Positions 1 to 64,000 of a stretch of DNA of 64,000 nucleotides are shown one piece after another. The notes below the pieces were generated by a model. That model did not search any database. It was given only the letters and a program-made list of their open reading frames with translations, and had not been told where the DNA came from. Position numbers and translations under genes: made by a program. Position 1 is the first letter of the stretch. Each line of letters starts with the position of its first letter. Origin of the DNA: an uncultured Methanosarcinales archaeon (GTDB lineage Archaea; Nanobdellota; Nanobdellia; Woesearchaeales; JACJVV01); NCBI GenBank assembly GCA_964581515.1, contig CAZOOV010000001.1:180823-244822 (forward strand). The letters run 5' to 3'.

Positions 1-451
1 TTCTTCTTGCTTTTGAAACATAATTAAGAATTATGCCTTCTTTGTATTTTCCACAACCCAAGAAGTCTTCATTTTTCTTTATTATAACAAAACCAACAAA
101 TTCTTGTTCTGATTTAATATCAGTGCCCATCAACCATTCTTTTGCTGTAGTGTTGTCTACTTCAAATACATTCTTAGTAGCAATCTTACCAATCAAAAGG
201 CTTCCTTCCATAGAAAGGCGAATATTACCATGATTTATCTCACAAAGATACATACCAAAGGAATTTACCCTTACTGCACTCAGGTCTATGTCTTTAATCT
301 CATTTGTTATTATATACACCTTATTCTTGTCTGATGTAAAGAAAGTATATTTGTCTATCAGAAGAGTTTTAGCATCGCACCCATATTCTTCACCTAAATG
401 TTCAAGGATCTTTGATGCTTCTTTCTTATTAAGAGCTTTTAATTTCATCAT
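1..451 (-). CDS. PUA-like / RsmF-C-terminal (NIP7-like) RNA-binding protein, 3' end outside window
   Basis: Not in the ORF track. Manual translation from ATG at 451 (ATGA overlap with the infB stop): MMKLKALNKKEASKILEHL...IRLSMEGSLLIGKIATKNVFEV...FLGCGKYKEGIILNYVSKARR, open to the window edge. The RLSxEGS and LGCGK pattern fits this archaeal family. Confidence 0.6.
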   Translation of the reverse strand, partial: MMKLKALNKKEASKILEHLGEEYGCDAKTLLIDKYTFFTSDKNKVYIITNEIKDIDLSAVRVNSFGMYLCEINHGNIRLSMEGSLLIGKIATKNVFEVDNTTAKEWLMGTDIKSEQEFVGFVIIKKNEDFLGCGKYKEGIILNYVSKARR

Positions 452-2211
452 ACACCCCATACGATGTTATTCTTTCGCATTTGTGTAGATATTTCCTTAA
501 GAACTTCAATCTCCTTATCTTTAAGAAACTTTTTTAGTCCCTTAAATTTCCTATAATCTTCGTCGCTGACACCAGAATAGAGAATATCTCCTTCATTGAT
601 CTGCCTGCCAATAGTTACATTATCAATAGAAATAGCTACTTCTGCGTCTTTTTCTACTTCTGTAACAGATTCTTTCTCTTTTTGTATACTTTTTATCTCT
701 GAGATTATTTTTCCATCCTTTAATATAGGCATACCTACCTTCAATTTACCTTCAATAACATGAACACCGCAAACTGCTGGATTTGATTGCCTGAAGATAT
801 AACCTTTCAAAACTTCAAATTTAGCAGGATAAGTCATACCATCAAGTTCTTTTCTTTCCTGCTCTTCTTTGAAATTCTTAAGATAATCATCAAGATCATC
901 TAAAATCTTATAGATTATCTTGTTGGTTATTATCTTAACATTCTTTGACTTAGTCTCCGATTGATCAATCACATTAAATCCAAGGACAATAGAATGTTCA
1001 GGATTCTTTTCCATATTAGACTCAGCATCGACAATATCTTTCTTACCTATATTACCAACTGCTGCCTTCATAACAGGTATCTCTTTCTCTTTCAATAAAT
1101 TAGTCATAGCTTCCAAACTTCCAATTGTATCTGCTTTAATGATAATACCTTCATTATCAGTCTCTACCAATGCTGATTCTACTTCTGCCTGGACTTCTTC
1201 CTTGATTGCTGGAAGTTCTATCTGCTTGCAACTTCGAACTGGCATACCTGCAATGACATCATCAATATCTGGAGCAACTATCCTTACCCCAATAGCAGCA
1301 TGTACTTCTTTGCACATACTATATTTTGTCTTCTTATCACGCATTTCACATAAGCATTCTGGTTCAAGAAGCATTTTTACTTTTGTAATTACTGGACCAT
1401 CAATCCCTCCTATTACAAGAGTATCTTCTTTGTTAAGAGAACCATCATATATTATTACATCCATAAGTTTTCCTAATCCTTTCTCTTCTTTTACTTCAAG
1501 TATTGTACCTTTAGCACCTACACCTTGTGTAACATGGAGATGATCCTCAAGATATCTTTGTGCAAGACCAGTAATCACCATAAGCAGTGATGAAATTCCT
1601 TCACCTGTCTCTGCAGAAACAGGTACTAGAGCAATCTGTTGAGTAAAATCCTGAACACGATCAAACCTTTCTGAATTAAGCCCATGTTCTGATAATGATC
1701 CAACAAGCTCATACATCTTTGTTTCAACTATAGTGTTGACATTAGGCTGTTGAGACGCAATATTTGCAAGAATTGGAGTATCTGGATTGGAATTCCAGCC
1801 AGGTATAAGATCAATCTTATTAGCTGCTACAATAAAAGGAGTCTTTGATGTCTTCAAAATCTCTATTGCTTCAATTGTCTGCGGCTTAAGACCTTCATTT
1901 ATGTCTATAACAAGAATTGCAATATCAGCGATAGTACCACCACGTTTCCTTAATGATGTGAAAGCAGCATGCCCAGGAGTATCAATAAAAAGAAGACCTG
2001 GAATGGTAAACTTAAGATTCATCTTATCAAGCATCTCACCACATTTTTGTTTTACAGTATTCAGTGGTATGATAGACGCACCAATCGCTTGTGTAATGCC
2101 TCCTGCTTCTTTAGCAAGAATATTACTGCCCCTAATACTATCTAGTATTTTTGACTTACCATGGTCTACATGGCCTAGTACAGTACATATTGGTGATCTT
2201 ATGTGTTCCAT
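448..2211 (-). CDS. infB: Translation initiation factor aIF5B (IF-2)
   Basis: RSPICTVLGHVDHGKS P-loop, GGITQAIGA, FIDTPGHAAF, NKID; archaeal length; no intein. Confidence 0.98.
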   Translation of the reverse strand: MEHIRSPICTVLGHVDHGKSKILDSIRGSNILAKEAGGITQAIGASIIPLNTVKQKCGEMLDKMNLKFTIPGLLFIDTPGHAAFTSLRKRGGTIADIAILVIDINEGLKPQTIEAIEILKTSKTPFIVAANKIDLIPGWNSNPDTPILANIASQQPNVNTIVETKMYELVGSLSEHGLNSERFDRVQDFTQQIALVPVSAETGEGISSLLMVITGLAQRYLEDHLHVTQGVGAKGTILEVKEEKGLGKLMDVIIYDGSLNKEDTLVIGGIDGPVITKVKMLLEPECLCEMRDKKTKYSMCKEVHAAIGVRIVAPDIDDVIAGMPVRSCKQIELPAIKEEVQAEVESALVETDNEGIIIKADTIGSLEAMTNLLKEKEIPVMKAAVGNIGKKDIVDAESNMEKNPEHSIVLGFNVIDQSETKSKNVKIITNKIIYKILDDLDDYLKNFKEEQERKELDGMTYPAKFEVLKGYIFRQSNPAVCGVHVIEGKLKVGMPILKDGKIISEIKSIQKEKESVTEVEKDAEVAISIDNVTIGRQINEGDILYSGVSDEDYRKFKGLKKFLKDKEIEVLKEISTQMRKNNIVWGV

Positions 2212-2242
2212 AGAATGAGGAAAAGAAGGTGTTTTTTAAAGG

Positions 2243-3181
2243 TTATGGCTTATACTTAGCTAATTCAGCCTTTAAAATCCTTAAGTTCTCTTCACCAGGA
2301 CATTCCTTTGCTGCAAAATCCCTATGCCCATAAACATTATCGTCAGAAATCTTATATCTCCTTTGAAGAGAAGTTACAAGAGCAATTACATTTGTTTTCT
2401 GCGCATCTGTAAGTGTTACAACACTACCGTCAGGATATCCTGTTTTTGGGTCGGTTGGCAATGTACCTACCATCTCTATACTTAGAGTACCTTCATTATG
2501 TCCTTTGCAGTGATACGCAATATTTGTTTCTGGAACTATCTGAATAATAGCTCCATCAATAGTACTATTCTTACCTTCACCAGTGCCATTCTCAACTATA
2601 TAATGTGCACTAAGAGATTTTTTTGCTGGAAGTTCATGATTGTGAAATGAGTTTTCTGCACTCTTGCCTTCTGACTGCGTTATATGAAGGAAGATCTGAT
2701 CAATGCCTACATTTCTGCCACCTACATGATAACCGGAAGTAAGGTTTGTTCTAGTAGGTCCAGCATAAGCTGGTGCATCTAATAATCCTGATTCTTTTGG
2801 TAAAGTCGCTTCAAGACCGATAGGTTCTGTATCATCTATCATATGTTCATCTGCAAATGCCATCAGCATCTCAACACGTAAATCCATATCGTGATTAGCT
2901 GGTGTTTTAGGTGTTTGATATGATCCAATAGAAGGTTCTTGACTTGCATCTGGTTTTGATTTAAACAGATTAGCTATACTATGTTTGCTTTGAAGATTTC
3001 CTGCAACACCAAGACCAATAACTCCTGCAAGCGCTAATAATGGAACTGCATAAGTCTTCATGTATGAGGCTACATTACCTGGCATTCTCTTAAGAGCATC
3101 AAAATAAGTGATGTCTCTAGCCATTATAGCATCAAAATCAGATGTATCAAATTCTTCTGGATTAGATTGTTTTTTAGTCAT
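2243..3181 (-). CDS. Membrane-anchored N-acetylmuramoyl-L-alanine amidase (Amidase_2/AmpD-like)
   Basis: IFLHIT, SAHYIV, IIQIVPETNIAYHC, SIEMVG, VYGHRD and KECPG give the His/His/Cys zinc ligands; hydrophobic segment AVPLLALAGVIGLGVAG near the N-terminus. Confidence 0.9.
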   Translation of the reverse strand: MTKKQSNPEEFDTSDFDAIMARDITYFDALKRMPGNVASYMKTYAVPLLALAGVIGLGVAGNLQSKHSIANLFKSKPDASQEPSIGSYQTPKTPANHDMDLRVEMLMAFADEHMIDDTEPIGLEATLPKESGLLDAPAYAGPTRTNLTSGYHVGGRNVGIDQIFLHITQSEGKSAENSFHNHELPAKKSLSAHYIVENGTGEGKNSTIDGAIIQIVPETNIAYHCKGHNEGTLSIEMVGTLPTDPKTGYPDGSVVTLTDAQKTNVIALVTSLQRRYKISDDNVYGHRDFAAKECPGEENLRILKAELAKYKP

Positions 3182-3246
3182 ATAGAACTTAGAAATGGTT
3201 TTATTTATAAGTCTTTTGGTTTTTTATCACTTAATAGTAGTTAATT

Positions 3247-3486
3247 TTATTGTTTTTGATATATTAAATGTTGATAAGGAGTTCTAGGCGTAGGTGAATA
3301 ATTAGGACCCTTATCCAGAAAGTATTTTGCTGTAACCACTGTACCAAATGAGAATGCTAATACAGTACCAGTTAGTGCAATAACTGCACCTAGTTTGATA
3401 ACAGGATAAATTACATTCTCTTTTACCTTAGTTGTCCTGGTATTCTGAGATATGCGAGTATCAATGGAATTATTGCTGATTTGCAT
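3247..3486 (-). CDS. Small single-pass membrane protein
   Basis: 79 aa ORF with one hydrophobic segment; TATA-like element upstream. Confidence 0.6.
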   Translation of the reverse strand: MQISNNSIDTRISQNTRTTKVKENVIYPVIKLGAVIALTGTVLAFSFGTVVTAKYFLDKGPNYSPTPRTPYQHLIYQKQ

Positions 3487-3586
3487 CTCAAAGAAGAATA
3501 AAATTCCCGTTATAAAGGTTTCTACACTACAAAAGAGAGGATGAAAAAGTAACTTTTAAAAAGATGCGAGAATTTCAATAGACATC

Positions 3587-4978
3587 ATGGCATTAAAACT
3601 ATTCAATACATTAGGAAGAGAAAAGCAAGAGTTTGTGCCTATTGAGAAAGGCAAGGTAAGCATGTATAGCTGTGGGCCTACTGTATACAATTATTTGCAT
3701 ATAGGAAACTTGCGTGCTTTTATGTTTGCAGATCTTCTTAAAAAATATCTGAGATTCAAAGGGCTTGAAGTCAAACATGTCATGAACATCACTGATGTAG
3801 ATGACAAGACTATAAGAGATTCTCAAAAAGAAGGAAAGAGCCTAAAAGAATTCACTGAGTTTTATACAAAAATATTTCTGGACGATATTAAAAGCTTAGG
3901 CATGGATCCTGCTGATGTAATGCCAAAAGCAACCGATCATATCAATGAGATGGTCGAACTCGTAAAGAAGATGAAGGAAAAAGGACATACATATGAAAAG
4001 AACGGAACAATATACTTCAAAATAACTTCAATGGAAGATTATGGTAAGTTAGCATGTTTAGATCTTGAGAATTTAAAAGATAATGCAGATGGAAGACTTA
4101 ATAATGCTGATGAATATGAAAAAGATGATGCAAGAGATTTTGCATTATGGAAAGCATGGGAAGAAAAAGATGGAGATGTATTTTGGGAGACTGACCTTGG
4201 TAAAGGAAGACCAGGGTGGCATATAGAATGTAGTGCAATGTCAACTAAACATCTAGGCGACCAATTTGATATCCATACAGGTGGAGTTGATCTCATATTC
4301 CCACATCATACCAATGAAATAGCGCAGACAGAAAGCGCTACATGCAAACACCCTTGGGTGAATTACTGGATACATAATGCACATTTAATAGTGAATGGAG
4401 AGAAGATGTCAAAATCAATGGGCAATTTCTTCACACTAAAAGATTTGACAGATAAAGGATATGACAAGCGAGCTATCAGATTTGAACTGCTAAAGACACA
4501 TTACAGGATGAAACTTGATTTTAGAGAAGATGAACTTAAACAGATACCTGAAACATTAGCAAAATTTGATGAGATTGTCAGCAAACTACAATCTGTCAAG
4601 GGAGATAAAGGAGAAGATAAGATCTCAGAAAAGTTCTTGAAAGAATTTGAGAATGCAATGGATGATGATCTGAACATTTCAGGAGGACTCGCTGTTGTCT
4701 TTGAATTCATAAAAGAAGTAAATAAGGAATTAGATAATAATGATGTAGGAGATGCAAAAAGCTATCTTGAAACATTAAAGAAGCTTGATTCTGTCTTAAG
4801 CATAATGAAATTTGAGACTGAAGAGATCCCTGCAGAGATAACTGAGCTTGCTGAGAAAAGGCTTAAGGCAAGAGAAGAGAAGAACTGGGAAGAAAGCGAC
4901 AAGCTTAGAGATGAGATTCAGAGCAAAGGCTATGAAATCCTTGATGAAAAGGAAGGATATAGACTAAAGAAAAAATAA
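3587..4978 (+). CDS. cysS: Cysteine-tRNA ligase
   Basis: YSCGPTVY, HIGN, GRPGWHIECSAM, DIHTGGVDLIFPHH, KMSKS. Confidence 0.98.
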   Translation: MALKLFNTLGREKQEFVPIEKGKVSMYSCGPTVYNYLHIGNLRAFMFADLLKKYLRFKGLEVKHVMNITDVDDKTIRDSQKEGKSLKEFTEFYTKIFLDDIKSLGMDPADVMPKATDHINEMVELVKKMKEKGHTYEKNGTIYFKITSMEDYGKLACLDLENLKDNADGRLNNADEYEKDDARDFALWKAWEEKDGDVFWETDLGKGRPGWHIECSAMSTKHLGDQFDIHTGGVDLIFPHHTNEIAQTESATCKHPWVNYWIHNAHLIVNGEKMSKSMGNFFTLKDLTDKGYDKRAIRFELLKTHYRMKLDFREDELKQIPETLAKFDEIVSKLQSVKGDKGEDKISEKFLKEFENAMDDDLNISGGLAVVFEFIKEVNKELDNNDVGDAKSYLETLKKLDSVLSIMKFETEEIPAEITELAEKRLKAREEKNWEESDKLRDEIQSKGYEILDEKEGYRLKKK

Positions 4979-4984
4979 GGAGAA

Positions 4985-5521
4985 TTAATATCCTCCTACT
5001 CCAATTACCACAATACCTTTTTCTTGAGCATAATCCAATAATGGTTTTGCTGGTTCTTTTGCTATAATACCATTCACAGTAACTCTTCTTGACAAATCAT
5101 CTACCATAGATGCATGATTTACTTCTTCCAAGCATACAGCTATATTATGTGGCCTTAATCCATTTGTATTTGTCATTACTGTTGCATTATTCGGGAGATC
5201 TTGGTCCCGGAAATACTGGTTTAGCCTTTCTACCAAAGTATCAGGGTGAAGATATACCATTGGAGCTGATGGAAGAGCATGACAAGCATGAAAGCCTGAA
5301 ATACTCCTTCTACTGCTACTTCTTCCTGAAGAACCAGGGGCTGATCCAAAACCTACTGATGAATGTGAAAATGGATCTTTTTGTGGAGCTTGTTCTTCAT
5401 CTTTTATGTTATAAGCCATCACAGCTAATTCATTATGTACTGCTCCACCTATATTTACTGGAACATATCTTGAATGTTCTAAACCTAGTGCTTTTGATAA
5501 TTTCATTGAGTCAACTTTCAT
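4985..5521 (-). CDS. Hypothetical protein
   Basis: 178 aa ORF, GAGG RBS upstream, convergent with cysS. Confidence 0.65.
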   Translation of the reverse strand: MKVDSMKLSKALGLEHSRYVPVNIGGAVHNELAVMAYNIKDEEQAPQKDPFSHSSVGFGSAPGSSGRSSSRRSISGFHACHALPSAPMVYLHPDTLVERLNQYFRDQDLPNNATVMTNTNGLRPHNIAVCLEEVNHASMVDDLSRRVTVNGIIAKEPAKPLLDYAQEKGIVVIGVGGY

Positions 5522-5753
5522 TTCGATAACCTCGTTTAGTGTTTTTTTAGTTGTAAAAGAAAAAAACAGTTGGTATTAAAGTCTAGAGAAATATAGCTGA
5601 CGCCAATGGCCATGAGTTGATTTGAAAATACTAAGATCTAGAAAGATTGAATAGCTACTGCCAGGCATAATCACATCTGTTTGTCATAGTTTTTGAGAAT
5701 AGGTTGAATTATATAAATGTTTCTGAACATTTGAGTAAAGATTTTTAAACATA

Positions 5754-7451
5754 ATGATATTATATTCGACTATGAATTATTTTGAAGAACTCATTGAGTG
5801 GATAAAAGAGAATAAGCCTGATAAGGATAAACTCGCTAAACAGAAGGTCAAGCTATGCAGAAAACATGGCAAAAAGGAAATTCCTACTGATATTGAGATA
5901 TATTTACAGGCCACCATATATGATGCTAAGAAAATAAGAAGATATGTAGAAACAAAACCAACAAGAACTGGAAGTGGTGTTGCAGTTGTTGCTGTAATGA
6001 CAAAGCCTGCAAAGTGCCCTCATGGCAAATGCATATTTTGCCCTGGTGGAGTAGAAAGCGAATTTGGTGATGTTCCTCAAAGCTATACAGGCAAAGAGCC
6101 TTCCACTATGAGAGGGATGAGAAATGATTATGATCCATACAGAATCGTATTTAATCGGTTAGAACAATATATAGTAATAGGACAGAACCCTGAAAAAGTA
6201 GACCAAATAATAATGGGTGGAACTTTTTGCTCAATGCCTAAAAAATATCAAGAAAATTTTATTCATCATTCATTCAAGGCATATAATGATTTTTCTGATA
6301 TGTTTTACATTAAAGGTAAGTTAGATCTTAAGAAGTTCAAAGAATTCTTCGAACTGCCAGGGAAAGTCAATGATAAGAAACGTAGCATAAGAATAAAGAA
6401 GAAAGTGTTAGCTCTTAAGAAGAAAAATAAAAAAAGCCTTTTTGAAGAGCAGAAAAGAAATGAGAAAAGTGCTATCCGGTGCATAGGAATCACTGTTGAG
6501 ACTAGACCAGATTGCGGTCTTGTTGAGGATGGTATCAGATTACTTAGTCTTGGAGTCACTAGAATAGAACTAGGAGTACAGACAGTATATGATGATGTAC
6601 TAAAGAAAGTCAATAGAGGTCATAATGTCAAAGATTCTAAAAGAAGCATTGCCGAACTCCGTGATTTAGGATTTAAACTAAATTTTCATATAATGCCAGG
6701 ACTTCCTGGAGTTAGCAAGAAAAAAGATATAGAAAATTTCAAGACTTTCTTCAGAAACAGCTGGTTCAAGCCAGATATGCTGAAGATATATCCTTGCATG
6801 GTTATGCCAGGGACTGAGCTGTATAAATGGTATAAGAAAGGTAAATTTAAACCACTCATTACAAAAGAAGCAGCTGAAATAATTGTTGAAGGTTTCAAAT
6901 ATATCCCTGAATGGTGCAGGGTTATGAGAGTGCAGAGAGATATTCCAACATATGTGACTTCTGCAGGCGTTGACAGGACAAACTTAAGACAATATGTGAA
7001 TGAACTTGCCAGAAAGAAGAAAGTTAAGATAAATGATATCAGGGCAAGAGAGATCAGAAAGGAGAAAGTAAAAGAAAAAGGAAAGATAAAAGTAATTGAA
7101 TATATTGCCAGTAACAGTAAAGAATACTTTATTAGTTGTGAAGCTGATGGAAAATTACTTGGTTTTTTGAGATTAAGGCATGTTGTCAGGTCATTGCACA
7201 GTGCCATAACACTCGATAGCGGAGTAATTAGGGAATTACATGTCTATGGAAGTGCTGTAGGTATAGGAAAAGAAGGAGATATTCAGCATAAAGGCGTTGG
7301 TAAAAGACTTATGAAAAAAGCTGAAGAAATATGTCTGAAAAAGAAAAAAGATAAGATGGTTGTCATTTCTGGAGTAGGTGCAAGAGATTATTACAGAAAA
7401 TTAGGATATAAAAAACAAGGACCTTATATGGTCAAGAAGTTGAGACTATAG
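5754..7451 (+). CDS. elp3: Elp3 radical SAM/GNAT tRNA U34 acetyltransferase
   Basis: CPHGKCIFCPGG, QSYTGKEP, ETRPD, RVQRDIP, RELHVYG, QHKGVG, ISGVGARDYYRKLGY. Confidence 0.96.
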   Translation: MILYSTMNYFEELIEWIKENKPDKDKLAKQKVKLCRKHGKKEIPTDIEIYLQATIYDAKKIRRYVETKPTRTGSGVAVVAVMTKPAKCPHGKCIFCPGGVESEFGDVPQSYTGKEPSTMRGMRNDYDPYRIVFNRLEQYIVIGQNPEKVDQIIMGGTFCSMPKKYQENFIHHSFKAYNDFSDMFYIKGKLDLKKFKEFFELPGKVNDKKRSIRIKKKVLALKKKNKKSLFEEQKRNEKSAIRCIGITVETRPDCGLVEDGIRLLSLGVTRIELGVQTVYDDVLKKVNRGHNVKDSKRSIAELRDLGFKLNFHIMPGLPGVSKKKDIENFKTFFRNSWFKPDMLKIYPCMVMPGTELYKWYKKGKFKPLITKEAAEIIVEGFKYIPEWCRVMRVQRDIPTYVTSAGVDRTNLRQYVNELARKKKVKINDIRAREIRKEKVKEKGKIKVIEYIASNSKEYFISCEADGKLLGFLRLRHVVRSLHSAITLDSGVIRELHVYGSAVGIGKEGDIQHKGVGKRLMKKAEEICLKKKKDKMVVISGVGARDYYRKLGYKKQGPYMVKKLRL

Positions 7452-10400
7452 AACCATAATCATTCCTGACATCATCAGGGGATCTAAAAGTAATAGGTAT
7501 ACTATACACCTGAGGTCTTATGGATAAATCTTTTTCTAGGAAGTAAAATATATCATTATCTACTACTACAGTAGTTTCAACAGGTATGTCAATCTGTTTA
7601 TTTGTCTGAAAGTTCATCTCAATAACATTATTGTAAGAATATCTGTTCAAGACAAGCTTTCTTTGATTATCTGTAATATATGTAAAGAAATTAAGTTCCA
7701 ATTGACCAGTCTTATCATTGTCAATGTATGTAACCCTATCGTTCAGATCTGTATAGGACGCAGGTAGTGCACTTTGATAATATAATTGCCTCTGCTGTTG
7801 AAGGCCAATCCTTAGGGAGAGGTCTCTTTTTGCTTCAAGATTTAACTTTTGCAGAAGATTTATTTCTTGTGTTGTATTTACTGTGTTATTGTATATGATA
7901 TTAAAGTTTGAAGTGTATTCATCAACATCTTGTTTTATCATCATAACATAATTTGGATCAAAAACTTCTCTTGCATTGCCCTCATATGTTGCTTCTGTAC
8001 TGCTGAGTTTCCCTATTGATAATAAACCAATAATATCTTCTCTTACATATATACTATTTTCTCCAGACATATTTGCACAATTTTTGAAACAGATATGTTT
8101 ATTTTCCATATTACCATAACTGCTTACTGCAACTTCATATTCCTGAGGAAGATATCTGTATAAGCAATCCTTTTGTCTTAATGTTACATTTGCGACATAA
8201 GTTCCCTTTATGCTATTTAATCTCCCTATACCAGGGTAAGTTGTAGTAGATTGCAAAGTAGAATGATTTATGAAATACATCTCCCAGCTACTACCTCTTA
8301 CATAATTCTCTCTTGTATTGTCTGGCAATAATGGACCAAAATAAATCTCTTTTACAGACCATGAATTGTTGTCTGGTGATGAAGCATTGATGTATGTTAT
8401 GTTACCAGATGGACTGTAATGAATTGTTATTGCATCTGCTGAGTCTGAACGCATGTAAATTTCTACATCGTCATTATGAAGGATTGCTCTATGATTAGGT
8501 GATGGTCTTAACTCAATTGCTGTTATTTCATCTACAGATGAGTCTAAGTTTGCTATCCATGAACCTTTTATTACATTGTGTGCTAAAATGGAATTATTAC
8601 CTACTTCTATCAAATTCCAAAACATTGTTGCGTGCTCTGCTACTATCAAATCAGGAGTCTGGACTAAGTCTCCACCATGATTTATTATTATTCTCTTAGG
8701 ATTTGAAATTGTTATATCTCCATATGCCCTATATGAATCATCAATTGAAGAGATTATGAAACCTGAATAGGTCTGGAAGTCTGCATCGTAGGTTTGTAAG
8801 ATGAGTGCCATCAAGTCTGATGTTATCTGGTCTGATATTTCGTTAAAGTTTGCTGTGTTTCCTTGTGATACCTCTTCTTGCAGTAAAGTTAAATATGTTA
8901 GGCCTAATATCTGTAATGCTTCTGATGATAGATTATCTGGAATAGGTATTGATACTGAAATGTTTAATGGTTGAAGTGCTGTGTTTGCTATTGAGAGTAG
9001 AGATTGATCATGATCCCTGTTAATCCTTTCTATGAATAAATTCCCTAATGTTTCTAAATCAGTTGTAGATGTTGACGTTGGCAGTGATGGTGGTGGTATC
9101 ATAGTATTATCTAATTGATCTAGAATAGTTGCTGTGTTTGGGATTGTACTTAGGAATTCTCTTGCAGGGATTAAGTTTGGATTGTTGTTTGCATCTAATA
9201 AGCTGTGTTGGATGAAGTCATAGTCTATTGTGTAGTCTGGATCGTCTGTTGGGTAGCCTGTTAGAGCGTTTGGTGTGTATGTTTGGCCTTGCATTTCTAT
9301 GATTGCAGGTGATGAATCTGGAAGGCGAACTTGTGTTTTGTCTTCATCAAAGTTTATTTGTGCAACTGGCTGTTCTGTATCTGGTTGTACAATTGTGGGA
9401 GAAGAAGATGGTAATTCTGAAACAAGAATATCATCAGGTGGAAGATATATCATTACAGAAGTATCATCATTTATAACTTCAGTTGTTGAAGCACCATCAA
9501 GTGACTGATCTACATGGACATCTGTGAATGCATTAACACCTACACTTATTTCTTGATCATCTCCTTCATGATCAAAAACTACTTCTGCAGGTGAGTCCAT
9601 AGGTCCTGAAGCCATATCTTCTGCAGTAGCAGTGGGATCAGATGTTGAAGTAAGACCTACATTATCTATAGTTTCTTCTATTTTATCAAGAGAATTAGAA
9701 GGTGGTAATTCTTCTGAAATAGTTTCTTCATCACCATTATCTTCTTCAGAGATATCTTTTAATATTTCTTCATAAGGTTTTAAATTGGTCTCAGGAAGTG
9801 CAGGTTCATAAGTTGATCTAAATTCATGAATATCGGATTGTTCTATATTAGATAAACCAAAACATTCTGGCAAGCAAACTTCAGGCCAAACATAGTTAGG
9901 ACCATCATTATCCTCTACTAAAGTGACATCTCCATTCTTAATTGCTTCATCTATCTTTTGAAAATCCTTACCAGTCATTGCTTCTAAATATATAATTGAC
10001 TTTGATGGATCTGTTTTAAAATTTGAATAAAAATATTTATTTAATGTTCCTTGAAGTAATTCATCATCTCCGTCATCAATAATTAATTGACGTAATCCTT
10101 CCTCATTTGTTGTTACAAACTTACTAACACAAGTACCACAATTAATTGCAGTGTCTTGATTGTTCATTAATTCTTTTTGTTGGTTAGCATCTAATTTATC
10201 ATATAACTGATTCTGTGATTTTATGATATTCTGCTGTTGTGTTCCTTCTAGATCATACCATACACTTTGTAACTCAGTCTGATCAATTGTATTTAATAAA
10301 GCAGGGTTATTCAGATTATCTGAATTTGATAAGAATGAATATAGATTATCACCCTTGCATTCTGTAAGAGATTCACCATCACAAGTAGCATTAATTAAAG

Positions 10401-10452
10401 GTAATACTATTATAATAATTAAAAGAATGCTAATATTATTATTAATTTTCAT
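7432..10452 (-). CDS. Large secreted surface protein, paralogue B (1006 aa)
   Basis: Signal peptide ending ...LPLINA; acidic, Ser/Thr/Pro-rich middle; C-terminal ~400 aa aligns by eye with 11606..14491. Confidence 0.85.
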   Translation of the reverse strand: MKINNNISILLIIIIVLPLINATCDGESLTECKGDNLYSFLSNSDNLNNPALLNTIDQTELQSVWYDLEGTQQQNIIKSQNQLYDKLDANQQKELMNNQDTAINCGTCVSKFVTTNEEGLRQLIIDDGDDELLQGTLNKYFYSNFKTDPSKSIIYLEAMTGKDFQKIDEAIKNGDVTLVEDNDGPNYVWPEVCLPECFGLSNIEQSDIHEFRSTYEPALPETNLKPYEEILKDISEEDNGDEETISEELPPSNSLDKIEETIDNVGLTSTSDPTATAEDMASGPMDSPAEVVFDHEGDDQEISVGVNAFTDVHVDQSLDGASTTEVINDDTSVMIYLPPDDILVSELPSSSPTIVQPDTEQPVAQINFDEDKTQVRLPDSSPAIIEMQGQTYTPNALTGYPTDDPDYTIDYDFIQHSLLDANNNPNLIPAREFLSTIPNTATILDQLDNTMIPPPSLPTSTSTTDLETLGNLFIERINRDHDQSLLSIANTALQPLNISVSIPIPDNLSSEALQILGLTYLTLLQEEVSQGNTANFNEISDQITSDLMALILQTYDADFQTYSGFIISSIDDSYRAYGDITISNPKRIIINHGGDLVQTPDLIVAEHATMFWNLIEVGNNSILAHNVIKGSWIANLDSSVDEITAIELRPSPNHRAILHNDDVEIYMRSDSADAITIHYSPSGNITYINASSPDNNSWSVKEIYFGPLLPDNTRENYVRGSSWEMYFINHSTLQSTTTYPGIGRLNSIKGTYVANVTLRQKDCLYRYLPQEYEVAVSSYGNMENKHICFKNCANMSGENSIYVREDIIGLLSIGKLSSTEATYEGNAREVFDPNYVMMIKQDVDEYTSNFNIIYNNTVNTTQEINLLQKLNLEAKRDLSLRIGLQQQRQLYYQSALPASYTDLNDRVTYIDNDKTGQLELNFFTYITDNQRKLVLNRYSYNNVIEMNFQTNKQIDIPVETTVVVDNDIFYFLEKDLSIRPQVYSIPITFRSPDDVRNDYGSIVSTS

Positions 10453-10470
10453 TTTGTTATTAATATAGTC

Positions 10471-11604
10471 CTATTTAGGTATTGCAAGATATACATTAGG
10501 TGATACATCGTAAATATATTTGATTGTTTTACTGCCTTCTTTCAATAAAACAAAGGCTTTTCCAGATTGATCCCCTATTATACCTTGAGCCATCTTATTA
10601 CTCAAATCTACACTCCCAATCATTTTTACATAAGGATTAATTTCTGTAACTAAATCATATAATTCTTTTTTCTTCGCTTCTGATAAATAATCTAAACTTG
10701 GAAAAAAGGGCAATAAAACACTTCTTAAGTTTTGACCTGGTTTAATTTTAACTATTCTTGCATTTTTTGGTGTCTTTGAGATGGATTCCTTAGAATGATT
10801 AATATCTAATTTGCCTGCTAAAGCTAAATCAAGATAAAAATCTTTTAGTGAACCTTTGTATTTTGAATCTAAAGAAGTTGCATCAATAAATCTTGCTATC
10901 TCTTGATAATCATTAAACTCATTTACGTTTTTATTAAAGTCAGAAGGCCAAAGTCGCCCCCTTTTTGCGAATACTCTTTTTGCAATTGAGTCTATTGTCC
11001 TTTGATAAGCATCTGATGTTGTATCTATCCCAAGATTATTTTTACGTATGTATTCATCAACAGCTTTTCTATATGCATCTTCTTGTAATCCTGATTCTAA
11101 TTTTATCTTAGCAGGTAGTAATTTTATTCTAGATGTAGGATATTGATTAGCCTGTTCTATTCCTTGTCTTTGTGGTTCTGGTGTTTGTTGATTTGTCTGT
11201 GCTATCGCTGGTTGAGCTGACGCAAGCATAGCTCCTGCTGCTGCTACTCGCATTGGTTGTGTTGCTCTTCTTGTGAATCTTCTCCATAAGGAAGGCCTTA
11301 GATCATCAAGATGATCTATATAATGAATAGCAGAAACTTCATGGTTCAGTTCAGAGGCCAATCTTGATTGCTCTGTTTGACTTGGATCGTTTTTTGCAAG
11401 CATTGCTTCAAGCATTTCTTTTATCCTCTTAACCTCAGCCTTAGCATGCACAACCTTGTCATCTCTTGAATGTAGCTTTGAGAGCTCCTTTAATACATTC
11501 TCAACTATAGACTTTCTCTGTTCTATATCCTTTCTAAGCCATTTCCATTGTGCAGGCAAATCACCTAATTTGTTAAGCTTAGATAGTTCTCTCTTGATTC
11601 CCAT
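10471..11604 (-). CDS. Protein with internal signal-like segment and C-terminal LysM-like motif
   Basis: RRFTRRATQPMRVAAAGAMLASAQPAIA at ~aa 108-135; C-terminus VKIKPGQNLRSV...VTEINP...SPNVYLAIPK. Confidence 0.7.
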   Translation of the reverse strand: MGIKRELSKLNKLGDLPAQWKWLRKDIEQRKSIVENVLKELSKLHSRDDKVVHAKAEVKRIKEMLEAMLAKNDPSQTEQSRLASELNHEVSAIHYIDHLDDLRPSLWRRFTRRATQPMRVAAAGAMLASAQPAIAQTNQQTPEPQRQGIEQANQYPTSRIKLLPAKIKLESGLQEDAYRKAVDEYIRKNNLGIDTTSDAYQRTIDSIAKRVFAKRGRLWPSDFNKNVNEFNDYQEIARFIDATSLDSKYKGSLKDFYLDLALAGKLDINHSKESISKTPKNARIVKIKPGQNLRSVLLPFFPSLDYLSEAKKKELYDLVTEINPYVKMIGSVDLSNKMAQGIIGDQSGKAFVLLKEGSKTIKYIYDVSPNVYLAIPK

Positions 11605-11605
11605 C

Positions 11606-14491
11606 TTAAGTAGCTATCAATTCACCATAATCCTGCTTGACATCATCAGGAGGTTTGAAATAGATCCAGTTGTCATAAACATTAGGCTGCAACGAGAGAT
11701 CATCCTCAAGGAAATAAGTTATGTCATTATCAACAACAACATTTGTTATGACAGGAATGTCTACAGGCATAGTCTCAATCGAATTGAGTTCAATCATATT
11801 ATTGTATGAGAATCTGTTCAAAACAAGTTTCCTCTTGCCATCCATGACATAAGTAAAAAGATTCAGATCAATATAACCTTCATCATTGTCTATGTAACTG
11901 ACTTTCTCATTCAAATCTGTAAATGAAGCAGGAGCTGCATTCTGATAATATAACTCACTCTGAAGTTCCAATGATTCACGCACTGAAAGATTCCTTTTTG
12001 ATTCTCTGTTTAATCTGAAAAGAAGATCATCCTCAGCAGATCCTGTTATTGAATTTGCTACAAGTGTGTTGAAGTTTGATGTGAACTCAAGATTTGAATC
12101 CTTAGTCAATAATAATGAATTTAGATCAAATACCTCTCTTGAATTGCCTTCATAATCAATCACTATGCTTCCCATAGTCCCAATTGAGATAACACCTTGA
12201 TTATCATCTCTAACATAGACAGAATTATCTATATTGATATTACTGCAATTAATGAAACAAATTATCTTCTCTTCAAAAGTACCATATCTACTTGATTTAA
12301 CTTCGTATTTTGCAGGAAGATATCTGAAGAGTGCATCTGAAGACTTTAAAGTTACATTGGAAACATACAAACTTTTGTTAACATCAAAATCACCTATAGT
12401 AAATCCAGTTATAGGATTTGTGAAGATCCCTTGTGTTTCTTTTGATGCAGCAACCATCTGTTGTAACTCCACTAAATCTATTGTAAATTGCTCTCCTCTA
12501 ACATAGTATGTTCTTTCTGTATTAGTTAGCTCTGGACCAAAGTAAACTTCAATTTCTGAACCATCACTACCGATTGCAGTTATCTTATTCATGTTTCCAC
12601 TTGAATCATAATCTACAGTTACTGATGCTGAGCCACTGCCTGATGATTGATCAAACCTGATGTCAATATCTGCATCATCATTCTGGATAATTGCTCTTCC
12701 TGAAGCTGGAGGCATTACTGTCATACTTTCAATAGTTCCAGAGATAGGGTCTCTAGTGACAATAAAACTACCACTTACAACTTCATTGTCAATTGTTAAA
12801 GTTGCATCTTCTGCTGTAATTACAGATGGTGTTACTGAAACATCTCCATTCCTATTTTGTATGTTTACATTTCCATCTTCAATGTTTTGTCTTCCTGATG
12901 CGTCGTAGCCTGACGTCCCCCATTCAAAAGAAGAATATCCAGATGTACTTGCGCCAGATGAAGTACACATACCTAAATAAGCATTCCAATATTGTCCACT
13001 AGGACATCCATCTTCAGGCATACCTGTAGTATCTGCTTCTTCAATATCTCCTGAATCTATCAAGGCCTGGATCTCCTCTTCAGTCAATGTTGAAATATCA
13101 CCTACACCTTCACCAGTCACAACATATGGATCTCCAGTTCCTGAAGGGATTATATCCCCCACAGAAGATTCTTCTTCAGGTTCTTCATCAGAACTGACTA
13201 TTACTTCACTGTATCCTTGTGTAAATACTACTTCTGCACCACCATTTTCGTCAAATATAAGAATTCCATCAGCATCAAGAGCAATATCTCCTCCAGTATT
13301 AATTATCTCTACTGTTGAAGCTGCAGCTGGTGGATTCTCTGCTAAAGAACCAGTCTGTCCAAGGAACTGACCTGTATTTGGATCATACCATTCAACTCTT
13401 CCAGTCTCTTCATTGATAGTATAAGCACGACCATCATCAAAAGTACTAAGTCCAGAAGTATCTGAAATACTTGGAAGAACATCATCTCTCCAATCCTCTT
13501 CACCCACCATTGGAGCATCATCATCAGAGCCTAATGAAAAAGGATCATCAGTAGGATATAATGAGAAAGCAAAATCACCACCAAATTGCGTATCAACAAG
13601 AGTAATTGCACCAGCATCTGAACCACCCAATTGAATTGGACTGCCATCTGCACTTGTAATCGTAAAATCGTGAGAAAGTTCTCCTGATATTGATGTCTCG
13701 TCACCGATTGTAATTTCTATTACAATTGAATCGTCATCTGCTGCTTCACTTGTCTCAAAGATATCAACTGTCGCTCCATTATATTCTGTTCCAAGCGAAG
13801 TCAAATCAAGTGCATTTCCATTTACAGTTAATGTATCAGTATCTGGGTCGTATACTACATCTTGTGCAGAATCAAAATCAGATTCAGGCATAACAAAATT
13901 GATTGAGCCTTCTGCTCTTGAGTCAAGAAATTCTGCTGCATAATCACTATCTAATAATCTTCCACTATCACTAAAATAATCTTGGAAAGATTCTTCTAAA
14001 TCAGGGTCATTAAAAAGAGCGTCTCCACTACCTACATTAGCACCGATATAAGATTCCATCGCACGTGTTAAACCAGGTTCACTATCCCAATCGACACTGC
14101 TAATAAATTCTTCTGCCTGAGAATCTGAAAGCTTATTTATTGCATTTGCATCTGTAGATGGATGTCTTAACAAAGCAACCTGATCCTCATAAGGAATATT
14201 ATCCCATGAAGCTTGAAGATCTGTATCTGAAGCAGTATTGACAAAATTTATCTTTTCTGAAGGACCCATATAACCCCATGCTTCTTGGAACTGCTGTTCA
14301 CTCAAAGCTGAAGGATTGCTCTGTGCCAGACCCATCTTATCTTCTTTTGACATTTCATCCCAATCATCTACTCCTTCGCCGCCACCTGTAGATACACTTT
14401 GTCCAGCTGCAGGAGCAGGTGGTGCATATACACTAGCAACTAACAAAATCATTATTGTTAATGTTATTAGATTGATTATATTAGTTCTCAT
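11606..14491 (-). CDS. Large secreted surface protein, paralogue A (961 aa)
   Basis: Signal peptide ending ...VASVYA; very acidic beta-rich body; shared C-terminal region with 7432..10452. Confidence 0.85.
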   Translation of the reverse strand: MRTNIINLITLTIMILLVASVYAPPAPAAGQSVSTGGGEGVDDWDEMSKEDKMGLAQSNPSALSEQQFQEAWGYMGPSEKINFVNTASDTDLQASWDNIPYEDQVALLRHPSTDANAINKLSDSQAEEFISSVDWDSEPGLTRAMESYIGANVGSGDALFNDPDLEESFQDYFSDSGRLLDSDYAAEFLDSRAEGSINFVMPESDFDSAQDVVYDPDTDTLTVNGNALDLTSLGTEYNGATVDIFETSEAADDDSIVIEITIGDETSISGELSHDFTITSADGSPIQLGGSDAGAITLVDTQFGGDFAFSLYPTDDPFSLGSDDDAPMVGEEDWRDDVLPSISDTSGLSTFDDGRAYTINEETGRVEWYDPNTGQFLGQTGSLAENPPAAASTVEIINTGGDIALDADGILIFDENGGAEVVFTQGYSEVIVSSDEEPEEESSVGDIIPSGTGDPYVVTGEGVGDISTLTEEEIQALIDSGDIEEADTTGMPEDGCPSGQYWNAYLGMCTSSGASTSGYSSFEWGTSGYDASGRQNIEDGNVNIQNRNGDVSVTPSVITAEDATLTIDNEVVSGSFIVTRDPISGTIESMTVMPPASGRAIIQNDDADIDIRFDQSSGSGSASVTVDYDSSGNMNKITAIGSDGSEIEVYFGPELTNTERTYYVRGEQFTIDLVELQQMVAASKETQGIFTNPITGFTIGDFDVNKSLYVSNVTLKSSDALFRYLPAKYEVKSSRYGTFEEKIICFINCSNINIDNSVYVRDDNQGVISIGTMGSIVIDYEGNSREVFDLNSLLLTKDSNLEFTSNFNTLVANSITGSAEDDLLFRLNRESKRNLSVRESLELQSELYYQNAAPASFTDLNEKVSYIDNDEGYIDLNLFTYVMDGKRKLVLNRFSYNNMIELNSIETMPVDIPVITNVVVDNDITYFLEDDLSLQPNVYDNWIYFKPPDDVKQDYGELIAT

Positions 14492-15471
14492 GGTGACACC
14501 GTCAGCTTGAATTTCTTAGATACCTTATATGTGTCGTCATCAAGCGTTATAGTTATATTATACTGGCCAATATCTAGTGCATCCGGGACATAATTAATCA
14601 ATCCAGTATCCTCATCTATGTCAAATAATACAGTATTGTCATAAAACTTACAATGATGTGATGCATTTATCTGCATAAGGTAAGGAGTACCTACAAAAAC
14701 TGTAATGTTTGGTAAGTTTCCTTCAAAATCCAGTATTGATGGCAGATAGTGATCATCATAGATTGCAAAAGAGAACTTCAAAGGATTGGTTCTTAGTCTT
14801 GCTGATGTGTTTATCATATCAATTACTTTGATATTTCCAGAATAAGGATTAATTATCATCTCAAAATCAGTATCATAGAGCTTATCAAGCAACATAAGAT
14901 TAGGATAATCAAGAAGATCATTAACCACTATATTTCTCAATTCCACCATCCTTCCATAAGGTATAAAATGCCTTGTCTGATAAGAATTATACCTATAAGT
15001 TACATCATCTGCAACTGTCTCAAGTGCATAAATCAATTCTGCATCAACTGACTCTGGAAAGATTGTTACTTTTGCTTCAGGAGAACCTGTTTTCATTATA
15101 TGTATAGTTGAATCATCAAGACATGAATCAATATTTTCTTCTATATACCTTTCAATCTCACTCTCCATAAATGATATACTTGGTGATGTATTTTGATTTG
15201 AGTAAATCGAATACGCAAAAGTACGCTTAGTTGTAGTAAGATTAGGATTATAAGTATAAATAAAACCTCCTTGCGCTGCTAAAATCTCAATTGAATCAAC
15301 TACATTGAATTTCATGCACTCTTTTACATAATATGGCACTGGCTGACTTGTATCTTTCAAAAACCAACGCATAGCGCCTGAATCGCTTGACGCCAGAAGA
15401 AATACAATAAAGACAATAACAAAGATTATGCCTAAAAGAACGAATACTGATACCTGAGACTTATTTTTCAT
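14488..15471 (-). CDS. Class III (pilin-like) signal peptide protein with C-terminal Ig/cadherin-like domain
   Basis: Preferred start MKNKSQ|VSVFVLLGIIFVIV (KxSQ + hydrophobic); C-terminus DIDEDTGLINYVP...GQYNITITLDD. Confidence 0.7.
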   Translation of the reverse strand: MKNKSQVSVFVLLGIIFVIVFIVFLLASSDSGAMRWFLKDTSQPVPYYVKECMKFNVVDSIEILAAQGGFIYTYNPNLTTTKRTFAYSIYSNQNTSPSISFMESEIERYIEENIDSCLDDSTIHIMKTGSPEAKVTIFPESVDAELIYALETVADDVTYRYNSYQTRHFIPYGRMVELRNIVVNDLLDYPNLMLLDKLYDTDFEMIINPYSGNIKVIDMINTSARLRTNPLKFSFAIYDDHYLPSILDFEGNLPNITVFVGTPYLMQINASHHCKFYDNTVLFDIDEDTGLINYVPDALDIGQYNITITLDDDTYKVSKKFKLTVSP

Positions 15472-15613
15472 TTTTAAGATCCTCCTCAATGAGATGTTCA
15501 ATATAATTAGAAACCTTGATCATACGGCTAGCTAGCTTTTTCTTCAGTTTTTCTATCAACTTATCGTCAATAGTTGCTGAGATGCGTGTTTTTGTTCCTG
15601 ATCCTTTACGCAT
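15461..15613 (-). CDS. Ribbon-helix-helix (CopG-like) transcription regulator
   Basis: MRKGSGTKTRISATIDDKLIEKLKKK...VSNYIEHLIEEDL; true start is the internal Met of track ORF 15461..15838. Confidence 0.75.
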   Translation of the reverse strand: MRKGSGTKTRISATIDDKLIEKLKKKLASRMIKVSNYIEHLIEEDLKNEK

Positions 15614-15803
15614 TATGGGTGATTTTAGAGTGCGGCGTTTATAAATATTACTAATATTACTCATAAGATTAATATTTTTAATAATATAAGTAATATTAGT
15701 ATTACGAATGTGAAAGATAAGAAAATGCAAGTATATTATAGTGCCTAATTTTGAAAAAAAGAAAACAAAATTATTTGTAAAAGAAGAAAACAAAATTATT
15801 TGT

Positions 15804-15921
15804 AAAAAGTCTGCTTGCACGGCGCAACGAGAAATCAAAGATTTCTGGTGTTTATTGCATAAACAACCATAATTATCCTTTTTAGGATAATTATCGCCTC
15901 ATTAGGCAAAGCTGACTTTTT
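15804..15921. repeat. Multi-hairpin palindromic element, copy 1 (REP/MITE-like)
   Basis: AAAAAGTCTGCTTGC...GCAAAGCTGACTTTTT terminal inverted repeats enclosing three hairpins; near-identical to 22685..22764. Confidence 0.85.
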
Positions 15922-15943
15922 ACCCATATAAGATTAGAAAGAA

Positions 15944-18391
15944 TCAGAACTTTATATCACAAAGATAATCTGCTTCACTATCTGCTTTTAGCTCTTTATA
16001 GAGAATACTTTGTGCCTGAGTACATGCTTTTAGATCATCTTCTATCTTTGAGAATAAATCTAGAGGGATTTTACCTTCAACTGTAAGTACTGCAACTGGT
16101 AACTTTAATGACATCTTAGCTTCTGATTTTGCCTTTCTTACATCTTGAAGTATGTTTATGAACAAATCCCCTGCTTCTTCTGCTTGATTATCTTCTAGTT
16201 TTTCATCATACTCTGGCCAAGAAGCTTGATGGATTGATTTTAATTTCTCTTTATCTGCAAAATACAAGTGATATATCTCCTCTGTAATGAATGGCATTAT
16301 TGGTGCAAGCATCTTCATTACTGAAGATAATGAATGATAAAGTGCAAACTGAGCAGACATCCGTGCCTTATCCCCGCGTCTGTCAGGATTATATAACCTA
16401 TCTTTAACTATTTCTAGATAATTGTCGCAAAGATTCTGCCAGAAGAATTTCTCAACATCAAGCTTTGTTCTTGCATATTCATATTTATCAAATGCGCCTG
16501 TAACTACTTTTATTATCTTCTGAAGCTTTGAAAGAAGCCATAAATCTATAACCTCAAGATCATCTTTCTCAAAATCCTCATCTACATTATAATCTTCTAG
16601 ATGCATAATAGAAAATTTACTTGCATTCCATAATTTCGTTATTGTCTTTTGACCTGTAAGAAGATCTTTTTCCTGGAAAGGCAGATCATCACCAAGACTT
16701 GAGCTTGATGCCCAGAACCTTAATGCGTCTGCACTGTATTTCTCTATCATCACTTGAGGCTCAACTACATTTCCTTTACTCTTAGACATCTTCTTACCCT
16801 TAGGATCAAGTGCCCAACCAGATATCATGCAATCATTCCAAGGATTAACATTATTGTGAAGCTGACTCTTAACAACAGTATTGAAAAGCCAGAATGTGAT
16901 TATGTCATGAGCCTGAGGTCTTAGTGTCATAGGATATAATTTTTCATAAACAGGATGATCCTTAAATAGTTCTGCTGCAATATTAGGTGTTAATGATGAT
17001 GTTGCCCAAGTATTGATTATATCAGTCTCAGGAATTATCTCCTTGCATTTACATTTAGGACACTCATTTACAGGTGGACTATCTGAAATAGGGTCAACAG
17101 GAAGATCTTCTTCATTTGCAGTAATTACTTCATCGCATTCTTTACAATACCATACTGGAAAAGGGATTCCATAATAAATCTGCCTTGATATGCACCAATC
17201 CCATTGGAGACCTTTTACCCAGTTCTCATAACGATTGCTCATATGCTGAGGGAACCAATTTAATTCTTTTCCCCAAGTAGACATGTCATCCTTAAGATCA
17301 AGATATTTTATGAACCATTGTTTTGAATGAACAAATTCAATAGGTGTACCACATCTCTCATGAACATTTACAGCGTGAGTTACAGGTTCTTGTGAAAGCA
17401 ATAATCTTTGATCTTTCATATCTTCAATTATTTCCTTTCTTGCATCCTCAATCTTAAGCCCTTCATATTTTCCTGCTAATGCAGTCATTTTTCCTTGTTT
17501 TGTGATTGCTTCTTTGATAGGAAGATTGTGTATCTTTTGCCACTCTGCATCTGTTGAATCACCGAATGTACAGCACATTACTATTCCTGTGCCTTTCTCT
17601 GGATCTGCACGCTCATCTTCCATTATAGGAACTTCAAAATCAAATAGAGGAACTTTTGCTGTCTTACCTTTAAGATGTGTATATCGTTTGTCAGTAGGAT
17701 GATAAAATATACCTACACAAGCAGGCAAAAGCTCAGGTCTTGTTGTTGCAATAATAAGTTCTTCTTCTTTGCCATCATTGTTTACTTTGAAGACAATATC
17801 ATTAAAAAAAGAAGATAATTCTTTATCTTCACATTCAACCTGTGAAATTGCTGTACTACATTTAGGACACCACATTGCTGGCGCTTCTTTTCTATACTCT
17901 CTACCTGCTTTTAGCAAGTCAAGAAAAGATTTCTGAGAAAGTCTTCTGCAATGATCATTAATAGTAGTATAAAATACACTGAAATCACAACTCATAGCAA
18001 TTTTCTTCCAATCTTCAACATATTTTGGCCTAAGTTCATTATCTAAAGTATCCATGCATAGTTTTCTGAATTTCTCTCTGCCTAAATCTATTGCTCTTAC
18101 TTTCTTTGTCTTCTCTATAAGCATCTGAGTTGGAAGACCATTATCATCTGTACCAAAAGGATAGAATACATTAAAGCCTTTCATACGTTTGTATCTTGCT
18201 ATAAAATCCTGTTGTGCATATGAGAAAGCATGACCAAGATGCATTTTACCTGATACAGTAGGCGGAGGTGTATCTATAGAAAATATCTCCCCTTGTGCAT
18301 CTGGATTGAACTTGAATATATTATGCTCTTCCCAGTACTTCTGCCACTTTGGCTCTGCTTCTTTTGGATCATAACGTTTAGGTAACTCCAT
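15944..18391 (-). CDS. valS: Valine-tRNA ligase
   Basis: DTPPPTVSGKMHLGH, GIVMCCTFGD, WDWCISRQ, RPQAHDIITFW, KMSKS. Confidence 0.98.
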   Translation of the reverse strand: MELPKRYDPKEAEPKWQKYWEEHNIFKFNPDAQGEIFSIDTPPPTVSGKMHLGHAFSYAQQDFIARYKRMKGFNVFYPFGTDDNGLPTQMLIEKTKKVRAIDLGREKFRKLCMDTLDNELRPKYVEDWKKIAMSCDFSVFYTTINDHCRRLSQKSFLDLLKAGREYRKEAPAMWCPKCSTAISQVECEDKELSSFFNDIVFKVNNDGKEEELIIATTRPELLPACVGIFYHPTDKRYTHLKGKTAKVPLFDFEVPIMEDERADPEKGTGIVMCCTFGDSTDAEWQKIHNLPIKEAITKQGKMTALAGKYEGLKIEDARKEIIEDMKDQRLLLSQEPVTHAVNVHERCGTPIEFVHSKQWFIKYLDLKDDMSTWGKELNWFPQHMSNRYENWVKGLQWDWCISRQIYYGIPFPVWYCKECDEVITANEEDLPVDPISDSPPVNECPKCKCKEIIPETDIINTWATSSLTPNIAAELFKDHPVYEKLYPMTLRPQAHDIITFWLFNTVVKSQLHNNVNPWNDCMISGWALDPKGKKMSKSKGNVVEPQVMIEKYSADALRFWASSSSLGDDLPFQEKDLLTGQKTITKLWNASKFSIMHLEDYNVDEDFEKDDLEVIDLWLLSKLQKIIKVVTGAFDKYEYARTKLDVEKFFWQNLCDNYLEIVKDRLYNPDRRGDKARMSAQFALYHSLSSVMKMLAPIMPFITEEIYHLYFADKEKLKSIHQASWPEYDEKLEDNQAEEAGDLFINILQDVRKAKSEAKMSLKLPVAVLTVEGKIPLDLFSKIEDDLKACTQAQSILYKELKADSEADYLCDIKF

Positions 18392-18614
18392 ATGGTTGAA
18401 AATCCTAGTTCTTTTTATATATTTAATGCTAGTTTGAGCTTATTTGGTGAGAATTATATTTATCAGCGTTCGCCAAACAGCTTCTTACTTGATATGGCTC
18501 ACAACTCACTTCATTGCATTATTGTTCATTTAATTTGTTTCATTATTTGATTAATAGATATGGATATAAATCACCGTATAAAATTATATAAAGAATCGTC
18601 AATTACATCTTAAC

Positions 18615-19826
18615 ATGAGGCCATGGATACAAAGCTATATACCAAAGAACACCAAAGAAGTGTTTGGACAAGACAAAGCAGTTGAAGAACTTCGTAGATT
18701 TGTCTCAGATCATAAGAATGGCAAGAGTAAATGCTGTATACTTTACGGTGGAATAGGTTGTGGAAAGACAAGCTGTGTCATTGCACTTGCAAATGAACTT
18801 CAACTTGAGCTTGTTGAAATGAATTCTTCTGATTTTAGAAATAAGGATAATGTTGAGAGCTTCATCGGTACTGCTATGATGCAAAGATCATTATTCTTTC
18901 AAGGAAAAATAATACTCATAGATGAACTTGACGCGCTATCTGGAACAAAAGATAGAGGCGCTGTACAAGCATTAACAAAACTTATCGAAAAAAGTGCATT
19001 TCCAATAATTTGTACTGTAAATGACCCATATGATAAGAAATTACAATCACTTCGTAAAAAATCACAACTTGTAGAATTCCATACATTAGATTATAGAACA
19101 ATAACTAATAATCTTAAACGTATACTTGAGAGTGTAAAGTGTGAATATGATGAAGAAGCACTCAAAGGACTTGCAAGAAGAGCTGGTGGAGATATGAGGG
19201 CTGCCATAAATGATCTTCAAACCGTAACTAATTCTGGAAAGAATAAACTTACAAAAGAAATTGTTACAGAGTTTGATGCTCATGACAGAAATAGGACAGA
19301 GAGTATAATGAACGCGCTCATGAAAGTCATGAAAACAACAGATATAGAAATTGCAAGAACAGCATTTGATAATGTTAATGAGGATACAGATCAAATTGGG
19401 CTTTGGCTAGAAGAAAATGTTCCTAAAGAATATGAAGGAGAAGACCTCAAAAGAGCAATGATGTGCTTATCAAAAGCTGACGTCTATAAAGGAAGAATAA
19501 GGAGATGGCAACATTGGAGATTTTTAGTGTATATACATGCATTATATTCTGCTGGAGTAGCGCTAAGTAAAGATGAGAAATACAAAATTTTTGTAAAATA
19601 CGCTCCTACAAAAAAGATATTAAAGCTATGGCAGGCAAAAATGAAGTATCAGAAAAGAAAAGTTATAGCTGAAAAGATATCCGCACATACACATACCAGT
19701 TCAAAAAGGATTGTACAAGACGTTATACCATACATTAAAGTAATGTGTAGAAATAAAGAATATGCTGATAAGTTTTCTGAAGAATTTGAACTTGAAAAAG
19801 AAGAAATCGCTTGGCTTAAGGCTTAG
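18615..19826 (+). CDS. rfcL: Replication factor C large subunit
   Basis: GGIGCGKTS Walker A, VEMNSSDFRN, IDELD Walker B, GDMRAAINDLQ, WRFLVY. Confidence 0.93.
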   Translation: MRPWIQSYIPKNTKEVFGQDKAVEELRRFVSDHKNGKSKCCILYGGIGCGKTSCVIALANELQLELVEMNSSDFRNKDNVESFIGTAMMQRSLFFQGKIILIDELDALSGTKDRGAVQALTKLIEKSAFPIICTVNDPYDKKLQSLRKKSQLVEFHTLDYRTITNNLKRILESVKCEYDEEALKGLARRAGGDMRAAINDLQTVTNSGKNKLTKEIVTEFDAHDRNRTESIMNALMKVMKTTDIEIARTAFDNVNEDTDQIGLWLEENVPKEYEGEDLKRAMMCLSKADVYKGRIRRWQHWRFLVYIHALYSAGVALSKDEKYKIFVKYAPTKKILKLWQAKMKYQKRKVIAEKISAHTHTSSKRIVQDVIPYIKVMCRNKEYADKFSEEFELEKEEIAWLKA

Positions 19827-20304
19827 GTTTAGGTTGATTGTCTTTTACTTTATATATCAAACTTTGACATTTTATTCTTTGTGCACTTACAATATGTTTG
19901 ATACCTAGCCGTCTTTTTGAATCATATTTCTCAACAACGCCTTCAATACCTAAACTAGAGTTGGTTTCACGAGAATAAGCTAAAACTGCTCTTAAATCAC
20001 GATGGTCCTCTGTAGTCGCATTAACCATTGAGATGTATACTGGAGTTGGTTTGTATGCTCCACGACTACTAGGGGATGATCTAGATCTAACAAAGAATAT
20101 AGGATCTGCACCCGGAATGTGTGTATAAGCTAAAGGTTCACCAGTAACATTTATTGTTTCACCAACAAGCTCTTTAGTCAGCCCATCTCTACCAAATGTT
20201 AGTGATGCTGCCACAGTTCCTTGTGGTGCTCTTTTCATTCTGATTGTTCTTGGTGTCCCTGGTCTTCTTGGCACTGTTGGACCTTCACTATCTAATGCAC
20301 TCAT
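19816..20304 (-). CDS. Hypothetical protein
   Basis: 162 aa ORF, no recognised motif. Confidence 0.65.
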   Translation of the reverse strand: MSALDSEGPTVPRRPGTPRTIRMKRAPQGTVAASLTFGRDGLTKELVGETINVTGEPLAYTHIPGADPIFFVRSRSSPSSRGAYKPTPVYISMVNATTEDHRDLRAVLAYSRETNSSLGIEGVVEKYDSKRRLGIKHIVSAQRIKCQSLIYKVKDNQPKPKP

Positions 20305-20316
20305 CTTTAGAACCTT

Positions 20317-20541
20317 TTAGAACCAATCGCAGAATAGTTCATCCATTTCATGATGGCCAAGGCGTTTTTTATTAAGATCTGATAGAATGTGCTTTTTTCC
20401 GTGACCGCCTTTTACTTGATCAAAGACAAAATCATCTGCTTCTTCGCCTTCTATAACTGTATCTCCTTCTTCATTCTCAACAATATCATCTTTCTCTTCT
20501 TCAGAGACATATTCTTCTTCATAAAATTCTTCATCTGACAT
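20317..20541 (-). CDS. Small acidic hypothetical protein
   Basis: Start MSDEEF chosen after a GGGGG RBS-like run; Glu/Asp-rich N-terminus. Confidence 0.6.
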   Translation of the reverse strand: MSDEEFYEEEYVSEEEKDDIVENEEGDTVIEGEEADDFVFDQVKGGHGKKHILSDLNKKRLGHHEMDELFCDWF

Positions 20542-20792
20542 GGTTAGACCCCCCATTAATTAGGTTTAATCCATTTTCACCCCCTTATACCATGTGCAAA
20601 AATTACTAGTATATAAATGTTTCTATTTTTTTGCTACTTTAGAGTCGTAAATCGTAATGATTGAGGGAAACAGAACCTATATTGAGTAAGAAAATCCAAA
20701 AAAAGGAGAATTAAGAAGACATAGAAAAGATATAATGATAGAGATGTAGAAGAATATATGATATAAACCAGAGGACTAACTTTAAGTTTAAC

Positions 20793-21875
20793 CTAGAAAA
20801 TCTTTCTTATGAATTTATCTAAAACATTGTAATATAAGAGTAAAGAGTCTTTTTTTACAAACTCATTACTTCTATGAAGATTTGCGCCCCTTGGACCAAA
20901 GTTAACAACAGGAATACCTTTTGCAGTAAAGAATTTTCCATCAGAACTTGCACATCCTTTTTGATATTTTACTCTTCGAGAAGTATTTCTTTGCATTATC
21001 TTCTTTAATTCTCGCACATAAGGATTTTTTACTGATGTAAAAAGCATACCCCTATTAATTATTACTTTATACTTTATTTTTTGTTTTTTTAGTAGAGATA
21101 GAATCTTTTTGTTGGTAATATCTTCAGTTGTTCTAAAGTCCACTATCATTTCAGCTTTTGAAGGAGTGACATTATAAGGGCTAGTTGCCATAAAATTAGT
21201 AGGATTTATACTGACTTTCCATTTTTTCTTACTTGTTGCCAAATCCAACTCTGAAATAAGTTTATAGTATTGTTTCATAAGTTTCTCAATAGCATTACAT
21301 CCAATCCAGGGTTTTGAACCATGTGAACTACTACCATATGCTGTTAATTTAACTTGCATTGAACCCTTATGACGTGTCTGGACATGAAGATTAGTAGATT
21401 CACCGATTATTGCAAAATGTGATCGATATTTCCTAAGCAAATACTGCGTACCATATTCTCCGCCAGTCTCTTCATCTGAGACAATCATTAATGCTAAATT
21501 TGGTTTTTTCTTAGTCTTAGATAAATTCTTCATAAGCACCATCATTACAGCAACAGCTGCTTTCATATCACAAGTCCCTCTACCATAGAGCATATTCTTA
21601 TTCTTTTGCAGAGTAAATAATGATTCATTTCCTTCAATAACATCTATATGACCATTTAAGATTAGACCAAACTTTCTTTTTTTCTTAAAAGAAATAATCA
21701 AAGATGGTTTCTCTTTATAGACCCATTCTGTAATTAACACACCAGAACCCATAAAATATTCTTTGATATAATCTAAACAAGCTTGCATCTCAAAAACACG
21801 ATCTTCTGTACTCCTAAAAGATATTAATTTAGCAGTAACTTCTAAGATTTCTTTTTCTAAGTATTCTTCTTTCAT
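20793..21875 (-). CDS. M20/ArgE-DapE family metallo-hydrolase
   Basis: LNGHIDVI, LYGRGTCDMKAA, SDEETGG, HGSKPW, GIPVVNFGP, LHRSNE. Confidence 0.92.
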   Translation of the reverse strand: MKEEYLEKEILEVTAKLISFRSTEDRVFEMQACLDYIKEYFMGSGVLITEWVYKEKPSLIISFKKKRKFGLILNGHIDVIEGNESLFTLQKNKNMLYGRGTCDMKAAVAVMMVLMKNLSKTKKKPNLALMIVSDEETGGEYGTQYLLRKYRSHFAIIGESTNLHVQTRHKGSMQVKLTAYGSSSHGSKPWIGCNAIEKLMKQYYKLISELDLATSKKKWKVSINPTNFMATSPYNVTPSKAEMIVDFRTTEDITNKKILSLLKKQKIKYKVIINRGMLFTSVKNPYVRELKKIMQRNTSRRVKYQKGCASSDGKFFTAKGIPVVNFGPRGANLHRSNEFVKKDSLLLYYNVLDKFIRKIF

Positions 21876-21980
21876 GATATAATCTCAAATTATAGGAGAT
21901 TTCTTTTTAAATTTAGTGTTTTTAGATATAATTTTTCTGATTACATAAATTATTTAAATAAAGCAGAGGCAGTAGAAGAT

Positions 21981-22652
21981 ATGAGAACAGTTGTATTATC
22001 ATTAGGAGGATCATTGATAGTGCCAGATGCTATTGATATAGATTTTCTTAAAGGATTTAAGAAATTAATAAATGATTTTATTGTAGATAATAGAGTCATC
22101 ATCGTATGTGGTGGTGGAAAAGTATGCAGAAATTACCAGAATGCATTAGGTGAGTTGAGTGATGTAGATAATGATGCAAAAGATTGGGTAGGAATTGCTG
22201 CTAGCAGACTTAATGCTGAGCTTGTCAAGCAGATGTTTGGCAGTGAAGCATATGAAAAAACGATCATAGATCCAACTCAGAGGATAGAGACTGATAAAAA
22301 AATCATTGTAGCTGCTGGATGGAAACCTGGATTTTCTACTGATATGGACGCAGTTGAACTAGCAAAACAGTTTGATGCTTCTGAAGTACTTAATATCTCA
22401 AACGCAGACCATGTATATAACAAGGATCCAAATAAATTTGATGATGCAAAACCATATGACAAATTATCCTGGAAAGAGTTCTTTGAGATAGTTGGAACAG
22501 AGTGGAAACCCGGACTTAACGCTCCTTTTGACCCTATTGCTAGCAAAGAAGCTGAGAGGACAAATATTGTTGTTAAAATACTAGGTAAAGATATAAATAA
22601 TCTTAATTCTTGCATACAAGGAAATAAGTTTGATGGAACAACGATAGAATAA
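21981..22652 (+). CDS. pyrH: Archaeal UMP kinase
   Basis: VLSLGGS, VCGGGKVCRNYQ, PGFSTDMDAV, VYNKDPNKF, PFDPIAS. Confidence 0.95.
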   Translation: MRTVVLSLGGSLIVPDAIDIDFLKGFKKLINDFIVDNRVIIVCGGGKVCRNYQNALGELSDVDNDAKDWVGIAASRLNAELVKQMFGSEAYEKTIIDPTQRIETDKKIIVAAGWKPGFSTDMDAVELAKQFDASEVLNISNADHVYNKDPNKFDDAKPYDKLSWKEFFEIVGTEWKPGLNAPFDPIASKEAERTNIVVKILGKDINNLNSCIQGNKFDGTTIE

Positions 22653-22684
22653 ATTCAATTAAGATAATTTCTAAATAAATTTAT

Positions 22685-22764
22685 AAAAAGTCTACTTGCA
22701 CGGCGAAACCATAATTATCCATAAATAGGATAATTATCGCCTCAATGGGCAAAGTTGACTTTTT
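22685..22764. repeat. Multi-hairpin palindromic element, copy 2
   Basis: AAAAAGTCTACTTGCACGGCG...ATAATTATCC-loop-GGATAATTATCGCCTCA...GCAAAGTTGACTTTTT, between convergent genes. Confidence 0.85.
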
Positions 22765-22815
22765 ATTCAATATAAACAGATAATATTTCTTAATAAAATA
22801 ATAAAACGTATTTTC

Positions 22816-23124
22816 TTAATAAGGATAATTTCTTTCTGATATTATCTTAATTTTTGCTTCTAAATTCTTGACTTTTTTCTTAGTTTTAGGAAAAGTCACG
22901 TTTTGATCAAATTTCCAAGAATGTTTGCCATCCCAATCATCGTGACCAGAACCTAAGAAATCTACAGGAATTGTAATATGACGATTACAATTAGGACAAA
23001 AAGTAGATTTATACATCTGTACACCTTCGTGAATAGTCTCCCAAGAAATCTTATCAAACGTCGTAGAGCAATACATGCATTGCCTTTTAAAATCTAAAAT
23101 GTTAAAGCTATGATGTAGTGTCAT
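22816..23124 (-). CDS. Zinc-ribbon hypothetical protein
   Basis: CMYC...CPNC pair followed by GSGHDDW. Confidence 0.7.
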   Translation of the reverse strand: MTLHHSFNILDFKRQCMYCSTTFDKISWETIHEGVQMYKSTFCPNCNRHITIPVDFLGSGHDDWDGKHSWKFDQNVTFPKTKKKVKNLEAKIKIISERNYPY

Positions 23125-23225
23125 TGCATTTCACTTCTATACATATAATAATTCAATACCTGTTTAAAAGATTTATTGTTGAATAACGGTAATTTTGTAA
23201 CATAGTATGAAAAGTATTTAAAGAA

Positions 23226-23999
23226 GTGAATGTTTTTTATGATATTATGGATGTAGACGAATTTAAACAAATAAGAAAACAATGCTTAGATCTAACAAAA
23301 CAAAAGATTAGAGATAGTGTTGATTATGATACTTTAATCATACAAACAATATCTAGTATAGATGAGATTGAGCCTATAGTAAACAAGATAATAACCAGAG
23401 TAAGAGAATGGTATTCATGGCACAATCCTGAATTCTCTAGAAAGCTATCAAATCCAGATAAATTTATTGAGCTTATATTAAAAAAAGACAAGAAGACATT
23501 ACTAAATGAGATTAATGTAAAAGAAAGCATGGGAAAGGACTTTGGTAAAGATGATCTAGATGCAATATTTTGTTTAGCAGAGCAAGCACAAGAACTAGTT
23601 AAAACAAGAGATAAAGAAAAAAATTATCTAGAAAAATGCCTTAAGAAGCATTGTCCTAACTTACTTGATGTACTTGGCGTTAGCCTAAGTGCAAAAGTAA
23701 TAAAACATACAGGTAGTCTTAAGAAATTAGCAATGATTCCTGCACCGGTAATACAAATAATGGGTGCTGAAAAAGCATTATTTAAACACTTAAGCAAAAA
23801 AGGAAAAAGTCCAAAATATGGTATGTTATTTGCCCACCCACTCATAGGAGTAGTAGATAAGAGACAAAAAGGAAAGATGGCAAGAGCAATTGCAGATAAA
23901 GCAGCAATAGCTGCAAGACTTGATCTATTCAAAGGAGAATATATGGGTCCAAAGTTCAAAATATTACTTGAGAAAAAAGCGAAGGAACTAAATAATTAA
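23226..23999 (+). CDS. Nop5/Nop56-58 C/D box sRNP protein
   Basis: VREWYSWHNPE, HCPNL, IQIMGAEKALFKHL, PKYGMLF, GKMARAIADKAAIAARLD. Confidence 0.92.
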   Translation: MNVFYDIMDVDEFKQIRKQCLDLTKQKIRDSVDYDTLIIQTISSIDEIEPIVNKIITRVREWYSWHNPEFSRKLSNPDKFIELILKKDKKTLLNEINVKESMGKDFGKDDLDAIFCLAEQAQELVKTRDKEKNYLEKCLKKHCPNLLDVLGVSLSAKVIKHTGSLKKLAMIPAPVIQIMGAEKALFKHLSKKGKSPKYGMLFAHPLIGVVDKRQKGKMARAIADKAAIAARLDLFKGEYMGPKFKILLEKKAKELNN

Positions 24000-24134
24000 A
24001 ATAATATAGAAAAATATAATTAATATAAAAAATTATAAAAAAGAATATAATAGTAATGAGTAAAGATATAAAAGTAATAAGAAAATAAAATATAATATTA
24101 AACTAATAAAATAATAGTTCTAAATCATCTCAAT

Positions 24135-26441
24135 TTAAATCATTTCAGCGCCAATAGATTTGTTTAATATGCTCATTGCAATAGTATTAAATATGAGTAT
24201 TACAATTGCTGTTAAGAGCGCGTAAAGAATAGTTGAGCGAAGAAGATTTCTTCCAACTAAATTCTCTTCAGTTAACTTATCATCACCATTAGATATTCCT
24301 GCAATTGTCTTTGAAATAATAAAAACTACTTGTACTATGTATAAACCAACTACTATCTGAAAAAAATAAGTAGGGATTCCATCACCAAACATACTTGTCA
24401 AGCCTTCCATACCACTTGCTTGCTCAGAACCCACCTCTATATTCTGAATAGAACTTGAAAGTGTACCAATAATATTAGTTATCATAGCAGTTATACCAAC
24501 AACAATACCAGAGATTACAGGAGCTAAGAATTTTATCAAAGAGTTCATAGAAGAGATTACTTCTCCAAGAAGATCCTTAAGCCTTTCTTCAACAGCATGC
24601 ATCTCTTTAACATATCTTGCAATATTACTCATCGCTTTAGCTGCAATCAATGGACCTTTCTTGATAGATTCTGTCAAAACCTTCATAGTAGAAAGTATTA
24701 ATGAAGAAGGAAAATATTGGATTGCTCCAATCTTCTCATCGAATATAGCCTGTTCAGGCGACATCCCTAGACGTCTGATATTTTGATCAATAATACCAAA
24801 GAATTTTCCTGATTTTGAATCCTGCATGACCTCCACTACTTTACTAAATGACATTTCCAAGGGGATTCCATCTCCCAACCTATTCCCAAGTTGGAATACT
24901 GCTGATCCAAACTCGTCTTCTAATTGTCTTGTCTGTTCACGTATTATTACAATATCTTTTGTTTTAAGAGTATAATATATGCCAACACCAACTCCAAAAG
25001 ACAGTATCAAACAAATACCCAAGAGAGTTGCAATAACACCATAAGGACCTTTATAGATTGGATTTCCATCTTCATCTGCTCCACCTTCACGATAATCAAG
25101 TACAGACATACCTGGTTCTCCTAAATCTACATTTCTCCCAATATAAATATCATTTCCATCTCCTAAAGCAAGATTTAAAATTAAAGGGGATACACCAAGT
25201 AAAAAAAGCGGGATTGCGACAAGTAATGCAGCAAATAAAGGAGTAAATTTGATTCCAAAATGTTTCTTATGTTTCTTCCTTTCCTCAATTACAAGAGGAT
25301 TATCCTCTGATATATCATTCCCACCATAACCTCCTGGCCGCTCTGATAAGATCTTTTTCCCAACAAAATAAACAGAGATAGGTATGACTACATTATATAA
25401 TATCGATAAATGATACCATCGAACACTTTCCATAAAACTTACTACGAGAGGAAGGATTACAAGACCAAGTATCGGAAGGATTACCCCAAGCATATGAAGC
25501 GTACTGATAGGAGATTGAATATCATGAGAATAATGGAGCATCTTCTCATATGTCTCTGAAAGAATCACATCAAGAGCCTTATCAAGTAGAGCTATACGAT
25601 TCTCTTCTTTTCCCTCATATAATGAGGATTCAATAAGATTAATACCTTCTAAGAATTCACTGTTTGTCTTTCTCCATTTTTCCATATAAACATCTAATGA
25701 TTCCTTTATAGTACCATATTTCTGGGATTCAACATCCCATAATACCTTCTTAAGTTCTACAGCAAGAGGACCAGAAAGATGATCACCTGCAAACTCAATT
25801 GCTTTCTCAAGATTTGAGTTCTGACGCATATATGTTACAATATAAAATACACAAATGACAATCTCTTTACTACTTTTCAACCGCCATATGCTAGCAAATA
25901 TGGCAGGAAGTTTTGTCAATGGAATCATAATACCAATTGCTGCTAATAAAAAGAATGAGATAAAGAAAAGATCACCATTCAAAAGAAATATAGATGTAAG
26001 AAGACCAACAACCATAAATATAATTGGGCCAATTATAGCAAAAGCAAAAGTATCTTCAGGTGTAATATTCATATGACAAGTATCAAGCGCTGCCTGTATC
26101 TCTGGCTTCATCTTCTCTCCTGGATTTATTTTTGCAATACTACCTGAAAATTGACATGCTTTCTCATATAAAGAATGCATTGCAGGCTTGTTTTCCTTCA
26201 GAAATTGCCTAAATTCAGGACTAGAGATAAACTGTTCATCAGAATCCATAAATTCTTCTGCTGTCTTCTTTTGTTCTATTAACTTGCCTTTCTTATCTTT
26301 CTTGCCTTTCTTGTCTTTCTTCTTTATTTTATCACTTATTTTCTTTTTCTCAGATATAATATCTTGCTCAATAGCGTTAGTACTACCTGCATCATATTTA
26401 CTCATTGCTTTTCTTATCTCTTCAGGTGATATTTTGTCCAT
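24135..26441 (-). CDS. Type IV pilus/Tad inner-membrane platform protein (two T2SSF-like halves)
   Basis: Multi-TM; NLEKAIEFAGDHLSGPLAVELKK and QLGNRLGDGIPLE halves; directly downstream of the ATPase. Confidence 0.85.
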   Translation of the reverse strand: MDKISPEEIRKAMSKYDAGSTNAIEQDIISEKKKISDKIKKKDKKGKKDKKGKLIEQKKTAEEFMDSDEQFISSPEFRQFLKENKPAMHSLYEKACQFSGSIAKINPGEKMKPEIQAALDTCHMNITPEDTFAFAIIGPIIFMVVGLLTSIFLLNGDLFFISFFLLAAIGIMIPLTKLPAIFASIWRLKSSKEIVICVFYIVTYMRQNSNLEKAIEFAGDHLSGPLAVELKKVLWDVESQKYGTIKESLDVYMEKWRKTNSEFLEGINLIESSLYEGKEENRIALLDKALDVILSETYEKMLHYSHDIQSPISTLHMLGVILPILGLVILPLVVSFMESVRWYHLSILYNVVIPISVYFVGKKILSERPGGYGGNDISEDNPLVIEERKKHKKHFGIKFTPLFAALLVAIPLFLLGVSPLILNLALGDGNDIYIGRNVDLGEPGMSVLDYREGGADEDGNPIYKGPYGVIATLLGICLILSFGVGVGIYYTLKTKDIVIIREQTRQLEDEFGSAVFQLGNRLGDGIPLEMSFSKVVEVMQDSKSGKFFGIIDQNIRRLGMSPEQAIFDEKIGAIQYFPSSLILSTMKVLTESIKKGPLIAAKAMSNIARYVKEMHAVEERLKDLLGEVISSMNSLIKFLAPVISGIVVGITAMITNIIGTLSSSIQNIEVGSEQASGMEGLTSMFGDGIPTYFFQIVVGLYIVQVVFIISKTIAGISNGDDKLTEENLVGRNLLRSTILYALLTAIVILIFNTIAMSILNKSIGAEMI

Positions 26442-26455
26442 TTTTATTTATTTTC

Positions 26456-28747
26456 TTATTTATTTATTCTTGAAAGATTATTCTTCTTAATCGTTTTCTT
26501 AAGCCATTCATTCCATTCATAGAAAATTCTTTTAGTATCAAGGGTACCTACTTCTTCTTTGACAGAATCACTGATTTTATGGAAAAAATCATTACATAAA
26601 ACTGTAAACTTAGCCTCTAACAAATCAGGATTCTTTACTTTTTCAGCCATATCTACTTGTGTCTGTTTAATTTTAGCTCTAAGTTCAATACTTTCCCAAA
26701 TAGCGTCCCAATTATTTGCATATTCTTTAATATTTGATGCTATTGTCTTTAATATCTCTGATTCACCATTCTTTAATTCTGCACTTACCTTCAACTCATC
26801 AGTCTTAGGGTCATATTTCATAAGATCAGTAAAGCCATGTTCAATCAATGGATCATTCACCCAATTCTTTCCCATCTCTGTTATCTGTGTGACTCTCCTA
26901 AACTTATGCAAGCCATCTGCACTTCTGATTGGATTTGCAACAATAATAACATCTGTAGCTTTGAAAGAAGTACTTGGAACACCTATATCATTGACAACAC
27001 GGTCATAAATACCATATGGACTATCACCATGAATAGTTCCTGCGACAGTATTTGCTGCTGCACCAACACGCATAGCTTCATACAAGGCTTTTGCCTCTTC
27101 ACTTCTTACTTCTCCTACAATCAAAGCTGAATCTCCTAACCTTAAAGTTGAACGAATACCATCTGACGCTGTCATCTCTGTAGTGTTCTTTGTCAAAGAT
27201 GATGCTACTTGAAGCGGCTGGATATTGAATCCTAATTTTCTCAAGTGAGGAGTAGGAAGTTCTAATGTATCTTCAATAGTAATAATACGATACTTCCTCA
27301 TTATATCAACAAGAACTGCAGAAAGCAAAGAAGATTTACCTGAACTTCTTGTTCCTGCTATCAACATAGTCCTTGTTCCGTCAATCAGAAAGGAAATAAG
27401 ACCTGCTGCAAATGAATTAATCATTTTTGCTTTTATGAAAAGTGGCAAAGTCCATGGTTTATCCCTATGACGCCTAAAAGAGAATGCTAGTCCTGTAGGA
27501 TCAAGTGGTCTAGTAACTGCCGATACACGAGTTGACGCTCCAGGTAACTCTAATTCTGTATCAAGGATGGGATTTGCTTCATCTAAAGGACGTCCTGACA
27601 TAAGACGTAGTTTTGTTGCCCAAGATTCTACCTCCCTTAATGTAGGGATTATGTTTGTTTTACAATCATCATAATCTTGATGAACGATAAACATAGGAAT
27701 AATTCCAGGAGGTGAGTTAATACTGATATCCTGAATTCTTTCATCAGAAAGAAGAACTTCTATCAATCCAAAACCGACAGTATATCTTACAAGAATTCTT
27801 GTAAGTTTTGCTACTTCTTTCTCAGTCATGGTCATATTCCTGTATGTTGCAAGCTCTTCTATGAGGTCATGACTGATATTGTAGAATACTTCTCTCATTC
27901 TTTCTGGATTTACAAACTCAGATTTTGTAGGTTTGTGTTCTGCCATGACTTGTCTGGCAATGTCAAGTATTTCATATTGTTCTTCATCCAGTTTAAATTC
28001 AGGAGGAAGAATATGGTAAAGATATTGTACAGTCTCAGGAACCTTGAAGACAGTAATCTCTATATCATCATCAACTGTGTAAGAATCTATCTCTTCACCA
28101 TCTAAAGGATAATCTGCCATAAGTTTAGTAAACATAAAGTCTGGTTTTATTGTTGGTGAGAAAATCCTTTGATATAAGTCTCTATTTCCTGGCTTAAAAC
28201 CTGAAAGAAAAGGCTGCACTATCACTATAAGTTTTGTCTTATCCATAAGAGATATAATATACTTCAAAAGCATGAAATATTTCTTATCATGTGGCGCTTG
28301 TGCATTTTGTTCATTATCTGCTGATTCTCTCCTATATATCCTCTTTAACATAACATATGCACTTACAGGATCTTCTTTAATCTTTCTGAATACAATATTT
28401 TGCAGTTCAATATACCTTTGACTGTAAAAAGTATTAAAACTAGCATCTTGAGAAGAAAGATTTGAGATCTGAAACAAATCCTTTTGCTTTAGAAGTTTCT
28501 TATATATCTGTGCTATCTCAACCAAAAGTTTAGTCTGTGCATAATCGTATTCATAATCTCTTTTTTGATAGAAAACAATCTTTGTCACATCACCTACATC
28601 AATAATAGCGTCCACCACTAGTGACATAGCCTCTTCATTATCTTCAACTGAAGGAATCTCACCATAAGTCTCATAATCAATCCTAAGAATTACATCTTCT
28701 GCTTCTCTGATTATTTCATATTTTTTCTTTTTTTCGAAGAGTGGCAT
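26456..28747 (-). CDS. Type II/IV secretion (CpaF/TadA/VirB11-like) ATPase
   Basis: AGTRSSGKSS, ITIEDTLEL, LIVGEVRSEEA, GTIHGDS. Confidence 0.93.
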   Translation of the reverse strand: MPLFEKKKKYEIIREAEDVILRIDYETYGEIPSVEDNEEAMSLVVDAIIDVGDVTKIVFYQKRDYEYDYAQTKLLVEIAQIYKKLLKQKDLFQISNLSSQDASFNTFYSQRYIELQNIVFRKIKEDPVSAYVMLKRIYRRESADNEQNAQAPHDKKYFMLLKYIISLMDKTKLIVIVQPFLSGFKPGNRDLYQRIFSPTIKPDFMFTKLMADYPLDGEEIDSYTVDDDIEITVFKVPETVQYLYHILPPEFKLDEEQYEILDIARQVMAEHKPTKSEFVNPERMREVFYNISHDLIEELATYRNMTMTEKEVAKLTRILVRYTVGFGLIEVLLSDERIQDISINSPPGIIPMFIVHQDYDDCKTNIIPTLREVESWATKLRLMSGRPLDEANPILDTELELPGASTRVSAVTRPLDPTGLAFSFRRHRDKPWTLPLFIKAKMINSFAAGLISFLIDGTRTMLIAGTRSSGKSSLLSAVLVDIMRKYRIITIEDTLELPTPHLRKLGFNIQPLQVASSLTKNTTEMTASDGIRSTLRLGDSALIVGEVRSEEAKALYEAMRVGAAANTVAGTIHGDSPYGIYDRVVNDIGVPSTSFKATDVIIVANPIRSADGLHKFRRVTQITEMGKNWVNDPLIEHGFTDLMKYDPKTDELKVSAELKNGESEILKTIASNIKEYANNWDAIWESIELRAKIKQTQVDMAEKVKNPDLLEAKFTVLCNDFFHKISDSVKEEVGTLDTKRIFYEWNEWLKKTIKKNNLSRINK

Positions 28748-28756
28748 GTAAAAATA

Positions 28757-28924
28757 TCACCTCTTTTTTGTCGCCTTCTTTTCCTGGGAGATTTGTGATT
28801 TGAATTGTTCAAGTGCAATTTCAATGATATGTGATTTATTCCTATAAATAGAAGTATTCTTTGATAATCCATCAAGCCAATCAATCAGATCTTTGTCTAT
28901 TGTTGCAGAGATAGGTTTTTTCAT
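28757..28924 (-). CDS. Ribbon-helix-helix regulator
   Basis: Not in the track. Manual translation MKKPISATIDKDLIDWLDGLSKNTSIYRNKSHIIEIALEQFKSQISQEKKATKKR (55 aa); its stop overlaps the GAGGTGA RBS of the ATPase. Confidence 0.8.
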   Translation of the reverse strand: MKKPISATIDKDLIDWLDGLSKNTSIYRNKSHIIEIALEQFKSQISQEKKATKKR

Positions 28925-29039
28925 CTTATTAAAACATAATATAAAATAATAGTTTATATAAGTTTCTATTATAATATATATAACATAATATGTTTTTTTG
29001 CAGTGATGATTTTCTAGCGAAAACTACTGAACAGAGTTC

Positions 29040-29061
29040 ATACTTTTCTATCGAAAAGTAT
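29040..29061. promoter_or_regulatory. Palindrome in divergent intergenic region (candidate operator)
   Basis: ATACTTTTC-TATC-GAAAAGTAT. Confidence 0.35.
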
Positions 29062-29091
29062 ATAATGTAATACGCCTAAATTCCTATTAGC

Positions 29092-29577
29092 ATGGAATTA
29101 TTCAAGAAAAAAGAAGAGCAACCACCAGCACAAGATGCTCCGAATGCTGCACCTGAGCAAAAAAGCGGAGGTCTTGGAGGACTTTTCCAAGGTGGGAAAC
29201 AAAATGAACAACAGCAAGCAGCAGGAGCGGACGCTTCAAAAGAAATGAATACCTTGTCAAGAAGGATGAGGATTAATGAAGAAAGATCTGTAAACATAAG
29301 AAAAAAAACACAGATGATAGAACATAATATGATAACTAATCATAAAAAACTATTAAGTGAGATAAAGTATGTAAATGAAGAGATAGCAGATATCAAAAGA
29401 GAATTTGAAGAGTTAAAAGCACATGTAAGGAGCTTTTCAAGAGAACTCCAAGAGTCTGCAAAGAAAGAAGACGTACAAGTGCTTGAAAGATATATTAATT
29501 TATGGCAACCTGTTGAATTTGTCACAAGAAATGAAGTAGAGAAAATAGTTAAAGAAATAATGAATCAAAAGCAATAA
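29092..29577 (+). CDS. Coiled-coil protein
   Basis: MELFKKK N-terminus, low-complexity linker, heptads, C-terminal LERYINLWQPVEFVT. Confidence 0.8.
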   Translation: MELFKKKEEQPPAQDAPNAAPEQKSGGLGGLFQGGKQNEQQQAAGADASKEMNTLSRRMRINEERSVNIRKKTQMIEHNMITNHKKLLSEIKYVNEEIADIKREFEELKAHVRSFSRELQESAKKEDVQVLERYINLWQPVEFVTRNEVEKIVKEIMNQKQ

Positions 29578-29660
29578 TAATCGTTAAGTGTGATTTATAA
29601 ATAATAATAAGTTTTAAATATGAGTGATTTTTAAATAAGATAAATAAGATATGATATAAA

Positions 29661-30314
29661 ATGGATGATCCTAACTCGCCTTTGAATTCAAATGTGCCTT
29701 TACCGAAGATATTAGAACTACGCGCACAAGGTACACCAAATAATCAGATAATTCAAATTCTACAAAACGAAGGATATAGCAGTGATCAAATATTTGATGC
29801 CATGAATCAAGCAGATATGCAGCAGAATATTGGACAAGGAATGGCTGCACCTGAGACTGCTCCACAGCAAGAAGGTATGGAAAATCCTATGCAAATGCAA
29901 CCAGAAGGATATGGTGGTTATGAACAACAACAAGGATATGCACAGCCAGGAGCTGGAGGAATGGGTATGGGCGATCCCAACAGAGAGATGATTGAAGAGA
30001 CTGCTGAAGCAATAATCAATGAAAAATGGAAACAAATAGGAGGAAGTATGCAAAAGCTTACTGAATCTAAGGATAAAATAGAGCATCAAGTAAACAAATT
30101 AGAAGCTGATTTTAAACATCTTCAGGATAATTTTGACAAACTACATCAAGCATTGATTGGAAAAATAGGTGAATATGACCAAAATATCCTTAATGTGGGA
30201 ACTGAAATAAAAGCTATGGAAAAAGTATTCCAAAAGATACTCCCTACATTCACTGAGAATGTCAATGAACTCTCAAGAATGACACAAAGAGTAAAAGAAG
30301 GACATAAAGAATAA
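29661..30314 (+). CDS. Coiled-coil protein with Gln/Gly/Met-rich linker
   Basis: Small N-terminal helical domain, disordered linker, long C-terminal coiled coil. Confidence 0.8.
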   Translation: MDDPNSPLNSNVPLPKILELRAQGTPNNQIIQILQNEGYSSDQIFDAMNQADMQQNIGQGMAAPETAPQQEGMENPMQMQPEGYGGYEQQQGYAQPGAGGMGMGDPNREMIEETAEAIINEKWKQIGGSMQKLTESKDKIEHQVNKLEADFKHLQDNFDKLHQALIGKIGEYDQNILNVGTEIKAMEKVFQKILPTFTENVNELSRMTQRVKEGHKE

Positions 30315-30335
30315 TTCTGTTTAATATTTAAATAA

Positions 30336-30351
30336 GCAAAGCGGACTTTTT
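30336..30351. repeat. Solitary right end of the multi-hairpin element
   Basis: GCAAAGCGGACTTTTT vs GCAAAGCTGACTTTTT of copy 1; between convergent genes. Confidence 0.55.
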
Positions 30352-30392
30352 ACTTGTTATATAATAAAAATATAAGAGAATTCTTTCAAGTC

Positions 30393-30992
30393 TTAGCTTC
30401 TGGTCATGAAAAGAACTGTAAATGTAGCAATAAGACCGATTAATGCAAAACCCAAGATTGTAGGATGAAATAATGTCTTTGTCAAATTACTTTGATAATC
30501 ACTTTTAGGTATTGCCCCAGGTGGAAGATCATTAATAACTTCTCCTTCAGGAGTAGTATAGGTACCATCTAAATTCTGAGAATATCCTGGTTGTTCTTCA
30601 AGCAAATCTTGACCAAAAACATTTCCTAAACCCACTGCAACAATAACAATTGCAATAAATATTAAAATCCAAGAGATCCCTCTATATTCACTCATAACAC
30701 TCATTATTTGAGCGTCACTAACACCCATTGATTTAAATCCTATCAAAACAAAGATTATAAAGAAGAATAACACCATAAACCAAGGGGTCATGAATGAAAG
30801 CATACCAGATACTTGCGGACTAATAAGAACTAAGACAGAAGCACATAACGCTATAAAAACATTAACAAATGTGTTCTTTCCAAGTGCATGAGTATATTCA
30901 AGTATAGCAAAAAGGAGTAAGAGAACAAGTAGAGCCGGCATAAACCTGCTCAAACCTTCAACCAAGACTATACCCGATAAGAGATCTGCCAT
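30393..30992 (-). CDS. Multi-pass membrane protein, paralogue 3
   Basis: PALLVLLLLFAILEYTHALG motif. Confidence 0.8.
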   Translation of the reverse strand: MADLLSGIVLVEGLSRFMPALLVLLLLFAILEYTHALGKNTFVNVFIALCASVLVLISPQVSGMLSFMTPWFMVLFFFIIFVLIGFKSMGVSDAQIMSVMSEYRGISWILIFIAIVIVAVGLGNVFGQDLLEEQPGYSQNLDGTYTTPEGEVINDLPPGAIPKSDYQSNLTKTLFHPTILGFALIGLIATFTVLFMTRS

Positions 30993-31053
30993 TTTTCATT
31001 AATTGTTTATGGAGAAATAAATAAAAAATAAAAACCTCCTAAGAGATTTTTAA

Positions 31054-31074
31054 TCTTGCTTTAATAAAGCAAGA
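31054..31074 (-). terminator. Hairpin followed by T-rich tract
   Basis: TCTTGCTTT-AAT-AAAGCAAGA just after the stop of 31084..31683. Confidence 0.4.
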
Positions 31075-31083
31075 AATAAAAAT

Positions 31084-31683
31084 TTATTTTCCTCCACCAA
31101 ACATCTTTCCTATGTCTTCTGTTACTCTGGTAAGGACATTGCTTTTCTTCTCTGTATCATCTTTAGTGATGAACCAAATCAAGACTCCGAATACAAGCAC
31201 TATTATAACAAATGCTGCGATGTCTGGATGCTTATTGATATTTAACCAATCCAACCACCAAGGCACTTCATGCCTGAATCCTGGCCATCCTGTTGATCTT
31301 CCAAAGATGTATAAGATTATTAACAAGGAGATTATTGCAATCCAGCCAGATATGCTTGTACCAAGCCATCTAACTTCTCCGCCTAATATCCCTATTAAGA
31401 GTAAGAGCATAACAACACCGACCAAAACAATCGATACTCCAGGTAATGCACTATTTATTACCGGCACTATGTCTGGTTGCATACCAAGGACATGTGGAAA
31501 TATAACTGCTAAGCCCATAACAAGTGCAATAACTGAGTTAAAATTCTTCTTGCCTTTTCCAAGGATTTCTGTCTTTTGCAAAATTGCAAAAACAATAACA
31601 TATATCAAAAAGAATGGTAATAGCACATCAGCTACTCCCCACTGTTCTAGTAACAATATAAAACCTTTAAAGTTCATGTTCAT
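31084..31683 (-). CDS. Multi-pass membrane protein, paralogue 2
   Basis: GVADVLLPFFLIYVIVFAILQKTEILG motif. Confidence 0.85.
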   Translation of the reverse strand: MNMNFKGFILLLEQWGVADVLLPFFLIYVIVFAILQKTEILGKGKKNFNSVIALVMGLAVIFPHVLGMQPDIVPVINSALPGVSIVLVGVVMLLLLIGILGGEVRWLGTSISGWIAIISLLIILYIFGRSTGWPGFRHEVPWWLDWLNINKHPDIAAFVIIVLVFGVLIWFITKDDTEKKSNVLTRVTEDIGKMFGGGK

Positions 31684-31771
31684 AACCTCCTCATGATAAC
31701 ATTAATATTATTTTAAGGTAGTATCTATATACTGAAAGTTATCATTTATAAATGTTTATGAGTTTTAATAC

Positions 31772-32359
31772 CTAATCTGATTTTTTTGATGATGTTGACT
31801 TTCCTTGATCTGCTCCTTTCATAACAAACCACATGAATAGTACAACAATGATTAATAATACAACTGACGACACCACAGTACTGTTATTGAAATCTGCTAA
31901 AAAGCCAAATAAAACCTGCAACCATGTACGGTTACTTTCTGTCGTGATTGCATTAAGGAATATAAAAATAATTGATACAAACATAATAATCATAAAAATA
32001 GTTGACCATGGCTTCTCAAGATAGACAGGTCCTTCTTCTTCTTTCATGAATGAACCAATCAACATAAGGAAAAATACCGATAATAATAACAAGACTACTA
32101 TTTGTGCTGCAGTCTGATTAACTATTGCAACAATCCTACTTGAGGCAATCGTTAGAAACGCTATAACAAAAGCAGTCATTGCATTAAGATTCTTTTTAGT
32201 TACTTTTGTACCTTCAACTACATCCATACCAAGTACTTTTGTCTTCTCTAAAATTGCAAAGACAATTGTAAACACTAATAAGAAAGGTAGTATTACATCA
32301 TATATACCTAATTTATCAAAAAAAACTAGTGTTCCCCTGAATGTTGATACTTCTGCCAT
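31772..32359 (-). CDS. Multi-pass membrane protein, paralogue 1
   Basis: GIYDVILPFLLVFTIVFAILEKTKVLG motif. Confidence 0.85.
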   Translation of the reverse strand: MAEVSTFRGTLVFFDKLGIYDVILPFLLVFTIVFAILEKTKVLGMDVVEGTKVTKKNLNAMTAFVIAFLTIASSRIVAIVNQTAAQIVVLLLLSVFFLMLIGSFMKEEEGPVYLEKPWSTIFMIIMFVSIIFIFLNAITTESNRTWLQVLFGFLADFNNSTVVSSVVLLIIVVLFMWFVMKGADQGKSTSSKKSD

Positions 32360-32504
32360 TAGATAAAAATCTATTAATCATAATATATAAATCTTTCTGT
32401 TTTTTATATTGACCGAAAAAGAAGATTTTATATATTATAGTCGACTTAATTACTTTAAACATAATATCATCAATTTACAACGTTCGTAAACTGCCAGGCC
32501 CACG

Positions 32505-32984
32505 ATGGAAAAATTTCTTGAACTCCAGGAGTCAGCGTTAACATATCAGAAGAACGCTGAACAAGGTATTAATTTTACTTATCCTTTGGTCAAAGAGAAT
32601 AAAGTACTCCTAAGTGTTGTAAACAACCTATTTTTGGCTGGAACAAACATAATGGGGAGTATTTTACACTATGAACTGCTATATAAGCGTATACCTGCAT
32701 TTAATGATAATTTTGAAGCAAAATATAGGTTAATGCGAAGTAGAATCATGGAAAAATACCATCTTGACGCCCAGTATCTTAAATTAGTACGTGATTTGAA
32801 AGAAATAATAATAGCACATCACGAATCCCCTATTGAATTCTCAAGGGGATCAAAATTCGTCATTTGTAATGATAATTACGAACTGAAGGAAATATCCCTT
32901 GAAAGCCTGAAAGATGCCATGAGAAAAACAAAATTATTTATAGATGAAGTCATTAGCATAACAAAGCAGAAGGAAATTATTTGA
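32505..32984 (+). CDS. Hypothetical helical protein
   Basis: 159 aa; EFSR motif; possibly a distant relative of the next ORF. Confidence 0.75.
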   Translation: MEKFLELQESALTYQKNAEQGINFTYPLVKENKVLLSVVNNLFLAGTNIMGSILHYELLYKRIPAFNDNFEAKYRLMRSRIMEKYHLDAQYLKLVRDLKEIIIAHHESPIEFSRGSKFVICNDNYELKEISLESLKDAMRKTKLFIDEVISITKQKEII

Positions 32985-33117
32985 TAGGTTATGGGTCATG
33001 AACACTTTATTTGCATATAGCAAGTAGAATTTGCCGATTATCAATTTCTTCTCAAGTAAGGCAAAAATACAATAATATGATAAATATTCAATAAATAAAT
33101 ATGAAAGGTGCAAACTA

Positions 33118-33579
33118 ATGCAAGAATCACTTTTTTATGCTTCACAAGAAATGAAAAGAGCTGAACATCTATTATATGTCAGTCTAAAATATACAAGAAC
33201 GGGAGATGTAATAAAGAGCTTAGTATCCAGACTAATAGCATGTTTTGATTTTGTTATAGACGGAATGTTAGAAATAGAAGAAGAAAAAGGTAGTATTGTC
33301 GAAGTACCAAACAGCCCTTTTGCCAAAGTAACAGTATTAAAGAGAATATATAAAGATAATGAAGAGATGTGTGTATATCTTGATTACTATCTCCTACTGA
33401 GAAAAATATCAAGAAGCAATTCAGAAGCATCTCATGAGTTCAGGAGAAATCTTGTATTAAGAGTTAAACTCGATGATAAAGAGGTTGAAATTACAATCGA
33501 TATTTCTGGAGATTATTACCATAAAACTCATGATTTCTTAAAATTTATAAAGGACATCCATATATTAGATGAAAAATGA
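33118..33579 (+). CDS. Hypothetical helical protein
   Basis: 153 aa; AEHLLYV and EFRR; ATGA-coupled to minD. Confidence 0.75.
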   Translation: MQESLFYASQEMKRAEHLLYVSLKYTRTGDVIKSLVSRLIACFDFVIDGMLEIEEEKGSIVEVPNSPFAKVTVLKRIYKDNEEMCVYLDYYLLLRKISRSNSEASHEFRRNLVLRVKLDDKEVEITIDISGDYYHKTHDFLKFIKDIHILDEK

Positions 33580-34391
33580 GAAGTGTGGTTATCGCATCAG
33601 GCAAAGGTGGTGTAGGAAAAACTACTTTAGCCCTTAACCTTGCACTAGCACTTACAAGATATGGTAGACAAACTATACTTGTTGATGGGAATTTTGATTT
33701 TCCCCATGTTGGACTTATGCTTGGTAAATCAAATTTTGAAGAGACAATTATTTCTGCAATTGAAGATAGGAAGAATATAAAAGAAGTAGTGTATAAACAC
33801 CAGTCAGGACTCAAAATCGTACCTGGAAATATATCTTTAGAACATTTACACAAAAAAGATATCAATAAATTCAATAAATTAGTTAATCAATTAGATGAAT
33901 ATGCTGAAATTGTCATTGTTGATTCTGGGCATGGATTTAACAAAGAGAATATAGAAGTAATTGGTAATTGTACTGATATAATTCTTGTAACTACTCCTGA
34001 TTTTGTATCTGTTACAGAGACTCTAAAACTTTTAAAGATTATTAAACAAAATCCTAATTCTAAAATATTAGGTGTGATTGTAAATAAGGATTCAGGAAAA
34101 GATTATGATATGAAAGTAGAAAATATACAAACGTTACTTGGAGAGAAAGTAATTGGGGTTGTACCTGAACATAAGAGCGTCAAACAATCATTGAAACTTA
34201 AACATCCACTTATATATAGCCATCCAAGTTCTGCTGCAACAGAAGCGATTGAAAAAATTGCATGTAATCTAATAAACAAACCATATCAAAAAAAAGAAGT
34301 TGTGAAAAAGACAAAACTTGTAAATATTATGGATAAAGTAGGACTAAAGAAATGGTATGAAACACTTCTAGATGAGGAGGATGAAGATTAA
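33576..34391 (+). CDS. minD: MinD/ParA family ATPase
   Basis: SGKGGVGKTT deviant Walker A, LVDGN, IVPG, VIVDSG, LVTTPD, GVIVNK. Confidence 0.88.
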   Translation: MRSVVIASGKGGVGKTTLALNLALALTRYGRQTILVDGNFDFPHVGLMLGKSNFEETIISAIEDRKNIKEVVYKHQSGLKIVPGNISLEHLHKKDINKFNKLVNQLDEYAEIVIVDSGHGFNKENIEVIGNCTDIILVTTPDFVSVTETLKLLKIIKQNPNSKILGVIVNKDSGKDYDMKVENIQTLLGEKVIGVVPEHKSVKQSLKLKHPLIYSHPSSAATEAIEKIACNLINKPYQKKEVVKKTKLVNIMDKVGLKKWYETLLDEEDED

Positions 34392-34930
34392 TGCCTAAAA
34401 AAAAAGAAGTGAAGAAAAATAATAAGAAAACTAAAACTATTTCCCAAGAAGAAATCACTTCTTCTACCTTAGAGCGCATTAAAAGGCTTGAAGACATTCA
34501 TCAGAGAAAATTAGAAGAACATACTTCTTCTGATACAACTGCTTTTTGGACATTCCTATTAATTGCTATTATTACTAATTTTTTCTTATCATTCATATTA
34601 GTATTCTTATTAGTATTTCTTAATGACCCGCTTTTATATGCATTAGTTATAATAATTGGTCTTAGTTTTGGATATGTTTATACATTTCTTATCCATAGCC
34701 TTAGACATACTTTCTTCCATCATCATATGTATTCCAAGATGTTTATATTCATCACAGGAGCAATAAACATATTTTATATTGTAACCACAAGTGAGATTGT
34801 GTTCAATGGATTTAATATACCAAATGATTTCTATAATCAGATAGGAATTCCAATAGTATATTTCATAGCTTATCTTGCACCTTATTTCCTTGAGAAGATG
34901 TGGAAAGTATTGTTTGGAAAAGCGTTTTAA
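34391..34930 (+). CDS. Four-TM membrane protein
   Basis: Basic N-terminus followed by hydrophobic helices; translationally coupled to minD. Confidence 0.75.
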   Translation: MPKKKEVKKNNKKTKTISQEEITSSTLERIKRLEDIHQRKLEEHTSSDTTAFWTFLLIAIITNFFLSFILVFLLVFLNDPLLYALVIIIGLSFGYVYTFLIHSLRHTFFHHHMYSKMFIFITGAINIFYIVTTSEIVFNGFNIPNDFYNQIGIPIVYFIAYLAPYFLEKMWKVLFGKAF

Positions 34931-35023
34931 TACTCAAAAAAGCATACTCATGAGTTTTACTTTTTTGGTCGAAATCCTCTCAGGAAACTCACAACTTCAA
35001 TTGTGAGAGGATTTCATTACGCA

Positions 35024-35037
35024 AAAAGCTTTATAAA
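35024..35037 (+). promoter_or_regulatory. BRE-TATA promoter of tRNA-His
   Basis: AAAAGCTTTATAAA about 30 nt upstream of the tRNA. Confidence 0.5.
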
Positions 35038-35067
35038 ACAAAGTTAATTTATCTGATTAAATTATAT

Positions 35068-35206
35068 GGCGGCCTTAGTGTAGTCTGGTTAGCATAGAAG
35101 ACTGTGGACGATTGCTCACCTGTTTACAAAAACAGGCAGAAATCTTCTGGCCCGAGTTCAAAACAGCCTTGATTTCTTCAAGGTTGGTGAAAGTCTCGGG
35201 GGCCGC
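35068..35206 (+). tRNA. tRNA-His(GUG) with two introns (37/38 at 35108-35141; 59/60 at 35163-35192)
   Basis: Encoded G-1, acceptor GCGGCCT/GGGCCGC, C73 discriminator, anticodon arm GAAGA-CTGTGG^A-TCTTC, T arm CCGAG-TTCAAA^T-CTCGG; relaxed BHB at both junctions; CCA not encoded. Confidence 0.92.
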
Positions 35207-35221
35207 CCTTTTTTCTTTAAG

Positions 35222-35836
35222 ATGAAAGGAACTATAAATGGTAAAAAAGCAAGAGAATATGATAAACAAGTAAATGCAACTACAAGAAGCAATAAGAAAA
35301 ATTCTTTCCTTAATAGAGAAATTAAAGGCAAAAAGAATATAATTGTAGACCTATGCTGTGGAAGTGGAATTTCTTTAGATGTTTTACTTACAAAAGCTAA
35401 AAAAATCTATGCAATTGATGCTTCTGAAGAAATGATAAGTATTTGCAAAGAAAAAGTAAAGAATGAAAAAGTAAAATTTATTGTTTCTGATGTTAGGAAT
35501 GTCTCTATAAAAGATGAAGAATGCGATTATGTCATCATAAGAATGGGATTGCACCATATCAGAGATAAACAAGGAGTTATTGAAGAAGCATATAGAATTT
35601 TAAAGAAAAAAGGAAAATTATTAGTCATTGATAGGTTTAGATGTGAAAACATCATAATGACTTATCTGAAAGATATAATAAGAAATATTCATATGGGGAT
35701 GAATGCATTCCAACACCATTATATTAAATTAAATGAGTTTTATAAGATGATAAATGGAAAATTTAAAGTAATAAATAAGTTTGAACACAAGATTAAGTTT
35801 TATACAAAAGCAAACATCGTCTTAAAAAAGATCTAA
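35222..35836 (+). CDS. Class I SAM-dependent methyltransferase
   Basis: VDLCCGSG, YAIDAS, FIVSDV, RMGLHHI, RILKKKGKLLVID. Confidence 0.88.
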   Translation: MKGTINGKKAREYDKQVNATTRSNKKNSFLNREIKGKKNIIVDLCCGSGISLDVLLTKAKKIYAIDASEEMISICKEKVKNEKVKFIVSDVRNVSIKDEECDYVIIRMGLHHIRDKQGVIEEAYRILKKKGKLLVIDRFRCENIIMTYLKDIIRNIHMGMNAFQHHYIKLNEFYKMINGKFKVINKFEHKIKFYTKANIVLKKI

Positions 35837-35925
35837 TATTCTGATGTAACCATTAATTAGTACTACACAAAGTTTATAATATTTTTCAGTGGATAGTTAT
35901 TATTCAGTGGTGGGGTGTTAATATA

Positions 35926-36888
35926 ATGGGACTTTTCGGTAAAAAACAAGATAAGAATTCTGAACCTCCTTTACCAGATAATCTGCCGCCCCTTGACAGC
36001 GCTCCTCCAGTTGGCGCGCCAGGTTCTGTACCACCAATCCAACCTAACATTACAACTCATGATCAAATACCTAATGATATACAATTAAATCCACCTGTAC
36101 CAGATATGCCTCCACCTACACAACCAAGCATGGGTGAGCCATTGATTAATAATAATAGTTTTGCACCACATCCTGCACTTGGACCTGAACAAGGAATGAT
36201 GCAAAAGACGAAAGAACAAAAACTTCCAGAACCAAATATACCTAATCCAGATACATTCTCAGCAGGTGTTCCAGGAAATGTTGAAGCTCAAGAGCCAGAT
36301 AGTCTTCCAGATTTACCTGAGATAGACCATAGTAGTACTGAACTACCTGAGCTTCCAGACATAAAAGACATACCTAATCCAAGACCACAGAGTCAAAGCG
36401 CTGCACCAACCCAGATAGAAGAGCCAAGACCACAAGTAGATGATGAGGTCCCTACTCCACCACCAATATTCTCTGATGAGGAATTCTATGAAACACCTAA
36501 TGAAATAAGGCATCTTGTCAATGAGAAAAAGATTAAACATCATCATCATAAACCTAAACAATTATTTGCTGAAGAACATACTTATGTTCATGAAGACGTA
36601 GAAGATGATATACCAAAAGAAGCACCTGGAAAAGAAGGAGTAGAAGGAGGAATGGAGAATTACCATCAAAGACCAGGACCAATATTTATTAATATTGATG
36701 CTTTCAAAGGAATGCTGGGAGATATAGAAACTATTCAAAAGGACATTAAATCATCTGAGTTGATACTACAACATCTTCAGGAAATCAAAAATGCAAAAGA
36801 TATGGAACTTGAAAGATGGAGAGTACAACTTGAAAATATTCAAAAAAAAGTAACATATGTTGATAAAGTTTTATTCAATGAGGCATAA
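35926..36888 (+). CDS. Pro/acid-rich disordered protein with C-terminal helical hairpin
   Basis: MGLFGKK start, ~230 aa low-complexity region, His patch, C-terminal PIFINID...VDKVLF. Confidence 0.8.
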   Translation: MGLFGKKQDKNSEPPLPDNLPPLDSAPPVGAPGSVPPIQPNITTHDQIPNDIQLNPPVPDMPPPTQPSMGEPLINNNSFAPHPALGPEQGMMQKTKEQKLPEPNIPNPDTFSAGVPGNVEAQEPDSLPDLPEIDHSSTELPELPDIKDIPNPRPQSQSAAPTQIEEPRPQVDDEVPTPPPIFSDEEFYETPNEIRHLVNEKKIKHHHHKPKQLFAEEHTYVHEDVEDDIPKEAPGKEGVEGGMENYHQRPGPIFINIDAFKGMLGDIETIQKDIKSSELILQHLQEIKNAKDMELERWRVQLENIQKKVTYVDKVLFNEA

Positions 36889-36890
36889 AA

Positions 36891-37106
36891 ATGGAAGGAA
36901 AATCACTATACGTTAAAGTTGATGATTACAAAGATATCGTTGATATCATGACTTTGATTAAGAAAAAGATCCAGGATGCAAAAGGCATCTTAAACTCAAT
37001 CAATAATCTGAAGAACGATGAAGATATAGAAATAGATGAGTGGAATAATAATATTGAAGAGATTGATAGAAAAATAGATGACCTAGATAGGGCATTATTC
37101 GAGTAA
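36891..37106 (+). CDS. Stand-alone helical-hairpin protein, paralogue of the previous C-terminus
   Basis: LYVKVDDYK...EDIEIDEW...LDRALFE. Confidence 0.8.
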   Translation: MEGKSLYVKVDDYKDIVDIMTLIKKKIQDAKGILNSINNLKNDEDIEIDEWNNNIEEIDRKIDDLDRALFE

Positions 37107-37222
37107 AATAAAAAAATCCCAACCACCGCAAAGGTGAGGTATTTTTAATGTTATGATACCACATCAATGCGAGAAATAAGAGAGGAAATCCAACCAATAT
37201 AAGCAGAGTGGAATCATAACAA

Positions 37223-37585
37223 ATGAGCGAAGAAGAATCATCATTCTATGTTGCTATACAAGATCCAAAGAGTTTTAGAAGAGAACTACTAGGATCAAGT
37301 AAGGATATGATTAAGCTTCTTCAAAAATATGAAGACATAAAGAAGATTAGAGAACAAAAGATTAAGCTTATGTATGAATTCTCACAAACAAAAACCGAAA
37401 TTGCAATGCTTATGGGTAAGTTAAAGCGAGCAATACCTAAAACAAAATTAAGAAATGCATATGATAACCCTAAAGTAATTGAGAAAAAGAAGATTGTAGC
37501 ACCGCGTAAAGAAGTACACCCTGATCTTTCAAGTCTTCAGAATGAACTTGCTTCTATTGAAGAGAAATTAGGTAAATTGAAGTAA
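37223..37585 (+). CDS. Coiled-coil protein
   Basis: FYVAIQDPKSFRRELL followed by long helices. Confidence 0.78.
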   Translation: MSEEESSFYVAIQDPKSFRRELLGSSKDMIKLLQKYEDIKKIREQKIKLMYEFSQTKTEIAMLMGKLKRAIPKTKLRNAYDNPKVIEKKKIVAPRKEVHPDLSSLQNELASIEEKLGKLK

Positions 37586-37586
37586 A

Positions 37587-37985
37587 TTATTTCTTTAGAA
37601 GACTTCTACATCCATTATATGTTGTTTTTAGAATATTGTAAGGAATTTCAAGTGCATATGTTCCCATTAAAGTAGGTTCTTTTTCTCTTAAGTCAGGAAA
37701 CCTTGCAAAACCATCAACCATCATGGCTGCAAATGTAGTTCTAGCTTCAGGAGATTGAGAATATATCATTCCAATAAAACCAGCAGTAAGTTCTAAAGCA
37801 GAACTGAAATAAACTGATTCAGCTGCTTCATAATTAGGTATTATTTTTTCTAATTTCTTTTGTTCAGGTAAAAGAGAGACCACTGTATCAATCACTAAAG
37901 CGCATACTCCTGCTGTTAAACCAAATGTTATGTAAGAAGCGTCTAAAAATTTATCAGCGATACTTGTTTTTGTTACTGCATCCAT
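37587..37985 (-). CDS. Hypothetical membrane protein
   Basis: Start moved to MDAVTK because the track start lies inside the repeat array. Confidence 0.6.
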   Translation of the reverse strand: MDAVTKTSIADKFLDASYITFGLTAGVCALVIDTVVSLLPEQKKLEKIIPNYEAAESVYFSSALELTAGFIGMIYSQSPEARTTFAAMMVDGFARFPDLREKEPTLMGTYALEIPYNILKTTYNGCRSLLKK

Positions 37986-38089
37986 AACAGATATAATTTT
38001 AATTGATGTTTTAAAGATTTGTTTCTTTGAGAATATAAGAAAAAATGATTTAGATGTAAGAATTATGTAGAAAAAAAGTGTGAGGGAGG

Positions 38090-38240
38090 ACAATCTCACT
38101 AACGTTCTTTGCATAGTACTAATGTACTATACAATCTCACTAACGTTCCAGGCCTAGTACTATGTACTAGACAATCTCACTAACGTTCTTTGCATAGTAC
38201 TAATGTACTATACAATCTCACTAACGTTCCAAGCCCTCCC
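38090..38240. repeat. Tandem hairpin repeat array downstream of tRNA-Leu
   Basis: ACAATCTCACTAACGTTC x4 at 38090, 38131, 38171, 38212 with alternating 23/22-nt hairpin spacers. Confidence 0.95.
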
Positions 38241-38288
38241 TTTAACGTTTAATTGTGTTTTAGATGTAAATCAGGTAAAAAGATAAAG

Positions 38289-38422
38289 TGTGAGGGAGGG
38301 GATTCGAACCCCCGAACCCACTAAAGGACAGGATGCCTCAAACGCTGAAAGTCATTGTGTTTTCACACTCTTAACTCAATTTCTTGAGTCCTGCGCGTTT
38401 GACCAGACTTCGCTACCCTCAC
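38289..38422 (-). tRNA. tRNA-Leu(CAA) with 48-nt intron at 37/38 (38335-38382)
   Basis: Acceptor GTGAGGG/CCCTCAC, A73, CAGGA-CTCAAG^A-TCCTG, long variable arm, GGTTCGAATCC; BHB central helix CTCA/TGAG. Confidence 0.95.
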
Positions 38423-38468
38423 ATAAATTATAAGAATGATAAATATCAATCTCTTTTTAAAGTTTTAG

Positions 38469-38867
38469 TTACTGCTCATGCTTGTGTAAGAAGAAGGCTA
38501 TACCAAAGATTATGGTAACAGCAATAAGTACTGAGAAAAGTTCAATATTAAAATTATTATTTGGATGATTTAGTGGACTTTCAATATCTGGACGTCTTAA
38601 ATCAAGTTCCATATCATTCATAGGTATTGTAACAGAATAAATGCTTTCGCAATTATTTTCAGATTCACATACGCCCTGTCCGTTCTTCTCACAACAAATT
38701 TGATTTATACAATCTGAATCAGCTGTGCAAGATATATAGCAGTCTCCATCGATACATGTCATTGTATCTTTAATGACGTTTCCGGTTAATGAAGATCCTA
38801 AAAAGAATAAAAGAGCAGATAATGATATTATAAAAGTTACAGTGAATATTGTGTCATTTTTATCCAT
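38469..38867 (-). CDS. Cys-rich membrane-anchored surface protein
   Basis: N-terminal TM followed by LTGNVI, eight-Cys domain, C-terminal TM. Confidence 0.75.
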   Translation of the reverse strand: MDKNDTIFTVTFIISLSALLFFLGSSLTGNVIKDTMTCIDGDCYISCTADSDCINQICCEKNGQGVCESENNCESIYSVTIPMNDMELDLRRPDIESPLNHPNNNFNIELFSVLIAVTIIFGIAFFLHKHEQ

Positions 38868-39006
38868 ATGAATGAATTTTTAATATAAGCATTAATAAAT
38901 ATTTTGATTTGAATAGCAAGGGGAAAAATAACAGAGAGAGATAATAGAGAAAGATAACAGAAAAAAAGAAAGAAAAAAATAAAATAAAAAGAAAAAACTA
39001 ATCAGA

Positions 39007-40134
39007 TTAGTTTTTTGGTTGTGTTGCTTGCAAGGCTTTGAAAATACCAGCTTGTTCAGCGAACTCATTCATGTCACCGACCATAAGCTGATTTCCAGCA
39101 GCACCAGTACTGTATGGAAGCATCTTGATCTCTTTACCTTGTAAAGATCTGATCATTTCCATCTTAACTAGTGTGTCTCCACCTTCACTTGCCATAGCTT
39201 CTCTTAACTTGGTAATAGTTTCTGCTTGGTTTTTACCTTCTGTTAAAATAGCATCTGCAAGGTTGCTTTGCTCAGTGTAATAAGCATCTGCATCGATAAC
39301 TGCCCTATTATATTCACCATCAGCTAATTTCTCTTGCTCATTTTGATAAGCAATAGCCTGGTTAAGGAGCATTGCATTCTTCTCTGTTTGAGAAGCATAC
39401 TTATTATCAAGCTGTTTTGTTGTCTCTTCTGCAAGCTTTTTAAGTTCAATCTCTGAACTATATCTATCGTCAAACCTATAGTCTTTCGGAGATACTGCAA
39501 CAACCTTAACACCAAATTCTTCATTTAGTATTTCATTAAGGTATGTTTTTGCCTTTTCTGCTGCTTGCTCTCTTTGAGTCGCATCATAGAACTGCTGTGT
39601 TTCAAGCACTCCAAATGCATCTCTTGATCTTGCTCTTGCAATCCCTCTTACAACCTTATTCTTAAGCTCGTCCATATCTTCAGCAACAAACTGCCTGATA
39701 TAAGGTGCTTTATCTGGAATGATCTGATAAGAGACAATTAAGTCCAGATTGATAGGGTTACCATCTTTTGTAAAGAATTCAAGTTCGTCATTACCAACTC
39801 TATCTCCTTTGCCTGCTTCACCTGTCATCTCGACAACCTGAAGTTTTGTGTCAAATGTATCCCATGTATTGACAAAAGGCAAGAACATATATGTTGAACC
39901 TGGTTGATAAGCCTCTGCATCTACTCCTTTCTTGAATCCAAGTTTTCTTGTCCTAACTCCAACTTCATTTGTTCCTGTTCTGTGGAATGATCCAAGTCCG
40001 AGAACAACTGCTGCTAGACCAGCAACACCAACTAATCCAAGATTACCTACGCTATTTAATACTCTACCCATAGCTCCTTTGTCTACCTGAGGTCTTGGAT
40101 TTGAATTTGGACTATATCTACTTCTTCTACTCAT
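39007..40134 (-). CDS. SPFH (band 7, HflK/C-like) protein 2
   Basis: N-terminal TM, EVGVRT, FLPFVNTWDTFD, TKDGNPINLDLIVSYQI, coiled-coil tail. Confidence 0.9.
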   Translation of the reverse strand: MSRRSRYSPNSNPRPQVDKGAMGRVLNSVGNLGLVGVAGLAAVVLGLGSFHRTGTNEVGVRTRKLGFKKGVDAEAYQPGSTYMFLPFVNTWDTFDTKLQVVEMTGEAGKGDRVGNDELEFFTKDGNPINLDLIVSYQIIPDKAPYIRQFVAEDMDELKNKVVRGIARARSRDAFGVLETQQFYDATQREQAAEKAKTYLNEILNEEFGVKVVAVSPKDYRFDDRYSSEIELKKLAEETTKQLDNKYASQTEKNAMLLNQAIAYQNEQEKLADGEYNRAVIDADAYYTEQSNLADAILTEGKNQAETITKLREAMASEGGDTLVKMEMIRSLQGKEIKMLPYSTGAAGNQLMVGDMNEFAEQAGIFKALQATQPKN

Positions 40135-41183
40135 TTGCCATCACCTCCTTCTACAGCTGAAGACTCAATTGATTTCATGATAGCCTCCAATGCAGTGAAC
40201 TGATCCACTGGCAAATATATTGTGTCAATATTTTTAAATAGCTTTGCGCCTTCAAGACCAACAATCATGTCTGAACCTTCTCCTTCATAAGCTTCATTTA
40301 CTAGTCTCTTGCTTTCAGCTTCTGCAAGCTTTACAAGTTTGTCAGCATCTGATGTCTTCTTCCTAGCATATGCTTCTTGTTCTGAATGCTTGACTTGCTT
40401 ATATGCATCTCCTTCTCTTTTCTTTGAAAGAGCTGCTTCTGTTCCTTCTTTAACAAGACCAGAAAGTTTAGCTTGTGATGCTTCTCTATCTGATTCTGCA
40501 GTGTTTCTAAGCTTAACTTGTGTCTCTACAATCTTATCAAGCATCTTTGTCCTGATTTTTGGATGGTAAGTAACTTTCCTAATCTGGATATGGCTTACTT
40601 CCATTCCTGATTCAGCCAATCTTGAATTAAGCAAAGTTCTTGCTTCCTCAGCTTTTTCTATTCTTTCCTCAACATTATAGAAATCCTTTGGCTGAAGCTT
40701 TCCAAGAGTATCTTTTAGTGCTGGTTCTCCTCTTGGAACAATACCATTCTCTTCGTAAAGTTTGCCAGCTCCGATACTTGTTATTGTCTTTTTAGGATCT
40801 GTAACCCTATAAAAGATTGAAATGTCTAAGTCAACATAAAAACCATCTGATGTCTGGATGTGTGCTGCTCTCTCATTTCTCATATATCTTCTGTCATCCT
40901 TTGTAGGTTCTGTAACTGCATAATTTAGAACCTGTACATCTTTAGGAAACCTGTGCAGTTTCTGAAGTCCTGGAACAATAAAGTGTTTTCCAGTGTCATA
41001 AGTCTTATCTTCGGGTCCGGCTTTTATACCTTCCCTACCCAATATACCAAACGGCGAGAAAGTTGTCTGTTTTACAGCCAACTCATCCTGCTTAACAAAT
41101 GGCATAGCTAAGTTGTATGCCGCTAAAAAAAGAGCGCTTCCACCGACTACAGCAGCCTTTATTGCGCCTCCATATTTAACCAT
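40131..41183 (-). CDS. SPFH (band 7, HflK/C-like) protein 1
   Basis: N-terminal TM, IQTSDGFYVDLDISIFYRVTDP, alanine-rich coiled coil; ATGA-coupled to protein 2. Confidence 0.9.
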   Translation of the reverse strand: MVKYGGAIKAAVVGGSALFLAAYNLAMPFVKQDELAVKQTTFSPFGILGREGIKAGPEDKTYDTGKHFIVPGLQKLHRFPKDVQVLNYAVTEPTKDDRRYMRNERAAHIQTSDGFYVDLDISIFYRVTDPKKTITSIGAGKLYEENGIVPRGEPALKDTLGKLQPKDFYNVEERIEKAEEARTLLNSRLAESGMEVSHIQIRKVTYHPKIRTKMLDKIVETQVKLRNTAESDREASQAKLSGLVKEGTEAALSKKREGDAYKQVKHSEQEAYARKKTSDADKLVKLAEAESKRLVNEAYEGEGSDMIVGLEGAKLFKNIDTIYLPVDQFTALEAIMKSIESSAVEGGDGK

Positions 41184-41444
41184 TTTATCAGTCCTCCATT
41201 TATGGATCTATTTTTTTATTTTTGTTGCAGAAGTATACTGTTGAAATTAAGACAAGTTATAATTTACATTATCATTAACTTCTCAGCGCATAGCAAACAG
41301 ACCAACTTGTGACTCAAACATGTTTGCTATATCTGCAACTTCTAAAATCAGATTGGCATTAGCCTAAACTGAAGTATCACCTCTTCAGCCCTCGGTCTTT
41401 TCCGCCTACCTTAAGAAACCCAAGCCTTACTAGATGAAATATCC

Positions 41445-41466
41445 AAAGTGTTTAAAAACCTTTCGG
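41445..41466. promoter_or_regulatory. Candidate bidirectional TATA region
   Basis: + strand AAAGTGTTTAAAAA; - strand GAAAGGTTTTTAAA. Confidence 0.4.
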
Positions 41467-41485
41467 TGAGTACCACTCTGAAGAA

Positions 41486-43006
41486 GTGACAAAAAGAGAA
41501 GGTTTAAAAAGAGGCCAAGGATTGTATCAAGTCATGAGTACAGCACCACCATTCGGACCTTCTGGAAATGATTCTAGCAGTGAAGATGCAAGCAATGAAG
41601 ATGTAATCAAATACATGAAAATACTTGATGTTGCTGCAGCACTAAAAGAGCAGCATGATGAGCTTGGAAAAAGGCTTAGCGATGATGATTCTAAGGCAGA
41701 TTTAAGAAAGAGACTTCAAGGATGGGACACAAAAACAGGTACAGAAACAGATGTTGCCCTTATGGAAACTGCTATTGCTGATTATTTCTCAAATGCTTTT
41801 GAGTTTAAAGGAATTGAAGACCCAAAACAAGAAAGACTTGCAGACATGTATATCAATAGAGGAAAAATTATCAAAAAAAAAATATTACCAATCACAATTG
41901 CTGGTCTTATTGCACTCAGTGGTTGGGGACTTATCTCTGGAGCTAGAAAAGCTAGCATTAGATCTGAAGAGAGAAAAGTTGAAGAGAAAGTTGAACAAAC
42001 ATATGGATTAAAACAGACTCTTGAAAGACAACTTAGTGAAGTAGAAAGAGAATCAGACAATACATTAGTACTTGAGCTTGCTAAAGATGCAAGAACTGTA
42101 CTTAATGATACAGATAATTTCTTTCATACATATTGTAGAAATGGAGATGCAAAAGATAATGTCACAGTTGATAATTATAAAGATGTTGAGGCTAATATTG
42201 AAGATATAACAACTACATTAAGAAGCTCTAAACTAATTGCTGATAAGACAAGTAGCATGGTCAGAGGAATGAGAGAACTTGAAAGTGCTAAAAGAACACT
42301 TGACTCAAGAATAAATAATATTGATGCTTCAAAATATACTGCAAACATGAAAGAAAAAGCACGTGGCATGTATACATCAATGGTTAATGCTGCAAATGAA
42401 GGAGATATTGAAAGTGCACAAGCACAAAACAAACAACTTAGCGCATATTTACAAGATATAAAAACATTCTCAGCGTTAATACCTCAAACACAAAGAGCTT
42501 ATGCATCACTTAAGAGAACAGCTGTTGAAGATATTGCAAAACAAAGAACTGAGAGTTTATATGAGGGTGCAAAAACTCAAATGGAAACTGCTGATGTTGC
42601 AAGACTTAGAGGAAGTGCTGCTGCACTTGACGCTCTTGATAACTTAGTTGGAAGTGCATATAAACTCAGAATTGTTAGCAGACCTGGCGAAAAGAGTGGT
42701 GTATGGAGACAATATGGCACACGAGGAAATCAAAATGTCTCAGGATATTATATTGTAGTTGAAGCAATAGGAAATAATGGAAGAGTAATACCTATGAATA
42801 TAACAAACGAAGAGACAGGCAGAACTGAGAAAGTTACAAAATGGGGAGAGCGTGTAGCTAAATCAGTATACGAGGGAGTAGGAAGAGATAAACAGGATGA
42901 TGGAATTATTCAGAAAAATATAGTAGGAGAAAAAGAAATAGGTTATCTGACAACTAGATTCACTATGAAAGGTGTTGATGGTAAAGCACAGATAACTAGA
43001 TGGTAG
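41486..43006 (+). CDS. DUF6384-like membrane-anchored protein
   Basis: LADMYINRG + TM; C-terminal YKLRIVSRPGEKSGVWR, YYIVVEAI, EETGRTEKVTKWG, DKQDDGIIQ match my recollection of bacterial DUF6384. Confidence 0.8.
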   Translation: MTKREGLKRGQGLYQVMSTAPPFGPSGNDSSSEDASNEDVIKYMKILDVAAALKEQHDELGKRLSDDDSKADLRKRLQGWDTKTGTETDVALMETAIADYFSNAFEFKGIEDPKQERLADMYINRGKIIKKKILPITIAGLIALSGWGLISGARKASIRSEERKVEEKVEQTYGLKQTLERQLSEVERESDNTLVLELAKDARTVLNDTDNFFHTYCRNGDAKDNVTVDNYKDVEANIEDITTTLRSSKLIADKTSSMVRGMRELESAKRTLDSRINNIDASKYTANMKEKARGMYTSMVNAANEGDIESAQAQNKQLSAYLQDIKTFSALIPQTQRAYASLKRTAVEDIAKQRTESLYEGAKTQMETADVARLRGSAAALDALDNLVGSAYKLRIVSRPGEKSGVWRQYGTRGNQNVSGYYIVVEAIGNNGRVIPMNITNEETGRTEKVTKWGERVAKSVYEGVGRDKQDDGIIQKNIVGEKEIGYLTTRFTMKGVDGKAQITRW

Positions 43007-43018
43007 GATTATAAAAAA

Positions 43019-44458
43019 ATGGTCAGCGGAAGCAGAGTAGAAAGAGAAATCAATGATAAGATATCTAGTCTTCAAGATAAATACAGAACTCTTACAAGAA
43101 GAGCTGACAGATGTGAAGATAGAGTTATCAGCCTATCACATGAACGTGAAGGATTATATGCACAATTGGCTGTAAAATATCTTCCTGAAATGGATTCAGA
43201 TTCAGTTCAAAAGACACTCAAAGAAGTAAGAGGAGAAGTTGAACAATTATTTGAACAGAAAAAAGGTCGGCAAAAACAACTTGAAAAAACTCTACTTGAT
43301 CTAGATCAAAGCAAGATCAGTCTACAATTAGAACTAGATAAAATAACAATACAATTAGAAGGAAAAGTAAGAGAGCGTGACAAGCTTATGCAGTCTGTTG
43401 ACATGAGATTACTTGAACATACAGAGTATAAAGATCTAGGAGACAAAGCAGAACAAGCTAAAGAGTTAATTGCACAAGAAGATAGACGTGCAAAGACATA
43501 TGAAGAATTCACTGCACCTAGGCTTGTTGATTTCAGACAAGACAAAAGATTCTCTTATCTTATGAAAAGAAAATTTGGTACAGATAATTACAAAGGAAAA
43601 GGACTAAGCGCAAGGTTTGATAACTGGCTTGCTGAAGTTGTAGATTATACTGCACAAAAAGAAGACTATGATCTTCAAAAAGGAATACCTGACCATATAG
43701 CACATGAAAAAGCCATTAGACAAGACGCACTTGAAGATGTTGTTGGTAAAATGGAAGCTATTGAGAATAGAGAATCTCAAGATATAGGTCTTGTTGATGT
43801 AATAAAAGAAGGAAAAGAGATTGGGCAGAAAAGAGAAGAGATGATGAGTCAGATAGAAGAAATAGACAGCAAATATAAGAGATTATATGGGGAAAAGAAA
43901 GAACTTGCAACAAACAAAGGATTTTATTATAAAAACGCTGTCAAAAGACTTAAAACTTATCTAAAAGGAAGCAAACTTGCTACATTAAGAAGAACTGCAC
44001 TTGCTAGTCCAGACCCAGAAGATGATGTAATTGTTGAAAGGATTGAGACAATCAATGCAGGAATAAGCCAAATAAAAAGAAAATCAAAACATGCACAATC
44101 ACAAGCAGATGATGTAGAAGATCAACTTGATGGACTCAAAGACATCAGAAGAAAATTCAGAAGAAAGGATTATGAATCAAGAAGATCATACTTCCCAGGC
44201 GGTTTTGATATGGACTCGCTCCTTACAGGATATCTGGTAGGAACATATAACAGCAGGCAATTATGGAATAAGATTGATAGAGGTCAACGTTTCAAGCCAA
44301 AGCAAACTTATAGAAGTTCAAATTATAATTCATATAGAAGCACAAGCAGAAGATCATCACCAACAATCTCAATGCCATCTATATCAGTATCAACACCTTC
44401 TTTTAGTACAGGTGGAAGCATAAGCAGTTCCAGTTTCTCAACTGGTGGTGGGTTCTAA
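43019..44458 (+). CDS. Long coiled-coil protein with Ser/Gly tail ending FSTGGGF
   Basis: Heptad-rich; central FSYLMKRKFGTDNY...RFDNWLAEVVDY...IP; low-complexity tail. Confidence 0.85.
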   Translation: MVSGSRVEREINDKISSLQDKYRTLTRRADRCEDRVISLSHEREGLYAQLAVKYLPEMDSDSVQKTLKEVRGEVEQLFEQKKGRQKQLEKTLLDLDQSKISLQLELDKITIQLEGKVRERDKLMQSVDMRLLEHTEYKDLGDKAEQAKELIAQEDRRAKTYEEFTAPRLVDFRQDKRFSYLMKRKFGTDNYKGKGLSARFDNWLAEVVDYTAQKEDYDLQKGIPDHIAHEKAIRQDALEDVVGKMEAIENRESQDIGLVDVIKEGKEIGQKREEMMSQIEEIDSKYKRLYGEKKELATNKGFYYKNAVKRLKTYLKGSKLATLRRTALASPDPEDDVIVERIETINAGISQIKRKSKHAQSQADDVEDQLDGLKDIRRKFRRKDYESRRSYFPGGFDMDSLLTGYLVGTYNSRQLWNKIDRGQRFKPKQTYRSSNYNSYRSTSRRSSPTISMPSISVSTPSFSTGGSISSSSFSTGGGF

Positions 44459-44573
44459 CTATTTCTTATTATTTCCGCACAAAACATATAAATTAGTGAT
44501 AATTTGGTTTATATCAGATTGATTATTATATTAATTATTAATATCAGGTGAAAAATCAATATCAGGTGAAAAT

Positions 44574-45083
44574 ATGGCAGAAGAAATAATAGATATGATA
44601 ACAGAAGAAGATGAAGTCATAGGAACTATGACTCGAAAAGAAGTAATTGAACAGAACCTTTTACATAGGTCTGTATTCATATTTGTATTTAATGAAAATG
44701 GTGATGTATTCATACAAAAAAGATCAGAAGATAAAGATATATTACCAGGGATGTATGGTGTCAGTTGTGGTGGATTTGTACAATCAGAAGAAACATATGA
44801 AGACGGTGCTGAGCGAGAACTAAAAGAAGAATTAGGTATTGAGTCACCAATGATATTCATAAAACAAGCAAGGTTCAAGAGTGATAAACAGAATTATATT
44901 GGACATATTTATGCATTAGAATATGATGGTGAAATTAATTTCAATGATGGAGAAGTTGTCGATGGTAAATTCGTTTCTGAAGAAGAGCTTATGGAACTCA
45001 TAAAGAAAAAAGATTTCTTACCCGATGCAAAAAAAATGATAGAACAGTATTTCAGTGAGATAAAAGAAAGAGCAATGGGTTAA
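44574..45083 (+). CDS. NUDIX hydrolase (IDI type 1-like)
   Basis: HRSVFIFVFN, IQKRS, GGFVQSEETYEDGAERELKEELGI Nudix box. Confidence 0.9.
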   Translation: MAEEIIDMITEEDEVIGTMTRKEVIEQNLLHRSVFIFVFNENGDVFIQKRSEDKDILPGMYGVSCGGFVQSEETYEDGAERELKEELGIESPMIFIKQARFKSDKQNYIGHIYALEYDGEINFNDGEVVDGKFVSEEELMELIKKKDFLPDAKKMIEQYFSEIKERAMG

Positions 45084-45085
45084 AG

Positions 45086-46414
45086 ATGGGAATTGAAATA
45101 AGAGCAATAGGTGGCTACAGTGAAGTAGGCAAGAATATGACTGCCATCAAGGTTGATGATGAAGTCATAGTCTGTGACATGGGAATACATCTTGAAAACT
45201 ATATTGCACTTACTGAAAATGAAGATCTTGTCAAAATACAACCTTATGAACTGATAGATAATCATGCAGTTCCAGACATTGAACAAATAAAAGGATGGGA
45301 AAGCATGGTTAAGGCAATAGTACCAACACATGCACATCTAGATCATATAGGCGCAATACCTTTTATTGCTGGATATTATGAAGCACCAGTCATATGTACA
45401 CCATTTACAGCAGCAGTACTAAACAGACTCATTAGTGATGCAAGAATTCCTTTCAAGAATGAAATTAAAGTCCTTAATGTAAATTCTAAAATAAGCATCA
45501 GTGATAAAATTACAATCGAATTTGTAAGCATGACACATTCTACACCACAAACGATTCTCATCGTAATACATACACCTTATGGCAAGATAATATATGCAAA
45601 TGATTTCAAATTTGACCAATACCCTGTACTTGGAACAAAAGTTAATATTGCAAGACTCAAAGAGATTGGTCAAGAAGGAGATGTACTTTGCTTGATACTT
45701 GATTCACTCTACGCACCAGACAATAGGAAGATGCCCTCTGAAAGTGTAGCAAGAGCAATGCTCAAAGATGTATTATTAGGGACAAATTCTGATGGAAAGG
45801 CAGTCATCATTACAACTTTTTCCAGCCATATAGCAAGACTAAAGTCAATAGTGGATTTTGGCGATAGAATGGGAAGAAAGGTAGTCTTTATGGGAAGAAG
45901 CCTAAACAAATACTTATCAGCAGCTGAAGAAGTAGGACTAGTTAAGCTTTCAGAAAAAGTGGATATGGTAAAGTATTCATCAAAGATAAGGCCAAAATTA
46001 AATAAACTTATACGTGAAGGTATTGATAAATATTTAATAGTTGTAACTGGACATCAAGGAGAGCCACAATCTGCACTCAGTAAAATGGTAGATGGAAATT
46101 TCAAATTTCAACAAGGAGATCATGTCATATTCTCTTCAAGCATAATTCCTAGTCCAACAAACAAAAAGAATAGGGCATTTCTTGAACAGAAACTCAGAGC
46201 TTTTGGAGTAAGAGTATTTACAAATATACATGTATCAGGTCACGCTGCAAGAGAAGATCAAAGAGATATGCTTGAAATGCTAAGACCACAGCATATAATA
46301 CCAGCACATGCTGAAGTACATATGATGGACGCACTAAAAGAGTTAGCATTGGATTTGGGATATGAAGAAGAAAAGGTTCATATGCTCAAAAGCGGGGATA
46401 TTCTTAAACTGTAA
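45086..46414 (+). CDS. rnj: Ribonuclease J
   Basis: GGYSEVGKNMT, THAHLDHIG, HSTP, NDFKFD, TFSSHIARL, TGHQGEP, HVSGHA, PAH. Confidence 0.93.
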   Translation: MGIEIRAIGGYSEVGKNMTAIKVDDEVIVCDMGIHLENYIALTENEDLVKIQPYELIDNHAVPDIEQIKGWESMVKAIVPTHAHLDHIGAIPFIAGYYEAPVICTPFTAAVLNRLISDARIPFKNEIKVLNVNSKISISDKITIEFVSMTHSTPQTILIVIHTPYGKIIYANDFKFDQYPVLGTKVNIARLKEIGQEGDVLCLILDSLYAPDNRKMPSESVARAMLKDVLLGTNSDGKAVIITTFSSHIARLKSIVDFGDRMGRKVVFMGRSLNKYLSAAEEVGLVKLSEKVDMVKYSSKIRPKLNKLIREGIDKYLIVVTGHQGEPQSALSKMVDGNFKFQQGDHVIFSSSIIPSPTNKKNRAFLEQKLRAFGVRVFTNIHVSGHAAREDQRDMLEMLRPQHIIPAHAEVHMMDALKELALDLGYEEEKVHMLKSGDILKL

Positions 46415-46525
46415 TTGGAACATATCATATTAAGTAATCATTCAGTTGAAAAGTGATATAAAAGTATCAAAATCTTTATAAGCATGGGATTTATCCCTAA
46501 TTCTAAGGAAAGGGGGTATATTAAA

Positions 46526-47269
46526 ATGAAGCTTACACTTGCTGAACCTAAATATCTAAAGGAAAGCATCTCAATCATCTCAGAACTAGTAAATGAAGCT
46601 AGATTCAAGATTACATCACAAGCAATAGAGCTTGTAGCTATGGATCCTGCAAATGTTGCAATGGTTATATACAAATTACTTAGTAGCAGTTTTGTTGAAT
46701 ATAATGTTGAAAAAGACACAGAATTTGCAATAAATCTTAGCAATTTCAAACAGATTCTTAGAAGAGCTGGAGCAAATGATATGGTAAATCTAGAGCTTGA
46801 AGCAAATAAGCTTAAAATAACCCTTAAATCAAATACTATAAGGACATTCTCTTTACCAATAATAGAACTTGAAGAAAAAGAACAAAAGATACCTGAACTT
46901 TCTTTCCCTGTGGAAATAAAAACAAAATCAAACATCCTCACAAATGCAGTTGAAGATGTAGATATAATTGCTGATAGTGTTAGCATGATGTCAGATAATG
47001 GAAAATTCAAGATTATGGCAGAAGGGGACCTTAGCGATGCAACAATAGAGATTGAAGATGGAGAAGACACAAAAATAAAAACAGATATGAATGTTACAAT
47101 AAAAGCAAAATACTCTGTCGAATATCTCAAGAAGATGATTGCAGGTGCAAAGATTGCTGATGATGTAATGATCTATTTCAATAAAGATTATCCACTTAGA
47201 CTAGATTATGCTACAATAGATAAAGTAAGTCTTTCGTTTATTCTAGCACCTAGGGTTGAGAACGATTAA
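46526..47269 (+). CDS. pcn: DNA polymerase sliding clamp PCNA
   Basis: AMDPANVAMV, YSVEYLKKM, DYPLRLDY, FILAPRVE; start moved to MKLTL. Confidence 0.96.
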   Translation: MKLTLAEPKYLKESISIISELVNEARFKITSQAIELVAMDPANVAMVIYKLLSSSFVEYNVEKDTEFAINLSNFKQILRRAGANDMVNLELEANKLKITLKSNTIRTFSLPIIELEEKEQKIPELSFPVEIKTKSNILTNAVEDVDIIADSVSMMSDNGKFKIMAEGDLSDATIEIEDGEDTKIKTDMNVTIKAKYSVEYLKKMIAGAKIADDVMIYFNKDYPLRLDYATIDKVSLSFILAPRVEND

Positions 47270-47372
47270 AATTTAATTGTTCATTTATTTTATTATACTT
47301 AATTATTATTTCTAAATATAGATTAATCAGTATCACAAGGATTTTTAAAACACAGAATAACTACGTCTATCC

Positions 47373-48251
47373 ATGAAAAGAAAAGGAAGTTGTAATGTGT
47401 TGAGAAGTGCAGGGCTTTCTTTAGCCATTCTTATAGCTGGATGCCAGACCGTACCAAAAGAAACAGATGATGTACAGACACAGACAAAGGAATTAGATTT
47501 TGGAATATTTAAAAGTAAACAAGGAATAGAAGACTCTTTAAGATGGTTCAAGAAAGGAGTCGTTACAGAAGGTGAATATGAAGGATTAAGGTTGAGAACA
47601 GCATCAAAAGATAAGATTTCTTCACTTGATGAATATATTGATCCAAATGATAGAAATGTAGTGGCTTTCAATAAATATGCAGATGAAGAAATACCTGGAT
47701 GGAAAGAGATGAATAATCTCTATAGGGCTGGTACAATCTATAATATGTTAAAAGCCCATTTTGAATATAGAGCTAATCCTTTTGACAAGTTGGAGTATAC
47801 CCACCTAGTAGACTTCCCAGATGAACTAAAAAGAAATGTTGACAAGGTAGAAAGATTCAGAAGAAGAAAACTAATGGGTATACAGACAGTCTCTGATACT
47901 TACAAATATAGAAAAGGACATTGTGAGGACCTTGCAATCATGCTTACTTCACATCTAAGAGGAGTAGGGATAGAATCATATCTTGTTCTTGTAGAATATG
48001 AAGGAGATTCTGCTGCACATATAATGGTTGCATTTGATTCTGGACTAGTGAGCGATGAAAAGCCACCTATAGAGGTGACTGAAGCAAATAAGGAAGATTA
48101 TCCATTATTAGACAGAAAAGAAATATTTACATTTGTAGACCCTGCATACTGTAAAGATTTTGATTTTGCAGATAATATGATGTTTTGTCAGAAACATTAT
48201 TGTGAAGAAGCACAGGATAAAGTAATACAGCTTATTAGAAAAAATAATTGA
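47373..48251 (+). CDS. Transglutaminase-like lipoprotein
   Basis: Lipobox-like LIAGC; GHCEDLAI, AAHIMV, FVDP (Cys-His-Asp triad). Confidence 0.82.
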   Translation: MKRKGSCNVLRSAGLSLAILIAGCQTVPKETDDVQTQTKELDFGIFKSKQGIEDSLRWFKKGVVTEGEYEGLRLRTASKDKISSLDEYIDPNDRNVVAFNKYADEEIPGWKEMNNLYRAGTIYNMLKAHFEYRANPFDKLEYTHLVDFPDELKRNVDKVERFRRRKLMGIQTVSDTYKYRKGHCEDLAIMLTSHLRGVGIESYLVLVEYEGDSAAHIMVAFDSGLVSDEKPPIEVTEANKEDYPLLDRKEIFTFVDPAYCKDFDFADNMMFCQKHYCEEAQDKVIQLIRKNN

Positions 48252-48329
48252 TTTAGAATTTTCTAAATATATTTTGCATAAATCTGTTGTAAAAAGCAAT
48301 AGATTTATAAATCAGTAACGATTCTTTAT

Positions 48330-48344
48330 TAGTAATCATTACTA
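48330..48344. promoter_or_regulatory. Fur/PerR-type 7-1-7 operator
   Basis: TAGTAAT-C-ATTACTA perfect inverted repeat 8 nt upstream of the fur ATG. Confidence 0.75.
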
Positions 48345-48352
48345 TTTAGAAA

Positions 48353-48739
48353 ATGACAACCCAAAGAAATACCACGCAAAAAATAAAAATTTTGGAATTT
48401 TTAAGGAGTGTAAAGACACATCCTTCAGCTGAAGATGTATATAAGGCTGTAAAGGAGGATTTGCCCACTATAAGTCTGGGGACGGTTTATAGGAATCTAA
48501 ATCTTCTTGCAGAACAAGGAGAAATATTAAAACTGGAACTTGGGGGAGAATTTCGTTTTGATGGAGATATATGCCATCATGTGCATTACATATGTCAAGA
48601 ATGTGGAATAATAGTTGATGAATCCAATGGCCCACTATCAAAAATAGTGATGGACAAAATAAAATCAAAATCATTTAAACCTAAGTGTGTGAATATTTTA
48701 GTTAAAGGTTATTGCAAAGAATGCAAAGGAGGAAAATAA
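48353..48739 (+). CDS. Fur/PerR family transcriptional repressor
   Basis: THPSAEDVY, ISLGTVYRNL, HHVHYICQECG, GYCKEC. Confidence 0.93.
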   Translation: MTTQRNTTQKIKILEFLRSVKTHPSAEDVYKAVKEDLPTISLGTVYRNLNLLAEQGEILKLELGGEFRFDGDICHHVHYICQECGIIVDESNGPLSKIVMDKIKSKSFKPKCVNILVKGYCKECKGGK

Positions 48740-48740
48740 G

Positions 48741-49286
48741 ATGAGTACAACAGAAGAAAATCTCAAAGCAGCTTTCGCTGGAGAAAGCCAAGCAAGAAAC
48801 AAATATACATATTTTGCTAAGGTGGCAAGAAAAGAAGGTTATCATTACATTGCAAGATTATTTGAAGAAACTGCTGAAAATGAAAGACAGCATGCAAAAG
48901 ATGAATTCAAGCTTCTAGGGGGTATAGGAGATACAAAAGCAAACCTAAAAGCTGCTATGGAAGGAGAAAACTATGAAGTTACAGAAATGTATCCTACTTT
49001 TGCCAAAGAAGCTGAAGAAGAAGGCAATAAAGAAGCAGCCTTACTATTTACACAAATAGCTAAAGCTGAAGAAGCACATGAGAAAAGATACAAAAAATTA
49101 CTTCAAATGGTAGAAGACGGCACAGTATTCAAGAAAAAAAAACCAATTAAATGGAAGTGTGGAAAATGTGGGAGAATTGTTGAAGGTACTGAAGCACCTG
49201 AAAAATGCCCAACATGTAAGCATCCACAATCTTATTTTGAACCTGAATGCTTATGTTTTGAAGAAGATTGTGAAATTTGCAATTAA
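48741..49286 (+). CDS. rbr: Rubrerythrin
   Basis: AFAGESQARNKY, ENERQHA, GENYE, WKCGKCG...CPTCKHP. Confidence 0.95.
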   Translation: MSTTEENLKAAFAGESQARNKYTYFAKVARKEGYHYIARLFEETAENERQHAKDEFKLLGGIGDTKANLKAAMEGENYEVTEMYPTFAKEAEEEGNKEAALLFTQIAKAEEAHEKRYKKLLQMVEDGTVFKKKKPIKWKCGKCGRIVEGTEAPEKCPTCKHPQSYFEPECLCFEEDCEICN

Positions 49287-49306
49287 ATTAACCGAGGGGA
49301 ATTTTA

Positions 49307-49768
49307 ATGAATGAAAAATTGAAGATAATACTTGACAACGCAATTAAAGAAGAACAATATTTTCATGAGTTTTACAAAGCATTAGCAGAAAAAGCAAATG
49401 AACCTGCAGTGAAAAAAGAGCTCCTTAAATTATCTGAACAAGAACTGATTCATAAAGAAAAACTAAGGAGCCTAAACTTTGAAAGAATAGGTGATAAGAT
49501 AATTGCTGATGCAATAGATGAATTTGATATAGAGGAAGAAATTGCATTAAATCCTATTGAAGAATTTAGAAATATCAAAGAGATGTTGGAATTTGCAATA
49601 AAACAAGAAGTATTAGCAAAAGTGACATATCTTAAGATGGCAAAGACGATAAATGATGATGAAGCCATGAATATATTTGAAATGTTGGCTGAAGAAGAGA
49701 AGAAACATGAATTATTATTGACAGGCAAACTTGCTTTACTTGAACAGCAAGGAGCTGTAGATTGGTAA
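49307..49768 (+). CDS. Ferritin-like (rubrerythrin-type diiron) protein
   Basis: Duplicated AIKxE...ExxH motifs. Confidence 0.85.
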   Translation: MNEKLKIILDNAIKEEQYFHEFYKALAEKANEPAVKKELLKLSEQELIHKEKLRSLNFERIGDKIIADAIDEFDIEEEIALNPIEEFRNIKEMLEFAIKQEVLAKVTYLKMAKTINDDEAMNIFEMLAEEEKKHELLLTGKLALLEQQGAVDW

Positions 49769-49783
49769 AAGGAGGGAATAAGA

Positions 49784-50311
49784 ATGGCTATTTCAAAAAA
49801 GATGCAAGATGCAATAAATTTACAAATAAATGCAGAGATGTACTCAGCTTATCTTTATCTAGCAATGTCTGCAAACTTTGAAAACAGTAACTTAACAGGA
49901 TTTGCAAACTGGATGAAAGTACAAGCACAAGAAGAGATGGTACATGCAATGAAATTTTATACCCATTTAGTAGAAAGAGGAGGAAAGGTAATACTTGGTG
50001 CAATAGACAAACCACCAAAAGAATGGAAAAGCCCATTAGCAGTATTTGAAGAGGCATATAAGCATGAACAAAAAGTAACAACACTAATCCATAATCTAGT
50101 TGACCTATCAACAAAGGAAAAAGATCACGCTGCAAATAGTATGTTACAGTGGTTTGTAGATGAACAAGTAGAAGAAGAAGCTTCTGCAGATGCAGTTGTA
50201 CAGAAATTAAAGATTGCAAAAGATGCACCAGGAGCTATCTTCATGATAGACCAAGAGTTAGGAACAAGAGTATTTGTTCCACAGCCAGCAGATGGTGGTG
50301 GTGCTCAATAA
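49784..50311 (+). CDS. ftn: Non-heme ferritin
   Basis: QINAEMYSAYLYLAM, EEMVHAMKF, LQWFVDEQVEEE. Confidence 0.93.
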   Translation: MAISKKMQDAINLQINAEMYSAYLYLAMSANFENSNLTGFANWMKVQAQEEMVHAMKFYTHLVERGGKVILGAIDKPPKEWKSPLAVFEEAYKHEQKVTTLIHNLVDLSTKEKDHAANSMLQWFVDEQVEEEASADAVVQKLKIAKDAPGAIFMIDQELGTRVFVPQPADGGGAQ

Positions 50312-50394
50312 ATCAAGAGAGGTGAAGGGAGATGGCTAAATACGAGAAATTGAAAATTTCTGGACTTAGTCATTTTTAATAAAAGGTGATAAAA

Positions 50395-50562
50395 ATGACT
50401 AAGTTCAAATGTATACCATGTGATTATGTTTATGATGAAGAAACAGGGGACCCTGATAATGGAGTAGAAGCAGGAACTAAATTTGCTGATATCCCTGATA
50501 CATGGGTCTGTCCAGTATGTGGAGTAGGAAAAGACCAATTCGAAGAAATAAAAGAAGAATAA
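50395..50562 (+). CDS. Rubredoxin
   Basis: Not in the track; [55 protein letters not shown]; GGTGA RBS. Confidence 0.95.
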
Positions 50563-50622
50563 TTAACAACTAGTAAAAAAATAATAGATTGAGATTATAA
50601 TCAATTATTGGAGGTATTAAAA

Positions 50623-51006
50623 ATGGCAGAGGAAAATGGAATCTACAAATGTGAAGTATGTGGAAATATAGTATCTGTTATTGAAGCACATGATGGAACA
50701 TTAGTATGTTGTGGACAAGAGATGAAAATCTTAGAAGAAAAAGCAATTGAACAAGAAGGTAATGAAAAACATGTACCTATCATCGAAACAAGTGAAGGTA
50801 AAGTCAAAGTAAGTGTTGGATCAGTACCACACCCTATGGAAGAAGATCACTGGATAGAACTAATTCAACTCCTGAAAGATGGAAAAGTAATAGCAGAAAA
50901 GAAACTATCTCCAGGGGACACACCAGTAGCAGAGTTCTGTGTCTCAAATACAGAAGGAATTAGTGCTAGAGAAATATGCAATAAACATGGGCTCTGGAAA
51001 AGTTAA
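50623..51006 (+). CDS. dfx: Desulfoferrodoxin (2Fe superoxide reductase)
   Basis: YKCEVCGN, LVCCG, EKHVP, HPMEEDHWI, CNKHGLW; start after GGAGGT RBS. Confidence 0.94.
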   Translation: MAEENGIYKCEVCGNIVSVIEAHDGTLVCCGQEMKILEEKAIEQEGNEKHVPIIETSEGKVKVSVGSVPHPMEEDHWIELIQLLKDGKVIAEKKLSPGDTPVAEFCVSNTEGISAREICNKHGLWKS

Positions 51007-51024
51007 TCTTTTCCTTTTTAATCT

Positions 51025-51660
51025 ATGACAAATAAAAAATTAATAAGCCAAATAAAGGCTTTAAAAAACAGTAAAGTAAAGGACCAAATAGATAAAAAGT
51101 TAAAGGAATTCAAAAGTTTCAAGAGAAAAAGTACAGATGAGTGGTTCTGTGAGTTATGCTTTTGCATACTTACTGCAAATTCTAAAGCTATGACTGCCCT
51201 TTCAATCCAGGAAGAACTTGGTAGCCAAGGTTTTATCTGTAATTCTCAAAAAGAGATTTGCAATTGCATTAAAAGAAATAAACATAGATTCCATAATAAT
51301 AAGTCCAAGTATATTATAGAAGCAAGGAAGCATAAGGATGAACTTAAGAAAAAGATAAATTCTATGAGTGAGAAAGATGGTCGAGAATGGATTGTTAAAA
51401 ATATCAAGGGTCTTGGTTACAAAGAATCATCACACTTTCTCAGAAATGTCGGATATGATAATCTTGCAATACTTGATAGACATATATTGAACCTCATGGT
51501 TGATACAAATATGATAAAAGAGAAGCCAAAAACATTAACAAAGAATATTTATGAAAAAATAGAGAAGAAATTTATAGAATTAGCTAAAAAAATGAAGATG
51601 AGTGCTGCTGAACTTGATTTTTACATGTGGTATATTAAAACAAATAAAGTGTTAAAGTGA
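51025..51660 (+). CDS. ogg: 8-oxoguanine N-glycosylase/DNA lyase (OGG2 type)
   Basis: ELCFCILTAN, HRFHN, IKGLGYKESSHFLRNVG, AILDRHI, ELDFYMWY. Confidence 0.93.
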   Translation: MTNKKLISQIKALKNSKVKDQIDKKLKEFKSFKRKSTDEWFCELCFCILTANSKAMTALSIQEELGSQGFICNSQKEICNCIKRNKHRFHNNKSKYIIEARKHKDELKKKINSMSEKDGREWIVKNIKGLGYKESSHFLRNVGYDNLAILDRHILNLMVDTNMIKEKPKTLTKNIYEKIEKKFIELAKKMKMSAAELDFYMWYIKTNKVLK

Positions 51661-51725
51661 ATGAAAATAGAGAGTATTGATATTAATGAGAGTATTGGGA
51701 GTAATATATAAGATAAAGGTGTGAA

Positions 51726-52481
51726 ATGACAGAGATAGAAGAGAAAATAGGAGAATTAGTTGAAATAAAAGAAGAGACATATGATGTAAAGACATTCATA
51801 ATAAAATTTGATGAAGTCACGGAATTCATACCAGGTCAGTACTGCATGGTCTCATTAATTGATGTAGAAGGTTTTGAAAAAAAGCAAATTCCACTAACAT
51901 ATACAAATATCCCAGGAACAAATTTTATTGAACTTACTGTAAAGAAAATAGGTGGATTTACCAGTACAATGCATGAGCTTGATGTAGGTGTTAAGATAAA
52001 GGTAAAAGGACCTTTTGGTGAAGCATTGAATTTTGATAAAAACATCAAGAAGGATGTTGTATTCCTTGCTGGAGGGTCGGGAATAACGCCATTTATCACA
52101 ACAATAAGATATATAATTGAAAAAGAATTAAAGAATAATGCTGTATTGTTCTTTGGTAATAGAACTCAAAAAGATATAATATATGCCGAAGAGCTTAAAG
52201 AACACAATGAACTTGATAATATTACTATTGTAAATACTCTTTCAGATACTGAAAGCAAAAAATGGACTGGACACACTGGCCGAATCAATAAACAGTTGAT
52301 AGAAGAATATGTTGATAACCCTAAGGCAAAAATATGGTATATATGTGGACCACCACAGATGGTTGCTGGCATGAGTAAAATCCTGGATGAAATAGGAATA
52401 AACAAGGATAACATAATGGTTGAGAATTGGGAACTTCCCGGAAAGCATGATGCAGATAAACAACATAAGAATACAATATAA
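51726..52481 (+). CDS. FAD/NAD(P)H oxidoreductase (FNR-like)
   Basis: PGQY, GPFG, AGGSGITPF, FGNRT, YICGPPQMV. Confidence 0.88.
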   Translation: MTEIEEKIGELVEIKEETYDVKTFIIKFDEVTEFIPGQYCMVSLIDVEGFEKKQIPLTYTNIPGTNFIELTVKKIGGFTSTMHELDVGVKIKVKGPFGEALNFDKNIKKDVVFLAGGSGITPFITTIRYIIEKELKNNAVLFFGNRTQKDIIYAEELKEHNELDNITIVNTLSDTESKKWTGHTGRINKQLIEEYVDNPKAKIWYICGPPQMVAGMSKILDEIGINKDNIMVENWELPGKHDADKQHKNTI

Positions 52482-52553
52482 GATATTTAAAACTTATTTT
52501 CATTGTTAAAGAAAAATTAATTATATTATACTATATATCATGTGATATTGAAA

Positions 52554-53264
52554 ATGACAAAAACCATATTCCATAAAAAAAAGGAAGATTGCTATAAAGA
52601 GGCTGTAAGAATAATAATTGAATCTATAGAGAAAACTCTTGCTGAGAAGGAGTATGCTGTTTTGGCAATTCCAGGTGGGAGAAATGTTGCTGCAATATTT
52701 AATATCCTAACTAAGGAGGATATCTTGTGGGATAAGATACATATATTTATGGTCGATGAGAGATTAGTAGGGATTGATGATGAACAAAGTAATTTCAAGC
52801 TTGCGAATGATAGTTTTATCAAGAATTTAATTAAAACAGGAAAATTACAGGAAGAAAATATACATCCATTTATTGTGAATGCTAATGAAAAAGATAAAGG
52901 CATTAAGAAATATGAAGAAGAATTAAAGAAAGTTGGTGGAAAGTATGATATCGTTCTGTTGAGTGCTGGAGAAGATGGTCATGTTGGTGCGCTTTATCCA
53001 AAACATCATTCGGTCAATGATGAGAGTGATTTTTTCATTACAATAAATGATTCACCCAAAGCCCCCGCAGAGAGGATGTCTTCATCAAAGAATCTTTTGC
53101 TTAAATCTAGTATTGGAATAATAATATTTATAGGTAATGGAAAGAAAGAAGCATATGAAAAATATATTGACAAAGGATTAGAAATCGAAGATTGTCCTGC
53201 TAAGATTGTTGATTCATTAAATGAGTCATATGTACTAACTGATATCATAAAAGAAGAGGATTAA
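52554..53264 (+). CDS. pgl: 6-phosphogluconolactonase
   Basis: PGGRN, IFMVDERLV, SNFKL, GEDGHVGALYP, PKAPAERMS. Confidence 0.88.
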   Translation: MTKTIFHKKKEDCYKEAVRIIIESIEKTLAEKEYAVLAIPGGRNVAAIFNILTKEDILWDKIHIFMVDERLVGIDDEQSNFKLANDSFIKNLIKTGKLQEENIHPFIVNANEKDKGIKKYEEELKKVGGKYDIVLLSAGEDGHVGALYPKHHSVNDESDFFITINDSPKAPAERMSSSKNLLLKSSIGIIIFIGNGKKEAYEKYIDKGLEIEDCPAKIVDSLNESYVLTDIIKEED

Positions 53265-53276
53265 AAAGAGGTAAAG

Positions 53277-54639
53277 ATGGAAAGCACCATAGTAATATTA
53301 GGAGTAACAGGTGATCTTGCTAGAAAGAAGATTATACCAGCAATATACAATCTTATACTACATAAAAAACTAAAGAATTTTGCAATAATTGGTGTTGCGA
53401 GAAGCAAGCATACAAAAACTGAACTAATAAATAAATCAAAAGAATATATTAAGGGTTTTGATAAAAATGTTTGGAATAAAATAAAAGAAAGATTCACTTA
53501 TTTAAGAGCAGATTTTAATGAAGGCGAAAAAGTATGCAAGATTGGAAAAAATATAAGAGAAATTGAAAAAAAGTATAATCTTAAAGAAGACAGAATATTT
53601 TACTTAGCTACACTTCCTGATTTATTCATTCCTATAGCGTCTACTCTAAATAAATGTGGACTTACAAACAAGAAAGATAAGATAGTATTTGAAAAACCAT
53701 TTGGAAATAATCTTAAGTCTGCAGTGGAGATTAATAAAGAAATTAGAAAATGGTACAGTGAAGAATCTGGGTAAGGAAATTGTACAGAATATATCCATTG
53801 CAAGATTTACAAATACTGTACTTGAACCGTTATGGAATAACAAATTTATTGATCATGTACAAATAATATTAACAGAAGATTTTGGAATTGAAGATAGAGG
53901 AGGATTCTATGACAAATACGGTGCACTTAAAGATGTTGTACAAAATCATATGCTACAACTTTTAAGCCTTACAGCAATGGAAGCACCAACTAGCCTTAAT
54001 GAAGAGAATATAAGGGATCAAAAAATTAAAGTGCTTAGAGCTGTCAGAAATCCAGAAAAGAATAACATCATACTTGGACAATATGAAGGATATAAAAAAG
54101 AGAAAGGCGTAAAACCAAATTCAAAAACATCTACATTTGTTGCAAGTAAACTTTTTATCAACAATAAAAGATGGAAAAATGTTCCATTCTATTTAATCAC
54201 TGGAAAAAATATGAAAAATAAAACCGCCGGGATATATATTGAATTTAAACAAGCAAAATGTAGGCTGTTTGATAAAGGATGTAAATTCACACCAAATCAT
54301 CTTGTGATACAGATACAGCCAAATCAAGGAATATATATGGGACTCAATGCAAAATCGCCTGGTAATGGTGAGATTGTTCCTGTCAATATGAATTTCTCAC
54401 ATGAGCGAAAATTTGGACTCAATTCACCTGAAGCATATGAGAATCTCATAGAAGATGTAATCAAAGGCAATCAAGCAATGTTTATCAGGACAGATGAAGT
54501 TGAAGAACAATGGAGAATAATTGATAAAATTGACATAGAGAAACTTAAGGTAAATAAATACAAGAAAAAAGATTATCCAACAGAAGCTAAGAAGTTTATT
54601 GAGAAAGATTGTAGATCATGGCACCTGGAGGTGAAGTAG
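53277..54639 (+). pseudogene. zwf: Glucose-6-phosphate dehydrogenase, split by a frameshifting deletion at ~53766
   Basis: Frame 1 has GVTGDLA and EKPFG and ends at TAA 53774; frame 2 resumes LGKE and has DVVQNHMLQ and YENL; RIDHY is missing. Confidence 0.9.
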
Positions 54640-55536
54640 ATGAAGATAGGATTTATCGGACTTGGAAGAATGGGTTATAATATGGTCTTAAATTTGCTTG
54701 ATCATAAGAATAAAGTTGTTGTTTACAATAGATCTCCTGAGAAAACAAAAAAGATTGTTAAGAAAGGCGCAATAGGAGCGTTTAGTGTTAATGAACTTAT
54801 TGAAAAACTGCCATCACCGAAGATTATATGGTTAATGGTAGTAGCTGGAAAACCAGTAGATGATATGATTAAGAAATTATTGCCACACCTTAAGAAAGGA
54901 GATATCATAATCGATGGAGGAAATTCATACTATAAAGATTCTATAAGAAGATACAATATGCTCAGGAAAAAAGGTATTAAGTTCTTAGATACAGGAACTT
55001 CAGGTGGAATGGAAGGTGCAAGACAAGGTGCATGCATGATGATTGGTGGAGACAAAACAGTCTTCAAAAAAGTAGAGAAATTGTTTAGAGATATGTGTGT
55101 AAAAGAAGGTTATGGATATATGGGGAAAACTGGTGCTGGACATTTTGTTAAAGCAGTGCATAATGGGATTGAATATGGCATGATGGGAGCAATTGCTGAA
55201 GGTATGGCAAATATCAAAAGTCAGAGCAAAAAGTTTGGCACTGATCTTAATGAGGCAATTAAAGTATATGCACATGGAAGCATAATAGAGAGCAGGCTTG
55301 TATCGTGGCTTGAAAAATCATATTACACAAAAGGATACCTCGATACTATGGCAGAAATTGTCCCAAAAGGAGAAACAGAAGAAGAAATGAAGAAAATAAA
55401 GAAATTACATCCTATGCCTGTGTTGAATGAAGCAATAAAGATGAGGGTCGGGACCAGGAAGAAGCCAAAATATGAAGGTAAGCTACTTGCTGCAATGAGG
55501 AATCAATTCGGTGGACATAAAGTGGTAAAAAAATAA
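54640..55536 (+). CDS. gnd: Short-type decarboxylating 6-phosphogluconate dehydrogenase
   Basis: GFIGLGRMG, IDGGNSYY, GTSGG, GHFVKAVHNGIEYG, AAMRNQFGGH. Confidence 0.93.
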   Translation: MKIGFIGLGRMGYNMVLNLLDHKNKVVVYNRSPEKTKKIVKKGAIGAFSVNELIEKLPSPKIIWLMVVAGKPVDDMIKKLLPHLKKGDIIIDGGNSYYKDSIRRYNMLRKKGIKFLDTGTSGGMEGARQGACMMIGGDKTVFKKVEKLFRDMCVKEGYGYMGKTGAGHFVKAVHNGIEYGMMGAIAEGMANIKSQSKKFGTDLNEAIKVYAHGSIIESRLVSWLEKSYYTKGYLDTMAEIVPKGETEEEMKKIKKLHPMPVLNEAIKMRVGTRKKPKYEGKLLAAMRNQFGGHKVVKK

Positions 55537-55555
55537 AAATGTGAGGTGGCGAAAA

Positions 55556-55948
55556 ATGAAATTCTTTAAAATCAATAAAGATGAGAAAAAATTCATCACC
55601 AAAATAATACCTATAGCTGCAATAATTGGAGGACTATGTTGTTTTACACCTGTTGTACTTGTATTATTTGGGATAAGCAGTATTGCATTTGCTGCATCAC
55701 TATCAGATACACTCTATTATGGATATAAATGGGTATTTAGAGGGGTTGCACTATTATTCTTACTTGTCAGCTTAGGATGGTATTTATGGAAAAAAGAGAA
55801 AGTATGTAGTTTTGACGCCCTAAAAAGAAAAAGAAGAAAGGTACTCAATATTGTTCTAATTACGATAATAGGGGGAGTAATAGCCTATATAATATGGCTT
55901 TATGTAATTGTTGAAATAATTGGAATCTTACTTGGAATATGGGGATAA
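55556..55948 (+). CDS. MerF/MerT-like metal transport membrane protein
   Basis: LCCFTPVVLVLFG in TM1, three TM helices; start after GAGGTG RBS. Confidence 0.65.
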   Translation: MKFFKINKDEKKFITKIIPIAAIIGGLCCFTPVVLVLFGISSIAFAASLSDTLYYGYKWVFRGVALLFLLVSLGWYLWKKEKVCSFDALKRKRRKVLNIVLITIIGGVIAYIIWLYVIVEIIGILLGIWG

Positions 55949-55981
55949 TTTTAGTAAACCTCTTTTGTTTTGTAAAAACAC

Positions 55982-56350
55982 TTAAGAAGAAGGCAAATCA
56001 CAATATTGACAATTAGTAGACATACAGCTTTGATTATTGAATTTCCATTTAAGAGCCCATTTCTTTATGTCTTTTATTATCTTTATGAATGCAAGTCCTC
56101 CCTTAGTAAGAGAATATTCACATTTTATAGGAAAAGATGAAAGGTCTATATTCTTCTTTATCATCCCTTCTTTCTCAAGTTCCTTAAGCCTTGCTGATAA
56201 TATCTTTGGTGTGATTCCTGGGAGATTTGTCTTTAATTGAGAATACCTTCGTTTATGAGTCTTGCCTTTATAGATTTCTAATAAAATAAGCAAAGTCCAT
56301 TTCTTACCAATAAAGTTGGTTGTTTTATATATTGTACAATTTTCATCCAT
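55982..56350 (-). CDS. HxlR-family winged-helix regulator
   Basis: IGKKWTLLIL, ITPKILSARLKELE, EYSLT; Cys5 and C-terminal Cys cluster. Confidence 0.92.
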   Translation of the reverse strand: MDENCTIYKTTNFIGKKWTLLILLEIYKGKTHKRRYSQLKTNLPGITPKILSARLKELEKEGMIKKNIDLSSFPIKCEYSLTKGGLAFIKIIKDIKKWALKWKFNNQSCMSTNCQYCDLPSS

Positions 56351-56370
56351 AGTATATATTTAGAAACCAC

Positions 56371-56388
56371 TACTTATTTAAATAAGTA
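56371..56388. promoter_or_regulatory. Perfect palindrome, candidate HxlR operator
   Basis: TACTTATTTAAATAAGTA between divergent hxlR and Fe-S genes. Confidence 0.6.
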
Positions 56389-56445
56389 TCTATTTTATAC
56401 TTAGTATATAAAAGATATCATTAAATGTTATTGAAGATAAGAAAA

Positions 56446-57276
56446 ATGGGAAAAAGAAAAATAGTTAATATTGATGAAAGCAAATGCAATGGTTGCGGAT
56501 TATGCGTTCCAAACTGTCAGGAAGGCGCTTTGCAGATGATAGATAATAAAGCAAGACTCATCAGCGATCTTTTTTGTGATGGATTAGGTGCGTGTATAGG
56601 ACATTGTCCTCAAGGAGCTATCACTATTGAAGAAAGAGAAGCAGAACCATATGATGAAAGAAAAGTAATGGAAGATAATATTGTACCTAAAGGAGAAAAT
56701 ACCATTAAAGCACATATGTCACACTTAAAAGAACATGGTGCTATGAAATATTTTGATGAAGCTGTTGATTATCTTAATGAAAAAGGGATTTCTATCCCTG
56801 ATCTTGGAGGAAATGAAAAAATGGGAGATTTACCATGTGGCTGTCCAGGAACAGCTATGAGAGAAGTAAAACATGATAATGAAACAAACGCAGGCAATAA
56901 TACAGAACAAACTTCTGCACTAACACAATGGCCTGTACAAATGAATCTATTGCCACCACAAGCACCATTTTTTGAAAATTCACACCTACTTGTTGCTGCT
57001 GATTGTGTGCCTTTTGCAACACCTAATTTCCATTCTAAACTACTTAACGGAAAGTCACTTGTTATTGGATGTCCTAAACTTGATGACATTGAAGGCTATA
57101 CTGAAAAACTAACAGAGATATTCAAATTGAATAAGATTAAGAGCGTTACAGTTGCTATAATGGAAGTTCCTTGTTGCTACGGCATGTATGCTGCTGTAGA
57201 GCAAGCAGTGGAAAACAGCGGTAAACAGATTCCTGTGATAAAAGAAGTGATAGGAGTCAACGGCGAGATACAGTAA
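56446..57276 (+). CDS. 2x[4Fe-4S] ferredoxin-domain protein
   Basis: CNGCGLCVPNC, CDGLGACIGHCP, QWPVQ, AADC, GCPKLD, MEVPCC. Confidence 0.9.
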   Translation: MGKRKIVNIDESKCNGCGLCVPNCQEGALQMIDNKARLISDLFCDGLGACIGHCPQGAITIEEREAEPYDERKVMEDNIVPKGENTIKAHMSHLKEHGAMKYFDEAVDYLNEKGISIPDLGGNEKMGDLPCGCPGTAMREVKHDNETNAGNNTEQTSALTQWPVQMNLLPPQAPFFENSHLLVAADCVPFATPNFHSKLLNGKSLVIGCPKLDDIEGYTEKLTEIFKLNKIKSVTVAIMEVPCCYGMYAAVEQAVENSGKQIPVIKEVIGVNGEIQ

Positions 57277-57395
57277 GATTAGCTGTGTTTCAACATTTAT
57301 TTGTAATCTTATACTAATATAACTTATATGATTATCGTTCTATAACCATCAAATAGTAGCAAAAACCTTAAAAAAGCAGGAATAATCCTCTATTC

Positions 57396-59900
57396 ATGGA
57401 CCTAAAAAAGCACAGTGGATTATACAGACGTATGGCTGTTGCATGCGAACCTGAACAAAAGGCAAGACTAGATGAAATACTGCCTGGATACACTGGTGAA
57501 CCTGAACTATTAGGGCATTTTCTAAATAAATTTGGTTCAGATAATCCTTGGGAAGCGAATAATAACGCGGTACTAAAAAGAGCAGTAATCAGAAAAAAAG
57601 ATGAATTAGCTGATGAGCAAGAGATATTAGGCGTTAGCGTTTCAGGACATAAACTGACAAAACAGATGTATGTACTAGCACATAAATTTGATCCAACAAG
57701 AGGATGGATATCTGGTTCACAGGCTATAACAAAAATTAAAGAATTAGTAGGTGATTATGCTTTTACTCCAGAGGGTCAAGAAGAAATAAGACAAAAGAAG
57801 AAAAAACAAGCACAGCAAACTGTTAAAGAAGTAGGGACATGTCTTGAAGATTTTCTGACTAATCCTGATATGATAACAGATGTCAGTGGGAGAATTGCAA
57901 AACAAAAACTTCATGATATACTGCAACTTGATGATGAGTTAAGAGCAAGATTACAAAAGCTTGATGAAGTAGTATATGGAAAGAATGCAATTGTTGATGA
58001 AGGATGCAAAACATATCTTTTAAGTGCTGATCCAGGAGGACAATTCTTAGGATGGTTCAAAAGACAAAAAGATAGATTGCCACAAAGCATCAGAGATATC
58101 TATACTACTATTACAAATCCGCATATAGAAGTTCCTGATAATGAAAGGGGCTTTATGATGACTGCACTTATCGCTTACTCTGCAGCAAATATGCCTATCA
58201 GAAGAGAGGCAGTGATTGGAAGCTGGCAAAAAGATCTGACATTAATCATGGGACTTAGTGATGCACATCCAATAATTGCAAAATATGGGAAACCAGACTT
58301 AAGCCCAATAAGACATATACTACAGCAAAACGAGATAACTTTAGTTGACGCAACAAGAGTGTATGATGTATATCCAGTAAATGAAGTAAGAAAAGAAATA
58401 AACGGCGAATATAGTTCTAGATTTAGTAATGAAATTGATTCAATAAAAGAAATTCTTGAGCCACTCTTCAAAAAAGATGGTAAGATGAGAGATGATAGCT
58501 ATGGTTCCAGTGTCCCACTTGAAAGATTAAAAAGAAGCGTCTATTTCTCAACATTAACAAGAAATGATTTCGCTTCAGTAATGGAAATAATAAGACTTGA
58601 AACCATTGCAAACAGCACTGAAGAAACATATGCTGCTGTTGATATTGATAAATTCAAAGAACTGACTGATTCAATAGTATGTTCTGCTAGAAAAGTAGCT
58701 TATATGAATAAAAAATTAGAAGAGGGAGAAGTTGTCGTCGAGAATATTGAAGAAGCTGAAGAGCTTGCAGATGATCTTAGAGATAATATGTTCAGAGGTA
58801 GCAAGTATGATATTGTAGAGAATTTTGGAGAGAAAAATGGTATTGAACTTGATGAAGTGATAAGAAGATGCTCTGCAGTCCATAAAAATAATGGGGCTTG
58901 GTTTACTGTTGAGGGTTATGAAATAAAAGAAGCTGCAGAAACTGGATTATATAATAGTAAAAGCGACTCTCTTACTACATTGACTAAACTTGCAGAGAAT
59001 ATCACACCTGTCAGTGAAGTTGGTGAATTGAAAACAGAACTTGACACAGTACTTGCACATCCATTAATTACAAATATGTGGGGATATAAATCAGATACTG
59101 AATATTTATCCAAAGCAGGTCTTGCAAGTTGGCAAAAACTTGCTGAGAAAGGAAAAGCGCTTGTTGAGAGATTAGATCAAGAAATTGCAGAAGTTAATGG
59201 AGATGATTCTGAAAAAGTCACAAAACTTCTTGAAAAAAGAAAAGCATTATCTGATGCCAAAGTATATTCATACAGTGAATTCTCAAATTCATTCTCTATG
59301 AAAGAAAGCAGATTTAGCATATCAGCTACAAGCACTGATGGAATAAACCATATAGACATTAAAAATCTTGAAGGAAAAGTTGAAGGTTATACAAAAGCTT
59401 CTGAACTGGATGATGAGTGGGTACAAAGAGCTAAATTTGTAGCTAGAGGAGAAGCAAACCCAATATTAAACACATTAGGGTACAAAACTCCGAGCAATGC
59501 AACATTGTCAACAATCTTCAAATGGAGAGATCAAGAAGAATTTGGAGAAAATGCTTATGTAAGTGATAAATTTGTCGAAATAGTCAATAAAGCATATGAA
59601 AAAGTAGATGAACTCCAAAGTGATCCTTCATTGATAGTCAAAGGTAGACAAGAATTCCAACATGGAATTGCAGGAGACATGTATAAAGTAGGAATAATTG
59701 GAACAAAATTCAAAGATAAAGAAACCTTCAAACAAAGATTCAAAGGTTATTTCTGGAGAGACAAACAATGGAATTCACGTTATGATGTAGGCCGGATTGG
59801 AGTTATGGGGCTTATGGAAGCCATAAAACAATATAATGCAGACACTGGTTCTAACTGTAGATTGAGATTAGAAGTTACACAACATGGTACGTTATCTTAA
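57396..59900 (+). CDS. Large cytoplasmic hypothetical protein (834 aa)
   Basis: Long intact ORF; no signal peptide, TM or recognised motif. Confidence 0.8.
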   Translation: MDLKKHSGLYRRMAVACEPEQKARLDEILPGYTGEPELLGHFLNKFGSDNPWEANNNAVLKRAVIRKKDELADEQEILGVSVSGHKLTKQMYVLAHKFDPTRGWISGSQAITKIKELVGDYAFTPEGQEEIRQKKKKQAQQTVKEVGTCLEDFLTNPDMITDVSGRIAKQKLHDILQLDDELRARLQKLDEVVYGKNAIVDEGCKTYLLSADPGGQFLGWFKRQKDRLPQSIRDIYTTITNPHIEVPDNERGFMMTALIAYSAANMPIRREAVIGSWQKDLTLIMGLSDAHPIIAKYGKPDLSPIRHILQQNEITLVDATRVYDVYPVNEVRKEINGEYSSRFSNEIDSIKEILEPLFKKDGKMRDDSYGSSVPLERLKRSVYFSTLTRNDFASVMEIIRLETIANSTEETYAAVDIDKFKELTDSIVCSARKVAYMNKKLEEGEVVVENIEEAEELADDLRDNMFRGSKYDIVENFGEKNGIELDEVIRRCSAVHKNNGAWFTVEGYEIKEAAETGLYNSKSDSLTTLTKLAENITPVSEVGELKTELDTVLAHPLITNMWGYKSDTEYLSKAGLASWQKLAEKGKALVERLDQEIAEVNGDDSEKVTKLLEKRKALSDAKVYSYSEFSNSFSMKESRFSISATSTDGINHIDIKNLEGKVEGYTKASELDDEWVQRAKFVARGEANPILNTLGYKTPSNATLSTIFKWRDQEEFGENAYVSDKFVEIVNKAYEKVDELQSDPSLIVKGRQEFQHGIAGDMYKVGIIGTKFKDKETFKQRFKGYFWRDKQWNSRYDVGRIGVMGLMEAIKQYNADTGSNCRLRLEVTQHGTLS

Positions 59901-59916
59901 GAATTATTTAGATTTC

Positions 59917-60924
59917 TCATTTAATTTTAGTAATATTTTTGTTCATATTTAAAAGATATTGATCAAGCTTAATCTTTATCTCACTTTTCATATCTTCATC
60001 AACTTCTAGAATGCCGATTTCTTTATCCCAACCAATATCCTGTAAAGTTATAAGTGTTCCATTGAATTTTCTTCCAGTCAATTTTGCCTGACGTTCAAAT
60101 TCTTTTGCAATTTTTGTTCCAAAAAGTTTTGTTGCCTTGAATTTTGAAATAGAATTTGATCCTGCCCTTAGAAGAGTAGGAATATAATCAAGCCTGTCTT
60201 CCCAAATACCACACTCAATGTCGAGTTTAGGAAAGTTTAAACGTAAATTTGCTATCCACCATGCTTGGTCTTCTTTTGTTGGTGGACTTGAGTTTTCATA
60301 AGGAGTTCCTTTTTGTGGATTTAAACCATATACGTGAATTTTTGTTATATTATATTTCTTTATGAATTGTTCCAATAGAGGAAAATCTTCCTTCTTCTCG
60401 CCTAAACCTACAATGAATGTCATTGCACATGAAAGATTTTGCTTTTGTGCTTCCTGAAACATTTCTTCATAAGGTTTAATTGGTTTTGAAGGACATACTT
60501 TATCATGAAGCTCTGGATTTACCGTCTCAATTGAACCAACTATGCCTTTAATATATGGTTTAAACATAGTGATTTGTTCTTTTGATAATGAACCAATATT
60601 AAGCCAAACCTTACCAACTATCTGGCTTATAGTTTTAAGCATGAATCCCATTTCTTCGTCAGAGAAAACTCCTGTTCCTCCTGAAATAAAACCTATATTC
60701 CACCCTAAATTCTTTGCTAAGATTGTCTCTGCAAATAAGCTTGCAAAGCTTCTTCTTGACATCTTTAATGGCTTATCTTTTGGTTGAGTAGACATATAAC
60801 AATAAGCACAATCACCAATATTGCAGCCCCAACTGAAGAATATAGCTCTTTCAAAGCAGACTTCGTTTGGAAAATTATCTAGATAAACCTTGTTTGCCTT
60901 ATCTAGTAGAGTATTAAGTTCCAT
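59917..60924 (-). CDS. Radical SAM protein, BioB-like, CX4CX2C motif
   Basis: WGCNIGDCAYCYMS, ISGG, GSIETVNP, FIVGLGE, LNPQKGTPY. Confidence 0.85.
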   Translation of the reverse strand: MELNTLLDKANKVYLDNFPNEVCFERAIFFSWGCNIGDCAYCYMSTQPKDKPLKMSRRSFASLFAETILAKNLGWNIGFISGGTGVFSDEEMGFMLKTISQIVGKVWLNIGSLSKEQITMFKPYIKGIVGSIETVNPELHDKVCPSKPIKPYEEMFQEAQKQNLSCAMTFIVGLGEKKEDFPLLEQFIKKYNITKIHVYGLNPQKGTPYENSSPPTKEDQAWWIANLRLNFPKLDIECGIWEDRLDYIPTLLRAGSNSISKFKATKLFGTKIAKEFERQAKLTGRKFNGTLITLQDIGWDKEIGILEVDEDMKSEIKIKLDQYLLNMNKNITKIK

Positions 60925-61099
60925 AAATAGAAGGGTTTGTTAATGTTTTATAAAACTTAAGAAAAAGTAAGAAATATTCAATAAAAAACAATGAAAAGAG
61001 AGAAAGAAAATAGGAAAAGAATGGAAAAAAAGAAATAAAAAAAGATAATGAGAGAAAAAGAATGAAAAAAGAAAAGAGAAAAAAAGAAAAAAGTGGGCT

Positions 61100-62467
61100 T
61101 TAAGCTCCACATCCTGCTGCTGCACTAGGTGCTGCACCTGCTGGTGCTGCTTCCCAACCAAAACCTGGTGTTGGTGCGCCTACATCAATTTCTTCTTCAC
61201 ATTCCTCAGGTTGATCTGAGAATGCAAAACAGATTGCACTAAGTAGACTTTTTGCATCACGTCCAGCTGATGGTTCTGCTCCATTGATTCTTAATGAAGG
61301 TGAACCTCTTACACCATATTTTTGGTTATCTGCATCATGTAAGTTGAATGGTGGGAACTGACCTTTCCATTTTGACTTGTCATCATAATCAGCTGAAATG
61401 CCAAACTCTGCATCAGCATCACTTACACATGAAGCAATTGCATCAGTATCTAGTTCTAATTCTTCCATACATGCTTTTCCTTCAGCAGCTGAACCTGCAG
61501 TTGTACCTAAGAAACATTCAAGATAATCAAGTAATTTATCTGGATATTCCTTATCTATACAATACTGATTCATCTGTTCATCGATCTCTTTTTGTTCATG
61601 CATAGCATAATTAACAAACTTCAACTGGAAATCTATCTTGTCTCCAAGAAGCTGTGCAACTGGAAGGATACCTTTTTCCATCTGAGTTCCATAAGGACAA
61701 TGTGACATTACAAAAAGCTCAACAATTGGCTTATCTGCTTTTTCAACACATTCCCATACACCTGAACAATCAGGGGATGCGCAGTCAACTAGACCATCGC
61801 CTGTATCATCTTTTCCATTACCACAAACTTCTTTTGTAGGGTCATATTCTGAACCAACCCTTAAAGAAGTATATTCACCCGCTGGTTCAACATATTGTGC
61901 AACTTGACTATATGATGAATCTGCTTGTGCTTCTTTATCAAACAAGAATGCTGGTAGAGTTTTTACATTTGCTGATTTGAATAATGCTTCTCCTTCTGCA
62001 TCGCTGTAATCTACTTCTACTATCTCAACTTGAGGAAATACATTCTTCAATTGTGAGATTACTTGCTGAGCTCTAGCGTCACAGTCTGAGCACCTTGCAT
62101 CATTTAATAATGTGATCTTTATGTCACCACCTGTAGCAGTCGGTGCATTTGTTGGTGGTGTAGTTGTTGTGCCACCATTATCTGGTGTTTGCTTTTCACA
62201 TGAAGACATATTTATTGCCAAAGACAATATGAATAATGCTCCAAAAACAAATGTGAGAATTTTCCACCAATCTAATTTATTTTCTTTTTTAACAGATTTA
62301 TGCTTATGAGCGTGATGTTCTACATGCTCTTTTTTAGCACTTTCATGTTTACTTTCTTTTTTTTCGTGATTTACTTTCTTTTCATGATCTGTTTTTTTAT
62401 CATGTTCTTCTTTTTTGTCATGATTTTCTTTTTTATCATGATCTACTTTCTTATCATCATCATGCAT
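61100..62467 (-). CDS. Membrane-anchored double thioredoxin-fold (DsbA/GILT-like) protein with His/Lys-rich N-tail
   Basis: H(D/E)KK repeats, TM, Thr/Pro linker, CSDC, VCGNGKDDTGDGLVDC, FVMSHCPYG, GVRGSP. Confidence 0.78.
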   Translation of the reverse strand: MHDDDKKVDHDKKENHDKKEEHDKKTDHEKKVNHEKKESKHESAKKEHVEHHAHKHKSVKKENKLDWWKILTFVFGALFILSLAINMSSCEKQTPDNGGTTTTPPTNAPTATGGDIKITLLNDARCSDCDARAQQVISQLKNVFPQVEIVEVDYSDAEGEALFKSANVKTLPAFLFDKEAQADSSYSQVAQYVEPAGEYTSLRVGSEYDPTKEVCGNGKDDTGDGLVDCASPDCSGVWECVEKADKPIVELFVMSHCPYGTQMEKGILPVAQLLGDKIDFQLKFVNYAMHEQKEIDEQMNQYCIDKEYPDKLLDYLECFLGTTAGSAAEGKACMEELELDTDAIASCVSDADAEFGISADYDDKSKWKGQFPPFNLHDADNQKYGVRGSPSLRINGAEPSAGRDAKSLLSAICFAFSDQPEECEEEIDVGAPTPGFGWEAAPAGAAPSAAAGCGA

Positions 62468-62539
62468 TTTTGAACTACCCCCTAATTTTGTATAGCCACG
62501 ATAATAAGGCTTTGATTTATAAAAGTTATGTATGTAAGA

Positions 62540-64000
62540 TCATTTTTTATATCCAATAGCAGCTTTAATAAGTCCTAAGAATAAAGGGGCAGGAGTCTCA
62601 AGTTTTGATTTAAGCTCAGGATGTGCTTGAGTACCTACAAAATAAGGATGATTTTCTATGCAGATGAATTCAACAAGACGTTTATCTGGAGAAAAACCAG
62701 CAAGATTAAAGCCGTTTTTTTGCAAGATTTCATGGAAATCAGGATTTACTTCATAGCGATGCCGATGGCGCTCATAAACAATATCTTGCTTATTATAAAT
62801 CTTATAAAGTTTTGATTTCTTATCTAAATGAGCTTCATAACTGCCTAAACGAAGAGTGCCACCCATATCAATGTTCTCATGCTGACCTGGAAGATACATT
62901 ATTACTTTATTTTTTGCTTTATTGTCAAATTCTTCTGAAGTTGCATCTTTTATATTACATACATTCCTTGCATAATCAATTGTTGCAAGCTGAAGTCCTA
63001 GACAAATCCCTAAATAAGGTATATTATTTTCCCTTACATACCTAATAACTTCTATCTTGCCTTCAGTTCCACGATTACCAAAACCACCTGGTACGATAAC
63101 ACCCTGAATATTTTTTAGTTTTTCCTTGACATCATCTTGTGATTTGATATCTGTTGTCTCAATCATCCTTATACTTATTCTTGCTTTTGTATGGGCACTA
63201 CAATGAGTTAGCGCTTCTAAAATAGAAGCGTAAGAATCTTCAAGTGCAGTATATTTTCCACATATAGCTATTGTAATCTCTTTCTCTGGATTATTAAGAT
63301 TATCTGTTAATTTTGGCCATTTAGTATCTGGGTTTGAACTTAAACCAAGTCCCAAAAATTCATTAAGCTTAGATACTATCTTTTGTTCTTGGAAAACTTT
63401 TGGAAGTTCATATACATAGTCAACATCATGTGCTGAAAGGACTGAACTTTCTGCAACATTACAGAAGATACCTATCTTTTTCTTTACATGTTCAATGATT
63501 GGCTCTTTACACCTACATAATATCAATTGAGGTGAAATTCCACGTTCAAGCAATTGTTTTACACTTAATTGTGTTGGTTTTGATTTCTGTTCCTTAACTG
63601 CTTCAAGTATTGGAATGTATGTAAGATGAACAAACATTGTATCCTCGGGTGGAAGTTCAAGTGAAAGCTGTCTTACTGCTTCTATAAAAAGCTCATTTTC
63701 TATATCTCCAACGGTTCCACCTATCTCTATAATTACTATATCTGCTTTCTCAGTCTTGCCTACTTCCTTGAAATGCTCTTTTATCAAGTCAGTAACATGA
63801 GGTATGAATTGAACAGTCTTTCCTAGATAATCACCTCTTCGCTCCTTTTGCTGGACTCTTGAGAAAACCTTACCCATTGTAAGAGACTGCTTTTCAGTAC
63901 AAGTACAGTTAAGAAATCGTTCATAATGTCCAAAATCCATATCAACTTCTGAACCATCATCAAGGACAAAAACCTCACCGTGCTCCTGAGGATTCATTGT
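62540..64000 (-). CDS. pyrG: CTP synthase, 5' end outside window
   Basis: MNPQEHGEVFVLDDG, EIGGTVGDIE, KSKPTQ, VPGGFG, GICLGLQ, ERHRHRYE, QAHPE. Confidence 0.98.
   Translation of the reverse strand, partial: TMNPQEHGEVFVLDDGSEVDMDFGHYERFLNCTCTEKQSLTMGKVFSRVQQKERRGDYLGKTVQFIPHVTDLIKEHFKEVGKTEKADIVIIEIGGTVGDIENELFIEAVRQLSLELPPEDTMFVHLTYIPILEAVKEQKSKPTQLSVKQLLERGISPQLILCRCKEPIIEHVKKKIGIFCNVAESSVLSAHDVDYVYELPKVFQEQKIVSKLNEFLGLGLSSNPDTKWPKLTDNLNNPEKEITIAICGKYTALEDSYASILEALTHCSAHTKARISIRMIETTDIKSQDDVKEKLKNIQGVIVPGGFGNRGTEGKIEVIRYVRENNIPYLGICLGLQLATIDYARNVCNIKDATSEEFDNKAKNKVIMYLPGQHENIDMGGTLRLGSYEAHLDKKSKLYKIYNKQDIVYERHRHRYEVNPDFHEILQKNGFNLAGFSPDKRLVEFICIENHPYFVGTQAHPELKSKLETPAPLFLGLIKAAIGYKK

Follow-up and report, generated by a model that had tools for sequence, protein, structure and literature searches.

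The locus lies on a contig of ∼613 kb in an archaeal MAG whose lineage is probably DPANN. The window, that is, the whole stretch of DNA analysed here, covers 64 kb. On its minus strand, a tRNA-Leu(CAA) gene is followed by a trailer, four 18-nt repeats with hairpin-forming spacers, a copy of the tRNA's own 3' end with a second trailer, and an ORF of 132 aa (37587..37985). Coordinates are collected in Table 1.

Table 1 Features of the locus in the order in which they are read on the minus strand (window positions)
Feature	Position	Strand	Remarks
TATA-like box TTTAAAAAG	38453..38461	(-)	31-39 nt upstream of tRNA 5' end; PWM score 10.4
tRNA-Leu(CAA) gene	38289..38422	(-)	Rfam RF00005, 44.3 bits against a gathering score of 29
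Proximal 15-nt direct repeat CCTCCCTCACACTTT	38285..38299	(-)	final 11 nt of tRNA plus 4 nt of trailer
Proximal trailer	38242..38284	(-)	T5 run 38277-38281; conserved block TGATTTACATCTAAAACA 38256-38273
Weak TATA-like site TCTAAAACA	38256-38264	(-)	followed by CAATTAAAC, resembling the downstream-ORF promoter
Closing stem 5' arm AGGGAGGGC	38233..38241	(-)	followed by linker UUG and first 18-mer
Tandem array, four exact 18-mers	38090..38229	(-)	GAACGTTAGTGAGATTGT on minus strand
18-mer copies	38090-38107, 38131-38148, 38171-38188, 38212-38229	(-)
Hairpins A, B, A	38194-38211 (A), 38154-38170 (B), 38113-38130 (A)	(-)	between 18-mers
Distal 15-nt direct repeat	38075..38089	(-)	copy of tRNA end
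Distal trailer	38040..38077	(-)	T7 run 38071-38077 straight after tRNA-end copy
Distal trailer blocks	TTACATCTAAATCA 38046-38059; T6 run 38040-38045	(-)
Downstream ORF TATA box TTTAAAACA	38007-38015	(-)	strong; 30 nt before ATG

The tRNA-Leu gene and its duplicated 3' end

The gene had been taken for a tRNA-Leu in an earlier note on this DNA; the Rfam tRNA model matched it, and ARAGORN returned Leu(caa). With introns allowed (-i), ARAGORN called a tRNA-Leu(CAA) with a 48-nt intron; its default bacterial mode gave no tRNA call at this position. A BHB scan placed a canonical bulge-helix-bulge (BHB) motif at the intron (38335-38382, position 37/38), with a 4-bp central helix, six outer pairs and three inner pairs. 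The tRNA-Leu(CAA) gene with its archaeal intron is real. The TATA-like box upstream, scored with a promoter PWM built from about 30 upstream regions of the window, is likely the tRNA promoter, and the tRNA promoter region had no significant similarity to the other two spacers.

The sequence AAAGTGTGAGGGAGG occurs at 38075-38089 and 38285-38299, and TTTAGATGTAA at 38049 and 38259, both pairs being offset by 210 bp. The TTTAGATGTAA 11-mer alone, with one mismatch allowed, is not rare, but an exact pair at the identical offset is not chance. Beyond the 15 exact bp, the duplication continues imperfectly for about 35 more (about 48 bp in total), and about 80% of the distal trailer can be aligned, with gaps, to the proximal one. 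This duplication is probably older than the array. The 195 bp between the 15-bp copies are non-coding, and 48 nt separate the end of the tRNA from the beginning of the array. Two tRNA-derived interpretations of this interval were rejected. A giant non-canonical tRNA intron of 210 nt between the tRNA-end copies showed neither a BHB nor a relaxed BHB: for an exon 1 ending in the repeated 15-mer (38285-38300) the scan gave no candidate, and the nearest one, at 38303, had no outer and one inner pair. A degenerate second tRNA copy was likewise discarded: compared with the tRNA body and intron, the array unit showed neither significant similarity nor any special complementarity, and Rfam reported nothing on the unit even at E = 10.

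Repeat design, folding and strand

Exact search returned all repeat, duplication and spacer coordinates that the earlier note had given. The 18-mer ACAATCTCACTAACGTTC is present in exactly four copies on the plus strand, starting at 38090, 38131, 38171 and 38212, and no further copy was found in the window with up to three mismatches allowed (0.01 expected). The spacers follow the order A-B-A and contain the 7-bp palindromes ATAGTAC/GTACTAT and CTAGTAC/GTACTAG; the motif TAGTAC-N3-4-GTACTA has three matches in the window, all of them in the array, with none expected. Copies of the 18-mer are spaced by 41, 40 and 41 bp, and the true period is 81 bp, composed of two modules of 41 and 40 bp. With the highest TRF score of the window (238), the array has no comparable non-low-complexity tandem repeat beside it in the 64 kb. 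Units are 98-100% identical (98% for the two 66-nt copies), and stop codons fill all frames on inspection. The array is thus real, with exact coordinates, and no product of chance.

On the tRNA strand, each of the four modules is built from a 7-nt arm, GCNNN, the 18-mer GAACGUUAGUGAGAUUGU and a second 7-nt arm. Arms of neighbouring modules pair into hairpins A, B and A, and the arm pairing is cyclic. When A and B modules are compared, no change is found in the 18 nt of the 18-mer and three changes in the 5 nt of the linker; the loops differ by one indel, and in the stems the terminal pair alone is altered, on both sides (A-T to C-G). Such uneven substitution between A and B suggests that both the sequence of the 18-mer and the pairing are under constraint.

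The hairpins with a compensatory end pair and the closing GGGAGG/CCTCCC pairing, both described previously, were seen again, and the closing pairing proved longer. GGGAGG lies at 38084-38089 and CCTCCC at 38235-38240, and pairing reaches 9 bp (38241-38233 with 38091-38083). The 5' arm of the closing stem sits where inner modules have a hairpin 3' arm, and its 3' arm consists of CCTCCCT of the distal 15-nt repeat plus GT at 38090-38091. A register rule holds in every module: the final GU of the 18-mer stands before the 5' arm and GC after the 3' arm. AGGGAGG-GC and GU-CCUCCCU obey this rule, giving the 9 bp. The outermost arms, AGGGAGG and CCUCCCU, pair in hairpin register, CCUCCCU coming from the duplicated tRNA 3' end, and therefore the block closes into one four-helix junction. 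Four 18-nt segments of identical sequence are displayed by this junction, and the block terminates with ...CACA plus U7. The chance of a 7-mer complement at one fixed position is estimated at about 1e-5 for this base composition. The block is best explained as a recently amplified tandem repeat forming a nucleic-acid structure, set within the duplicated spacer after tRNA-Leu(CAA).

Folding differs between the strands. For the whole block, the folding energy is -60 kcal/mol as minus-strand RNA (z = -5.5) and -42.7 on the opposite strand. The two hairpin types follow suit: they reach -12.9 and -10.6 kcal/mol as read on the tRNA strand, where G-C and U·G pairs are gained, and -8.2 and -7.3 on its complement, where the U·G positions become C·A mismatches. 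T runs follow the tRNA (T5) and the array (T7) on the tRNA strand, and no run of T5 or longer was found on the other strand across the array. The earlier assignment of an array RNA to the tRNA strand is consistent with these energies and with T runs on that strand alone, and the G·U pairs of the predicted folds favour it as the transcribed strand. The sole promoter-like site before the array is weak; those upstream of the tRNA and of the 132-aa ORF are strong. This weak site scored 6.2, a level at which ∼2 sites per kb per strand are expected by chance, and its predicted start (about 38234) falls inside the 5' arm of the closing stem.

Copy number and searches for relatives

Another contig of this population, assembled independently from a second sample (L006), carries the same tRNA-trailer-array sequence. 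That contig contains at least seven repeats and terminates within the array, so that the four-repeat A-B-A count given here is a lower bound or one allele. Short contigs of this population stop at 38273-38279, no more than 16 nt past the tRNA. Copy number of the array is probably unstable. A hypothetical array-less allele would have ...CACACTTT joined straight to TTTTCTACATAA.

Searches of genome, metagenome, viral, plasmid and phage collections gave no match to the array. The 18-mer, for which a search of genomes and metagenomes had been proposed, yielded single chance matches in unrelated contexts, namely three in genome contigs of unrelated bacteria and nine in metagenome contigs with unrelated flanks. 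Neither the 18-mer nor the tRNA end or the 44-bp module was found in viral contigs, and blastn of the 18-mer against plasmid and phage collections was also negative. Beyond the tRNA, no Rfam family on the locus matched the array. Relatives, for which a comparison had also been suggested before, are distant. For the adjacent Band_7 gene, identity to the closest homologues does not exceed 50% (their sources give the names Pacearchaeota or Nanoarchaeia), and in the contigs of these relatives the Band_7 pair alone is shared, with no tRNA-Leu, no array and no synteny at the site. Since no other genome carries the array, conservation and covariation are confined to the two hairpin variants and the closing stem. 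The array is unusual, seen in one population and at one locus.

Candidate explanations for the array

Either a structured RNA produced together with the tRNA or a mere insertion remnant may lie behind the array. The anatomy set out in the earlier note stands, and four of its features had been overlooked there: the archaeal, intron-bearing nature of the tRNA, the probably variable repeat count, the imperfect duplication of ∼48 bp and the register of the closing stem.

Our tentative preference, a possibility well short of a likelihood, is that the array is a candidate structured RNA forming a 3' extension of the tRNA-Leu transcript. It would be made on the tRNA strand, mainly by the tRNA-Leu primary transcript reading through the weak T5 run and stopping at T7. 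The invariant 18-mers would serve as the working parts, to which a protein or a second nucleic acid would bind multivalently, and the hairpins as spacers and scaffold. An older duplication of ∼48 bp (tRNA 3' end plus trailer) would have come first; slippage would more recently have amplified the 81-bp unit, whose copy number would still be varying. In Escherichia coli tyrT, 178-bp units lie downstream of tRNA-Tyr, each with the tRNA 3' end. There, as here, a tRNA is followed by same-strand repeated DNA holding a copy of its own 3' end; however, the tRNA end recurs in every tyrT unit, whereas the present locus has one extra copy at a distance of 210 bp (1.2 super-units of 210 bp) and 81-bp units without it, and a small ORF like tpr has no counterpart in the array.

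Release of the array RNA would be brought about by RNase Z cleavage at the tRNA 3' end, comparable to Nanoarchaeum equitans (DPANN), in which dicistronic tRNA-sRNA precursors occur and RNase Z makes the sRNA 5' end (PMC3491384). These genes and the tRNA-snoRNA genes of plants resemble the locus in that a candidate RNA lies directly 3' of a same-strand tRNA and has no strong promoter of its own. They differ in encoding C/D box guides, whereas the array has no C/D boxes, is tandem and ends in a tRNA 3' copy, and the RNA from it is a predicted one.

Several observations argue for such an RNA: the uneven A/B substitution that spares the 18-mer and the pairing, the exact repeats, the closing stem in register, the strand asymmetry, the T5 and T7 runs on the tRNA strand, the N. 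equitans precedent and the presence of the array in an independent assembly. On the other hand, no strong promoter precedes the array, the weak site would start transcripts inside the 5' arm of the closing stem, and the T5 run after the tRNA may halt most transcription. It also weighs against an RNA role that no Rfam family matches, that no other genome has the array (the closest relatives, at 50% protein identity or less, lack synteny at the site), and that the near-perfect identity of the 81-bp units would also be compatible with neutral amplification in the very recent past. A DNA-level binding array would likewise be consistent with the palindromes and with a period of 40-41 bp, or about four DNA turns.

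Integrative elements duplicate att sites at tRNA 3' ends, and integrase-less, cis-mobilizable remnants of them exist. An element inserted by site-specific integration into the tRNA-Leu 3' end could be the source of the array, which would be its remnant or a minimal non-autonomous version of it and would have no present cellular role, the 15-bp copies representing attL and attR; we consider this conceivable but doubtful. In that case, the proximal copy and trailer may have come with the element, and the array may be leftover recombinase arm sites or origin iterons. Like att duplications, the locus has an exact direct repeat with the tRNA 3' end (its final 11 nt plus 4 nt of trailer) around foreign-looking DNA, the tRNA gene being intact; homology continues imperfectly for about 35 nt, as at att sites with a captured tRNA end. 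The terminator at the distal copy is the cleaner one, with T7 straight after the tRNA end, as the original gene end should have, and the ORFs adjoining the array on both sides have no homologues or family matches. The direct repeat is thus the part of the integrated-element scar proposed earlier that stood, and nothing further positive was found. In contrast to att-flanked elements, the interior here is an ordered tandem block, 195 bp alone separate the repeats, and virus and plasmid collections contain neither a matching element nor the array or tRNA end. Pfam identified no integrase, transposase, Cas1, other cas or mobile-element gene among the 58 window ORFs of at least 90 aa, in agreement with the previous statement that no integrase or cas gene is in the window, and no integrase or transposase was found in the 10 kb beyond one window end. 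Moreover, the interior is undecayed, and a closing stem in register would be unexpected of a random remnant.

A neutral explanation is that hairpin-prone tRNA-trailer DNA was amplified by polymerase slippage into a fast-evolving, functionless minisatellite, which we regard as unlikely. Perfect or nearly perfect units, the difference between four and at least seven repeats in the two assemblies, and the contig breaks near the tRNA end all agree with it. Archaeal Borg elements offer a precedent in their perfect, recent, copy-variable intergenic tandem repeats, some with predicted hairpins (PMC9879509). Both cases share perfect head-to-tail units, recency, copy differences within populations and predicted hairpins, and a regulatory-RNA role has been suggested for the Borg repeats (PMC9879509). 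However, Borg repeats are A-rich, genome-pervasive and flanked by partial units (PMC9879509), whereas the array occupies one locus on a small archaeal chromosome and has duplicated tRNA-end flanks, an older two-module substructure and signs of constraint. Slippage leaves unexplained the ∼48-bp flanking duplication of unrelated sequence, the in-register complementarity of the outermost arms, and the sparing of the 18 nt and the stem pairing in the older A/B divergence; nor does the 64-kb window hold another tandem repeat of this kind.

The repeats may instead act as DNA, with four phased 18-bp sites, 40-41 bp apart and with palindromes between them, binding a protein. They would form a regulatory region upstream of the 132-aa ORF, or would function as iterons or like a centromere; we judge this rather improbable. 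The 18-mer is invariant where the A/B linkers differ, the 41/40/41-bp period corresponds to about four helical turns, and the array ends about 75 bp upstream of the TATA box of the 132-aa ORF. Its layout also recalls F-plasmid sopC, which adjoins sopAB and consists of 43-bp direct repeats, each with a 7-bp inverted repeat. Repeats of ∼41-43 bp with a 7-bp inverted repeat in each are common to both, but no partner genes adjoin the array. A ParA/MinD-type ATPase gene is located at 33576-34391, 3.7 kb and five genes off, and family searches of the window ORFs identified no ParB-like partner. Furthermore, the compensatory stem change and the G·U extensions on one strand are expected of base pairing rather than of recognition by a protein dimer, and the array has no counterpart elsewhere.

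It is very improbable that the locus is a type III toxin-antitoxin-like module, in which an RNA antitoxin (the ∼41-nt repeats), a terminator and a toxin (the 132-aa ORF) would succeed one another. The layout would fit (3.4 x 41 nt, a T7 run and an ORF about 90 nt on, on the common strand). Yet the ORF has no homologues and no family match in Pfam, PADLOC or NCBIfam, including ToxN/AbiQ, CptN and TenpN, and has a strong promoter of its own between the array and its ATG. ToxN-type endoribonucleases adopt a mixed alpha/beta fold. The single-sequence AlphaFold model of the ORF is of a confidence too low for use (mean pLDDT 43); so far as it can be read, it is all-helical with hydrophobic helices, unlike that fold. 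The ORF is a neighbour of the array and at most a candidate part of the feature.

An assembly artefact, that is, a collapsed or looped repeat or a chimeric join, has next to no credibility. Short-read metagenome assemblies cannot size a repeat of 81-bp period, repeat counts differ between assemblies and several contigs end nearby; nevertheless, L006 yielded an identical tRNA-trailer-array in a separate assembly, and six contigs, with lengths from 20 kb to 0.6 Mb, have the flanking genes in each other's company. An artefact had been named as grounds for refutation; the array is not an artefact of one assembly, and doubt concerns its copy number alone, not its existence.

DPANN archaea, whose genomes are tiny, process RNA in unusual ways, and outside Nanoarchaeum their non-coding RNAs are almost uncharted. 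Should the array be expressed, it would represent a modular RNA in which slippage can alter the number of binding sites and a tRNA end is reused for architecture or processing. A bolder version, improbable as a whole, is that it represents a new kind of tRNA-linked structured RNA in DPANN: a four-helix junction made from repeat modules, with a closing stem borrowing tRNA 3'-terminal sequence, which would be freed by tRNA 3' processing and would present at least four identical 18-nt segments as a multivalent sponge or scaffold, its valency shifting by slippage. If it is a scar or a minisatellite, its importance is mainly practical, as it marks a breakpoint of short-read assemblies of this lineage at which copy number is untrustworthy. 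Either way, specific predictions that can be tested cheaply follow from the register of the closing stem and from the unchanged 18-mer.

Some other candidates were examined and rejected. A CRISPR array would be expected to have repeats of ∼23-50 nt and unique spacers, along with cas genes or a leader. Here the repeat measures 18 nt, palindromic spacers of 22-23 nt recur in the order A-B-A, and no Cas family occurs in the 58 ORFs. For a casposon the 15-bp repeat length fits (14-15 bp), but the insert ends are not inverted repeats and there is no Cas1. C/D box sRNAs were dismissed because C (RUGAUGA) and D (CUGA) boxes are absent from both strands on inspection and Rfam gave no C/D match at E ≤10. 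AACGTT contains the AAC|GTT of an integron attC, but on inspection its flanks misfit RYYYAAC/GTTRRRY. A replication origin was rejected: no Orc1/Cdc6 gene lies within the 64-kb window, and the turn in GC skew at ∼41 kb falls at the same place as a switch in gene orientation. Bacterial BIMEs are mosaic arrays of alternating REP hairpins dispersed in many copies; two alternating hairpin types, fixed linkers and an amplified two-hairpin unit are shared with the array, which differs in that both hairpin motif and 18-mer are restricted to one locus in the 64 kb, with single chance matches in the collections. Finally, avoidance or a decoy of restriction sites was rejected, since GTAC, CTAG and ACGT are not avoided in this genome.

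Host and tRNA-Leu(CAA) gene

The window, part of a ~613-kb metagenomic scaffold, had a G+C content of 33% and contained genes for aIF5B, Elp3, Nop5, PCNA, an RFC-like ATPase, RNase J, a type IV pilus/archaellum-type ATPase and class I tRNA synthetases. The best homologs of a neighboring protein were at most 50% identical and were named Pacearchaeota or Nanoarchaeia by their sources. On the basis of gene content and these homologs, the host is an archaeon, probably a member of DPANN and, as judged from these sequences, one without a close sequenced relative.

The only tRNA detected in the 64 kb was tRNA-Leu(CAA) with a 48-nt intron, identified by ARAGORN with introns allowed; in its default bacterial mode the program detected no tRNA and missed this gene entirely. 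The Rfam tRNA alignment left 51 nt unaligned in the anticodon loop, most of them belonging to the intron, which a bulge-helix-bulge (BHB) scan recognized as canonical archaeal. A giant tRNA intron was ruled out by the same scan. The tRNA and the repeat array downstream of it lie between two small ORFs (Table).

Table. Coordinates of the tRNA-Leu(CAA) locus and of other features in the window
Feature	Position	Strand	Details
Amidase_2 gene	2243-3181	minus	N-acetylmuramoyl-L-alanine amidase, peptidoglycan-cleaving
Downstream (next) ORF	37587-37985	minus	132 aa; hydrophobic segments
Second duplicated motif	38049, 38259		TTTAGATGTAA; offset 210 bp
Duplicated tRNA 3' end	38075, 38285		AAAGTGTGAGGGAGG; offset 210 bp
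18-mer, exact, n=4	38090, 38131, 38171, 38212 (starts)		ACAATCTCACTAACGTTC
Spacer A (first, third)			TTTGC-ATAGTAC-TAAT-GTACTAT; two copies
Spacer B (middle)			CAGGC-CTAGTAC-TAT-GTACTAG
Rfam tRNA match	38289-38422	minus	44.3 bits
BHB intron	38335-38382	minus	tRNA-Leu(CAA)
Upstream ORF	38469-38867	minus	132 aa; Cys-rich; hydrophobic segments at both ends
Purine-only tract	38920-39001		~80 nt
Gene-free spacer	41184-41485		300 bp
C/D-box-like match	41223-41286	minus	sub-threshold, E = 0.81
Oxidative-stress cluster	48353-51660	plus	
6PGL-G6PD-6PGD cluster	52554-55536		
G6PD N-domain ORF	53277-53774	plus	
G6PD C-domain ORF	53689-54639	plus	overlap 86 nt, different frame
Thioredoxin-like ORF	61100-62467	minus	455 aa
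Nested tandem repeats	62354-62471		18, 36 and 54 nt

Organization and folding of the array

The four 18-mers, the alternating spacers (A, B, A) and the two duplicated motifs described in the earlier note were all recovered from the sequence, and the array had the top TRF score of the window (238). No fifth copy of the 18-mer could be found in the 64 kb with up to three mismatches allowed (0.01 expected), and the palindrome motif of the spacers was absent from the rest of the window. Comparison of the array unit with the tRNA ruled out a degenerate tRNA copy.

Read on the tRNA (minus) strand, the array has the sequence AGGGAGG-GCUUG-R-AUAGUAC-AUUA-GUACUAU-GCAAA-R-CUAGUAC-AUA-GUACUAG-GCCUG-R-AUAGUAC-AUUA-GUACUAU-GCAAA-R-CCUCCCU-CACACUUUUUUU, in which R, the 18-mer, is GAACGUUAGUGAGAUUGU and the repeated module consists of a 7-nt arm, GCNNN, R and a further 7-nt arm. 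Modules A and B differed at three of the five linker positions, by one indel in the loop and by a terminal stem pair changed on both sides, and at none of the 18 positions of R. An 81-bp period was defined by two 66-nt stretches that differed at a single base, and amplification of this period was therefore recent; from sequence comparison, the A/B split looks older and constrained.

The GU that ends R precedes every 5' arm and GC follows every 3' arm, so that two further pairs, G-C and U·G, extend each stem. This rule also holds for the outermost arms, which are mutually complementary and give a 9-bp closing stem as predicted by RNAfold. The copied tRNA 3' end supplies one strand of this stem; with the base composition found here, a complementary 7-mer would arise at that single fixed position with an estimated probability of ~1e-5. 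The stem-extending U·G pairs turn into C·A mismatches on the opposite strand. Hairpin energies were -12.9 and -10.6 kcal/mol on the tRNA strand versus -8.2 and -7.3 on the opposite one, and the whole block folded at -60 kcal/mol (z = -5.5) versus -42.7. Taken together, the compensatory change in the stems, the G·U extensions specific to one strand and the in-register closing stem suggest that base pairing and the 18-mer sequence are both under selection, on the tRNA strand.

Possible origin and role of the array

The trailers following the two tRNA-end copies could be aligned over ~35 nt with gaps (~80% identity with the 15-mer included), and runs of T5 and T7 were present after the tRNA and the array, respectively. 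The stretch right before the array, TCTAAAACA-CAATTAAAC, was similar to the next ORF's strong promoter, TTTAAAACATCAATTAAAA (shuffle P = 0.0005; score equaled or exceeded by 0.3% of the windows in the 64 kb). Because of these resemblances, the locus has the appearance of a tRNA-end-to-promoter spacer that was duplicated in part, the array occupying the junction. Using a TATA-box matrix from ~30 upstream regions of the window, strong sites were found before the tRNA (10.4) and the next ORF (9.5), and a weak one before the array (6.2, refined matrix), whose predicted start near 38234 fell within the 5' arm of the closing stem.

The systems closest to the array are tRNA-linked small-RNA genes and tRNA-distal repeats containing the tRNA end. 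The most parsimonious mechanism would be a putative RNA made together with the tRNA and released through tRNA 3' processing. Dicistronic tRNA-sRNA precursors in N. equitans, also a DPANN archaeon, offer a precedent (PMC3491384). We put the probability of this RNA at about one in three, since there is no strong promoter, the T5 run is in the way and the evidence comes from a single locus.

A remnant with att-type repeats on both flanks would fit the direct repeat, but is doubtful considering its too orderly interior and the absence of an integrase; as had been noted earlier for integrase and cas genes, none of the 58 ORFs of the window had an integrase, transposase or Cas domain. Searches with the 18-mer returned isolated chance matches only in genome and metagenome collections and no match in viral contigs, where neither the tRNA end nor the 44-bp flank module was found, and the region had no meaningful match to plasmid and phage sequences. 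The Band_7 gene pair was the only content that relatives' contigs had in common with this locus. A neutral minisatellite, of a kind comparable to those in Borgs (PMC9879509), is unlikely, as it leaves the flanks, the register of the closing stem and the spared 18-mer unexplained. A DNA-level binding array would agree with the phasing and with a sopC-like layout, whereas the compensatory change and the G·U evidence make it quite improbable. A type III toxin-antitoxin system matches in layout but not in its protein, and we consider it very improbable. The downstream ORF had no homologs in a protein search, no Pfam, PADLOC or NCBIfam match and an unusable structure model; the upstream ORF had no match in these three collections.

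That the array exists only as an assembly artefact is hardly credible. An independently assembled contig of the same population from another sample (L006) had the same tRNA, trailer and array, with at least seven 18-mers in strict A-B alternation at positions 588-953 (window 38299 and downstream), and ended inside the array. Either copy number varies (four versus at least seven) or assemblers resolved the loop differently; the array is real, and its length may be variable. The feature is statistically solid and oddly well ordered, in a poorly known lineage. Assemblies of other samples included three short contigs (L003, L005 and L025) that stop at window 38273-38279, 10-16 nt past the tRNA end and ahead of the array start; as the periodicity of the array cannot account for these stops, a strain-level difference may start there. 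More than one strain is present, given the SNPs in L003 (38334, tRNA position 38, immediately following the intron; U, not A) and L025 (38494 and 38504, in the upstream ORF).

Additional features of the window

The purine-only (A/G) low-complexity tract is located between Band_7 and the Cys-rich ORF. The divergent Band_7 and DUF6384 genes flank the gene-free spacer, which has a higher G+C content than its surroundings and folded no better than shuffles; its only Rfam match, below threshold, was C/D-box-like. The oxidative-stress cluster is compact and comprises a Fur-family regulator, two rubrerythrins, a ferritin/Dps-like protein, desulfoferrodoxin and 8-oxoguanine glycosylase. Glucose-6-phosphate dehydrogenase (G6PD) is apparently split, which could reflect a frameshift, a pseudogene or a sequence error, and belongs to an oxidative pentose-phosphate set unusual for an archaeon. 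The presence of an Amidase_2 gene in an archaeal genome would fit a DPANN lifestyle involving bacteria. Finally, the nested repeats are located at the 5' end of an ORF with a thioredoxin-like domain, where they would code for a repetitive stretch at the N terminus.

Follow-up and report, generated by a model that had tools for sequence, protein, structure and literature searches.

Two membrane gene modules head to head in an archaeal genome: an SPFH pair and an incomplete A390-DUF6384-Ccc cassette

The locus, from a DPANN archaeon, consists of two gene pairs placed back to back, and all four open reading frames at 39007-44458 of the window (the whole stretch of DNA that was analysed, 64 kb of a 613-kb scaffold) were confirmed. 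On the minus strand lie SPFH_B (39007-40134, 375 aa) and SPFH_A (40131-41183, 350 aa). On the plus strand lie a gene for a DUF6384 protein (41486-43006, 506 aa) and, starting 12 nt downstream of it, a gene for a coiled-coil protein, Ccc (43019-44458, 479 aa), that ends in SSSSFSTGGGF. This arrangement agrees with a sequence-only reading of the same DNA, which had described an SPFH pair facing away from a DUF6384 protein and a coiled coil. The 302 bp between the two modules (41184-41485) form a divergent intergenic region, and the modules are transcribed in opposite directions from separate, putative promoters that were read by eye. AT-rich TATA-like stretches were seen by eye in this region ~30 nt upstream of each start. 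The gene order is the same in four independent assemblies, excluding an assembly artefact. Three of the four proteins (SPFH_A, SPFH_B and DUF6384) are membrane-anchored, each with one hydrophobic/TM segment.

The block sits beside a tRNA gene on the minus strand (38289-38422; Rfam RF00005, 44.3 bits) with a 51-nt intron, identified as tRNA-Leu by its long variable arm together with the anticodon CAA. ARAGORN missed this gene. The sequence-only reading had noted this neighbour and proposed that the block was acquired laterally. No second copy of the tRNA-Leu 3' end was found in the window, no direct repeats flank the four-gene block, and no integrase occurs within ±10 kb of it. Integration usually takes place on the 3' side of a tRNA gene, but the block is found on the 5' side. 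With GC of 0.35-0.39 and GC3 of 0.17-0.27, the four genes are within the host range (means 0.338±0.03 and 0.229±0.04). We therefore rejected a tRNA-targeted island, there being no att-like repeat, flanking repeats or integrase and no deviant composition; composition and repeats give no sign of a recent insertion at the tRNA. What stands of the lateral acquisition proposal is an old sense of it, in that the families are common to different domains and to mobile elements.

Both SPFH proteins carry a Band_7 domain (PF01145; E=2.3e-21 for SPFH_B and 1.3e-22 for SPFH_A), with scores of 77.1 and 81.1 bits for the two genes where the cut-off is 23.6. In SPFH_B a basic N-terminal tail is followed by a TM segment at aa 32-50 (nt 39985-40041), Band_7 at aa 53-244 and, C-terminally, a helical region. 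In SPFH_A the TM segment is at aa 12-30 (nt 41094-41150) and Band_7 at aa 46-232, and a weak Pfam match to the Flotillin helical region covers aa 268-308. The two genes overlap by 4 nt (ATGA), making the translational coupling that had been suggested for them plausible. SPFH_A shares 43-44% identity with the first gene of the orthologous pairs in three other loci (L090-L092) and only 25% with SPFH_B, and SPFH_B shares 45-47% with the second gene of those pairs; by these identities the two are assigned as the A-type and B-type members of a conserved A/B SPFH pair.

This is an ordinary stomatin/HflK-like pair. As in HflK/HflC, two paralogous SPFH genes are adjacent, each protein combines a single N-terminal TM anchor with a Band_7 domain and a C-terminal helical region, one of the two (SPFH_B) has a basic cytoplasmic N-tail, and relatives are named 'regulator of protease activity HflC' in the sources. 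However, SPFH_B matches the hflK equivalog model TIGR01933 at 31.1 bits (E=1.5e-7), below its cut-off of 159.4 and hence below equivalog level, and SPFH_A has no match to that model. Neither protein matched a PDB sequence at E≤1e-3. The pair also differs from HflK/HflC in having no FtsH or NfeD partner nearby, FtsH being absent from the annotated genes within ±10 kb of the locus; some orthologous pairs have instead an unannotated upstream gene of 271-310 aa. The products of this third gene in L090 and L091 are 40% identical, and an overlapping 285-aa gene upstream of the pair in L184 resembles them in size. The window pair lacks the third gene found in L090 and L091.

The DUF6384 assignment made in the sequence-only reading was borne out by an HMM search (PF19911, E=4.6e-56; 190.6 bits vs a cut-off of 25), the match falling in two stretches parted by an insert. 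The protein is the DPANN long form of the family. It has a helical cytoplasmic N-domain (aa ~38-123), a single TM segment (aa 133-151, nt 41882-41938), an extracytoplasmic helical insert of ~190 aa relative to the ~310-aa bacterial forms (aa ~157-345, nt 41954-42520; alignment A1) and a conserved C-terminal beta domain (aa ~390-506, nt 42653-43003). An AF2 model (mean pLDDT 82) is helical as far as aa 389 and has the beta domain at aa 392-503; the helical insert of ~200 aa that had been noticed earlier is thereby real. The predicted topology shows a single passage through the membrane with the N-terminus inside, and N-in topology holds family-wide (K/R count 4.06 vs 2.29; 60 proteins vs 6). 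All 20 invariant columns of the alignment are kept, and identity to other DPANN copies is 32-34%, towards the bottom of the range for DPANN (30-57%). There was no match in the PDB by sequence or by fold (Foldseek of the AF2 model), and the sole viral fold match to the model was a 440-aa protein, G4KKD0. RodZ and anti-sigma factors are bitopic tethers of the cytoskeleton or of signals, and DUF6384 resembles them in architecture only, with its conserved cytoplasmic helical N-domain, one TM segment, variable extracytoplasmic linker and conserved C-terminal beta domain. It differs in showing no sequence or fold similarity to either, and neither a sigma factor nor MreB is linked to it. One member of the family carries the JGI name 'anti-sigma-K factor RskA'.

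Ccc is a soluble protein with no Pfam or NCBIfam family, no TM segment and no match among PDB sequences. Its central block (aa ~170-260, nt 43526-43798) is conserved, and its Ser/Gly-rich tail (aa ~430-479, nt 44306-44455) is disordered and closes with the family tip FSTGGGF. Its homologues, 1032 cluster representatives at E≤1e-3, are all ~400-560 aa long, and the C-terminal pentapeptide TGGGF is present in 54 of ~80. Over its full length the window protein is 30-37% identical to DPANN homologues, again low within the DPANN range (30-52%), and it keeps every invariant column of the family alignment (A3). Its tail is Ser-rich rather than Gly-rich, as is that of the copy in phage phiR1-37. The comparison with PspA and ESCRT-III proposed earlier found no counterpart in sequence or profile searches: neither PspA_IM30 nor Snf7 matched the window protein at E≤10, and neither was among the 25 families most often matched by 27 members of the family. 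An analogy can be drawn with coiled-coil-rich, intermediate-filament-like proteins such as keratins and bacterial CCRPs, in which a long coiled-coil rod is likewise followed by a Gly/Ser/Phe low-complexity tail; the Ccc profile gave weak keratin, SMC and coiled-coil matches, all insignificant (E≥0.003). Those proteins have no counterpart of the conserved non-coiled block in the centre of Ccc or of its fixed C-terminal tip, FxTGGGF.

Outside the window, DUF6384 belongs to a strict three-gene cassette whose third member, a protein of ~390 aa that we call A390, the sequence-only reading had missed. The cassette was recognised as a DUF6384 gene followed on the same strand by a Ccc gene ending in F-x-T/S-G-G-x-F, with A390 adjacent. 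A390 adjoins DUF6384-Ccc in 84/85 loci and in 69/80 metagenome loci, the 12 others ending at contig ends, so that it is present in 153/153 informative loci and the window is the sole exception. Here DUF6384 and Ccc are adjacent, with a 12-nt gap and the FSTGGGF end, and A390 is not. In bacteria A390 lies upstream on the same strand, and in DPANN loci it is divergent from DUF6384, the position that the SPFH pair occupies in the window. No fourth conserved neighbour of the cassette was found across the loci.

A390 is a soluble all-helical protein without a Pfam family. It is strongly conserved (53-73% identity among DPANN archaea and 58-60% between DPANN and Planctomycetota), and its alignment has a mean column identity of 64% with many invariant polar residues. 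A signal peptide or TM segment is absent in 79/80 members; lacking hydrophobic segments, A390 and Ccc are cytoplasmic. The names given to A390 in the sources, 'cell surface protein' and 'merozoite surface protein 3b', were set aside as uninformative since signal peptides and TM segments are missing. In a model of A390, helices of ~75-83 residues form a hairpin; there is also a third long helix, and two helices make up a small tip, the tip region being of low confidence (pLDDT below 50). Its top Foldseek neighbours are ClyA-family toxins (XaxA, Hbl-B, AhlB, SmhB, MakE) and chemoreceptor cytoplasmic domains, but at E values of 0.01-0.6, none ≤1e-3; with an insignificant resemblance and no hydrophobic head, a ClyA-type pore-forming toxin was rejected. 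TelA/KlaB, a ~390-aa helical protein beside a membrane protein, was considered as an identity for A390 and rejected, since TelA was not among the matches listed in Pfam scans of 28 members at E≤10. A di-iron or ferritin-like protein was likewise rejected, with one weak Phenol_Hydrox match and no conserved ExxH pairs in the alignment, as was paralogy of A390 and Ccc (hhalign probability 2.8%). Weak apolipophorin-III-like matches occurred in 15/28 members.

Within the window, tblastn with three A390 proteins (E≤10) and a profile search detected no A390. The sole tblastn match, at 27658-27807 (E=0.003), lies inside the ORF of a T2SSE/FlaI-type ATPase and is spurious, and the same tblastn search found no A390 pseudogene remnant in the divergent intergenic region. 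The cassette is thus incomplete at the locus and in the 64-kb window as a whole, though A390 may lie elsewhere on the 613-kb scaffold.

The proposal that the four genes form one system predicted that SPFH and DUF6384 would co-occur, and here the comparison went against it. No SPFH gene was found within 5-8 kb of 165 other DUF6384 loci. Conversely, DUF6384 was seen in none of five other loci with the orthologous SPFH pair: profile searches found no DUF6384, A390 or Ccc near the orthologous A/B pair in L090-L092, and the precomputed Pfam annotation of L184 and L185, which covers only DUF6384, showed none of the latter. We read the locus as two membrane modules, each independent and self-contained, that stand head to head, the second an incomplete copy of a mobile cassette, and give this reading slightly better than even odds (roughly 0.55). 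The adjacency is then read as the outcome of a rearrangement or deletion, or as loose clustering of membrane-stress genes, not as a dedicated four-part machine.

The strongest competitor, to which we give about one chance in five, is that the full trio is present with A390 moved more than 20-40 kb away, making the SPFH adjacency irrelevant. DUF6384 and Ccc look fully functional by their sequences, A390 is found without the other two cassette genes nearby in a Planctomycetota genome (L086), and the search for A390 covered 64 kb of the scaffold. Against such a split stand the unbroken adjacency in the informative loci and, as a weak argument, the absence of scaffolds of 612,951 or 616,586 bp, the sizes of those carrying the window proteins, from the best 120 of 1150 A390 homologues.

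The cassette itself is widespread, occurring in >550 bacterial and archaeal species representatives; it is known from many phyla of bacteria and from DPANN archaea. It is carried on 11 plasmids, including Pseudomonas IncP megaplasmids, corresponds to g190-g192 of the Yersinia jumbo phage phiR1-37, and adjoins integrases in IMG/VR contigs. This mobility, a patchy distribution that crosses domains, and the proximity of DPANN copies to ParE/VapB toxin-antitoxin genes, DUF3800, nucleotidyltransferases and a DNA methylase would suit a conflict system of mobile elements acting at the membrane, in anti-phage defence, abortive infection or superinfection exclusion. We consider this improbable. PADLOC 2.0 gave no match for the four window proteins at E≤0.01, the bacterial trio yielding only an LmuB-like coiled-coil match (0.11); genes of defence or of mobile elements are not enriched among 132 immediate neighbours in bacteria; the mean column identity of A390 is far above what is usual for defence genes; and the cassette has no nuclease, NTPase or other effector domain.

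Somewhat less probable still is a hybrid four-component system, in which an SPFH A/B cage replaces A390 and works with DUF6384 and Ccc, for instance by enclosing the extracytoplasmic stalk of DUF6384. The SPFH pair stands exactly where A390 stands in every other DPANN locus, a coincidence that functional replacement would also predict. DUF6384 and Ccc are intact without a neighbouring A390, the SPFH pair is likewise without its upstream third gene, and SPFH_B has a basic N-tail, which points to a topology like that of HflK; its SPFH domain would then be external, as is the DUF6384 ectodomain. However, the arrangement occurs once, against none of the 165 and none of the five loci above; A390, cytoplasmic and all-helical, is unlike an SPFH protein and shares no similarity with one; and the modules are divergently transcribed from their separate putative promoters. 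That DUF6384 and Ccc are decaying leftovers after loss of A390 is very improbable: A390 is absent from the window and the Ccc tail is Ser-rich, but neither reading frame is truncated, no invariant residue has been lost, the FSTGGGF tip is kept, the two proteins diverge no more than is normal among DPANN copies, the phage copy ends in a similarly Ser-rich tail, and the proteins are identical in the four assemblies.

Returning to the reading of two independent modules, both pairs are, as the sequence-only reading had it, conserved and mostly bacterial pairs of uncharacterised genes, and the suggestion of an undescribed protein system holds for the DUF6384 module and not for the four-gene combination. 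The cassette proteins have no characterised relative in Pfam, NCBIfam, PADLOC, PHROGs or PDB sequences; PHROGs has no family for any member of the trio, phage copies included, and Foldseek gave no match at E≤1e-3 for either modelled protein (DUF6384, A390). In the literature we found no mention of DUF6384/PF19911, nothing useful on g190-g192 of phiR1-37 or on the plasmid annotation name, and nothing relevant on DPANN together with SPFH.

By analogy with solved SPFH assemblies, SPFH_A and SPFH_B would form an HflK/HflC-like heteromeric pair that builds a membrane-anchored oligomeric ring or cage. In the cassette, the cytoplasmic N-domain of DUF6384 may tether a helical scaffold of Ccc and A390 to the membrane, while the beta domain may report on or bind something outside. 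Judged only by topology and by a weak signal from its neighbourhood, the cassette would most likely stabilise the membrane or envelope or sense stress; our best guess, held with low confidence, is that it is a cytoplasmic scaffold anchored in the membrane and connected with envelope or osmotic stress. The stress link is hinted at by recurrent but non-universal bacterial neighbours, namely DUF533 (YebE-like, 9 loci), BON+LysM (8), MscS (5) and dynamin-family genes (2), and by the weak apolipophorin-III-like matches of A390. Such stress-type neighbours are present in ~10% of loci, and a small number of related lineages may account for them. The invariant polar residues of A390 would suggest an enzyme or a specific binding protein rather than a passive scaffold. 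It is a long shot that the trio forms an undescribed mobile trans-membrane machine, with a cytoplasmic helical lattice and an external sensor domain, in which an SPFH cage here takes the place of A390.

The interest lies in the cassette, three strictly linked genes with a single architecture. It is new only in having no detectable relation to a described system, and a new mechanism is not implied. Its function can be tested in tractable carriers such as Methylorubrum extorquens AM1, the Pseudomonas plasmids and phage phiR1-37, and the window, as the one natural variant without A390 beside DUF6384-Ccc, offers a test of whether A390 is dispensable or replaceable.

The four-gene block of the window consists of two independent conserved modules: an SPFH gene pair, and the DUF6384-Ccc portion of a three-gene cassette whose remaining gene, A390, is missing both from the locus and from the 64-kb window. 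On the reverse strand, SPFH_B (39007-40134, 375 aa) and SPFH_A (40131-41183, 350 aa) both match Band_7 in Pfam (E 2e-21 and 1e-22, respectively), and their genes are joined by an ATGA overlap. On the forward strand, the DUF6384 protein (41486-43006, 506 aa; Pfam DUF6384, E 4.6e-56) is followed by Ccc (43019-44458, 479 aa), a coiled-coil protein with a Gly/Ser-rich tail to which Pfam assigns no family. SPFH_A, SPFH_B and the DUF6384 protein each contain one hydrophobic segment, and a hydrophobicity check of the window Ccc found none. Alignment with 27 homologues showed that the DUF6384 protein has ~190 additional residues past its TM segment compared with ~310-aa bacterial forms; in the AlphaFold2 model (mean pLDDT 82) this insert forms long helices and residues 392-503 form a beta domain. 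The ORF table, Pfam, alignment and Rfam thus bore out the four ORFs, domains, membrane anchors, helical insert and neighbouring tRNA-Leu described in the sequence-only reading. Nudix, RNase J and PCNA genes lie downstream of the block (Pfam), and the gene order is identical in three further assemblies besides the window's 612,951-bp metagenome scaffold. Downstream of PCNA is a tight oxidative-stress cluster (~48350-51000, +; L100 16868-19521) of FUR, two rubrerythrins, ferritin, rubredoxin and desulfoferrodoxin.

The cassette was recognized from its relatives. The nearest DUF6384 loci belong to Nanoarchaeia-type MAGs, which marks the host as a DPANN-type archaeon, and every context look-up of the nearest DUF6384 homologues contained a third gene, A390, encoding a ~390-aa product without a Pfam family. 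We searched every ORF of 80 loci from species-representative genomes, 5 from the protein index and 80 from metagenomes with profiles for A390, DUF6384, Ccc and SPFH. The full A390-DUF6384-Ccc trio was found in 84 of the 85 loci from species-representative genomes and the protein index and in 69/80 metagenome loci; all 12 loci without a complete trio are cut by contig ends, and every sampled locus with enough room carries A390. In bacteria, all three genes point the same way and frequently overlap; in the DPANN loci (L001, L004, L006, L007, L087-L089, L104-L107), without exception, A390 is transcribed divergently from DUF6384-Ccc. Clustering of all flanking ORFs gave no fourth conserved gene.

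The window is the sole locus with room that lacks A390: tblastn and profile searches found no copy anywhere in its 64 kb. Its only tblastn match, inside a T2SSE/FlaI-type ATPase region (24135-28747, -), was spurious; this region encodes the 763-aa ATPase and, downstream, a polytopic 768-aa membrane protein, which together resemble an assembly pair for a pilus or archaellum. One alternative is that A390 is encoded at another place on the 613-kb scaffold. A Planctomycetota MAG (L086) has an A390 gene (7001-8191) 59% identical to that of the DPANN locus L001, with DUF6384 and Ccc absent within 7 kb, and A390 can therefore exist apart from its usual partners.

The SPFH pair forms a module of its own. 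The closest SPFH_A relatives are 44% identical and come first from Pacearchaeota, then from Desulfobacterota and other bacteria; they invariably occur within an overlapping pair of A-type and B-type SPFH paralogues, each type orthologous to the respective window gene (43-47% identity). The sequence-only reading had proposed a four-component membrane system. Profile searches of all ORFs found SPFH genes in 0 of 165 other DUF6384 loci, and Pfam annotated DUF6384 in 0 of 5 loci with an orthologous SPFH pair (L090-L092, L184, L185); by the refuting criterion given with that reading, namely that the two pairs never occur together elsewhere, the four-component hypothesis fails. Profile searches of L090-L092 also found neither A390 nor Ccc. 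A functional replacement of A390 by the SPFH pair is one alternative. Upstream of the SPFH pair in L090 and L091 is a gene of 271-310 aa whose products are 40% identical and have, by eye, hydrophobic stretches mid-protein. An unannotated gene overlaps the start of the A/B pair at this position in L090 (3523-4338), L091 (5076-6008) and L184 (5160-6017), the last encoding 285 aa, similar in size to the other two. This gene may be a third component of the SPFH module; it is absent from the window. Directly downstream of SPFH_B, a 132-aa ORF without a Pfam match (38469-38867, -) has two TM segments around a Cys-rich stretch, CIDGDCYISCTADSDCINQICCEKNGQGVC, and could be co-transcribed with the pair.

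A390 is the most conserved cassette protein, with a mean column identity of 64%. DPANN copies share 53-73% identity with one another and 58-60% with those of Planctomycetota; for Proteobacteria the figure is ~43%, and for a phage copy 37-40%. DUF6384 and Ccc diverge faster, with 30-57% identity within DPANN. Both window copies fall inside this range, near its lower limit, and retain every invariant position of the family alignments, which speaks against the alternative that the two genes are a decaying remnant. The A390 and Ccc families, which are unrelated to each other by direct comparison, have no hydrophobic segments, and the positive-inside rule places DUF6384 N-in, C-out in 60 proteins versus 6. 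The Ccc family (1032 cluster representatives at 50% identity) has a single size class, and in 54 of ~80 homologues the Gly/Ser-rich tail ends in TGGGF.

The cassette is without likeness to anything CHARACTERISED in profile, PDB-sequence and Foldseek searches. No NCBIfam, PADLOC or PHROGs model and no PDB sequence matched the three families, and neither the DUF6384 nor the A390 model had a Foldseek match in the PDB at E<=1e-3. In the A390 model, a helical hairpin (helices ~75-83 residues) is joined by a third long helix and by a tip that is poorly resolved; its likeness to chemoreceptor and ClyA-family bundles is loose only, with no Foldseek match at E<=1e-3. Weak apolipophorin-III-like matches occurred in 15/28 A390 members.

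The trio is also found on mobile elements. It is present on 11 plasmids, including P. aeruginosa IncP megaplasmids in which A390 bears the erroneous name 'merozoite surface protein 3b', and an integrase adjoins the trio in four IMG/VR contigs. Carriers of the cassette include the Methylorubrum extorquens AM1 megaplasmid and a P. aeruginosa PA83-type plasmid. The jumbo Yersinia phage phiR1-37 carries the cassette as g190-g191-g192 (L094 5968-9799), for which a separate promoter and terminators are annotated; g192 has the same Ser/Gly tail, extremely poly-Ser, and falls below the Ccc profile threshold. The only significant BFVD match to the DUF6384 model, G4KKD0 (440 aa), is equal in length to g191. 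The cassette could alternatively be a conflict system of mobile elements, as these carriers would allow, but Pfam showed no enrichment of defence or mobile-element genes among the 132 immediate neighbours scanned in bacteria.

Both modules have certainly been transferred between domains, and for the SPFH pair and the DUF6384 module here this transfer is not recent. Of the lateral acquisition previously proposed, inter-domain transfer therefore stands and a recent island does not. GC and GC3 of the block's four genes lie within the spread of all 51 genes in the window (SPFH genes: GC ~1.6 sd high, GC3 normal), no integrase is annotated nearby, and neither direct repeats flanking the block nor a duplicate of the tRNA-Leu 3' end was found. 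Relative to this 134-nt tRNA (38289-38422, -; Rfam), the block is on the 5' side. The tRNA is assigned as tRNA-Leu(CAA): its variable arm is long, its anticodon is CAA, and its anticodon loop is interrupted by an intron of 51 nt. ARAGORN in default mode missed it, though Rfam detects it. Between ORF 37587-38114 and the tRNA 3' end are two 66-nt direct repeats (38089-38154 and 38170-38235; 98% identical, 81 nt apart); the 18-mer ACAATCTCACTAACGTTC occurs twice in each. A 320-aa Pro-rich protein (35926-36888, +) and an adjacent 71-aa protein (36891-37106, +), neither with a Pfam family, have a coiled-coil domain in common at their C-termini (~65 aa; 28% identity, E=1e-11).

Recurrent genes flanking the cassette are DUF533, BON+LysM, MscS, ABC-F ATPase and CoxG, in counts that ignore phylogenetic relatedness, and the scanned bacterial neighbours include dynamin-family matches; these neighbours hint weakly at envelope and osmotic stress. 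With low confidence, we suggest that DUF6384 would tether a helical assembly of A390 and Ccc to the cytoplasmic side of the membrane and expose its conserved beta domain outside the cell, and that the Ccc tip would probably serve as a docking point for a partner. The cassette may then, equally tentatively, have a role in membrane or envelope maintenance or sensing.
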